A stretch of 42,404 bases of DNA, from assembly GCA_030612175.1 (NCBI GenBank), contig JAUWOJ010000002.1, positions 1-42,404 on the forward strand. The letters are read 5' to 3'. The stretch comes from Candidatus Bipolaricaulota bacterium. GTDB taxonomy: Bacteria; Bipolaricaulota; Bipolaricaulia; UBA7950; UBA9294. Of this stretch, positions 1-42,404 are shown in pieces. The position numbers and the translations under genes are program-made. The notes beneath the pieces were generated by a model that was not told the DNA's origin, did no database searches, and saw only the letters and a list, made by a program, of their open reading frames with translations. Position 1 is the stretch's first letter. Each line of letters starts with the position of its first letter.

Positions 1-394
1 TGAAGATATAGAGATAAGAGAAGAAGATGTATCGTTCGAAGCCGTTCCACCTAAGGGGTTCCTGCTTGCCGAAGACGGTGAAGCGCGCCTTCTTGTTGAT
101 GCCAACCTAAGTGACAAGCTGCGAGAACAGGGCCTCATGCGCGAGATAATGCACAGTGTTCAATTGCTCCGCAAAGAAGCTGGTTTTGCGGTAAGCGACC
201 GCATTATCGTTGGCTATGAGACTGACAGACGACTGACTGATCTCATTACGGAGCACAGGGAAACAATTGCAGCCGAAATCCTTGCCGTCGACCTCGTCTC
301 AAGGCTAGAACAGGATTACGAATACACGGAGGAATTGACAATTGGTGCGTCAACAATCATATTTGGGCTTTCTCGCAGCGGCAAGTCAGAGTAG
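1..394 (+). CDS. ileS: isoleucyl-tRNA synthetase, C-terminal fragment (5' end lies outside the window)
   Basis: Frame 2 is open from the window edge (EDIEIREEDVSFEAVPPKGFLLAEDGEARLLVDANLSDKLREQGLMREIMHSVQLLRKEAGFAVSDRI...) to TAG at 392-394. The L..EG..RE.....Q..RK.aGf.VsDRI block is typical of the IleRS C-terminal region. Confidence 0.75.
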   Translation, partial: EDIEIREEDVSFEAVPPKGFLLAEDGEARLLVDANLSDKLREQGLMREIMHSVQLLRKEAGFAVSDRIIVGYETDRRLTDLITEHRETIAAEILAVDLVSRLEQDYEYTEELTIGASTIIFGLSRSGKSE

Positions 395-411
395 AGAACA
401 GGGAGAAAGAA

Positions 412-1686
412 ATGGCCACAGCAATTCTCGGCATGCAGTGGGGAGATGAAGGAAAGGGAAAGATTACACACCTTCTTGCTCGTGAAGCCGACATGGTAGT
501 GCGCTATAACGGTGGTCCCAATGCCGGCCATACCGTGATTGACCGCGGGGAGAAATTTGGCATACACCTGCTTCCCATGGGGTGTTTCTATCGTGATGCT
601 CGTTGTGTATTAGCAAGTGGAATGGTGATAGATATCCCTATCTTGCGCGAAGAGTATGGACTAATCGCTAACCATCTCAAATGGGAGCCCGAAATTGTCA
701 TTGCTGAAAATGCACACGTTATTCTTCCGTATCACAGACTGTTGGAGGAGCTCGAGGGTGGTGGAGCGCGTATTGGTACAACACGCAGGGGTATTGGCCC
801 TGCCTACCGTGACAAAGTTGCACGGGTAGGAATCCGGGCCGACGACCTGCTGTATCCGGTTCGCTTGCGCAAGAAGCTAGCTCAGAAGATTAGCATACTG
901 AAGCGAGCATGGCCGGGTTCTCCGGAGCTCTCTTCCCTTTCCACGGATCTGCTGGCTAAGGATCTGCTGGCCTCTGCGGAACCTTTTCTTGGGTCGATCA
1001 GGAATGCTATTCCCATCATTGCGCAGGCTTTAAACAGAGGAGAAAACGTGTTGTTTGAGGGGGCGCAAGGGGCTCTCCTTGATCTTGATTTTGGCACATA
1101 CCCGTTCGTTACCTCTTCTTCCACTACTTTTGCGGGCCTGGGCAACGCGATTGGAATCCCTCTTCCGCAAATTGATTGCCGTGTTGGAGTGATGAAAGCG
1201 TATACTACACGCGTTGGAAGAGGACCTTTTCCCACACGGATAACCGACAAACTGGGGGACTTCCTGCAACAAGCGGGGAATGAATTTGGGGTAACAACTG
1301 GACGGCCACGGGATTGTGGCTGGCTTGACTTGGTCGCGCTCAAGTATGCCGTTGCTTTGAATGATCCCACGACCCTTGCAATTACCAAGCTTGATGTGCT
1401 ATCCGGTCTAGATGAGATCAGGATGTGTGGAGCTTATCAACTCGAAGGACGCGAGACCAACACCTTTTCGGGCTCCGCTGAACAGCTAGCCCTTTGTGAG
1501 CCAATATACGAGAGCATCTCAGGATGGAAAGAGGATATTAGGGGAGTTACCGATTATGAAAGCTTGCCGCGAGCAGCTCGCGCTTACATTGAACGAATCT
1601 CACAAGAGCTGCAGGCGCCAATCGGAATTGTCTCTACGGGGCCAAGCCCCGAGGAAACAATCAACATCAGCTTTGACAGGTATTAG
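412..1686 (+). CDS. purA: adenylosuccinate synthetase
   Basis: 424 aa. Contains the N-terminal QWGDEGKGK P-loop, GGPNAGHT and TTRRGIGPAY motifs. GGGAGAAAG Shine-Dalgarno lies just upstream of the ATG. Confidence 0.97.
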   Translation: MATAILGMQWGDEGKGKITHLLAREADMVVRYNGGPNAGHTVIDRGEKFGIHLLPMGCFYRDARCVLASGMVIDIPILREEYGLIANHLKWEPEIVIAENAHVILPYHRLLEELEGGGARIGTTRRGIGPAYRDKVARVGIRADDLLYPVRLRKKLAQKISILKRAWPGSPELSSLSTDLLAKDLLASAEPFLGSIRNAIPIIAQALNRGENVLFEGAQGALLDLDFGTYPFVTSSSTTFAGLGNAIGIPLPQIDCRVGVMKAYTTRVGRGPFPTRITDKLGDFLQQAGNEFGVTTGRPRDCGWLDLVALKYAVALNDPTTLAITKLDVLSGLDEIRMCGAYQLEGRETNTFSGSAEQLALCEPIYESISGWKEDIRGVTDYESLPRAARAYIERISQELQAPIGIVSTGPSPEETINISFDRY

Positions 1687-1701
1687 TTGCCGCGTTATAA
1701 T
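1673..1701 (+). promoter_or_regulatory. sigma70-type promoter for rplM (TTGACA-N17-TATAAT)
   Basis: TTGACA at 1673-1678, a 17-nt spacer, and TATAAT at 1696-1701. It sits about 36 nt upstream of the rplM ATG and overlaps the purA stop region. Confidence 0.6.
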
Positions 1702-1737
1702 AGATATTCATAATTTGGCAATCGTGAGGGGTAAGAC

Positions 1738-2181
1738 ATGCAACGTACGTACGTGGCAAAGAAAGAAGGAGCAGGCAAGGACTGGCATCGCAATTGGTAT
1801 TTAGTTAATGCCGACGGAAAATGCCTCGGTCGCCTCGCAAGCGAAATTGCTATTATGTTGCAGGGTAAGCACAAACCGATCTATACGCCGAGCGTCGATA
1901 CGGGTGATTACATAGTAGTGATCAATTCCGAGAAGATAGCCCTAACTGGCAAGAAGTGGGAGCAGAAGCTTTACCAACGTCATAGTGGATACATCGGCGG
2001 ACTGAAGGAAATGAATTATCGTCGATTGATCGCTAGACGACCTACGCTTCCGCTCCGTGAAGCAGTACGTCGTATGCTTCCAAAGAACAATCTCAGTCGA
2101 CAAATGCTTCGCAAACTAAAGCTATACTGTGGCCCCGAACACCCACACGCTGCCCAGCAGCCGCAGGAGATCTCCCTCTAG
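1738..2181 (+). CDS. rplM: 50S ribosomal protein L13
   Basis: 147 aa. Matches the L13 pattern (WYLVNADGKCLGRLASEIAIMLQGKHKPIYTPSVDTGDYIVVINSEKIALTGKK). GAGGGG Shine-Dalgarno is present. Confidence 0.97.
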   Translation: MQRTYVAKKEGAGKDWHRNWYLVNADGKCLGRLASEIAIMLQGKHKPIYTPSVDTGDYIVVINSEKIALTGKKWEQKLYQRHSGYIGGLKEMNYRRLIARRPTLPLREAVRRMLPKNNLSRQMLRKLKLYCGPEHPHAAQQPQEISL

Positions 2182-2314
2182 AATAGCTTTCCCGTTAGAC
2201 ACATGTCATGCAGAGAGTGGACAAAACGGGAACAAGGCCCTAACTCCTTTCATCCCATTAGAACAACATCAATGCAGAATAGAGATGAGAGACATTGGTG
2301 TGAATAAAGGGGGG

Positions 2315-2956
2315 ATGATGCTTAGAGGTGTATCGTGGGTTTTGTGCGCGTGCGCAACAATATTGGTTGTTGTATCTCTGGTTGTTTCCGGGTATTCTCA
2401 AGGTCCAAGGCTTGCCGTTTATCTTGAAGCAAACTCTTCTATTCCCGCGGTCGAATTCGAGGCCCTTGGAGATTACATCAACAAGCATTCTCCGATTCTA
2501 ACCGGTGCAGTAGTCTCTAGCCCAGAAGATGTCATATATGCGCAGAGGGTTACCAATATGCGCATCGATGATGATACGTCGATAGGGCAAATGAGAGAAC
2601 TGACACGAATCCTGAATTGTGATTACCTTATTATTTTTCGTGTTGTTTCTTGGGGGACGAATATCTCTTTTAGGCCGGAGCGCTCAATGCTACTCTTAGC
2701 AACGACCGTGTTTGTCGAGTTCTTGCGTAACCCAATGTCTTTCCTCCTAAATCCGGCTGTAACACTTTTTGGGGTCGATAAGAGAGCAACAGTTACTATA
2801 GCTGCCACAGTTTATGACCCGTCAGGGAAGGCAGAATGCGGTATTGCCGTTACCCACACTGACTGCCCGGTTCTGTCAGTGTTTACGGCAGATCCGCTGA
2901 CCGCAGCGCGAGAAGCAGTAGACAAGATCCTCTATCAACTCACCGCAACCCTGTGA
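2315..2956 (+). CDS. hypothetical signal-anchored or secreted protein (213 aa)
   Basis: The track ORF 2129-2956 overlaps rplM. The plausible start is ATG 2315 or 2318, directly after AAAGGGGGG. The N-terminus MMLRGVSWVLCACATILVVVSLVVSGYSQG is a signal peptide or anchor. I recognise no family. Confidence 0.55.
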   Translation: MMLRGVSWVLCACATILVVVSLVVSGYSQGPRLAVYLEANSSIPAVEFEALGDYINKHSPILTGAVVSSPEDVIYAQRVTNMRIDDDTSIGQMRELTRILNCDYLIIFRVVSWGTNISFRPERSMLLLATTVFVEFLRNPMSFLLNPAVTLFGVDKRATVTIAATVYDPSGKAECGIAVTHTDCPVLSVFTADPLTAAREAVDKILYQLTATL

Positions 2957-3060
2957 CTTGGTTTCGACTTCGCTCTCTGTTATTGTTACAATGAATATCA
3001 GCGCAATAGATCACTGATTTGCGGCATGCAAGATGGAGTAGTGAAAGCAAGGAGGCGATA

Positions 3061-5301
3061 ATGAGAGCAGATAGGGTCGGCTTTCGTGGTTTTATCTTCT
3101 TTTGTACTCTGATGATTCTCTGTCTTTCCGTAATGGCGCTTGCCCAGGGAGAATATTCCTATGTGGTTAGGCAAGGCGGAGAACAGGTGCGAATTGAACC
3201 GATAAGTAACGTTTTGGGAGTAGTTGACTACTATGATTATGACGCGGAAAGCTTTCAGTCTGCTAACCTTGCTTTACACGAAACCAGCACAATAGTGATG
3301 TTCTTATACGAAGATACGACTACCAAGATGCTGTCGCTGTTCATGTTGGTCGATTCACCTCAAGGTGTGGGAGGAACAGCTCGGGTGAGTATGTCTGGTG
3401 TTCCCGCTGACGCGGAGTTCTTGGTTAAAGATGACGAATTCGATTTCTTCGACACTTGGAAACTAACACCACCAACCGCAATTGTCTCCTGGGGATGGAG
3501 CGAAGGGAAATGCGATGGAATGGTATTGGGCCCGCTTGCTGCTGAGGTTGACCTGGAGATAGTTATCGACCCCAGCTCAGTTTCTGGAATTGACACCGTC
3601 AGGTTTCTCAGCGGCGATATCTTATCTCCAGATGTAATCAATCTTACGCTGGACGATCCCATTCTTATTCACGAGGCCGGGGCCAGGCCCGAAGACGAGC
3701 CCGAAGCCGAGGCCGAGGCCATGAGCATGCCTCCGATCGCCACGTTCAGCGTTTCACCAGCTGACCGGTACATTGACGCAGTAACCACTTTTGACGCGAG
3801 TGAAGCTACTGCTTTCGAAGGGACAATTGCAATTTATGAATGGGATTTTGATGGGGATGACGTATTTGAAGAGTCTACTTCGGATCCCATTACTAGTCAT
3901 GTTTATGGCGCGACTGGCATTAAACATGTGACGTTACGCGCTACTGACAGTAGAGGGGCTCAATCATCCTACACTTACACCATTGATGTTTCTTCTTTCT
4001 CAGTAAAGGTAGTTCGGAGGATGTCCACAGAGCTTGCTCTGCCCGGAAGTACGTTTAAGGTAGAGGTGCAGATTGAACCACAAATGGCTCTTGGTGGAGC
4101 AGGCTTGCAGGAGATACTCCCGCTTGGCTGGGAGATTGAACCATTAGAGAATGCAGGGACTGTATTCAAGCACGCTGATAAGCAGTGGGTATTTATTGAG
4201 GACCTAGAGGCAGGAACAAGCAGAATCATCTCGTATGAAGTGACAGTTCCGGAAAGCGAAGCATTTAGCTCCACATCTTTGCCTGCCCGTTTTGGTATCA
4301 CTGGTGGCTTTCAGGTCGTAACCCCCTTTATTGACATGCTAGTTGCAGGAGAAACGGATATTGAGGTCAGCGATGGCCTGGATATTAAAACAGCAATTGC
4401 CCATCTGGTCCCCGGTAATCAGGAAGATGCGTCAGGAGATACAATCGATCTACGTCTATCAAAAAGTATTCAGCCCGGGCAACTTGACCGCGCTCTGGAA
4501 ATGTGGATGAATGACACAATTGTTCCTGCAACTCAAAGGACACGGATCGATGCACAAGCAATAAAGGATCTAATAGCCTATAGCTATACGTGTACGCCCG
4601 TTGATCAGCCGCTTCCAGTTGTTTCCATGGCAAATATCGAGTCATTGCGCACAATCTCCGCGCCTTTCCCATGTAACAACGTGCTTCTAGGCTACTATGA
4701 TAGAAATGGAAATCTTGCTGGTGACACATTCAGAGTGCGGGTGGAACTGAAAGCCGATCAGGATCTTTATGGTGTGGGGCTTTGTGAGGAAGTTCTTTCC
4801 AGCTGGAGAGTAATGCCCATAGAAAATGATGGATTCTTGTACAAAGAGAGTAGCACACAGTGGGTCTTCCTCGGCAAGGTTCCAACAGGTACGACAAAAA
4901 CAATCGTGTATGAAGTAACAGTCCCACAGAACGCAGCGATCAAACTTCCTAAGGACAGCCCGTACTACGTTACCACAAATGACGTGTATGGTGTGGTGGA
5001 TGCTGTACTTCCGCGTGTCGAGGTGATAGTTGGAGGAGCCAGTAGCGTTGGCATTGTCAGGGAACTCCCGTTGCTTGGGGCGGTTTCTCGATGGGATGTA
5101 AAGAACGATACGATTGATATTGATCTCTCCGCGTACATATCATTTGAACAGGTACAGCGCGCAATCGCTTTCTGGCTTGAAAATGAACCCGTGCCACGCA
5201 CCAACGGGCAGACTATTGACTACGAAACCATGAAGACCATCATTGCTTACTGGCTTAGCAACACAGCTGTTTGCGATCCCCTGCCAAGCGCTTTTCGTTA
5301 A
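3061..5301 (+). CDS. secreted PKD-domain surface protein with a duplicated (beta-sandwich + twin-helix) module, 746 aa
   Basis: ATG 3061 lies 5 nt after AAGGAGG; the track start at 3019 is a TTG with no SD. Signal peptide FIFFCTLMILCLSVMALAQG. Acidic PEDEPEAEAEA linker. PKD domain (WDFDGDDVFE...HVYGATGIKHVTLRATDSRG). Two copies of an unassigned module follow (see findings). Confidence 0.8.
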   Translation: MRADRVGFRGFIFFCTLMILCLSVMALAQGEYSYVVRQGGEQVRIEPISNVLGVVDYYDYDAESFQSANLALHETSTIVMFLYEDTTTKMLSLFMLVDSPQGVGGTARVSMSGVPADAEFLVKDDEFDFFDTWKLTPPTAIVSWGWSEGKCDGMVLGPLAAEVDLEIVIDPSSVSGIDTVRFLSGDILSPDVINLTLDDPILIHEAGARPEDEPEAEAEAMSMPPIATFSVSPADRYIDAVTTFDASEATAFEGTIAIYEWDFDGDDVFEESTSDPITSHVYGATGIKHVTLRATDSRGAQSSYTYTIDVSSFSVKVVRRMSTELALPGSTFKVEVQIEPQMALGGAGLQEILPLGWEIEPLENAGTVFKHADKQWVFIEDLEAGTSRIISYEVTVPESEAFSSTSLPARFGITGGFQVVTPFIDMLVAGETDIEVSDGLDIKTAIAHLVPGNQEDASGDTIDLRLSKSIQPGQLDRALEMWMNDTIVPATQRTRIDAQAIKDLIAYSYTCTPVDQPLPVVSMANIESLRTISAPFPCNNVLLGYYDRNGNLAGDTFRVRVELKADQDLYGVGLCEEVLSSWRVMPIENDGFLYKESSTQWVFLGKVPTGTTKTIVYEVTVPQNAAIKLPKDSPYYVTTNDVYGVVDAVLPRVEVIVGGASSVGIVRELPLLGAVSRWDVKNDTIDIDLSAYISFEQVQRAIAFWLENEPVPRTNGQTIDYETMKTIIAYWLSNTAVCDPLPSAFR

Positions 5302-5432
5302 TGCTACATCCCTAACGACGACGTCCAGTAGTGTTCTGGCAGGTGACTTGAAAGTGGAAATAGTCTGGGTTCTGGAAACGAGGACTGCTTGGTGGAGAAT
5401 GCCATGGCCAAGGACAAGGTAAGGAGAAGAGG

Positions 5433-6119
5433 ATGAGAACCCTGAGTGTCTTTCTTGCCGGAGCGATCATTGCGGGAATGGCATTTTCTGGCTCAGGGTT
5501 CGAGGCCGATTTTGAGCCATCAGATTACAACCCCGCTCCAGGAGAAAGTGTAGCATTTAAGGTCACCTCCTCTTATGCAACTGATGAGGCGATTTCGTAT
5601 GGATGGGATTTCGATGGTGATGGCATCTATGACATATCAACCAAGGAACCATATATAGAGTATAGCTTTCGCAACGTGGGTTATACTAGAGTCTCGCTTC
5701 AGGCAACAAGGAGCGATGGAAAGCGAGCCACACGATGTAAGGGGCTTCTGGTGGGAAACTCTGCGCTGCTTGCAGTACGTGAAGCGTTGATCGAAGAAGC
5801 AGGGACGATACTGGTGTCTCTCACTGTCGCCGCGACAACGTCGGTATTACCGGTCGCAGTGCAGGAGTCAGTTCCCATAGGCTGGCAAGTGGACATCCTG
5901 GATGCTGGGGGGAGCTTTGTGAAAATAGAGGAGCGCAGTCTACAAGCGTTGTGGCTTAGCGAAATAGGAGCCGGCAGGACAAACGTAATCTGCTACCGAT
6001 TGAAGCGATCGTTTGGCGTGGGAAATCCCGAGCTAGGCGGTGAGTTAACTGGATATGCTCAGACAACACTGATCGCCGTGCCTGTTTGTGGGGACATATA
6101 TAGCTCATGGGAGAGATAG
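5433..6119 (+). CDS. secreted PKD-domain protein, short paralog of the upstream gene (228 aa)
   Basis: Signal peptide MRTLSVFLAGAIIAGMAFSG. PKD domain (YGWDFDGDGIYD...FRNVGYTRVSLQATRSDG). One copy of the same beta-sandwich module (VQESVPIGWQVDILDAGGSF...NVICYRLK). GGAGAAGAGG Shine-Dalgarno. Confidence 0.8.
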   Translation: MRTLSVFLAGAIIAGMAFSGSGFEADFEPSDYNPAPGESVAFKVTSSYATDEAISYGWDFDGDGIYDISTKEPYIEYSFRNVGYTRVSLQATRSDGKRATRCKGLLVGNSALLAVREALIEEAGTILVSLTVAATTSVLPVAVQESVPIGWQVDILDAGGSFVKIEERSLQALWLSEIGAGRTNVICYRLKRSFGVGNPELGGELTGYAQTTLIAVPVCGDIYSSWER

Positions 6120-6125
6120 CCGTAA

Positions 6126-6620
6126 CTAGTCGTTGTTCTGTGGTCCTAGCTTAAACATGAGTCCCAACAGCAATAACGCTCCAAAACCCAGGCCTAGCGC
6201 TAAACGGAAGCTCAGATAGTAGTGGCCGCGGAGGGCAAGCACAGCCAGAAGAGAACCACCTATGCCCAGTGCTAGCGTACGAAGCAGATAGGGTCTTAGA
6301 AAGCTTCTCTGTGCCTTTCTTGGAAACGTGGCGATCTCCCTGCCGGTTACCGCGAATTCCCAGCCAATAATCACACTGCTCAGTGCGCAGACCGTTAGGT
6401 AGGGAGTTTCTCCCGATAATGTGACAATCAGAGCAAGCATGATAGACGCGAAGAACAAGACGGTCAGAGCTCTTGTCGTTGAGTCAGTCATAACAAGAAT
6501 AATCCAAAGCGCTCCGAGGAAGAGACTCGCCGCGCCAAGTATGGGCGACGTTCGATGGAATTGGGCGCCGGCGATCATCGCCATTCCGATGGAGAAGAAA
6601 AGCATGGAATAAGGTCTCAT
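6126..6620 (-). CDS. hypothetical polytopic membrane protein (164 aa), last gene of the MoxR operon
   Basis: About 5 hydrophobic spans. The start ATG forms an ATGA overlap with the stop of the DUF58 gene at 6617-6620. Confidence 0.65.
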   Translation of the reverse strand: MRPYSMLFFSIGMAMIAGAQFHRTSPILGAASLFLGALWIILVMTDSTTRALTVLFFASIMLALIVTLSGETPYLTVCALSSVIIGWEFAVTGREIATFPRKAQRSFLRPYLLRTLALGIGGSLLAVLALRGHYYLSFRLALGLGFGALLLLGLMFKLGPQNND

Positions 6621-7900
6621 CTATACCTCCTTGCTTGTCGCGACAATACCCGGCTTAGTGAATGAGACAATGGGGTGTCAGTATTCCAGTCCACAACTAC
6701 TATTCCAATACGTGTAAGCGTATCGAGCAGGAATGATCGCTTCAATCTGATGATACGCTGGGCAAACGCGAGCTTTGGATCAGCCTTGTGTTGTCTGCAT
6801 TGAGAAGGAAAGGGACGAGGCGCGACAAGTACTATCTGATAGCCACGAGCATGCAGCATTCCCAAAACCTCAATATCATCTAGCCCAGCCAAAGGACTAA
6901 GAACTACCAGTTGTGAGCGAGGAGGGAAAAAACGAGCAGGGAGCTTGTGTAGATCCTCAAATGCAGGCTTGTTTGCTGTTGTTGCGCATGACAAAGCATC
7001 AAGGATCCTTCGTTGCTGGAGTTTGCCGTATCCAGGGTAGGTCCAGTTTATGTAGTCACCATAGATGAGCAAACCAACATTGTTCCCCTGAGTCAGTAAA
7101 TGAGAGCTAATGCTTGCTGCTGCTCGTACGGCGCAGTCAAAAAGCTTCTGACTGTTGAGCGACGTATTGGCGCGCTTGCGCGCATCAAGGATTATGCTTA
7201 CATCGGCAACTCGCTCCTGTTCAAATTCGTTTATGACCAGCTCTTCTCGTTTTGCATATGCACGCCAGTTAATTCGCTTAATGTCGTCTCCTGTGACGTA
7301 GTCCCGGCAACCGAAGAAATCGAGACCAACTCCCCCAATGCCAGTCTTAACGTTTCCAGCATAGATACGAGTATTCCGGGGTCGAATCACCAATTCCTGT
7401 AGTGGCTCTATCCGTGGAAAGACGCGAAACAAGTTTTTGGCAAGCAAGAGCTCTCTGTAGAGAATGGGAATGGAAGTACCGCAAGTTACCATCTCTACAC
7501 CAGAGATGGAATGGCTCCCCCGCGGAGCCTGTATAACATAGGAAATACTTGTCTGCTCAGCTGCTGCTAGTAAAGCCAGCAAAGATGTTTCACCATCCAT
7601 GACACTGATCTCTGAAGGCAGCTTCTCCGATAATCCCAGCCATAACGCCGATGTGCCACGATTCTCAACACTGAGTGTAACGTGGATCTGTTGCCCTTCT
7701 TCAACCAAGCTAGTTTCAAGCCTACGGCAGACGGAGATCTGTGGCTTCTGGCGCATCATGTTGAAGCCAACAAGTGCACTCGCGTATACGAAAAGCGGTG
7801 CAGTCAGAGCTAGAACTCTTCCGCTTCGCAGAAGAATCCCCAATACTGACAGCGCAATGCCAGCTCCAATGTAGATAGCAAGCTTGGTTTGGACGCGCAC
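6617..7900 (-). CDS. DUF58 (vWA-like) domain protein
   Basis: 427 aa with two N-terminal TM helices. DUF58 signature RDYVTGDDIKRINWRAYAKREELVINEFEQERVADVSIILD. GTG start lies 1 nt after the MoxR stop. Confidence 0.9.
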   Translation of the reverse strand: MRVQTKLAIYIGAGIALSVLGILLRSGRVLALTAPLFVYASALVGFNMMRQKPQISVCRRLETSLVEEGQQIHVTLSVENRGTSALWLGLSEKLPSEISVMDGETSLLALLAAAEQTSISYVIQAPRGSHSISGVEMVTCGTSIPILYRELLLAKNLFRVFPRIEPLQELVIRPRNTRIYAGNVKTGIGGVGLDFFGCRDYVTGDDIKRINWRAYAKREELVINEFEQERVADVSIILDARKRANTSLNSQKLFDCAVRAAASISSHLLTQGNNVGLLIYGDYINWTYPGYGKLQQRRILDALSCATTANKPAFEDLHKLPARFFPPRSQLVVLSPLAGLDDIEVLGMLHARGYQIVLVAPRPFPSQCRQHKADPKLAFAQRIIRLKRSFLLDTLTRIGIVVVDWNTDTPLSHSLSRVLSRQARRYR

Positions 7901-7901
7901 C

Positions 7902-8852
7902 TCAATCGACCTTGGGAACAGGAATACTGCTAAGGATGTTCTCCATGACGTTAGTTGGGGTGAGTTTCTTTGACCACAATTCTGGGCTAAGAATTAGTCG
8001 GTGAGCTAGGGCGGGCACCGCAAGGATCTTGACATCGTCAGGAAGCACATAGTCACGGCCTTCAATTGCTGCGTGCGCGCGGGAGAGCTTCAACAAGGCG
8101 AGCGATCCTCGAGGGCTTGCTCCTACGTAAATACTTGGATCGGTGCGCGTCTTCGCGACAATGGAAACAATGTATGATGCGATATCAGGGTGGACAAAAA
8201 CATCTTCCACGGCGCTGCGCATTGTCAGTAGCTCGTCGCTATCTATGATTGGGTTCAGTGCGATGTCGTCATTCTTGCGCTCCTGTCGCCGGCGTAGAAT
8301 CTCTACTTCTCCGTCGTGATCAGGATAACCAACAAGAAGGCGCACCATGAACCGGTCAAGCTGGGCCTCAGGAAGAGGAAACGTTCCTTCATATTCGATT
8401 GGATTCTGGGTCGCAATCACTATGAATGGTGACGGAAGCGGGTGCGTCTCTCCGCCGATTGTTACCTGGGATTCCTGCATTGCTTCAAGGAGCGCGGATT
8501 GGGTTTTTGGGGTCGCTCTATTGATCTCGTCACCGAGGATGATGTTGGCGAATATTGGACCAGCGGCAAAAGTGAAGGATCGTTTCACTGTGTCAAAAAT
8601 GTGGGAACCCGTGATATCACTTGGTAGCAGATCCGGAGTGAACTGGATTCGCTTGAATTCAATCCCGAGTACACGTGCAAAACTTCGTGCGATCAGCGTT
8701 TTAGCGAGGCCAGGATAATCCTCAAAAAGGATGTGCCCAGCCGCGAGAATCGCCACCATTGCTTGATGTAGGACTTCTTCTTTTCCAACGATTGCTTTTG
8801 CTACTTCGTCAAGGACTTGCTGCGAGCGTAGCTTTACGCGGCTTATCTGCAT
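7902..8852 (-). CDS. MoxR-family AAA+ ATPase
   Basis: 316 aa. Walker A region GLAKTLIARSFARVLGIEFKRIQFTPDLLPSDITG and Walker B LGDEINRATPKTQSALLEAMQE are typical of the AAA_3/MoxR family. Confidence 0.95.
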   Translation of the reverse strand: MQISRVKLRSQQVLDEVAKAIVGKEEVLHQAMVAILAAGHILFEDYPGLAKTLIARSFARVLGIEFKRIQFTPDLLPSDITGSHIFDTVKRSFTFAAGPIFANIILGDEINRATPKTQSALLEAMQESQVTIGGETHPLPSPFIVIATQNPIEYEGTFPLPEAQLDRFMVRLLVGYPDHDGEVEILRRRQERKNDDIALNPIIDSDELLTMRSAVEDVFVHPDIASYIVSIVAKTRTDPSIYVGASPRGSLALLKLSRAHAAIEGRDYVLPDDVKILAVPALAHRLILSPELWSKKLTPTNVMENILSSIPVPKVD

Positions 8853-9434
8853 TCATACCCTCCGTTGATAGTCTTCAAGAAAACTAATTGTCTGTTCCAA
8901 TTGCTCACCAAAGTTGCGACCTCTTCTCCTCTCATATCTGAGTTTGTAGCAGTCGAAAAACTGTCTTACTATCGGCTTTTCGCACCAGTCGCCTGACTCA
9001 AATCTCAGACGCGCTTCTTCAAGAGAAACGCCCTCTTTCCAGGCGATCATCCTGATTGCCAGCGCAGCTAGCTCTCCGGTAAGCCTGAGGCGGGAAAACA
9101 CATGGTGATGAGCTCGACCAACCAATTCAGCAAGGATGTCCAGATCATCTTTTTGTGGCACTAGCAGCACTCGGCTGTGGGGCTGGCGCACAGCTCCAGT
9201 AAAAACGCGAAGGTAGGCACGCAGAAGGAACAGAGCAGGAACCAAGGTAATGATGCTCCACAGCCACAACTCGGGAACCCGAAGAGCATACCAGCGAATC
9301 GTGTAATATCCTGTGATGACTGGGTCGAGAATAGCAGTGCGCAGAAAATCCTGCAAGAAGAGCAGAAATGCAATGGTCACACACAGCGTCAGGAGAAGGC
9401 TTGTGATCAGGATAATCGCTCTACGTGTGTTCAT
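8853..9434 (-). CDS. hypothetical membrane protein (193 aa) in the MoxR operon
   Basis: The preferred start is ATG 9434, which forms an ATGA overlap with the upstream stop (9431-9433); the track start at 9479 would overlap 49 nt. It has two or three TM helices and then a helical soluble domain. Its stop abuts the MoxR ATG. Confidence 0.6.
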   Translation of the reverse strand: MNTRRAIILITSLLLTLCVTIAFLLFLQDFLRTAILDPVITGYYTIRWYALRVPELWLWSIITLVPALFLLRAYLRVFTGAVRQPHSRVLLVPQKDDLDILAELVGRAHHHVFSRLRLTGELAALAIRMIAWKEGVSLEEARLRFESGDWCEKPIVRQFFDCYKLRYERRRGRNFGEQLEQTISFLEDYQRRV

Positions 9435-10333
9435 TTCGTACCAGCCAGCGCATAATGGTTGTGGATTGCTGTTAGACAAGTAAGTGCTTCATTTGCAAAT
9501 GACTGCTGTGAGCGGTCACCGTAACGAACCAGCTCAAAGATTGAGGTGAGCCGGTCAATATGGATGTCTTTCATTCCACGTGAACGCAGAAGCCCAGAGA
9601 ACTCCCGCGCAGTAAGATAAGCCAAATTGCGAACACCTTCTTTCGGGCTCAGGATCCTGATCATCTCTTTATAGGAGTTAAGAACTACTTCATATGGATC
9701 GTTACCGGCCTGGATTTGCTTCAGCGCATTGTTCGCCTGTTCGGCAAGCTCTTCGAGCAAGCCCCTATTGTGATCTGCGCGAGCCCTAATTCTGGGCAAG
9801 ATCTTGAGAGCGACCGCGATGATTATAGCAGTGATTGCTAGTCCTACACCGAGTGCCAACAGAATTACCAACCAAGTTGGGGCGCTAGCCTCGGGTATAT
9901 CTGGTGTTGGTAATGGCTGTGAATCCTGCGGCTCTCCCAGAAACATGGCGCTATCCATTGGCCCCATTTGCGGGGGTTCGCCCTCGACCGGGGTGATGAA
10001 AGATGTTAAGCCCAGGAATAGAGCAAAGATGATTGCCGTGACAATAAGTTGCCATCGGAATCGAGGCGAGATGACACTGAATACAACCATCACGGCCAGG
10101 GCAATGATGATCAAGACACGAATTGTAGTTTGAAGCGCCTTTTTCCCTGTTCCGCGGTCCGCGGTGTAGGTTCCTTCGTCTGTCTCTTCCGGAAGGTCGG
10201 CAAATGGGTTTGGCAAGGCTTCCCCCGGAAGGAGCTCTAGCTGATCCAATCCCCCAATCAATACAGACAAGACCGCAAACAGAGCAACAACACAGACAAT
10301 GAACGGGATATACCTGCGTGGTCTCGGTTGCAC
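9431..10333 (-). CDS. DUF4129-domain membrane protein
   Basis: The C-terminal block LTAREFSGLLRSRGMKDIHIDRLTSIFELVRYGDRSQQSF matches the DUF4129 pattern, and several TM helices are present. The start is ambiguous. GTG 10333 (SD-like GAAGGGG 5 nt upstream, TAGTG overlap with the aspS stop) is preferred over ATG 10411, which has no SD and a 79-nt overlap with aspS. Confidence 0.7.
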   Translation of the reverse strand: MQPRPRRYIPFIVCVVALFAVLSVLIGGLDQLELLPGEALPNPFADLPEETDEGTYTADRGTGKKALQTTIRVLIIIALAVMVVFSVISPRFRWQLIVTAIIFALFLGLTSFITPVEGEPPQMGPMDSAMFLGEPQDSQPLPTPDIPEASAPTWLVILLALGVGLAITAIIIAVALKILPRIRARADHNRGLLEELAEQANNALKQIQAGNDPYEVVLNSYKEMIRILSPKEGVRNLAYLTAREFSGLLRSRGMKDIHIDRLTSIFELVRYGDRSQQSFANEALTCLTAIHNHYALAGTK

Positions 10334-12081
10334 TACAGCCCCTTCACGTCCAGTCTCAGTTCTTCTAGCTGGGTAGACGTGACCGGCATCGGAGATTCTG
10401 TGAGCGGACATAAACCGGTAGTGGTCTTTGGAAATGCTATGACGTCCCGCAGTGAGTGCTCCTGGGCCATGAGCATCACCAATCGGTCAAGCCCCAGTGC
10501 AAATCCGCCATGTGGTGGCGCGCCATACTCTAGCGCGTGTAGGAAGAAACCAAACCGACTCTGCGCTTCCTCCGGCGAGATGTTTAGCAGCCGGAAGATT
10601 GTTTCCTGAACAGGACGTGAGTGGATCCTGATACTTCCACTTCCCAGCTCGGTTCCGTTAAGTACTAAATCATAGGCATTTGACAAGACTGAAAGCGGGT
10701 CGTGTTCAAGCTTTGTCTCGTCTTTCTTTCGAGGAGAAGTAAATGGATGATGCTCGCTCGTCAGGTTTCCTGTTTCGTCGACACCAAACAAGGGGAAATC
10801 AGTGATCCAGAGGAATTTCCATTCCTTGTTCCCCGCAAGCTTCTCGCGCCGCGCTATCTCTGAACGCAACACGCCCAGGGCTGGCTCTATGTTAGTTCCC
10901 GCGAGGATGAGAAGGAGGTCTCCTTGCTTAGCTGAGAACTTGGCAGCGATCGATGCGATCTCTTCGGAAGATAGGAACTTGGAGAGAGGAGAAGTCACCT
11001 GTTCTTCTAGCTTTATCCACAGCAATCCCTTTGCGCCTGCGTTTAGAGCAACTTCCTTTAGAGAATCGATTGCCGACCGAGAGTAGCCTGCACAACCAGT
11101 GGCGTTTATCCCAGCGATCCTTCCACCAGAAGTAATAGCTGTAGTGAAGATACGAAAAGTACTTCCACGTACAGTGTCGGAAATGTCTTGGATCTCCATA
11201 CCGAAGCGCAAGTCAGGTTTATCCGATCCATAGCGTGCTAGCGCTTCTCGATGAGCAAGGCGAGCGAATGGAGTATGAAGTTCAATGGCCAGCTCCTTTC
11301 TAAATAGCTCAACCAGAACTCCTTCCAACAGGTCAAGGATCTCTTCCCTGCCATGTGGAAAGGATATCTCGAGGTCAAGCTGGGTGAATTCAGGCTGTCT
11401 GTCGGCGCGCAGGTCCTCATCGCGGAAGCATTTAACAATCTGGAAGTAGCGATCGATTCCACCAATCATGAGCAGTTGCTTAAATAGCTGTGGTGATTGA
11501 GGAAGGGCATAAAAACTTCCTGGGACAATCCGGCTAGGAACAAGGAAATCGCGTGCTCCTTCAGGTGTTGATTTCGTAAGTACTGGGGTTTCGATCTCCA
11601 AAAAATGCTTAGCGGAGAAATAGTCACGAATTCCCTTGAAGAGTCTGTGTCGTAAGGCAAGGTTGTCGTGCATACGTCTGCGGCGCAAGTCAATATAGCG
11701 GAAGCGCATGCGTGTCTCTTCAGTTGTATCTGAGCCATCACCTTCAATGAGAAATGGAGGAGTAAGTGACCTGTTGAGTATCTCTATTTCCTCTACTCTC
11801 ACTTCGATCTTACCAGTGATCATGTCCGGGTTGACATTCTTCGCGGTACGAGGACAGACTATTCCGGTCACCGAAATAACGTCTTCCCGACTAACTGCAT
11901 ATCCGCTCGCCAGCGTGTTCTCTCCAAGCGGAAAAAGCAGCTGGATTACTCCCGAGCTGTCACGGAGATCAACAAAACTGACTCCTCCTAGGTTGCGGCT
12001 GCGTTTCACCCAACCGCACAGGGTTACACGTCGTGACAGATCTTTCAAGGAAAGCTCGGTACAATAGCTGTTTCGATTCAC
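10333..12081 (-). CDS. aspS: aspartyl-tRNA synthetase
   Basis: Class II AspRS pattern ([27 protein letters not shown]; [18 protein letters not shown]; GGFALGLDR). GTG 12081 lies 6 nt after AAAGGAG and gives the usual N-terminus ([10 protein letters not shown]). The 75-codon upstream extension in the track has no support. Confidence 0.95.
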
Positions 12082-12122
12082 GCCAAACTCCTTTGACTTC
12101 TCTGCTTGATTGCCACTTAGGT

Positions 12123-12150
12123 TATTATAGAGCAATACATTGGGCACGCA
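12123..12150 (-). promoter_or_regulatory. putative promoter for aspS (TTGCGT-N16-TATAAT)
   Basis: On the minus strand, TTGCGT is at 12150-12145 and TATAAT at 12128-12123, about 40 nt upstream of the aspS GTG. Confidence 0.45.
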
Positions 12151-12211
12151 ACGAAAGAGTGGCAGACTAGTGTCAACTGTAGTATTCGATGGAAAGAATC
12201 TTGGAAGAACC

Positions 12212-13246
12212 TCAGGTTGCGCCGCCGTTGAGGACACCCTTGAATAGTTTTCGATCGAGCGGTGTTTGCCAACCGGTGAAATCCCCTGGCTCTGTGTCAT
12301 TGGCAACGTGCATCCGTACCATGTTCAGCTTTGCTGAAAGGTTGTCAAAAAGATACACAGCAATGGCTTCACCTGTTTTGGGAACAATAGCTGACCCAAA
12401 TTCAAGCTCTCCGTGATGAGAGATGACGATGTGTTCCAAGAGCTGTGGAAGACGGTCATCCGGCCAATCGATTGCCTTAGCTTCTTCGCGAATCATGTCA
12501 CGCCCAAGAAGCAAGTGTCCAATCAATTGACCCCCAAAGCTATGCCGAGGAGCGATTGGGTTCTCCAGTTCCTTAATTTTCCCGATGTCATGCAAGATAG
12601 CGCCGGCAATTGCCATCCCTCGGTCAAGAAATGGGTAGTTCTTAGTCGAATGTGCTACACCCACCGCAACTTCCAAGCTATGCTCAAGGAGACCGCCGAT
12701 GTAGGCGTGGTGATAACGAATTGCGGCAGGGACTTCCTTGAATTCCTTCTCATTTGCTGACAACAAGTTCGTTGTGAGTTTGCGTAGCATAGGCGGCTCG
12801 ATACTTTCGGCAAGCTTCTGGATCTCGCCCCACATCTTGTCTATGCTGCGCTCACTTTTGGGAATAAGAAGTCCGGGATCAAAGCCAGAAAGCTTCCCAA
12901 ACTTTGCTTCATGTGTTTCTAGTTGTCGGATCGACTCAACTATCACCTGCAGCGCGCTACGGTAGGTTTCGGTCCGCCCTTCAACATAGACAAAATCTCC
13001 TTCAGCAAAGCCTGAGGCAAAGCGCTGTGTTGCACCGGCCCACGCACGGGCAGCAACAGATCCTGTATGATCGGCTAGTAGAATCTCTAGATAAGCGTCA
13101 CCACCGCGTGTTACGCGCTGTGTCTTCTGTTTTACTAGAAAACATTGCGAAACATTCTGCCCCTCTTTCATGTCCCTAATCGGGATATGTGATAATGAAT
13201 AAGGAACCCCTGTGCGTATATGATTAGCGAATTCTCTGCTGGACAC
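12212..13246 (-). CDS. YhaM-like 3'-5' exoribonuclease (OB-fold + HD domain)
   Basis: An N-terminal OB-fold ([35 protein letters not shown]) is followed by an HD domain ([15 protein letters not shown]...ILHDIGK). GTG 13246 lies 5 nt after AAGGAGG; the track start at GTG 13270 has no SD. Confidence 0.85.
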
Positions 13247-13422
13247 CAATGCCTCCTTCAATGTCAACACTTAATAGTAGTGTAAAGTAGAAGAAATGAA
13301 AATCAAGTAGTTTCTTAGAGAGTCGGTGATTGTCCTTCATGTACTGTTATGGCCGGGAACCTATTACTAGAGCGAGAAGCACACAGAGGGATCTTGAAAT
13401 CATTCTATCGCATTCAAAAGTC

Positions 13423-13446
13423 ACGAGCAATCAATTGATTGCTCGT
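13423..13446. promoter_or_regulatory. 24-bp perfect palindrome ACGAGCAATCAA/TTGATTGCTCGT (candidate operator)
   Basis: Read directly from the sequence: 12-bp arms with no spacer. It overlaps the -35 hexamer of the M42-peptidase promoter in the divergent intergenic region. Confidence 0.5.
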
Positions 13447-13462
13447 TTACTGTCTGTATAAT
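13435..13462 (+). promoter_or_regulatory. promoter for the M42 peptidase/amidohydrolase pair (TTGATT-N16-TATAAT)
   Basis: TTGATT at 13435-13440 and TATAAT at 13457-13462, 28 nt upstream of the ATG, followed by a GGAGG SD. Confidence 0.55.
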
Positions 13463-13490
13463 TGTCCTATAAGACAAGAAGGAGGAAGTA

Positions 13491-14522
13491 ATGGAGCTAC
13501 TTAAACAACTGAGCGAAGCCTCAGGTATTCCAGGGCACGAAGAGGAAATTCGTCGTATTCTCACTGACGCATTACGTGAGCACGTAGACAGTATCACCAC
13601 CGATTCTCTGGGAAATCTGATAGCTCATATCGAAGGAAGCGGGCCCACGGTGGCAATTGCTGCACATATGGACGAGATTGGCTTTATGATTAGCTTCATT
13701 GAAGCAAAAACAGGTTTTCTACGGATCCATCCTTTAGGAGGGTTCGATCCAAGAACACTTATCGCTCAACGAGTCGTTGTTCACACTGCGACAAAGGACT
13801 TGATTGGGTGCATCGGAAGCAGGCCAATTCATGTTATGACTGAGGAAGAGCGTAAGAAGCCAGTCGAACTGAAGGATATGTTTGTCGATCTCGGCCTACC
13901 TGCGGATGAGGTGAAACAACTTGTGGCAATCGGTGACCCAGTTACTTTAAGGCAAGACTTCCTTGTTGGGCCAACTACCATTTCAGGAAAGGCACTGGAT
14001 GACCGCAGCGGGTTATACATTGCAGTCGAAGCGGTGAAACGAGCTAAAAAGATCGCCTGCGATCTATACGTTATCGGCACAACACAGGAAGAGGTTGGGC
14101 TACGCGGAGCACGAGTGGCCGGATTTGCGGTGCATCCTCAAATTGCCATCGCGCTTGACATAACAGTTGCCGTAGATACTCCAGGCACTCCCGACGAGCA
14201 GCGGATTACCGAGCTAGGTAAGGGAGTGGCGATAAAGCTGAGTGATTCGAGCTCTATTTCACACCCTAAGCTGGTGCAAGCGATGCGGGAAATTGCAGAA
14301 AAGGAGAAAATTCCCTATCAAATGGAGATTCTCCCTCGCGGAGGTACTGATGCCGGCACACTACAGCAAGCAAGGGAGGGAGCAGCTGTAATTACATTGT
14401 CTCTGCCAAGCAGATACGTTCACTCAGTAGTGGAGATGGCACACCGCAAAGACCTGGAAGCTGCCATTAACCTTCTAGCTGCTTTCCTAGAGACCGCGGC
14501 AAGCATTGACTTGACGTTGTGA
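13491..14522 (+). CDS. M42-family aminopeptidase (FrvX/CelM/PepA-like)
   Basis: 343 aa. Matches the M42 pattern (LLKQLSEASGIPGHEEEIRRIL, AAHMDEIGFMI, GKALDDRSG, QEEVGLRGA). Confidence 0.92.
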   Translation: MELLKQLSEASGIPGHEEEIRRILTDALREHVDSITTDSLGNLIAHIEGSGPTVAIAAHMDEIGFMISFIEAKTGFLRIHPLGGFDPRTLIAQRVVVHTATKDLIGCIGSRPIHVMTEEERKKPVELKDMFVDLGLPADEVKQLVAIGDPVTLRQDFLVGPTTISGKALDDRSGLYIAVEAVKRAKKIACDLYVIGTTQEEVGLRGARVAGFAVHPQIAIALDITVAVDTPGTPDEQRITELGKGVAIKLSDSSSISHPKLVQAMREIAEKEKIPYQMEILPRGGTDAGTLQQAREGAAVITLSLPSRYVHSVVEMAHRKDLEAAINLLAAFLETAASIDLTL

Positions 14523-15889
14523 CAAGAGCAAGAAGAATCCTCTTCGCAAACTTCGATGTTGTTGTCACGATGGATGACACAAGACGCGAGATCCCTCAAG
14601 GATATATACTTGTAGAAGGCAACAAGATCAAAGCAGTAGGCGCAAATGCAAGTGGAATTGTGGCCGACGAGGTAATCGATGGAGCCGGGAAGCTTCTCTT
14701 GCCTGGCTTCGTTAACACGCACCATCATCTGTACCAAACACTATTCCGCAGCATACCCGGTGCGGCTTACAGCGGGCTCTTTGATTGGCTTAGTTTCTTA
14801 TATGAGAAATGGAAGAGAATCGATGAAGAAGCTGTTTGCACCAGCGCGATCATTGGCTGTTGTGAGCTCCTCCTCTCCGGAGCAACAACCACATCTGATC
14901 ATTTCTACATTTTTCCACACAGACACGAGAGAATCTTTGATGCGCTTATTAAGGGAGGGCAGAAGAGCGGGATTCGTTTCCATCCTTGCCGGGGGTCAAT
15001 GTCACTATCGGAAAAGGATGGTGGTCTTCCTCCAGCAAGCGTAGTTCAGAGACAGGATGAGATACTGAGTGACAGCCAGCGGGTCATTGAATGCTATCAT
15101 GATCCCAGTCCCTTTTCCATGCTTAGGGTGGCGCTTGCTCCTTGCTCGCCGTTTTCCGTTACTCAAGATCTAATGCGTGAGACGACAAGACTTGCAGATG
15201 AATACGATGTACTGCTACATACCCACCTTGCTGAGACAGCAGATGAAGAACGCTTCTGCGTAGAAAGATGTGGATCTCGTCCTATTGACTTAATGGAGGA
15301 GCTTGGATGGCTACGGGACAACGTCTGGTTTGCTCATCTTGTTCATCTGAGCCAATCAGACATAGACAAGCTTGGTAAGGCGCAAGTTGGAATGTCGTAT
15401 TGTCCGAGTTCAAATATGCTCCTTGGTTCAGGGATTTCTCCAATTGGAGAGTTGGATAATGCTGGTGTGGAAATCAGTATTGGCGTAGATGGCTCAGCGA
15501 GCAACGACACTTCAAACATGATTCGCGAGGTGCGACAGGCAATGCTGCTGCAGCGGGTTCAGTATGGGGTTGGCGCTTGTAGCGCACGCGATGCACTACA
15601 TATGGCGACGATTGGAGGAGCAACGGTTCTTCATCGCGATCAGGAGATCGGTTCCCTTGAAGTTGGAAAAGCTGCCGACTTGATTACTTTCGACCTTTCC
15701 GGGATCGGATTTGCCGGAGCGCATTCCGATCCAGTGGCCGCGATTGTGCACTGTGGCGCCAACCATGTAGATCTATCAATGGTCAACGGGGAGATCAAAG
15801 TACGAGGCGGTCGCCTGGTCAATGAGGAACTATACGGGCTCATCCCGCGTCACAATGAGCTTTCCAAAGAACTCATGGATGGTGGTTAG
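14519..15889 (+). CDS. amidohydrolase-superfamily deaminase (8-oxoguanine deaminase / SsnA / MtaD-like)
   Basis: 456 aa. Metal-binding FVNTHHHLYQTL motif, plus HTHLAET and the later GVDGSASND. The GTG start overlaps the upstream stop (GTGA at 14519-14522). Confidence 0.88.
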   Translation: MTRARRILFANFDVVVTMDDTRREIPQGYILVEGNKIKAVGANASGIVADEVIDGAGKLLLPGFVNTHHHLYQTLFRSIPGAAYSGLFDWLSFLYEKWKRIDEEAVCTSAIIGCCELLLSGATTTSDHFYIFPHRHERIFDALIKGGQKSGIRFHPCRGSMSLSEKDGGLPPASVVQRQDEILSDSQRVIECYHDPSPFSMLRVALAPCSPFSVTQDLMRETTRLADEYDVLLHTHLAETADEERFCVERCGSRPIDLMEELGWLRDNVWFAHLVHLSQSDIDKLGKAQVGMSYCPSSNMLLGSGISPIGELDNAGVEISIGVDGSASNDTSNMIREVRQAMLLQRVQYGVGACSARDALHMATIGGATVLHRDQEIGSLEVGKAADLITFDLSGIGFAGAHSDPVAAIVHCGANHVDLSMVNGEIKVRGGRLVNEELYGLIPRHNELSKELMDGG

Positions 15890-15910
15890 TCTGGGAGAAA
15901 CAAAAAGGGG

Positions 15911-15942
15911 AAGGGAGAGACTTTATCGCATGTCTCTCCCTT
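15911..15942 (+). terminator. strong stem-loop downstream of the deaminase gene (putative intrinsic terminator with a weak U-tract)
   Basis: AAGGGAGAGAC (15911-15921), a 10-nt loop, then GTCTCTCCCTT (15932-15942) form an 11-bp perfect stem 22 nt after the stop. No long T-run follows. Confidence 0.45.
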
Positions 15943-16244
15943 GCGGTGTAGCAGGCTAGCTGTAAGGAGGCAACGTAAGAAAGTGATCTCATTGTTGCCT
16001 TATAGGACAAAGCATAGCAACAGACTTTGTGGCATTTATGAGCAGCTTATGAGGATTTCGTGACGTTTTATTTGAATCGATCTGCTGGGAGAGTAGTCGG
16101 AGCTGGCCCGTGATGGTAGCGTTCTGTGAGGAGGCTGGAGACCAGTAACGTGGGATTCTGTTTGCGAATCCCGGGGTGATCAGCCAGAGAAATCTTCTGG
16201 GAACCATAGACCCATAGTAATAAAGGTTTACCAAGGAGGAATTC

Positions 16245-18398
16245 ATGCAAACTTCTGCAGGGTTTTCTGTGATCGCCGAGATGTCATACGAAGTCAGAGA
16301 ATTACACCACGGCTACTCCAACCGGATGCTATACATAAACATTGGTACCGGCAAGATCGAGTCCCGACCTGTAAGTCAGATGATGAAAGAGAAGTTCGTT
16401 GGCGGTCGGGGATTTGGATTGTGGCAATTGTGGAACGCAGTAACAAAAGCGACAAAATGGGATGACCAGGAGAACGAGATCATAATTGGAGCTGGCCCTA
16501 TCGGCGGAATCACAACATACCCTGGAGCAGGTAAGTCACTTGTTGTCAGTCTATCTCCCACAACCGGGAGCGTGGTTGACTCTAACGTTGGCGGCTACTT
16601 CGGACCATATCTCACGTTTTCGGGCTGGGACTTACTAGAGATTCAGGGGAAGGCTAACAGGGACGTGATTGTGTTTATCGATGGAGATACAGGGACAGTC
16701 CAGTTGCTGGAGAGTTCGGAAGAAGACCTAAACACACACGTGCTATCGGAGAGGCTAACACATGCCTTTTCTTCCTCTGACAAACCACACGATCTGGCTG
16801 CTATTTCTACTGTCTCCGCAGGAGTGGGCGCCGAGCATACCCGTATTGGTTGCCTAAATTTCAGCTTCTTTGACCTAAAGCGAAAAACTCCTCGCGTTAA
16901 GCAAGCTGGTCGGGGGGGAATTGGAAGCGTTTTCCGCAACAAGAAGATTGCTGCTGTGGTAGTTAAGAAATCAGTGATCGGTGCTGATCCCAAGGGTGCC
17001 AATGATCTAGCTCGAGTTAGAGCGGCCGGCAAACAGATCAACAAGGAAATCTCTGAGCTTGATTCCGCGCAGAATGACATGCGTCGTATAGGAACCAGTC
17101 ATCTGGTGGAAATCATGAATGAGTATGACATACTCCCAACGCATAACTACAAGTTTGGCTCTCACCCTCAGGCGGATAATCTCTCCTCCTCAGTATGGCG
17201 CCAGCGATTTTCTCAAGGGATGCCCGATGGCTGCTGGATTGGGTGCCAGATGGCCTGCTCCCATGCAGTAGATGATTTCACTCTGAGGACCGGGCCGTAC
17301 AAGGGAGATACTATCGTTGTGGATGGCCCAGAATATGAAACAGTTGGCGGAAGTTCCAACATGGGAATCTATGATCCTGAATTTGTCCTGGAGATGAATT
17401 TTTACTGTGATACCTATGGCCTGGACACGATTTCCTATACTACAGGAATGGCGTTTGTCATGGAGTGTTACGAAGCTGGTATCCTGGATAAGGAACGAAC
17501 AGGTGGACTTGATCTTCACTTTGGCAACAGTGATGCCGCGCTCGAAGTGCTCCATCAGATGGCGCGCGGAGAGGGATTTGGCGTAACTGTCGGGCAAGGG
17601 ATTCGACAGATGAAAGAGCGGTTCGTGAAAGCTTATGGCGCTTCACCCAAGTTCCTAAACGATATCGGAATGGAGTGCAAAGGGATGGAGTACTCAGAGT
17701 ATGTCACCAAGGAGTCGCTCGCAATGCAAGGAGGCTATGGCCTGGCGCTCAAAGGACCGCAGCACGACGAAGCCTGGTTGATTTTTATGGATATGGTCAA
17801 TAATCAGATCCCCACCTTTGAGGATAAAGCGGAGGCGCTGCATTATTTCCCGATGTGGCGTACGTGGTTTGGACTCGTGGGCTTATGTAAGCTACCCTGG
17901 AACGACATCGAACCGGCGGATAACCAGACTCGTCATAGCGGTATTGAGTCAGCAAAAGTTCCAGAACATGTGCGCAATTATTGCGAGCTTTTCTCTGGAA
18001 TCACCGGAACAGAGGTGACGCCCAGTGATCTCATCCTACAATCAGAACGAGTGTACAACTTTCAGCGCGTATTCAATCTGCGTATGGGCTATGGCCGCCG
18101 CGCTCAGGACATGATTCCTTATCGCTCCGCTGGTCCTGTTACGGAACAAGAATACGAATCCCGCAGTGACCGCTATGATGCTCAGCTCAGAGACAAGGTT
18201 GGCATCGATCCCGGCAGAATGACAATAGCCGAAAAAGTGCAGTCCTTACGTGCTTTCCGTGAGGACCAGTATCAGAAGCTTTGTGATGCGGCTTATGAGC
18301 GGCGGGGTTGGAGCAATGACGGCATACCTACAATTGACACCTTAAGACGGTTGGGGATTGATTTCCCTGATGTGATAAGACTTGTCGAGGCAGAGTAG
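16245..18398 (+). CDS. aldehyde:ferredoxin oxidoreductase family (tungstopterin enzyme), long form, 717 aa
   Basis: AOR N-domain pattern (GYSNRMLYINIGTGKIESRPV...FVGGRGFGLWQLW) and AGRGGIGSVFRNKKIAAVVV. Cys cluster DGCWIGCQMAC. AAGGAGG lies 5 nt upstream of the ATG. Confidence 0.92.
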   Translation: MQTSAGFSVIAEMSYEVRELHHGYSNRMLYINIGTGKIESRPVSQMMKEKFVGGRGFGLWQLWNAVTKATKWDDQENEIIIGAGPIGGITTYPGAGKSLVVSLSPTTGSVVDSNVGGYFGPYLTFSGWDLLEIQGKANRDVIVFIDGDTGTVQLLESSEEDLNTHVLSERLTHAFSSSDKPHDLAAISTVSAGVGAEHTRIGCLNFSFFDLKRKTPRVKQAGRGGIGSVFRNKKIAAVVVKKSVIGADPKGANDLARVRAAGKQINKEISELDSAQNDMRRIGTSHLVEIMNEYDILPTHNYKFGSHPQADNLSSSVWRQRFSQGMPDGCWIGCQMACSHAVDDFTLRTGPYKGDTIVVDGPEYETVGGSSNMGIYDPEFVLEMNFYCDTYGLDTISYTTGMAFVMECYEAGILDKERTGGLDLHFGNSDAALEVLHQMARGEGFGVTVGQGIRQMKERFVKAYGASPKFLNDIGMECKGMEYSEYVTKESLAMQGGYGLALKGPQHDEAWLIFMDMVNNQIPTFEDKAEALHYFPMWRTWFGLVGLCKLPWNDIEPADNQTRHSGIESAKVPEHVRNYCELFSGITGTEVTPSDLILQSERVYNFQRVFNLRMGYGRRAQDMIPYRSAGPVTEQEYESRSDRYDAQLRDKVGIDPGRMTIAEKVQSLRAFREDQYQKLCDAAYERRGWSNDGIPTIDTLRRLGIDFPDVIRLVEAE

Positions 18399-18447
18399 CA
18401 AGAGCAGCACATCTAAATGAGTCTCTACAAGAAGGCAAGTTAAATAG

Positions 18448-18525
18448 TTGATTGGTTGAATGGGAACAATGGTTCGTAGGGTTCATAGAGTTCGTTGGGT
18501 ACGTAGGGTTCATTGAGTTCATAGA
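18448..18525. repeat. tandem 9-bp repeat block (consensus GTTCRTWGR, 6 clean copies plus about 3 degenerate 8-9-bp copies)
   Basis: Clean copies: GTTCGTAGG GTTCATAGA GTTCGTTGG GTACGTAGG GTTCATTGA GTTCATAGA at 18472-18525. They are preceded by GTTGATTG GTTGAATGG GAACAATG. Confidence 0.85.
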
Positions 18526-18563
18526 ATTTTTTGTGTTGAGAAGCCAGTCGGGAGCCGAAAGAC

Positions 18564-18605
18564 AGTGATGAGTGACAAGTGATGAGTAATGGGTGAAAAG
18601 CGACA
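18564..18605. repeat. tandem 14-bp repeat block (AGTGATGAGTGACA / AGTGATGAGTAATG / GGTGAAAAGCGACA)
   Basis: Three head-to-tail 14-mers read directly from the sequence. The third copy is degenerate. Confidence 0.75.
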
Positions 18606-18613
18606 AAATCAGA

Positions 18614-18655
18614 ACTGAAAACTGACTACTGAAAACTGATAACTAAGTTGTATTT
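18614..18655. repeat. tandem 14-bp repeat block (ACTGAAAACTGACT / ACTGAAAACTGATA / ACTAAGTTGTATTT)
   Basis: Two near-identical 14-mers plus one degenerate copy. The period matches the preceding block but the sequence differs. Confidence 0.75.
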
Positions 18656-18718
18656 ACTTTAGGATAGATATCCGTTCCAGTTAGATTAGTGTTCGGAAAC
18701 GGTTTAATTCAGTGTTTT

Positions 18719-20649
<1,931 letters not shown>

Positions 20650-20789
20650 CACAATGTAGTGGTTATACGTAAGGCGCCTTACTGAAAGGGTAGTTGTTTT
20701 ACTAACCTCGTACGTAGCAATAAGATAAGTACGCCTCAAACAGTAGTTGATCGAAGAAATAGGAAGGGAATACGTCTTTAGTCCTGGAC

Positions 20790-22238
20790 GTGAAGTTGGA
20801 GGCGATGCCGACACTCAGTGAACTGTCGAGATCTATTGCGCGGGCACCTTGTTTAGCCTGGGACGAAGTAATCATCTCAGGAATTACGGAGGATTCGCGC
20901 CGTGTCCAATCGGGTTATCTGTTTGTTGCAATCACCGGTTATCTCGACGATGGCCATAGGTACATAGATGAGGCAATTGCGCGAGGGGCATCCGGCGTTG
21001 TCGTTGAGCGAGCCACTACCTGTTCAGTTCCACTAATCTGCGTTAGCGACGCGAGGTTAGCCTTATCATATCTCTCCGCCGCGTTTGCCGGAAATCCAAC
21101 GCGCAAATTGTTCACTGTTGGCGTTACGGGAACAAATGGGAAGACCACAGTATGTCACTTTATTGCGGATGTGCTGGGAGAGGTGAAGACCGCGCTTGTC
21201 ACTACAGTTGCTAACGAACAGCGAAATCTGCATGCGGTTACCACTCCCGGAAGCCCAGCTATCCAACAACTTGCAAAGATCGCGCTACTAGAAGGCAAGG
21301 CGAACTTTGTATTGGAGGTTTCCTCGGCTGGTCTTATCCTCAAACGCGTTGCGGGAGTAGATTTTGATGTTGCCGTATTCACCAATCTTACGCATGATCA
21401 CCTTGACTTCCACATCGATAGAAGACGATATCTAGATGCCAAGCTCCTTTTGTTCCGGAACTTGAAAGTAGGCGCCTGTGCTATCGTCAACATAGATGAT
21501 CCCGCTTCAAAGGAAGTAATAGCCTCTACAAACGCCACAGTGGTAACCTACGGTGTTCACCGTAGCGCAGATTTTCGAGCGACGAATATCTCCTATGACC
21601 CCCAGCGAACAGTATTTACACTCCACGCCAACAACAACAAAGTAATTACAGAATTACATCTTCCTGGAGAACACAACGTGTACAATGCTGTTGCAGCAGC
21701 AGCAGCAGGCTCTGCTCAAGGGATGTCCCTGCAAGCGATTTCGCGCGCGCTTGGAGAAACTCATGGTGTTCCAGGTCGCTATCAGTTCTTTCGAGCGAAT
21801 AATGGGGCAACTGTAGTTGTCGATTTTGCCCATAGCCCCGATGCTCTGGAGAAGATGCTCCAATCACTTCGCCCATTTCACAGGAAAGTCATATGTGTCT
21901 TTGGCTGTGGTGGCGAGTGCGATGCGGAGAAACGCCCTATGATGGGGAAGATCAGTGGAGAACTTGCTGATTTTACTATTCTTACAAATGATAACCCAAA
22001 AACAGAAGATAGAGAAGAAATCATTGCTCAGATTGAGAAAGGTATACAGACAACTACTGGCGTGTATGAGAAGATTGTGAGCCGTCGTCAAGCCATTCGC
22101 CGGGCCATTACTATTGCCGCATCAGGCGATGTAGTCCTGCTTGCTGGTAAAGGGCACGAACCTTATCAGATTGTTGGGCATGAGTTTGTTCCTTACAGCG
22201 ATGCTGCTTTCTTGCGGGAAGAACAGCTAGCAGAGTGA
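20790..22238 (+). CDS. murE: UDP-N-acetylmuramoyl-L-alanyl-D-glutamate--2,6-diaminopimelate ligase-type MurE
   Basis: GVTGTNGKTT P-loop, Mur ligase middle and C-terminal domains, and a DNPK motif at the DNPR position. The start is either GTG 20790 or ATG 20805; neither is resolved. Confidence 0.92.
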   Translation: MKLEAMPTLSELSRSIARAPCLAWDEVIISGITEDSRRVQSGYLFVAITGYLDDGHRYIDEAIARGASGVVVERATTCSVPLICVSDARLALSYLSAAFAGNPTRKLFTVGVTGTNGKTTVCHFIADVLGEVKTALVTTVANEQRNLHAVTTPGSPAIQQLAKIALLEGKANFVLEVSSAGLILKRVAGVDFDVAVFTNLTHDHLDFHIDRRRYLDAKLLLFRNLKVGACAIVNIDDPASKEVIASTNATVVTYGVHRSADFRATNISYDPQRTVFTLHANNNKVITELHLPGEHNVYNAVAAAAAGSAQGMSLQAISRALGETHGVPGRYQFFRANNGATVVVDFAHSPDALEKMLQSLRPFHRKVICVFGCGGECDAEKRPMMGKISGELADFTILTNDNPKTEDREEIIAQIEKGIQTTTGVYEKIVSRRQAIRRAITIAASGDVVLLAGKGHEPYQIVGHEFVPYSDAAFLREEQLAE

Positions 22239-22378
22239 CTGATAAGGAATCTCGCAGTGCCGCGAAGAGCTGTCTGTTGTTGTATTCTGACAGGCAGACA
22301 CAAGAACCGCAGAGAAGACGAGAGAATGAGCATAGGGTTTTGATAGACACACCATAATGCTCTTTTCGTGATAGAATA

Positions 22379-22409
22379 CTGCTTAACCGCGGAGGGCGCG
22401 GAGAAGCAG
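22379..22409. other. 31-nt imperfect hairpin between murE and tRNA-Val (possible terminator for either strand)
   Basis: CTGCTT aa CCGCG gaggg CGCGG ag AAGCAG gives a 6+5 bp stem. No U-tract follows on either strand. Confidence 0.35.
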
Positions 22410-22443
22410 GAGCCAATAACTCTTGGCGAGAAATAGAAGAAAA

Positions 22444-22516
22444 TGGGCGAAGCAGGGCTCGAACCTGCGACCTTTCGGATGTGACCCGAACGCTCTTCCA
22501 GCTGAGCTATTCGCCC
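22444..22516 (-). tRNA. tRNA-Val (anticodon CAC)
   Basis: The reverse complement folds as a cloverleaf: acceptor GGGCGAA/TTCGCCC, D-stem GCTC/GAGC, anticodon stem TTCGG/CCGAA with loop GTCACAT, T-stem GCAGG/CCTGC with loop TTCGAGC, and discriminator A. CCA is not encoded. Confidence 0.9.
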
Positions 22517-22533
22517 AATACTCGTAGTCTATC

Positions 22534-22562
22534 ATTCTAGCGCTGACACTCCGGCGAATCAA
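22534..22562 (-). promoter_or_regulatory. promoter for tRNA-Val (TTGATT-N17-TAGAAT)
   Basis: On the minus strand, TTGATT is at 22562-22557 (overlapping the rng stop codon) and TAGAAT at 22539-22534. This leaves about an 11-nt leader before tRNA position 1. Confidence 0.5.
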
Positions 22563-23803
22563 GGATCAAAGTCGGCGTTCTCCAACATGCCAGCTAGACT
22601 CTCGCCTTCACACTTACGGGTAATCTCCATCAGGCTAAGAGGGGTGAGGTCGATGAAATCAGCGGAGACTCGGTCCTCGTTTAGTACTTCTTTGACTTTG
22701 TCGATCAATTTCTGTACAGCGCTGGGTTCTTCCAGGTCAATGAAGTCAACGATGATTATTCCGCTAATCTTGCGCAACCGCAGCTGTCTCGCGATTTCCT
22801 TCGCTGCTTCCAGATTGGCGTTTAGTATCGCGGCTTGCTGATTTCGATGCCTCACATCAGCCCCACTGTTAACATCGATTACGGTTAGTGCCTCCGTTTC
22901 ATCAATTACTATGAAGCCACCCCCGCTCAGGTCGACGCGGGACGATTGTGTTTCCTGAATTTGCTCTTGTACATGGTAATGCTCGAACAAAGGGGTCTTA
23001 CCTTCATATAATCGGATACGACCTCGATATTCCTCCATATACAGATATCCAAGGAACGAGAGTATCTTCTCGCGGAAGAATGGTGAATCTACAATCACTT
23101 CGCTCACATCAGGAAGAAGCCTATCACGAAGAATTGTTTGTACTAGCCCCGTAGCTTTGTATAGAAGCTTAGGGGAAGACGGGCTCTGAGCTGCTAATTC
23201 AATTGCCTCCCATGTTTCGGCAAGCCATAGATAATCGCGCTCTAGCTCCGCTTTGCTTGCCCATTGAGCAGCGGTGCGTGCAATCAGCCCCTGGCCTTCT
23301 TGCTTCAGGTTTTGTGCAAGCCGTCGCAAGCGCTTATGCAAGTCCACGGACTCGACTCGTCTAGAAATACCAATTCGCTCTTCGTTGGGCAAAAGGATCC
23401 AAAAGCGCCCCGGCAGACTCATTTTAGTCGTTCCTTGTGCATTCTTGGAGCCAATAGCAGCTCGTCTTACTTGCAGAATTACTGATTGGTTGGGCCGCAG
23501 AACCTTGTTGATCGGAATTTCCCGGTTGCGTGCCTTAAGTCCACAACTCAGCAATATAGCAGTGTTAATTTCTCCCTGGGAAAGGAAGAGGCTTTCATTA
23601 ATGCCAACATCAACGAATGCGGATCCCAGACCAGGAAGAACATCCTCTACTCGTCCATTATAGATATTTCCGAGAATCTTCTCTTTCCATTGATGGCCAT
23701 AGTCAATCTCCATTAAGCGATCATCTTCAAGGATCGCTACACGCGTACGCTTGGTGTCATCGCTATTTGAGTCAAGTGAAATCAGGATTCTTTTGCCTTT
23801 AAT
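22559..23803 (-). CDS. rng: ribonuclease G/E-family endoribonuclease (Rng/CafA-like), probable ATT start
   Basis: S1 domain GNIYNGRVEDVLPGLGSAFVDVG and catalytic-core IDVNSG. The conserved N-terminal strand (ILISLDSNSDDTKRTRVAILEDDRLMEI) lies upstream of the first ATG (23713), in frame. No ATG, GTG or TTG occurs before the in-frame TAA at 23825-23827. ATT at 23803-23801 lies 8 nt after AAGGAGG. Confidence 0.85.
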   Translation of the reverse strand: MKGKRILISLDSNSDDTKRTRVAILEDDRLMEIDYGHQWKEKILGNIYNGRVEDVLPGLGSAFVDVGINESLFLSQGEINTAILLSCGLKARNREIPINKVLRPNQSVILQVRRAAIGSKNAQGTTKMSLPGRFWILLPNEERIGISRRVESVDLHKRLRRLAQNLKQEGQGLIARTAAQWASKAELERDYLWLAETWEAIELAAQSPSSPKLLYKATGLVQTILRDRLLPDVSEVIVDSPFFREKILSFLGYLYMEEYRGRIRLYEGKTPLFEHYHVQEQIQETQSSRVDLSGGGFIVIDETEALTVIDVNSGADVRHRNQQAAILNANLEAAKEIARQLRLRKISGIIIVDFIDLEEPSAVQKLIDKVKEVLNEDRVSADFIDLTPLSLMEITRKCEGESLAGMLENADFDP

Positions 23804-24285
23804 TTTGTGACCCTCCTTGTATTGTTAACTTGCGCCAGTATGTCTCTGTAAGTTCTCTTATCTCTTGGATCCTCAACCATAGGGGCTATTTCGACAAGTG
23901 GTAGCAGAACAAACCTCCGTTTGTTCATGCGCGGGTGCGGAATTACAAGGTTGGCTTCTTCAATGACCAGTTCCTTGTACAACAAAATGTCAATATCGAT
24001 TGATCGTGGGCCAAACCTAAGTTTGCTTTCCCTGCGGCCGAGTGTCTGTTCGATCTGCTTGCAGACCGCGAGCAAGTCATGAACTTCAAGATCGGTGTTG
24101 GCCGCAAGGACAACATTCAGAAAATCAGGCTGCTCCTCAACGCCAACTGGTTGTGTTTCGTAGAGGGAAGAACACCGCACGATTTTCAAGCCATTACCGT
24201 GTAATGCGCTGATGGCTCTATCTATTTGCCATTCTCTTCTCCCCAAATTAGATCCCAGGCAGAGAAATACCACATCTCTATTCAT
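23782..24285 (-). CDS. folK: 2-amino-4-hydroxy-6-hydroxymethyldihydropteridine pyrophosphokinase (HPPK)
   Basis: 167 aa. HPPK pattern (VFLCLGSNLG, YETQPVG, RFGPRSIDIDILLY, IPHPRMNKRRFVLLPL). Confidence 0.92.
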   Translation of the reverse strand: MNRDVVFLCLGSNLGRREWQIDRAISALHGNGLKIVRCSSLYETQPVGVEEQPDFLNVVLAANTDLEVHDLLAVCKQIEQTLGRRESKLRFGPRSIDIDILLYKELVIEEANLVIPHPRMNKRRFVLLPLVEIAPMVEDPRDKRTYRDILAQVNNTRRVTKLKAKES

Positions 24286-24662
24286 TGTCTTACTCTTACT
24301 AGCTCTATTGCCGCCGATGATACAGCTCCTATTCCGGGAGGACTGAGCTTAGCGAGGTGAAGGGAGAGCTTTGTAATCTTTGGAAAGCGCTCTAGCAGTT
24401 CATTCACGATTGCATCAGCAAAGGTCTCGATCAGCTTATATTGTTGTGCCTTGTTAACCTTGTGAATGGTTTCTACAACCTGACGGTAATCAATGCTATC
24501 GCTGAGCAGATCGCTTTTGAGCGCACTCCTAAACCTGCCTTCAATCTTAAGATCGACTCGGAAGTCATTGCCATCCTTCCTCTCCTGAGCAGCGTGACCA
24601 TGGAATCCACAAATCTCTATTCCTGTAAGTAGAATGCGAGCCTCATCTTCGATTGTTGTCAC
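24282..24662 (-). CDS. folB: dihydroneopterin aldolase
   Basis: 126 aa. GIEICGFHGHAAQERKDGNDFRVDLKI and DSIDYRQV motifs. The GTG start overlaps the glyS stop (GTGA), and the stop overlaps the folK ATG (ATGA). Confidence 0.88.
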   Translation of the reverse strand: MTTIEDEARILLTGIEICGFHGHAAQERKDGNDFRVDLKIEGRFRSALKSDLLSDSIDYRQVVETIHKVNKAQQYKLIETFADAIVNELLERFPKITKLSLHLAKLSPPGIGAVSSAAIELVRVRQ

Positions 24663-26761
24663 CGTTTCTCCTGTGTAGAAGCAGGGTTGGTTTGGCGAGA
24701 GTCGCTGGTGGTGATCAGTTTGCTTAGATCTCCTATGTGGTAGAAGAGCCTTGCAAGTGCGCCCAGGAAACCTAGTCGGTTCTGCCTAAGACTTACTTCT
24801 TCTGCCATGACTAATACATCTTCAAAGTAGCAATTGATTGGGTCTCTGAGGGATAGTAGCAGCTTGATTCCCTGTTCGTAGTTTCCTTCCTCAAGAAGAC
24901 TGGTCAGTGAACCTTCCACCTTCAAGTATTCTCTCCATAATGCTTTCTCGGCCTCGGATTTGAACAACGATGGGTTGAAGTCCGTCTCAGCGCTATTCTT
25001 TGTTATGTTACATACCCGAGAAAAAGCGGCAATCAGTGAATGAAAGTCCTTGCTTTCGTGCCAGGTTGTGACCGCTCGGGCTCGGAGAAAGATGTGGTAG
25101 AAATTGCCGCCTGTTACTGCAGCAACACAGGCAACTACGTCGGGTCCGATTCCATACTTCTGCCGTAGAAGGTGCGCTACTCGTCCACTGATAAACCGTC
25201 TTACATCAGATATAGCGCCATTCCGTTCCATTACTAGATATGTCTCCTCGAGACTTTCAAGTAGCTCAAAGAAGTCTAGGTCCACTTTGCCCTCAATAGC
25301 CAAACGAATCAGGCCATTTGCTTGCCGCCTTATTCCGTAGGGATCGCGAGAGCCTGTTGGCTGCTCTCCAACAAGAACTGCGGCAATGACAGTATCTAGT
25401 TTGTCAGCCAAGGCTACTATAGTTCCCACTCTACTTTTCGGCAAACTGGCTTCGCTAGATATCGGGAAATAGTGCTCAGAAATCGCTTCTGCAACATCAT
25501 TCGACTCATCGTCAAGCCGTGCGTAAAGTCCTCCGGCTATTCCCTGTAATTCGGGGAATGCCTGCACCAACTCAGTAACAAGATCGGCCTTGCACAAGAA
25601 AGCAGCGCGATCAACTTCCTGGCCTAAGCCATCTCCAGTATGATCAGCTATCGCACCTGCTAGAGCACGAATTCTCTCCACCTTTTCCCATAGGGACCCA
25701 AGCCGCGCATCATAGACCATATTGTGTAAGTCTCGCACCTTTTCTGCCAGCGTACTCTGGCGATCCCTGTCAAAGAAGAAACGAGAATCACCCAGTCTGG
25801 CCTGTACAACTCGTTCGTAGCCAGCGCGTACAATTCCCTCTTTATCAGGCATTCCATCACGAAACCCCATGAAGCATGGAGAGGTACCATCCGCAAGAGA
25901 GAATGGGACAAACTTTCCCTCTTCCCGCAAGGTAGCATGTACGATTTCCGTTGGTAAACTGAGAAACTCCTCTGAGATACTGCCAAAGATCGGAGTAGGA
26001 TGTTCTGTTCCGTTGACAATACGGCTGAGAAGCTCGTTATCAACAAGGTAATCCGCACCGAGCCTATCTGCTTGTTCCCTGAGCGCATCCAGAACCATGG
26101 TCTGCCTCTCCCCTGGATCCACTACGACTAAGGAGTCCGCCAGGGTTTGCACGTAGCTTGTGGCCCCATCAAGAACGACCTCCTCTTGTTTCAAGAACCG
26201 ATGACCATAGGTCTTTCTTCCGGCGCGAAGGTACCCCAGCTCTATGGGGATGAGCTTGTCGTCATAAAGACAAACAAGCCACCGAAGTGGACGAATGAAA
26301 GACAGGCCAGAGGAGTCCCATCGCATCGTCTTCTTGGGATGCAAATCCATGATAATCCTAGGGAGGATAGCAAGTAGCACTTCAGACGTTTCCTTACCGG
26401 GGATCGACCGCTTGACAGATGTATAGATCTTAGCACCATACTTGACTTGCCCCAGTTCTCTTACTGTCACTCCTTGACTCTGCGCGAAACCAATTCCTGC
26501 TTGTGTAGCGCACCCTTCAGAGTCGAATGCAACAGCTGTTGGTGGCCCCTTTATACTCCTCACTCGTTCTTCTTGTTGTGTCTTAAGGTCGCGCACAAGT
26601 ACGGCAAGACGTCGTGGCGTGTAGTACACATCAATCTGTCGATAGGATAAAGCCTCCTGAGTGAATACCTTGCTTGTCGTAGCATGAAGTTCCTGCGCAA
26701 GACAAGGAATATCTAATGCAGGCATCTCCTCTACGCCAATCTCAAGTAGTAGGGTAGGCAT
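24659..26761 (-). CDS. glyS: glycyl-tRNA synthetase beta subunit
   Basis: 700 aa. The N-terminus MPTLLLEIGVEEMPA and overall length are typical of bacterial GlyS. It directly follows glyQ with a 20-nt overlap. Confidence 0.95.
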   Translation of the reverse strand: MPTLLLEIGVEEMPALDIPCLAQELHATTSKVFTQEALSYRQIDVYYTPRRLAVLVRDLKTQQEERVRSIKGPPTAVAFDSEGCATQAGIGFAQSQGVTVRELGQVKYGAKIYTSVKRSIPGKETSEVLLAILPRIIMDLHPKKTMRWDSSGLSFIRPLRWLVCLYDDKLIPIELGYLRAGRKTYGHRFLKQEEVVLDGATSYVQTLADSLVVVDPGERQTMVLDALREQADRLGADYLVDNELLSRIVNGTEHPTPIFGSISEEFLSLPTEIVHATLREEGKFVPFSLADGTSPCFMGFRDGMPDKEGIVRAGYERVVQARLGDSRFFFDRDRQSTLAEKVRDLHNMVYDARLGSLWEKVERIRALAGAIADHTGDGLGQEVDRAAFLCKADLVTELVQAFPELQGIAGGLYARLDDESNDVAEAISEHYFPISSEASLPKSRVGTIVALADKLDTVIAAVLVGEQPTGSRDPYGIRRQANGLIRLAIEGKVDLDFFELLESLEETYLVMERNGAISDVRRFISGRVAHLLRQKYGIGPDVVACVAAVTGGNFYHIFLRARAVTTWHESKDFHSLIAAFSRVCNITKNSAETDFNPSLFKSEAEKALWREYLKVEGSLTSLLEEGNYEQGIKLLLSLRDPINCYFEDVLVMAEEVSLRQNRLGFLGALARLFYHIGDLSKLITTSDSRQTNPASTQEKR

Positions 26762-27605
26762 CGATTCCTCCCGTTCCCAAATAACCCTGTGCGCATGCCT
26801 TGGCTAGTTCACGAATTCGGGCGATAAAGCTCTCTCTCTCCGTAATGCTAATCGCGTGGCGAGCATCTAGAATGTTGAATAGGTGCGAACACTTCAGCGC
26901 ATAGTCGTAAGCAGGGAAGACCAGCCCGGCCACAAGACTGGCCTGACACTCTTCTTCACAAAGGGTGAACATCTTCTGGATACGCTCTACTGCTGCCGAC
27001 TCAAAATTGTAGATGGAGAACTGCCTCTCTTTTTCCCGCCACAAGGTGCCATAGGCTATCCTATCATTCCACCTGAGGTCATAAGCGCTTTCTACGCCCT
27101 GCAAAACCATGGCAATCCTTTCCAATCCATAGGTTAACTCCACTGAAACAGGATCGAGACTGACCCCCGCCATCTGCTGGAAGTAGGTAAACTGGCTGAT
27201 CTCCATCTCATCAAGACAGACTTGCCACCCCACACCCCATGCTGCAAGTGTTGGTGATTCCCAGTCATCTTCGGCGAACTTGACATCATGCTCAGCCAGG
27301 TTCATTCCCAACGCTTCCAGGCTATCCAAGTACATTTGCTGAATATTGCTCGGGGGCGGTTTGAGAACTGCCTGGTATTGGTGATGTAGTCGTAGGCGGA
27401 TTGGATTCTTCCCGTATCGTCCATCTGTTGGCCGCCGACTTGGCTCCAAGTATCCAACTCTCAATGCATCGGGTCCAAGTGTCCCGAAGAAAGTGGCAGG
27501 ATTGAATGTCCCGGCACCGGTCTCTACATCGTAGGGGTGGAGAATCAAACATCCATGACCGCGCCAGAAGTTGTGTAAGCGGAGTACAATGTCCTGAAAA
27601 TCCAT
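26742..27605 (-). CDS. glyQ: glycyl-tRNA synthetase alpha subunit
   Basis: 287 aa. FQDIVLRLHNFWRGHGCLILHPYDVETGAGTFNPATFF is highly conserved GlyQ sequence. Confidence 0.97.
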   Translation of the reverse strand: MDFQDIVLRLHNFWRGHGCLILHPYDVETGAGTFNPATFFGTLGPDALRVGYLEPSRRPTDGRYGKNPIRLRLHHQYQAVLKPPPSNIQQMYLDSLEALGMNLAEHDVKFAEDDWESPTLAAWGVGWQVCLDEMEISQFTYFQQMAGVSLDPVSVELTYGLERIAMVLQGVESAYDLRWNDRIAYGTLWREKERQFSIYNFESAAVERIQKMFTLCEEECQASLVAGLVFPAYDYALKCSHLFNILDARHAISITERESFIARIRELAKACAQGYLGTGGIDAYPTT

Positions 27606-27606
27606 C

Positions 27607-27969
27607 TTAGTTCTCGCTTGCTTCTTGTTTACTCAGCTCCGCCAGAGTTGCAAATACTTTTGTGTCGCGCACGGCGATATCAGCAAGCATCTTACGGTTA
27701 AGCTGGATGTCTCTCCTTCTAAGGCCACCGATAAGCGTTGAATAGGAAATACCATTCAATTTGGCGGCAGCACTGATTCTTTCGATCCATAATCGGCGGA
27801 AATCCCGTTTACGGCGACGCCGATCAATATAGCTGTTACGGAGGGCCTTCATTACTGCTTGTTTAGCAATGCGATGACATGTTCCTCTTTTCCCCTTGAA
27901 TCCCTTAGCACGGGCGATTATCTTTTTGCGGCTTTCCTTGCGTTTATTGCCTCTACGCACTCGTGGCAT
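27607..27969 (-). CDS. rplT: 50S ribosomal protein L20
   Basis: [28 protein letters not shown] is the canonical L20 start. The second of two tandem ATGs is chosen because AGGAGG lies 5 nt upstream of it. Confidence 0.96.
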
Positions 27970-27989
27970 CATATCCTCCTGCGACCATT

Positions 27990-28184
27990 CTAGTTACCGA
28001 TCATCTTCCTGATCACTTTTGTCTGTCCGCCTTTAAGTTCTTTAGCTTGTCGTGCTTGCCGTGTAGCTTTCGATCGCTTCTTCGTGTTCTTGTGAAAGTA
28101 ATTGGACATATGGTGGAATATCCTACCTTTACTTGAGAGCTTGAAACGCTTCCTTACTCCACGGTGTGTCTTCTGTTTTGGCAT
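27990..28184 (-). CDS. rpmI: 50S ribosomal protein L35
   Basis: 64 aa and very basic ([20 protein letters not shown]). It sits in the conserved position between infC and rplT. Confidence 0.95.
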
Positions 28185-28196
28185 TTTCTGCTCTCC

Positions 28197-28706
28197 TCAT
28201 TTTTGTTGGTCAACGGGAACAAGCAACATTTGCAGGACTTTGTTCTTTTGCGAAGGTCGGTGATCTAGTTTAGCGATATCACTTACTATCTCTGCCACCT
28301 TGTCCATCAATGCATGTCCGCGATCAGCATGTACTATTTCTCTTCCTCGGAAGAAAATGCTTACCCGCACCTGGTTCCCAGCAGATAGAAATGTACGTAC
28401 ACGACGCATTTTGGTCTCGAAGTCGTGATTTCCTATCTTGATAGTAAACTTTACTTCTTTCAGACGGGTTTGGCGCTTTTGTTTCCGTTGGCGTTTTTCC
28501 TGACGATAGTGGTGTTTGCCATAATCAACAACTTTACACACTGTGGGCTTAGTAGCGGAAGCGATCTCGACCAAATCAAGCCCCTTAGCTTTTGCTTGCG
28601 CCAACGCTGTCTCTATCGACACTATTCCAAGATTCTCACCATTTTCAGCAATGAGCCGAACCTCTTTCTCTCTGATCTGCTCGTTCACTCTCATGCTTCC
28701 TTTTAT
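28197..28706 (-). CDS. infC: translation initiation factor IF-3, probable ATA start
   Basis: NEQIREKEVRLIAENGENLGIV and the C-domain match IF3. GGGGAGG lies 5 nt upstream of in-frame ATA (28706-28704) but 17 nt upstream of the first ATG (28694). If the ATG is used instead, the gene is 28197-28694. Confidence 0.9.
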   Translation of the reverse strand: MKGSMRVNEQIREKEVRLIAENGENLGIVSIETALAQAKAKGLDLVEIASATKPTVCKVVDYGKHHYRQEKRQRKQKRQTRLKEVKFTIKIGNHDFETKMRRVRTFLSAGNQVRVSIFFRGREIVHADRGHALMDKVAEIVSDIAKLDHRPSQKNKVLQMLLVPVDQQK

Positions 28707-28748
28707 CTCTGCCTCCCCTGCTGTTTATGAATTATTCTGTTGCCCTTT

Positions 28749-29375
28749 CTAGCATAGCTTAGCCAGTTCCTTATTCTGATACAAACCACGCTCTTCAATA
28801 TAGGTAGCCACGATCGGCGGCACGCATTCTGTGATAGATTCTCCGTGAAGTACTCGCTCGCGTATCCAGGTTGAGGAAAGGTCTATCTCCTCCATTTCGA
28901 GGAAATGTATCTCTGCTTCGTGAAATGGTGGTCGCGAGAACACTTCTTGCTTGACATCATCTCGCGGCGCGACCACAAACGGAATAGCTTTTAGCAAAGC
29001 TTCCGGTTCCCTCCATGTGTTAATTTGCACAAGGAGGTCTGCTCCAACAATAAAACAGAGCCTCTCTGAACAACTCGTCTTCATAGCGCGGATTGTGTCA
29101 ACGGTATACGCCGGTCCAGCACGATCGATCTCAATCCGCGAAAGAGAAAACTTTGGGTAAGGTGCAATTGCCTCCCTTACCATCGCGTAGCGTAGCTCTT
29201 TACCAGTCCCAAATGCGACTTTCTTGTGTGGCGGAATGCCACTAGGGATAAACACTATTTTAGATAACGACAGCTCGCGAAGTGCTTGTTGCGCCACAAG
29301 CAAATGCGCATTGTGAAAGGGATTAAATGTTCCTCCAAACAGCCCGATTCTAGTCGCGAAACTCAAGTTCAACAT
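28749..29375 (-). CDS. nadD: nicotinate-nucleotide adenylyltransferase
   Basis: 208 aa. GLFGGTFNPFHNAHL (the (H/T)xxH nucleotidyltransferase motif) and a C-terminal ISST-like motif SSTWIRE. Confidence 0.92.
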   Translation of the reverse strand: MLNLSFATRIGLFGGTFNPFHNAHLLVAQQALRELSLSKIVFIPSGIPPHKKVAFGTGKELRYAMVREAIAPYPKFSLSRIEIDRAGPAYTVDTIRAMKTSCSERLCFIVGADLLVQINTWREPEALLKAIPFVVAPRDDVKQEVFSRPPFHEAEIHFLEMEEIDLSSTWIRERVLHGESITECVPPIVATYIEERGLYQNKELAKLC

Positions 29376-30618
29376 CTCCTATCCGTAAAAGGTCTCCTTC
29401 AGTAATACCGCAACGTACCAGTTCACGCACAACCCCCATCTTCTCGAGGCGACCGCCTAGGTATTCCCACGCGTCCTCGCTATCAAGCACAAGTTTCTGG
29501 ACCAGCTGTTCAACGGCCTCTCCTCTTAGGATGAAAACGTCACCTTCACGCCTCACAGAGAAGCTCGCTTTATCGGAATATCGATAAACACGCCATGGTA
29601 CCGCAGTCTTGGCCTTGTGCATTGTCGTTTCCTGCAAGAGGTGATGAATCTTCGTTATCAACTGAGGAATTCCTCTTCCTGTAATAACAGATGTCGGCAG
29701 CAACTGAATACCATTCTTAGCAAATCGAGCCACTAGCGTCTCTAGCGCATTGTCCTCAACCAGATCAATCTTGTTCCCTACAACAAGCTGTCGACGTTCA
29801 GCCAAACGGGGGTTAAAGGCGGCAAGTTCTTTGTTAATCTCTTCGTAAGCCTGAAGTGGATCCTGTTCTTGAGCTCTTGCCAGGTCTACCATGTGAACAA
29901 GCACCCGCGTCCGCTCAATGTGTTTCAAAAACCGATCCCCAAGACCTTTACCAGCATGCGCTCCCTCGACTAAGCCTGGAACATCGACTATTACAAACTG
30001 ATGTATGTGATCCACATTGACCACGCCTATGTTGGGGATAGTGGTGGTAAATGGGTAATCAGCTACCTTTGCTTGCTTTCCCGAAATAAGCGAGATAAGG
30101 CTTGATTTTCCAGCATTAGGTCGGCCAATTATTCCTGCGTCCGCGAGAATCTTCAATTCAAGACGTAGGACATTACTCTGGGGCTTTGCTCCGCGTTCAC
30201 AGATGCGCGGTGCCTGCCGAGCAGAAGTGGTAAAGCTTTTGTTGCCCCTTCCACCTTCTCCGCCACGCGCGACTACTACTTCGTCCCCCGCGGACGAGAG
30301 ATCCGTAATCTGCCTGCCACTACTTCGATCGAAGACCAGTGTTCCTATAGGAACAGAGATAATAGTATCCTTGCCCTGCGCACCTTTCTTATTATTGTTG
30401 CCCCCATTGCTTCCAGGCTTGCCGCGAAATATAGTGTCACTCTGAAACCGATACAAAGTAGAGATACCTGCTTCGGCGCGCAATATTACGGCTCCACCGC
30501 TTCCACCACTTCCTCCGCCTGCGCCCCCTCTTCTGCGGTAACGATTAGACGAAAAACTTATTATGCCATTGCCTCCACGCCCTCCATGCACATGTATGTC
30601 TGCTTGATCAATAAACAT
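29350..30618 (-). CDS. obg: GTPase Obg/CgtA
   Basis: MFIDQADIHVHGGRGGNG opens the Gly-rich Obg fold. G1 motif GRPNAGKSS and DVPGL are present, with a C-terminal OCT-like domain. ATG 30618 is chosen over the upstream TTG on the basis of the family N-terminus. Confidence 0.95.
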   Translation of the reverse strand: MFIDQADIHVHGGRGGNGIISFSSNRYRRRGGAGGGSGGSGGAVILRAEAGISTLYRFQSDTIFRGKPGSNGGNNNKKGAQGKDTIISVPIGTLVFDRSSGRQITDLSSAGDEVVVARGGEGGRGNKSFTTSARQAPRICERGAKPQSNVLRLELKILADAGIIGRPNAGKSSLISLISGKQAKVADYPFTTTIPNIGVVNVDHIHQFVIVDVPGLVEGAHAGKGLGDRFLKHIERTRVLVHMVDLARAQEQDPLQAYEEINKELAAFNPRLAERRQLVVGNKIDLVEDNALETLVARFAKNGIQLLPTSVITGRGIPQLITKIHHLLQETTMHKAKTAVPWRVYRYSDKASFSVRREGDVFILRGEAVEQLVQKLVLDSEDAWEYLGGRLEKMGVVRELVRCGITEGDLLRIGDVELEFRD

Positions 30619-30650
30619 GGAGACGCCACGAGGCAAACATGAGAAGAGAA

Positions 30651-30908
30651 CTAGTCCTTCTTGACTGGCAACACGCTAACGTATTTCTTGCTACGTCCCT
30701 CAAATTGGACATAGCCCGGAGAGGTGGCATAAATCGTGTAGTCTCGGCCTAGGCCAACGTTCCGCCCTAAGCCGTACTTGGTTCCATGTTGGCGAATGAT
30801 GATGCTTCCCGCGTTTACCCACTGGCCTCCGTATCGCTTCACTCCTAGACGTTGACCAGGGCTATCCTTAAAATTACTGGACGAACCAGTACTCGTTTTA
30901 TGTGCCAT
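30651..30908 (-). CDS. rpmA: 50S ribosomal protein L27 (no N-terminal extension)
   Basis: [28 protein letters not shown] aligns from residue 1 with the mature-type E. coli L27 N-terminus (MAHKKAGGSTRNGRDS..). Confidence 0.97.
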
Positions 30909-30920
30909 AGTACTCCTTAC

Positions 30921-31244
30921 CTATACACGTACTTTCGCCCCAGCCTCACGAACCACAAGATCATGGGGGTATTCTTTCTCTAACATCTTTAGCCCAATCA
31001 ACAGAGTCTCCATAATCGCATCTATTTCCCTGTCCAAATGGGGATCACTTCGGTCAATCGTCAGAACGAATTCCTTTCCCGCAGAGAAGGTTGGTCTAAT
31101 ATACAAATAACTACTCACCGAGGCAACCGTTGCCCGCAACAAGTGTACTGCACTTGCTGAAGCGGTTGTGTCTGTCTGCATTCCTTGTAGCGTGAAGCCA
31201 ACAAGTCTGCCATCTTCATCGCGTCGGACAAGGACTTCGCCCAC
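30921..31244 (-). CDS. Prp (ribosomal-processing cysteine protease / DUF464)-like protein, apparently lacking the catalytic dyad
   Basis: 107 aa in the conserved slot between rplU and rpmA. The C-terminal LIGLKMLEKEYPHDLVV resembles the Prp tail. GMQ and TASASAV occupy the positions of the family GHA and (D)IVCAAVS motifs. GTG start lies 5 nt after GGGGAG. Confidence 0.7.
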   Translation of the reverse strand: MGEVLVRRDEDGRLVGFTLQGMQTDTTASASAVHLLRATVASVSSYLYIRPTFSAGKEFVLTIDRSDPHLDREIDAIMETLLIGLKMLEKEYPHDLVVREAGAKVRV

Positions 31245-31254
31245 TTTATCTCCC

Positions 31255-31569
31255 CTACGGCTCTATCTTAGTGATTAGTGTTGTCATAAACGACTGACGG
31301 TGACCACGCTTGCGTCGATACCCCGTCTTGCTCTTATACTTATAGACAATTATCTTTTTCGACTTCGCTTGTGCTTGCACCTTACCTTTGACTACCGCAC
31401 CATCTAGGTAAGGCGTTCCTACATGGGTACCGCTGTCGTCAACGAGAAGAACAACCTTGTTGAATTCTACTGGCTTTCCGGAATCAAGGCCCTGAATCAG
31501 CTCGTGCTCCAAGAGCATTCCCTCTTCGACTCGATATTGTTTTCCACCTGTTTGAATTACGGCATACAT
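31255..31569 (-). CDS. rplU: 50S ribosomal protein L21
   Basis: MYAVIQTGGKQYRVEEG is the canonical L21 start. ATG 31569 lies 6 nt after GAGGTG. The upstream GTG in the track would fall inside the predicted promoter's transcribed leader. Confidence 0.96.
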   Translation of the reverse strand: MYAVIQTGGKQYRVEEGMLLEHELIQGLDSGKPVEFNKVVLLVDDSGTHVGTPYLDGAVVKGKVQAQAKSKKIIVYKYKSKTGYRRKRGHRQSFMTTLITKIEP

Positions 31570-31592
31570 TTCCAGCACCTCAAGTAACACAG

Positions 31593-31621
31593 ATTTTAGC
31601 AGGCTACTTCCTGTTTTTCAA
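31593..31621 (-). promoter_or_regulatory. promoter for the rplU cluster (TTGAAA-N17-TAAAAT)
   Basis: On the minus strand, TTGAAA is at 31621-31616 and TAAAAT at 31598-31593, about 24 nt upstream of the rplU ATG. Confidence 0.55.
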
Positions 31622-31782
31622 TGCACCCACCCAACTTACTATTTCTCATCACTAACCAACGCTAAGCGCTCTTACCGTTGGATCAAGAGATCGTCTTCCA
31701 GGTCTATCACAACTAGCGGAATCTACCCGTGAGACTGCTCGCACACTGAGATCAAGCGCCGATAGCCAGCTCAAGTGATATT

Positions 31783-33414
31783 CTAGTCCACTTTTTTTGG
31801 TGGTCTAGTGCGTTCTTCTATCTCATCTATGTCAATGGGAGGGATAAGGACGCGCTCCTTGGTGAGTGGCTTTTTGTCGGCTACACTTGTTATTGTTTCC
31901 CAAGACGGGCAAGAAATCCCCATAACTGCAAGAACGGAACCAGCAAATCGAGGAACAAAAGGTAGGAGCGTCACCGTCATTGCCTTCACGAGATGGAAGG
32001 CGCTTGTTACTGCACGCCGATCATCAGATGACCAAGGTTCCTTACGTTGAAAATACTCATTCCCGAAAATTGCCAAAGCACAGGTAGTACGCAAAGCGCG
32101 GCTCAGATTTCCTGCGCTCATTTCCGCTTCATACTCAGAAATGGCCGTTGCTATATGTTCAATAACTTCGGGGTCGAGATCATTAGAGGGGACTTCTCCT
32201 TTGTAGCGAGTTTGAATGAAGGAAAGCACGCGGTTAGCAAGATTGGCCACATTGGAGATAAAGATTCCATTGATAGCCTTTGCCAATTCCTGCCACGAAA
32301 AATTAACGTCACGTTCCTCTGGCCGATTGTGAAGCAGATAGAAGCGCCATAGCTCAGGGTCCATTACCTGAGCTGCTTGATCGCAGTAAAGCCCAACACC
32401 ACGACTCTTGGAAAACCTGCTTCCGTCAATCCAGTTCAAGTATTCTGTAGCGGCAATCTGATCCGGAAGATGATATCCCTTGCCAGAAGCAAGCAGTTGC
32501 CCCGGAAAAATCAGAGTATGAAACGGAATATTATCCTTGCCAATTGTATAGATCTGCCAAACATCATCGCCAAACCAAAACTCCTTCCACTTATCTTCTC
32601 CCCCGAAATGTTCGATCGTTGCTGAAACATAGCCTAGAGCAGCTTCACCCCATACATAGATAACCTTTCCTTCCGCTCCAGCAAAGGGGGCAGGAATTCC
32701 CCAGGAAATATCCCGGGTCATTGCCCTGGGCCGTAGACCTTCGTCCAACATCTGTTTCGTGAATCGGTAAACGTTCTTTCGAAACTCCTTTCCATTGATA
32801 TAACTGGTCAACAGAGGTGTCAGTTTTGGCAAATCAAGGTACCAATGCTGACTTGAGCGAAACTCGATGTTGCTCTGTTCACAAATGCTGCAGGCAGGAT
32901 TTATCAACTCTTCCGGTTCAAGAATTGCCCCACATGAGCCGCACTGATTTCCCATTGCTCTGTTCGCGCCACAACGGGGGCACATGCCGGTAATGAACCG
33001 ATCAGCCAGAAACACCTGACACCGACCACAGTAGGCTCTATTTTCCCGTGCACGAGTAATGTAGCCCTGCTGTTCCATTTGAAGATAGATGTTACGCACA
33101 AAGCGTTTGTGTGTTGGTGACTCTGTAGTGGTATAGATGTCAAACTCTATGCCAAATGCATCAAGTACGGAGAGTATCTCCTTGTGTTGCTGTAGAGATA
33201 GCTGAGCTGGAGATATACCGAGTCTCATCGCTTCGTACTCAATTCGTGCCCCATGCGCGTCCGTTCCTGATACGTAGAGAACCTCATGCCCGCGTAGTCG
33301 GTAATATCGAGCGAATACATCGCCTGAAAGCAGCGAAGAAACCAGGTTTCCCAGATGGGGAACCCCGGAGGCATATGGCCAGGCACTACAGACGAGCACC
33401 TTCTTCTTGTTCAC
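31783..33414 (-). CDS. metG: methionyl-tRNA synthetase (short form with zinc knuckles)
   Basis: PYASGVPHLGNL (HIGH region), RFSKSRG (KMSKS region), and CPRCG...CGSCG knuckles. GTG 33414 lies 7 nt after AGAGGA. The 32-codon extension in the track is unsupported. Confidence 0.95.
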   Translation of the reverse strand: MNKKKVLVCSAWPYASGVPHLGNLVSSLLSGDVFARYYRLRGHEVLYVSGTDAHGARIEYEAMRLGISPAQLSLQQHKEILSVLDAFGIEFDIYTTTESPTHKRFVRNIYLQMEQQGYITRARENRAYCGRCQVFLADRFITGMCPRCGANRAMGNQCGSCGAILEPEELINPACSICEQSNIEFRSSQHWYLDLPKLTPLLTSYINGKEFRKNVYRFTKQMLDEGLRPRAMTRDISWGIPAPFAGAEGKVIYVWGEAALGYVSATIEHFGGEDKWKEFWFGDDVWQIYTIGKDNIPFHTLIFPGQLLASGKGYHLPDQIAATEYLNWIDGSRFSKSRGVGLYCDQAAQVMDPELWRFYLLHNRPEERDVNFSWQELAKAINGIFISNVANLANRVLSFIQTRYKGEVPSNDLDPEVIEHIATAISEYEAEMSAGNLSRALRTTCALAIFGNEYFQRKEPWSSDDRRAVTSAFHLVKAMTVTLLPFVPRFAGSVLAVMGISCPSWETITSVADKKPLTKERVLIPPIDIDEIEERTRPPKKVD

Positions 33415-33565
33415 GTTAATATCCTCTTTATAGCCTATAGATAAGCCTGTATTATACTTAGCGGTGAATAGGACCGCCACTTGAAGGCCTGTTGACAAGA
33501 TCTGGCCCAAATGACCTGCATCGTTAAGCGCCTTCTCCTAGAGAGTTGATGGTTGCTTTGCGTGG

Positions 33566-36500
33566 CTAGAACTGTGCTGCGATGAAAAGACTAAACAATG
33601 CACTATGATAGAACTTGGTTGCGTGTGTTTCTCCCGCGATGTAAGAGACAGCAAGCGACGCACGCCAAGAATCGGAAAGCCTGTAGTCAACAATCCCGCC
33701 AAGGGTTAGGCTAAGATTGTTTCCAGTCGCAGCTCCAGTAATCTTGTAGCGTCCATCAAGACTAAGCCGCGCAGAAGCGTATTGGGAGATGGTGTAGGAA
33801 AAGGTGTTTAGCACAGAAGCGGTGATCTCGTCACTCTCATTGACCCTAAGCGCTAAGGAGAGATCATTGCGGTGGTTCTCTTGTGGCGGTGCCCACGAAA
33901 GCCGCCCAGTAAGAATATGATCCCCAGTGGAACGTGTTTCCTCCTTGTAAACAACAATGCTAACACCTCTGGTATAAGAGACACTCGGCCTGAGGTATGC
34001 AATGCCTGTATACCCGAGGCTTACGGCGAAGGTATCATCGTATTGTACCCGCCCTTGCGGAACTTGTAGCACTTTCTTCCGGTAGGCAACTTGAGCAAAG
34101 ACTGCATCTAGCTCTACGCGTACACTAGCTCGTCCATCCCAGGCGACAGTTCCTGCCTGTGTCTCAAATTCAAGGTTCAGTGTGGGTAGAAATCTCAGGC
34201 CAAGAAGTGCAAACTCGTTGAAGCCGAGGTCAATGGATGCGGTATGAATCATGACAAGACTCTCATTGGGCAGGAAGCGGCTAGCAGACAGCTCATACTT
34301 TCCGCTTACATTAGCCACCTCGCCAAGGCTGCGGGACAGGCTAATGGAGAGGTTTCTCTTCTCCCTTCTCTGTGCGCCGGTCGCATCAAAAATTAGTGGG
34401 TATTCCCAGTTTCCCGCGATCGAGAATCCAGAGAGTATCTGGTAGGTTCCCGTAAGGCTAAGCGCGCTGTCCCGTCGGTGATAATCTTGGGAGATAGCTG
34501 TCTCAAACGAATCATTCCAAGCTACGGCTAGTGAAAGAGTATCGTCAAAGAATTCGTCTTGCAGGCCAACGCTGTAAGAGAGAGTTGTGCTATCAGCTCC
34601 GATGTGCAGCCAATTATCATCCACCATTTCGCTTCTTAGGGAGAAGCTGAACAGGGGACCAAATTGCCATGCAAAGGACAGTTGGTTATCCATGATGTCT
34701 CTTTGCTCCTCACTTCTCTGGTCAATCATATGATAACCATGGGAAGCAAGGATACTGATCCCTTCTGTCAACGTGGCAGCTACTGAGACATTCCAACCGG
34801 TTACATCGCGGCGGCCTGGACGGCCTATGGACGAGAAACTTGGAGCGATACTCTCGAAGTCTCCAGAGATTCTGAATGTACCTACGTCGCGGTTGAAACT
34901 TGCTCTAGCGAACAACCCCTGGTATGTATGCTCGTCTGGCGAGATATCTCTGAATCTGGTCTTATCGCGCCCATCAATTCCCATTACGTAATTGGTGAAT
35001 GTTTCTAGCTCACTATTGGCCCGCCACACGTTCAATTGATAGCTAGAATCTGCGCGGCTTCCTATCCATAAATCCCCGTCTGCCGAGCTAGTCAGTGCAG
35101 TTATCGACCAATCATCGATGAACGGTTTCTGGTCCGAGACACGGTAAAGACCGTTATCAGTCGCGTACCATATATCTCCATTGACCATGGCGGTCGCTCG
35201 AACTGCCTTGCCAAATACAAGCCACCCGCAACCTATTCCGTTATGAAAGGAACGAAGTCCAATCTCTGAGCTAGCATACAGGAGTCCATCAATTAGCACT
35301 AGATTTCCAACTGCAATGTCACTCATCCCGTGAAGTTCAGTCAGCTCTTCTTTTGCTGTGTCAAAAGCGAATAAGCCGTGATCTGTGCCGATATACAGTG
35401 TGGTGTTATCTCCAGCAAGCGCGAGAATGCCACTCATTTCCGGAAATAGATCAAACGTGTACGTTTTCCAAGCCTCAGCGGTTTCGATTTCTTCTGGCTT
35501 GACTCGCGCTAAGCCACCCGTGGTTCCGATCCACAGGGTTTCGCCGACAAGCGTAAGGGCGCGGACTTCTGAACTTGGCAGGCCATCATTTTCATAGAAG
35601 CGCTGCCAGTTCTCGACGTGGTCCAGTGGGGATACTCCCTTCAAATGGAGTACTGTAAGACCTGAGTCGGTGCCAATATACACACTATTTCCGTCGCTTA
35701 CCATGCCGTGAACTCGATTTCCGGAAAGACCAGTTCCGGCAGTGTAGTTTCTCCAGAAACCGCTACTATATGCGCTGATCCCATTCAAGTTTCCAACAAG
35801 GACATATTGAGGAAGAACCAAGATCGTGGTTACCAGATTGGGAAGATTCAGCCGCAGATTGTCATCGAGTGGGAAAGAATTATTACTATATCCAAGCACA
35901 ACATTAGCACGAAAGCCATCCAAGTCAATTGTTCCGCTCACCCCCGAGATAGTGTGAGTGTTTGGCATAGTGTGGGCCTTTGCGGGGTCACTAAGCGGCA
36001 CAGGATTATCAGCAGCTTGCAGTAGGCTCAATTTTAAGTCTAGCGATTCAGTGACAGGAAGCTGAAGGCTAAGCCCGTAGAAGTTACGTGAATACTCGGC
36101 GCCGCTTCCCAGACCACCACGGAAACGTTCGTAGTCAATCTGGATCGTATCTTCCTCGCCTACTTCAAGGAACAATATCAGCACGCCAACTTCGTAGTCA
36201 ATAGAGTAATCCATGTCACGCTTGAGAAGTTCTCCATTTAGGTAGACCTTTTCGCTTCCTTGCACAATGGATAGCCCAAGAATGAACACATCCCCGGACA
36301 CGGCGTAGTCAAAGGAAACTCTTGCCGCGTTCTCCGCTTCCCGGAAGAACTGTTCAGGGAAGTCAAATTCGATGATTCCCTTACTAAGAAATGGGTATGC
36401 ATTATATTGGGGAAGATCGGCTTCAGTGATCGGCAGAAACGTCCCGCCATGTAAGCTTACTTCTACGACGATCGACCCCTCTTTCAGGTCAGTGTGGCCA

Positions 36501-37486
36501 AGATAATAGAAACGCTGTTGTTTTCCCGCCGGAAGCGGATATTTGCTTCCCTCAACTTCTAGGTAACAGAAAGACATGAGTTGATTGAGAAAGGCTTGTT
36601 CATAGTCGCTTCCAATAATGAATGGATAGCGCTTCTCTTCCGAATCACCAAGCTGTGTCTCCTCGTTGTATTGTCTGATGTACTCCTGTAACCACCTTCG
36701 CAACAGGATTTGCGGCTCGCTCTTGAAGATGAGGAAGTCTTGCTCTCTGCTAACAACAGAAAAACGTGTTCGGGAAAGGTCTTGAGATGGAGATTTACTG
36801 ATGTTCTCAAATAGATAGCCAAGCCCATAGGCGATAAGGTGGGAGTTCAGGGCTTGATTGGCCACCAAGTCAATGGTGGCGATGGAAAACCCTTCAATGA
36901 AAGGCTCTTCTAGCTCAAAATGGTACAGCCCCTGAAGGTTGAGCAAGTACGGCTGTCTAACCCATGGTTGTTCAGGAGAATACAAAGAGAAAGTCATCTC
37001 TTCGTGCGTTGTTCGGCCAACAAATATCTTTGATTCCGAGATCCCTTCAACCTGAGAGAGAATACCAGATAGTTGTGCTTTGCCGATCTGATAATCTAGG
37101 CGTATACCTCTGAGCTCCTTGTTGTAAGCAAGAAAAGTGTCCTCCTGGGCGATAGGAAAATCGCCAAATGTGCCCTGCAAATCGCCAGCGTCTAGGTCAA
37201 CTGTCAACGACTGCATGTTCATGGGTTTCTGATCGTCAAATTGAGCATTGATTGTAAGGAAGGAAAGTGCTTTCCCTGTAATGTTTACAGCGAGTGACTG
37301 ATCAAGATGCAGCTGATTTGGAGCCATGCCAGCCTGAGCTAATCCGTGCGAGGACCCGAAACCATAGCGTAGGTGCCAAGTCTTCTCTCCAGTGATGGTA
37401 GCCTCAAAGGTCTCCTCCTGTCCCTGAGATAGCAAGGAAACCCCGATTACAAGCAATGCAACGATCACCAAATAGCGCAGTTTCAC
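33566..37486 (-). CDS. 1306-aa outer-membrane protein: SprA-like N-region, Reg_prop-type beta-propeller repeats, C-terminal beta-barrel
   Basis: GTG start after AAGGAG. Signal peptide MKLRYLVIVALLVIGVSLLSQG. Six repeats of the type (V/L)(Y/W)IGT(D/T)xGL at about aa 555-815. The last ~450 aa show alternating hydrophobic strands and end in ...FIAAQF, a C-terminal Phe typical of outer-membrane barrels. Confidence 0.8.
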   Translation of the reverse strand: MKLRYLVIVALLVIGVSLLSQGQEETFEATITGEKTWHLRYGFGSSHGLAQAGMAPNQLHLDQSLAVNITGKALSFLTINAQFDDQKPMNMQSLTVDLDAGDLQGTFGDFPIAQEDTFLAYNKELRGIRLDYQIGKAQLSGILSQVEGISESKIFVGRTTHEEMTFSLYSPEQPWVRQPYLLNLQGLYHFELEEPFIEGFSIATIDLVANQALNSHLIAYGLGYLFENISKSPSQDLSRTRFSVVSREQDFLIFKSEPQILLRRWLQEYIRQYNEETQLGDSEEKRYPFIIGSDYEQAFLNQLMSFCYLEVEGSKYPLPAGKQQRFYYLGHTDLKEGSIVVEVSLHGGTFLPITEADLPQYNAYPFLSKGIIEFDFPEQFFREAENAARVSFDYAVSGDVFILGLSIVQGSEKVYLNGELLKRDMDYSIDYEVGVLILFLEVGEEDTIQIDYERFRGGLGSGAEYSRNFYGLSLQLPVTESLDLKLSLLQAADNPVPLSDPAKAHTMPNTHTISGVSGTIDLDGFRANVVLGYSNNSFPLDDNLRLNLPNLVTTILVLPQYVLVGNLNGISAYSSGFWRNYTAGTGLSGNRVHGMVSDGNSVYIGTDSGLTVLHLKGVSPLDHVENWQRFYENDGLPSSEVRALTLVGETLWIGTTGGLARVKPEEIETAEAWKTYTFDLFPEMSGILALAGDNTTLYIGTDHGLFAFDTAKEELTELHGMSDIAVGNLVLIDGLLYASSEIGLRSFHNGIGCGWLVFGKAVRATAMVNGDIWYATDNGLYRVSDQKPFIDDWSITALTSSADGDLWIGSRADSSYQLNVWRANSELETFTNYVMGIDGRDKTRFRDISPDEHTYQGLFARASFNRDVGTFRISGDFESIAPSFSSIGRPGRRDVTGWNVSVAATLTEGISILASHGYHMIDQRSEEQRDIMDNQLSFAWQFGPLFSFSLRSEMVDDNWLHIGADSTTLSYSVGLQDEFFDDTLSLAVAWNDSFETAISQDYHRRDSALSLTGTYQILSGFSIAGNWEYPLIFDATGAQRREKRNLSISLSRSLGEVANVSGKYELSASRFLPNESLVMIHTASIDLGFNEFALLGLRFLPTLNLEFETQAGTVAWDGRASVRVELDAVFAQVAYRKKVLQVPQGRVQYDDTFAVSLGYTGIAYLRPSVSYTRGVSIVVYKEETRSTGDHILTGRLSWAPPQENHRNDLSLALRVNESDEITASVLNTFSYTISQYASARLSLDGRYKITGAATGNNLSLTLGGIVDYRLSDSWRASLAVSYIAGETHATKFYHSALFSLFIAAQF

Positions 37487-37495
37487 TTTCTCCTT

Positions 37496-38347
37496 CTAGA
37501 ACCTGAATGTGAGAGACAGATAGTGACTATCAGGAAGATCTGCGTGCAAAACGTAAGCCCAATCGACTTGATAAGTTTCGAAACGCAGCGTTAAGCCAAT
37601 TGTGGACTGGCTGTTGGCATAGCCAATCCTCGCTGCAAAGTCTTCCATCCACACCTCAACGCCTCCTGTTATCTGCGGCTCGGCAGCGAGAATGTCTGCA
37701 ATACTCACTGCCAAGTTCCAATAGGCTGCAGGGAACGGCTGCATGGTCAAGGCAGCTCCAATGTTAACCCTGGTAGGCCAATGTTCATCATGACCGTTCT
37801 CAAAAGCAAGGTCTCCTGAAATAAGATTCTCTACGATAACACCAATTTTCACAGGATTGATCGTAATGAGGCAAGCGGGATCAATCGCCCAGCCTTGTCC
37901 GGACAAGGGCTGGGAAAGACGATAGATCTTTGCTCGCGCGCCTAGGGCGAAAACACCAGCTGCAACACCGACCGAGATGGTTGCCGCCTGGCTTACGTAA
38001 CGAAAAGCCCCTTCTTCAGTCGTGATCAATCCCGAATCTAGCTGCATCCCCACAATCCCGAAATGGGGAACAGCGATACCAACTGCTCCATAGCTGAAGA
38101 CTCCGAAGGGCCGCGAGAATAAGGAAGTGAATCGGATATCCTTGATAGCGCCTAAGCCTGCTGGGTTAGAAAATATGGCATTCTCATCATCCGACAGAGC
38201 GATAAGGGTATTACTCATTCCTATGGAACGTGTTCCTGTTGCCAATTGGAAGATAGCCGCAACGTTCGTAAAATCGTCTCCCCGCGCCATTACAGAGACA
38301 AGAAACAAGATGAGGAGTACCGCCCATAGCATGCGCCGCGAGATCAT
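37496..38347 (-). CDS. PorV/PorQ-family (FadL-like) outer-membrane beta-barrel protein, 283 aa
   Basis: Signal peptide MLWAVLLILFLVSVMARG. The N-terminal motif TGTRSIGMSNTLIALSDDENAIFSNPAGLG matches the G(A/T)RxxGMGGAxxAxxDDxxAxxxNPAGL pattern of PorV/PorQ-type barrels. It ends in ...LTFRF. ATGA overlap with the upstream subtilase stop. Confidence 0.7.
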   Translation of the reverse strand: MISRRMLWAVLLILFLVSVMARGDDFTNVAAIFQLATGTRSIGMSNTLIALSDDENAIFSNPAGLGAIKDIRFTSLFSRPFGVFSYGAVGIAVPHFGIVGMQLDSGLITTEEGAFRYVSQAATISVGVAAGVFALGARAKIYRLSQPLSGQGWAIDPACLITINPVKIGVIVENLISGDLAFENGHDEHWPTRVNIGAALTMQPFPAAYWNLAVSIADILAAEPQITGGVEVWMEDFAARIGYANSQSTIGLTLRFETYQVDWAYVLHADLPDSHYLSLTFRF

Positions 38348-40455
38348 CTGATGATCACCAATCGCCCGATCTCTGAGGAGTTGCCCCCAGCTGTGATCGT
38401 ATACAAGTAGAGTCCATTTGCCAATAGTCTGCCCAGGCTGTCAATAAGATCCCATTCATGCTGGCTGGATTCTGGGTCAACCTCCTGCTGGAAAAGCAAT
38501 GCTCCTATAATATTGTAGACTTGTAGTGTTGCCTGTGTTGTTCCTTCGGGGAGCGTGTACGTAAACAAAGCGCGGTTGCTGACAGGATTGCTTGACACGG
38601 TTACTGTAGGAGAATATGTTTCGCTTTCCTCGGGATCGTATATCGAAGTGACCGCTTGGTAAGCATTTGCCTTTCCATATCCCCAACTTGTGTTAGGGAT
38701 GAGCCCGGTAAATGCGTCACTTACAGAAGTCTCCGTGAGTTTCATTCTCATTTCTTCGTTGCTCAACTGCGGATTGTACGAAAGCATCAATGCTATTACC
38801 CCGCTCACATGGGCAGCAGAAAAACTGGTTCCTCTAAGCAAGGTATGCATTGGGTCGGGCAAGCCTTCCCTGAAACTGTTACTGGATAGAGCGGCAGCTA
38901 TCCATGCTCCTGGAGCCGTAAGTTCCGGTTTTTGTCGCCCATCCCGAGTCGGCCCCCGGCTGGAAAAAGAAGAGATCTCGCCAATTCCATTCTCGGTAGA
39001 GAAATCGGGCAATTCCTTGGTGTTGAATGACCCTACAGTGATTACGCCGTATGCGTTTCCTGGTTCGTCAATCGTATAGTGTGTATCTCCTTCAAGGATT
39101 GTGGCGCCCGTGTTTGTGATAATCCATCCGTCAAACCGACCGCCGCCGCCTTCATCGGTTATGGTGAAACTCCACTTGCTTCCCGGAGTTACCCCGATCA
39201 AAGACACCTGGATCTCATTATCTCCGTTATTTGGGTTTGTCCCATCAGAAGCGTTGTCCACATACAGATTGTCCGCTTGAGAGCTTGCGTAGCTGCCTCT
39301 GTCTACTGTCAACGAAGAGCCAACTGGTGGGGTGACGGTAAGGGAGAAGCTGGATTCACCCGGGTACCATAGCTGCAGCTTAAGCGACGGAGAAATGGGA
39401 TTGATGGTGAATGTGAAAGAGTTACCGTGGAGCTCCTGTCCTACGTGAATGTTCGCATCACCCTCATTCCCTGCGGATACAACAATTGCCTGCCCATATT
39501 GTTGTGCTAGCTCGGATAGGCCTTGCTCAAACAAACTCGTTCCATCGTGTGGCCCTTCGTGCCCACCTAGGCTCAGATTTACCACTGCTGGCAAACCAAG
39601 CATATCTGCTTGTTCAAGGATATATCTCACTCCGCTTATAATATCCGAGGTATAGAAAGAGGTCTTGACCATAATGATGGTCGCATCCGGGGCCACTCCA
39701 ATCAGGCCGGTATCAGACGACGATCCATCACCTGCCGCAATTCCCATCAGATGTGTCCCGTGACCGTTTGTGTCTGCTTGATGGACCTGCCCGCTCTCTG
39801 GACCGAGTCCAAGGGCAATATCACTTTCGATCTCGTCATTGCCATAATACGCGCCAAGAGAACCACTAGTCTGATCCCAGATAGAAGAGATGCGAGACGA
39901 TTCTTCGATGCCATCACCGTCTGAATCGTAACGGAAGTCAAGGTGAGAATAATCGATCCCTGTGTCTACTGAGCCGATAATAACCCCTTCTCCTGTTAGC
40001 GGTGGTATGGCTGAGTGCAATTGGTCGGCCCCTATTGCGGGAACGCTGTAATCGAGCTTTGGCTCTGCCTTCCATGAGGGCTCAATATAGACAACTTGCG
40101 GCGAATTAGCCAAGAGTAACAGCTCTGTTACGCTAACTCGCATACCGATAATAGTTCCCGTATTCACCAGTATGGGAATACCAAGGAAGGTTTGCCCGAA
40201 TAACCCCTGATGCGTTTGCACCAATACTCCAAATTGCCATTCAACTGTATCAATATGAGCGCTCGTCGTGCGTTTCAATGGGAATATCTGTAGATGGCTG
40301 ACAAATCCGCTAAGATTAGTGTTTGTGTCCTGTGCTAGTTGCTGGAGAATGTTGCGCAGCGACGGATCAAGTACTGCTTCACCTCCTGTTGCGTATGATG
40401 CAATAGCGATAGAAATGCTTGTGGCAACGAACAAAAATTTGAGAAACTTTCTCAT
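38344..40455 (-). CDS. secreted S8 subtilisin-like serine protease with a T9SS-type (FlgD-Ig-like) C-terminal sorting domain
   Basis: Signal peptide MRKFLKFLFVATSISIAIASYA. Catalytic triad contexts DTGIDYSH, HGTHLMGIAAG and GTSFSAAHVSG. C-terminal ~70 aa: ATLQVYNIIGALLFQQEV..HEWDLIDSLGRLLANGLYLYTITAGGNSSEIGRLVIIR. Confidence 0.9.
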   Translation of the reverse strand: MRKFLKFLFVATSISIAIASYATGGEAVLDPSLRNILQQLAQDTNTNLSGFVSHLQIFPLKRTTSAHIDTVEWQFGVLVQTHQGLFGQTFLGIPILVNTGTIIGMRVSVTELLLLANSPQVVYIEPSWKAEPKLDYSVPAIGADQLHSAIPPLTGEGVIIGSVDTGIDYSHLDFRYDSDGDGIEESSRISSIWDQTSGSLGAYYGNDEIESDIALGLGPESGQVHQADTNGHGTHLMGIAAGDGSSSDTGLIGVAPDATIIMVKTSFYTSDIISGVRYILEQADMLGLPAVVNLSLGGHEGPHDGTSLFEQGLSELAQQYGQAIVVSAGNEGDANIHVGQELHGNSFTFTINPISPSLKLQLWYPGESSFSLTVTPPVGSSLTVDRGSYASSQADNLYVDNASDGTNPNNGDNEIQVSLIGVTPGSKWSFTITDEGGGGRFDGWIITNTGATILEGDTHYTIDEPGNAYGVITVGSFNTKELPDFSTENGIGEISSFSSRGPTRDGRQKPELTAPGAWIAAALSSNSFREGLPDPMHTLLRGTSFSAAHVSGVIALMLSYNPQLSNEEMRMKLTETSVSDAFTGLIPNTSWGYGKANAYQAVTSIYDPEESETYSPTVTVSSNPVSNRALFTYTLPEGTTQATLQVYNIIGALLFQQEVDPESSQHEWDLIDSLGRLLANGLYLYTITAGGNSSEIGRLVIIR

Positions 40456-40566
40456 ATGCTTACCCTCAAGAGAAGAACAATTATAGCTCGGCGTGGATCA
40501 TCTCACAGCGACATGATCAGTTCGCAATGGCCGCCCCCAATATCCCACCTAACTCCTCTTTCAGCA

Positions 40567-41874
40567 CTATTCTTCAGAGCTTGTGGAGGGAATATGCCGC
40601 ACCTTCCGCTCTATAGGCAAGGGTTCGGGGAGGTCTTTTGTTTCCGCATTCAGTTCCTTGAAGCGTCTTGCGGCAGGGAGTAGTCGCTGCTGCAGTGATC
40701 CTACGGCGGCATCATAAGCATTGATTGTTTGTCCCAAGCACTTGCCCGTGTTCTGCAGGTGGTGGACGAAAGTGACTATGCGTTCGTATAATTCCTGCCC
40801 TTGCTTGGCAATCTGCTGAGCATTATCAGCGATCTCATGCTGTTGCCATCCATACGCCACTGCTCGAAGAAGGCCGAGCAGGCTTAGTGGTGTTGCAATT
40901 AGTATGTGTTTGCGAATAGCAGATTCCAGAAGTTCGCCATCCAGCTCAAAGGCGGCTGCAAGGCAGGGTTCACTTGGCACAAACATGATGAGAATCTCTG
41001 GCGCTTGCTCAAACTGGGCCCAATACTGCTTACGCCCAAGTTCCTGCACCCGCTGTCGGATCGCTTGAACGTGGGCTCTTAGCTTCATCTTACGTTCTTC
41101 CTCGGTCTTAGCCTTTACGGCGTCGAAATAGGCCTGCATTGGTGTCTTAGCGTCGATTGGCAGGATTCCTTCATTAGGAAGGTACACGATCATGTCTGGT
41201 CTACCCTTATCAGTTGTAACTTGCTCGGCGAAGTCCACATTTGCCGTCATACCAGCAAGCTCTACTACGCGTCGCAGCTGGAACTCCCCCCACCGCCCTC
41301 GCACAGTAGATGATCGAAGGGCTTGCGCAAGGGTAACGGTTGTGTCCCTGAGCTGCGTATGAGCCTGGGAAAGGGAAGCAAGATGTTGCTCTAGACTTCT
41401 ATACGCTCCCTCGCGCTTTTCCTCTAGTGTCCGTAGCTGCATGTCCATGGTTGCCAGCGTCTTTTCGAGCGGCTGAACAAGGTTTCTTACTTCTTCCTTT
41501 TGCACTCCCCAATCACCCTTTATCCCAGTAAGAAGAGTGTTGAGCTGCTCGTGGCTGCGTTTCAAGAATGCATCAGCGTTCGATCGTAGTACCTTACTGG
41601 CCAAGGCCTCGAATGCTTCTCGCAGCCGTTCTTGCGCCTCTTCTACCCATCGCGCCTTTTCTGAATCAACTTCGTGTTCCTTCTGTAATTGAGCCTGTTG
41701 GATCTTGAGTGTTATGTTTTCCTCACGCAGCCGTTCATCTTCCGCAACTCTATCTTCGGCAACAGCAAGGCGCTCGCTTAGTCGGGTCCTCTTACTGGCG
41801 TTATACATGTATGAAGCAAGGAAACCAATCCCTATTCCTACAAACAGCGCTAAGAAGTGTAGAGCTAGGTCCAT
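40567..41874 (-). CDS. rmuC: DNA recombination protein RmuC
   Basis: 435 aa. An N-terminal TM anchor, a long coiled-coil, and the RmuC C-terminal nuclease-like core (DMIVYLPNEGILPIDAK...MFVPSEP...ATPLSLLGLLRAV). Confidence 0.9.
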   Translation of the reverse strand: MDLALHFLALFVGIGIGFLASYMYNASKRTRLSERLAVAEDRVAEDERLREENITLKIQQAQLQKEHEVDSEKARWVEEAQERLREAFEALASKVLRSNADAFLKRSHEQLNTLLTGIKGDWGVQKEEVRNLVQPLEKTLATMDMQLRTLEEKREGAYRSLEQHLASLSQAHTQLRDTTVTLAQALRSSTVRGRWGEFQLRRVVELAGMTANVDFAEQVTTDKGRPDMIVYLPNEGILPIDAKTPMQAYFDAVKAKTEEERKMKLRAHVQAIRQRVQELGRKQYWAQFEQAPEILIMFVPSEPCLAAAFELDGELLESAIRKHILIATPLSLLGLLRAVAYGWQQHEIADNAQQIAKQGQELYERIVTFVHHLQNTGKCLGQTINAYDAAVGSLQQRLLPAARRFKELNAETKDLPEPLPIERKVRHIPSTSSEE

Positions 41875-42006
41875 TAGAATCTACCTCGCAGTACTCTGAT
41901 CTGCCCTTGTCGACCAGGCATGTTCTCCATAATTAAGCTGTTCACTGGGGCACTATGGCCTGACATCTCTGATAAGCAAGATTCCAAGCTTATACTATTA
42001 CAATAG

Positions 42007-42404
<398 letters not shown>

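Follow-up and report, generated by a model that had tools for sequence, protein, structure and literature searches.

A compact cassette of three minus-strand genes from a Candidatus Bipolaricaulota bacterium is likely (probability about 0.6) to encode a minimal T9SS-like module for export and anchoring at the outer membrane. The cassette lies in the 42,404-nt stretch of DNA that was analysed (the window; GCA_030612175.1, contig JAUWOJ010000002.1, positions 1 to 42,404), which derives from a little-known phylum. Its products are an S8 protease with a C-terminal domain (CTD), a PorV/PorQ-like barrel and a SprA/Sov-related outer-membrane protein of 1306 aa, here called the giant. This reading draws on the gene structure, the homology of all three parts, the predicted fold, synteny across the phylum and cargo-specific PorV-like paralogues. 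Homology and synteny suggest that the giant, the barrel and the protease would act as translocon, shuttle and cargo, respectively. The T9SS has so far been described solely in Bacteroidota and close relatives, and a literature search found no paper connecting it with Bipolaricaulota or Acetothermia; the cassette would represent a stripped-down relative of the T9SS channel in Bipolaricaulota.

Organisation of the cassette

The ORF list places the S8 protease gene at 38344..40455 (703 aa), the PorV/PorQ-like barrel gene at 37496..38347 (283 aa) and the SprA/Sov-like giant gene at 33566..37486 (1306 aa, GTG start), all on the minus strand and translationally coupled in this order. The protease stop overlaps the barrel start in the ATGA read at 38344-38347, and a 9-nt spacer, AAGGAGAAA (37487..37495, minus strand; read directly), separates the TAG of the barrel gene from the GTG of the giant gene and contains the Shine-Dalgarno sequence for the latter. 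The coordinates, the overlap and the gap are exactly those on which a sequence-only reading had based its claim of a compact three-gene unit. That reading had also noted the absence of PorK/L/M/N, PorU and PorZ genes from the window, and none was found in a scan of 20 ORFs of the window outside the cassette, which are all housekeeping or unrelated genes.

The S8 protease and its C-terminal domain

The protease has a Sec signal peptide at the N-terminus and matches Pfam Peptidase_S8 (PF00082) with E 2.4e-42. The motifs DTGID, HGTH and GTSFSAAH were read in its translation and the Asp/His/Ser triad is intact, as proposed earlier for a complete subtilase. CspB and Tk-SP are its closest relatives of solved structure. 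The last ~88 aa (aa 616-703; 38347..38610, minus strand) form a T9SS type-A-like sorting domain, which had been suspected from the sequence pattern and which scores 25.9 bits against the NCBIfam model for this domain (TIGR04183), above the curated cut-off of 23. Matches of the tail to Pfam FlgD_ig, CHU_C and Por_Secre_tail are weak and all fall below the cut-off. The PorU model NF033707 is likewise matched weakly, at its CTD end (E 5e-4). The CTD pattern NP...G.lV...W.l.d..G..l.nGlYly......ig.lvv.R is common to the protease and to unrelated passengers encoded at related loci, namely cohesin+PKD proteins, PKD-rich proteins, M6 peptidases and a BACON/Ig protein.

The 283-aa barrel

The translation of the 283-aa barrel includes a signal peptide and shows both features that had led to its assignment as a PorV/PorQ-type protein, the motif at the N-terminus and Phe as the last residue. 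It matches the PorV/PorQ model NF033709 from end to end (E 8e-16, 58.5 bits; below the cut-off of 90), and 29 of 30 family members also match this model, the best with 1.8e-34. In a search of the PDB with the family profile, the top match was F. johnsoniae PorV (6h3i_F, E 1.7e-13). The second, FadL-like 3dwo, reached only E 5e-3, and hence grouping of the protein with FadL/OmpP1 transporters rather than PorV/PorQ is not supported. Sequence comparison thus supports assignment of the 283-aa protein as a probable PorV/PorQ homologue.

The giant as a relative of SprA/Sov

SprA/Sov was represented by TIGR04189, Pfam SprA_N and PDB entries 6H3I, 8GL6 and 8GL8. Direct sequence similarity of the giant to this family is faint. 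The giant scores 26 bits against TIGR04189, far below the family cut-off of 200, and a Pfam scan gave no match to SprA_N. Residues 390-453 match TIGR04189 positions 587-652 directly (E 9e-7), a local match to this model is found in 29 of 33 giant-family members, and direct hhalign of the giant profile with canonical SprA 641-850 gave Prob 59% and E 9e-5.

The connection is made by a set of SprA-like proteins of 1650-1980 aa (loci L075-L083) encoded outside the FCB group in MAGs of Elusimicrobia, Desantisbacteria, Firestonebacteria, Coatesbacteria and Spirochaetota. Their database labels are only 'hypothetical protein' or 'carbohydrate binding domain-containing protein'. They match TIGR04189 with E 5e-40, 1.5e-50, 1.4e-28, 7e-82 and 2e-56, the best of them (7e-82) reaching 275 bits and exceeding the cut-off, and they align directly with canonical 2365-2478-aa SprA at E ~1e-12. 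On the other side, their homology to the giant has E values of 1e-21 to 6e-40, and the first ~500 residues of the giant align with them over 452 columns (hhalign; Prob 99.9%, E 2.5e-32). Like the giant, these bridging proteins have PorV-like genes and genes for CTD-bearing peptidases in their neighbourhood. Unlike the giant, they are of intermediate size, are much closer to canonical SprA, and contain a CBM_11-like domain with no match to a Reg_prop propeller. Through them, positions 60-170 of the giant HMM, where one of the two best-conserved blocks of the family lies, map to SprA model positions ~114-257; the resemblance of the N-terminal region to the SprA/Sov N-domain, which the sequence-only reading had noted, is supported by this mapping.

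The giant was modelled twice independently with AlphaFold (pLDDT 87.4 each, with 84-107 residues missing per model). In Foldseek searches of the PDB, both models retrieved SprA first (E 1.7e-18 and 3e-21; SprA matches from 1e-16 to 3e-21), at low TM-scores of 0.30-0.35. LptD followed at 3e-10 and 4e-8, and matches in this range (1e-8 to 1e-10) indicate that large barrels generally score against one another. LptD was rejected as a better fit since SprA ranks ahead of it for both models, and BamA/TamA was rejected since neither is within the top 50. The profile searches thus linked each of the three proteins to its expected family (SprA, PorV/PorQ or type-A sorting domain), and the data support a genuine, though very divergent, homology of the giant to SprA/Sov.

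Predicted architecture of the giant

The giant begins with a signal peptide and ends in Phe (...AAQF). Strands were assigned by DSSP on both models, and all of the following features are on the minus strand. Nine N-terminal β-strands (aa 28-167; 36986..37405; model 2) contain the block conserved with SprA ~114-257. A first large insert, consisting of an α/β part and a β-sandwich (aa 187-455; 36122..36928) and including at its end the segment matched directly by TIGR04189 (aa 390-453), is followed by four long barrel strands (aa 465-537; 35876..36094) that are inside the region aligned by hhalign. The second insert (aa 546-846; 34949..35851) is a β-propeller of the two-component-regulator type with 7-8 blades, recognised by Pfam Reg_prop, a PDB profile search and DSSP. 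In that profile search it matched BT4663/BT4673 with E 1e-28 to 1e-30 and PorZ (5m11) with E 1e-3; DSSP assigned ~30 short strands to it, and Foldseek showed a likeness to 8-bladed designer propellers. The C-terminal region (aa 854-1304; 33575..34927) has 25 consecutive long antiparallel strands joined by short turns in model 1, 20 of which recur in model 2, and in these models it makes up most of the barrel wall. Both the propeller and the C-terminal barrel had been anticipated before modelling.

The long strands add up to 9 + 4 + 25 = 38, and the two models together predict 36-38. The SprA barrel has 36 strands (Lauber et al. 2024, PMC10994853). Hence, in the earlier proposal of a half-size SprA-like translocon, the homology and the half-size length hold, but the predicted barrel is not smaller than that of SprA. 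Strand parity would place both inserts on the extracellular side, and in both models they are the only large ones, the remaining loops being short. The mature N-terminus leads directly into strand 1, and the giant therefore lacks a counterpart of the SkpA-binding N-terminal region of SprA.

Conservation of the locus

The order protease-CTD, PorV-like barrel, giant is conserved in ~45 of the 53 related loci that include enough upstream DNA, down to ~30% (29-31%) identity, indicating that the arrangement is more than chance. Members of the giant family (1257-1475 aa) occur phylum-wide with the same partners, and some MAGs have two copies (L039 and L042 are from one MAG). The most conserved feature is a CTD-bearing peptidase beside the PorV-like gene and the giant; the peptidase is of type S8 in Bipolaricaulota and M6 in the Elusimicrobia loci and one locus labelled 'Bacillota'. 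In other genomes, extra pairs of a CTD-protein gene followed by a PorV-like gene flank the giant, and the PorV-like paralogues cluster by cargo type rather than by genome. Some CTD proteins come without a dedicated PorV-like gene (L022, at 20530-21795 and 22274-23962; L024, at 4028-5368). The 10-kb flanks examined at three divergent loci contained no T9SS families, and no motor or hub genes (GldLM/PorLM, hub complex) were found in the window or the neighbouring genes of the related loci examined.

Proposed function and alternatives

For docking, direction of transport, surface retention and energy source, we infer a scheme that takes the structures of Lauber et al. 2024 (PMC10994853) as its template. 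The Sec machinery would carry all three proteins across the inner membrane, and BAM would insert the giant and the 283-aa barrel, which both terminate in Phe, into the outer membrane. The giant would fold as a SprA-type barrel of ~36-38 strands, capped at its extracellular end by only two domains, the α/β + β-sandwich domain and the 7-8-bladed propeller. By analogy with SprA-PorV structures, the small barrel would dock at a putative lateral opening of the giant with its loops in the lumen. The ~88-aa CTD β-sandwich of the protease would bind the docked barrel, and the protease would exit CTD-first, still bound to it. Hao et al. 2018 (PMC6092417) report that Ca. Bipolaricaulis Ran1 lacks LPS genes, and that it has a BamA-type gene and just one extracellular protease. 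Given the reported lack of LPS genes in the phylum, and as no PorU-type sortase was seen, the protease may stay attached to its cognate PorV-like barrel at the cell surface. The peptides that it releases there may nourish an amino-acid-dependent organism; Bipolaricaulis is described as requiring amino acids from outside (Hao et al. 2018, PMC6092417). A point against the scheme is that canonical type 9 transport depends on the GldLM/PorLM motor as well as the hub complex (Lauber et al. 2024, PMC10994853), neither of which was seen in the window or in neighbouring genes.

The conserved place of the peptidase, S8 or M6, as neighbour of the PorV-like gene and the giant would also suit a PorU stand-in, a role compatible with export and anchoring: an uncleaved CTD would hold the protease on PorV, where it would clip CTDs off cargo leaving the SprA-like channel. 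The genes porU and porV adjoin in P. gingivalis and F. johnsoniae, and the order protease-CTD, PorV-like would mirror that pair; the faint similarity of the tail to the PorU model and the CTD proteins without a dedicated PorV-like gene point the same way. However, PorU has a C25-type fold, to which neither S8 nor M6 peptidases are related, and neither is known to have transpeptidase chemistry. Most other CTD proteins observed have their own PorV-like partner, which fits anchoring better than shared processing, and the single extracellular protease of Ran1 (Hao et al.) agrees with a nutritional role. A stand-in for PorU is thus considered unlikely.

Nutrition could in turn be the purpose of the entire cassette, with a surface protease feeding uptake pores, namely a wide peptide channel formed by the giant and a FadL-type transporter formed by the small barrel. 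The FadL-type barrels include the PorV family (cf. the second PDB match, 3dwo), the giant also resembles large transport barrels such as LptD, and the reliance of Bipolaricaulis on external amino acids is in keeping. Yet the three parts fit SprA, PorV and the CTD of one known machine better than any importer, the partners of PorV-like genes include non-enzymatic CTD proteins (cohesin+PKD), for which uptake makes no sense, and Pfam and NCBIfam profile scans of the cassette proteins found neither a TonB box nor a plug-domain family. Such a feeding unit is judged quite improbable. The view of this genome is confined to 42 kb, and a canonical T9SS (full-length sprA, porKLMN, porU, porZ) might be encoded elsewhere, the giant being an accessory or degenerate paralogue, as the MAGs with two copies might suggest. 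This has very little chance of being right, given the phylum-wide conservation of 1257-1475-aa giants with the same partners, the flanks devoid of T9SS families, no SprA-sized protein among the named Bipolaricaulota/Acetothermia matches, and a literature that, as found, places the T9SS only in Bacteroidota or the FCB group.

Comparison with known systems

As a T9SS-like export and anchoring module, the cassette combines known and divergent traits. The giant resembles SprA/Sov as a very large single-chain barrel with a similar predicted number of strands, collinear over its first ~500 residues via the bridging proteins. Like SprA/Sov, it also has large inserts predicted to be extracellular, ends in an aromatic residue and is encoded next to a PorV homologue. 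It differs in its length (1306 aa versus ~2300-2500 aa), in having only two inserts, including the propeller, where the SprA cap consists of many long loops, in lacking an N-terminal periplasmic extension, and in its setting, a non-FCB phylum reported without LPS genes and a locus with no motor or hub genes nearby.

The small barrel shares with PorV/PorQ (NF033709; 6H3I chain F) the full-length profile match, the N-terminal motif, the C-terminal Phe and a gene directly downstream of that for a CTD-bearing peptidase. At 283 aa versus ~400 aa, its loops must be much shorter. Relatives have several cargo-specific PorV-like paralogues per genome, whereas PorV/PorQ is one general carrier. Retention of the protease on its barrel would resemble the PorU-PorV, PorZ-PorQ and type-B-CTD/PorP pairs of Bacteroidota. 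Type-B CTD cargo pairs with cognate PorP/SprF-like barrels (Gorasia et al. 2022, PMC9143113, as cited elsewhere), and the likeness extends to a cargo gene beside a dedicated barrel gene and to a barrel proposed as surface anchor. The cassette differs from that system in that its CTD is type-A-like (TIGR04183) and its barrels are PorV/PorQ-like rather than PorP/SprF.

Organisation of the cassette and its surroundings

The cassette consists of three minus-strand ORFs, which encode an S8 protease of 703 aa (38344-40455), a PorV-like barrel protein of 283 aa (37496-38347) and, from a GTG start, a SprA/Sov-like protein of 1306 aa (33566-37486), referred to here as the giant. The protease stop and the PorV-like start have ATGA at 38344-38347 in common, and 9 nt, AAGGAGAAA, lie between the PorV-like stop and the GTG of the giant. 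The three ORFs, the overlap and the spacer had been described in a sequence-only reading, and all were recovered at the same positions. Each of the three translations starts with a Sec-type signal peptide, and Phe is the terminal residue of both barrel proteins. Promoter and terminator scans gave background-level signals only and were uninformative on the limits of the operon.

The other scanned ORFs of the window are housekeeping or unrelated genes, namely purA, aspS, gyrB, a Mur ligase gene, glyQS, the RNase G gene, obg, rpmA, rplU, metG, rmuC, AFOR, a MoxR/DUF58 cluster and genes for two PKD proteins. Base composition is flat along the whole window, and on this ground, together with the housekeeping surroundings, a horizontal or phage origin of the cassette was rejected. 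Family scans of these other ORFs revealed no T9SS component, in agreement with the sequence-only reading, which had noted that PorK/L/M/N, PorU and PorZ are missing from the window.

The PKD-domain proteins, of 760 aa (3019-5301, plus strand) and 228 aa (5433-6119, plus strand), are not matched by the profile for the T9SS type-A-like C-terminal sorting domain (CTD), and may be surface proteins using another route. The minus-strand cluster at 6617-10411 includes genes for a MoxR-type AAA ATPase (7902-8852), a DUF58 protein (6617-7900), and DUF7269 and DUF4129 proteins. The presence of an aldehyde:ferredoxin oxidoreductase (16245-18398, plus strand) and an M42 aminopeptidase (13491-14522, plus strand) is consistent with anaerobic life on peptides or amino acids. 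The sole RNA gene found by ARAGORN and Rfam (gathering threshold) is tRNA-Val(CAC) at 22443-22517 on the minus strand.

The protease and its sorting domain

The protease matches PF00082 (Peptidase_S8) with E 2.4e-42 (145.7 bits, cut-off 21.8) and retains an intact Asp/His/Ser triad in DTG, HGTH and GTSxSAP-type motifs. CspB and Tk-SP are its closest solved structures. TIGR04183 matches aa 622-701 of 703 with 25.9 bits, above the cut-off of 23, so that the last ~88 aa, which had been read as a T9SS type-A sorting tail, qualify as such by this model; PF18962 scores 16.5 bits against a cut-off of 27, and other Pfam equivalents are likewise sub-threshold. An iterative search seeded with the tail retrieved 71 ORFs in related loci, which carry varied passenger domains and a single tail signature ending in ...G.lvv.R.

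The PorV-like barrel

The 283-aa protein aligns over its full length (aa 29-283) with positions 3-320 of 326 of the NF033709 model, with E 8e-16 and a score of 58.5 bits, which is below the curated cut-off of 90. Among 30 relatives, 29 match NF033709 (best 1.8e-34), 20 match PorQ, 14 match PorV proper and one matches a FadL-type model. A phmmer search of PDB with the single sequence found nothing, and a family profile was needed; its best match is F. johnsoniae PorV (6h3i_F, E 1.7e-13), followed by the FadL-like 3dwo (E 4.6e-3). A FadL transporter identity, which was checked as an alternative to the PorV/PorQ assignment first made from the sequence, is thus rejected, since both the relatives and the profile match PorV/PorQ over FadL.

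Sequence relationship of the giant to SprA

The giant gives only a local match to TIGR04189 (SprA), at aa 390-453 (E 9e-7, 26.4 bits, cut-off 200), and no match at E <= 1 to Pfam SprA_N (PF14349). The same local TIGR04189 match is found in 29 of 33 members of the giant family, the best with 1.2e-10. As six canonical SprA sequences align only weakly with the family in a direct hhalign comparison (Prob 59%, E 9e-5), the relationship was traced through bridging proteins, which are SprA-like proteins of 1650-1980 aa.

The bridging proteins were found by a genome-locus search in Elusimicrobia (loci L075-L079), Desantisbacteria (L077/L080), Spirochaetota (L081) and Firestonebacteria (L083), with a further one at L082; SprA-like proteins thus exist beyond the FCB group. 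Their sizes form a series between the 1306-aa form and the canonical SprA of ~2400 aa, and their genes often lie near genes for PorV-like proteins and for M6 peptidases with a CTD. They match the giant HMM with E 1e-21 to 6e-40 and TIGR04189 with E 5e-40, 1.5e-50, 1.4e-28, 7e-82 and 2e-56, one of them above the 200-bit cut-off; one also matches canonical 2365-2478-aa proteins annotated as 'cell surface protein SprA' directly (~1e-12). In hhalign, the giant family and the bridging proteins align with Prob 99.9% and E 2.5e-32 over 452 columns (giant 39-536). Two blocks are collinear, giant 60-170 corresponding to ~114-257 of the SprA model and giant 383-528 to ~583-802, and the N-terminal stretch noted earlier as SprA-like falls inside the former. 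By these profile comparisons, the N-terminal ~500 residues of the giant are homologous to SprA.

A PDB search with the full giant-family profile returned propeller proteins only and no SprA; sequence alone hence fails to reach the solved SprA. A SprA relationship of the C-terminal barrel is supported by structure only, namely by predicted models.

Predicted structure of the giant

AlphaFold models of residues 108-1306 and 23-1222 were built with a 68-sequence alignment, and both have a mean pLDDT of 87.4 and a pTM of 0.69-0.70. Foldseek against PDB places SprA chains first for both models, with 8gl8_A at 1.7e-18, 8gl6_A at 2.5e-18 and 6h3i_A at 4.6e-16 for model 108-1306, and 8gl6_A at 3e-21, 8gl8_A at 8.5e-20 and 6h3i_A at 9.6e-18 for model 23-1222. 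These chains rank before the BT4673 propeller (~1e-12) and LptD (3e-10 and 4e-8). Of the other barrels that the sequence-only reading had named as possible better fits, LptD thus scores worse than SprA by 8-13 orders of magnitude, and BamA/TamA are absent from the top 50 matches. A tether of the SlpA type was rejected as well (E ~1e-7, no SLH domain). The TM-scores against SprA are low (0.30-0.35) and big barrels are generally alike; hence, the Foldseek result is corroboration rather than proof.

DSSP assigns nine strands to giant 28-167, an alpha/beta and beta-sandwich insert to 187-455, four strands to 465-537, a 7-8-bladed propeller to 546-846, and 25 long strands with short turns between them to 854-1304. 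In the two overlapping models the predicted barrel therefore has 9 + 4 + 25 = 38 long strands; leaving one short N-terminal hairpin out of the wall would reduce the number to 36. The SprA barrel has 36 strands (PMC10994853). The giant had been proposed to be a half-size translocon, which holds for its mass, about half that of SprA, but not for the predicted barrel, which is no smaller. With the C-terminus periplasmic, strand parity would make both inserts extracellular.

The propeller insert (giant 546-846; window 34949-35851) resembles the two-component-regulator propellers BT4663/BT4673. It is also weakly like the N-terminal propeller of PorZ (5m11, E 1e-3; PF21544 and NF052228 sub-threshold), and the translocon may conceivably have a PorZ-like function built into it.

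Distribution and synteny

At E <= 1e-30, 105 of 1.84 billion cluster representatives match the giant, and ~80 of these look like full members, which indicates a small, lineage-restricted family. The homologues are all 1257-1475 aa in length, and the named ones belong to Candidatus Bipolaricaulota/Acetothermia; the closest genome loci are in the Bipolaricaulota MAGs CSMAG_984 and CSMAG_1235 (93-94% identity). A few relatives are labelled Fraserbacteria. Other labels (relatives L009-L030, L016 and P0003) are 'uncultured Thermotogae', 'archaeon', 'Neomarinimicrobiota' and, for some, 'Bacillota'; those at odds with the Bipolaricaulota majority are probably binning or naming artefacts. Giant homologues and bridging proteins alike carry the database name 'hypothetical protein'.

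Related genome loci were retrieved with a 33-sequence subset of the giant-family alignment, and synteny was counted in the 53 loci with sufficient upstream DNA. Directly upstream of the giant, the raw counts are 40 for a PorV-like gene, 43 for S8 and 45 for a CTD protein. Several missing neighbours are artefacts because the ORF caller over-extends start codons, and after correction the order of the three genes, whose conservation the sequence-only reading had left to be checked, is kept in about 45 of the 53 loci. Three divergent loci (29-33% identity) also have Peptidase_S8, then a protein of ~260-300 aa, then the giant. No conserved fourth gene accompanies the trio.

In a subgroup (L042, L049 and L062, with L045 too), the giant adjoins rpoB, an MBL-fold gene and priA, and there is no protease or PorV-like gene. 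One MAG has two giant copies on separate contigs (L039 and L042). At L072:69-4083 and L073:1140-5972 the giant is broken into two or three consecutive ORFs; this may reflect assembly errors, frameshifts or pseudogenes.

Many related loci have, beside the giant, extra pairs of genes, the first for a CTD protein and the second for a PorV-like barrel (e.g. L046:6555-10810). The CTD proteins of these pairs comprise ~350-aa cohesin+PKD proteins (L022, L046, L048 and L059), PKD-rich proteins of ~1000 aa (L057, L060 and L065), M6 peptidases in Elusimicrobia (L075-L079) and an M6 peptidase at a 'Bacillota'-labelled locus (L038), where the order is reversed and the PorV-like gene comes first. Some few CTD proteins have no adjoining barrel gene. 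The PorV-like paralogues share 0.50-0.82 identity with same-cargo copies in other genomes and <= 0.44 with the protease-linked copy of their own genome. They group by cargo type and not by genome, which indicates that the cargo-barrel pairs are old and travel together.

Possible function of the cassette

In the established system, the CTD binds PorV loops within the SprA lumen and leaves with PorV via a lateral opening, and release requires PMF-derived energy (Lauber et al. 2024, PMC10994853). By homology, the trio would follow the same SprA-PorV-substrate path, with the protease as a dedicated passenger. Candidatus Bipolaricaulis Ran1 was reported to be without LPS genes, to carry a gene of the BamA type and to have only one extracellular protease (Hao et al. 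2018, PMC6092417). Within the window there is no gene for PorU or PorZ, and the similarity to them is sub-threshold only (propeller to PorZ, CTD to the PorU tail). Because LPS genes are reported absent and no PorU is visible, the protease is suggested to remain on the surface, where its own PorV-like barrel would hold it, like type-B CTD cargo, which according to papers citing Gorasia et al. 2022 (PMC9143113) are proposed to stay with PorP-like proteins at the surface.

The protease could itself be a PorU-like processing enzyme, given that the PorV-like gene and the giant are consistently accompanied by a peptidase (S8 or M6) that bears a CTD; this role is compatible with the passenger reading. 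The cassette could also serve feeding, with its barrels as uptake pores, which is disfavoured by the pairing of PorV-like genes with non-enzymatic cargo as well.

A third alternative would make the cassette a side-show to a canonical T9SS encoded at another place in the genome.

Energy is the weak point of the passenger reading. Neither the GldL/M (PorL/M) motor nor the GldK/N (PorK/N) ring is encoded in the window or within 10 kb on either side of three related loci, and the giant lacks the region to which SkpA/SprE would dock. If the giant is the translocon of a passenger protease, then either no motor is needed, or its genes lie in another part of the genome, or a motor of a kind not yet described is at work.

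Comparison with known T9SS

By homology, the parts of the cassette correspond to SprA, PorV/PorQ and the type-A CTD. Only one of the three passes its curated family cut-off, and every other T9SS component is missing locally. Judged from sequence comparisons and predicted models, the cassette would encode a SprA-type translocon of compact size, served by PorV-like partners that are specific to their cargo; the phylum lies outside FCB and is reported to be without LPS genes. The T9SS is called Bacteroidota- or FCB-specific in the literature searched (including PMC10994853), and searches on T9SS in Bipolaricaulota, Acetothermia, Elusimicrobia and other phyla, and on 'SprA-like', returned nothing relevant. 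The distribution of T9SS would be widened by a conserved SprA/PorV/CTD trio in a phylum that is distant and reported without LPS genes, and about 80-100 'hypothetical protein' clusters could receive names. The envelope type of Bipolaricaulota is still under debate (Hao et al. 2018, PMC6092417), and the cassette would supply the phylum with two clear outer-membrane proteins of the BAM type and with a route for its surface protease.

A broader proposal, which we consider rather unlikely, is that a SprA-like protein and its cognate PorV-like barrel form a self-sufficient secretion and anchoring device, motor-free and LPS-free, that is widespread among diderm phyla which are atypical or branch early, among others Bipolaricaulota, Fraserbacteria, Elusimicrobia, Desantisbacteria and Coatesbacteria. 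If so, the T9SS translocon core would be older than Bacteroidota; the GldKLMN motor, PorU/PorZ and LPS attachment would be later additions, and the Bipolaricaulota form, with 36-38 strands and only two cap domains, would represent the device in its smallest functional form.

To our knowledge, structures of SprA-type translocons are available from one species only. The giant may be a natural minimal version, with the predicted barrel size of SprA, half its mass, no N-terminal docking region and no visible motor. This would make the purpose of the cap and of the extended translocon testable, as well as the need for PMF in the release of PorV-substrate. Compared with SprA, the giant has neither most of the loop-built cap nor any N-terminal periplasmic extension.
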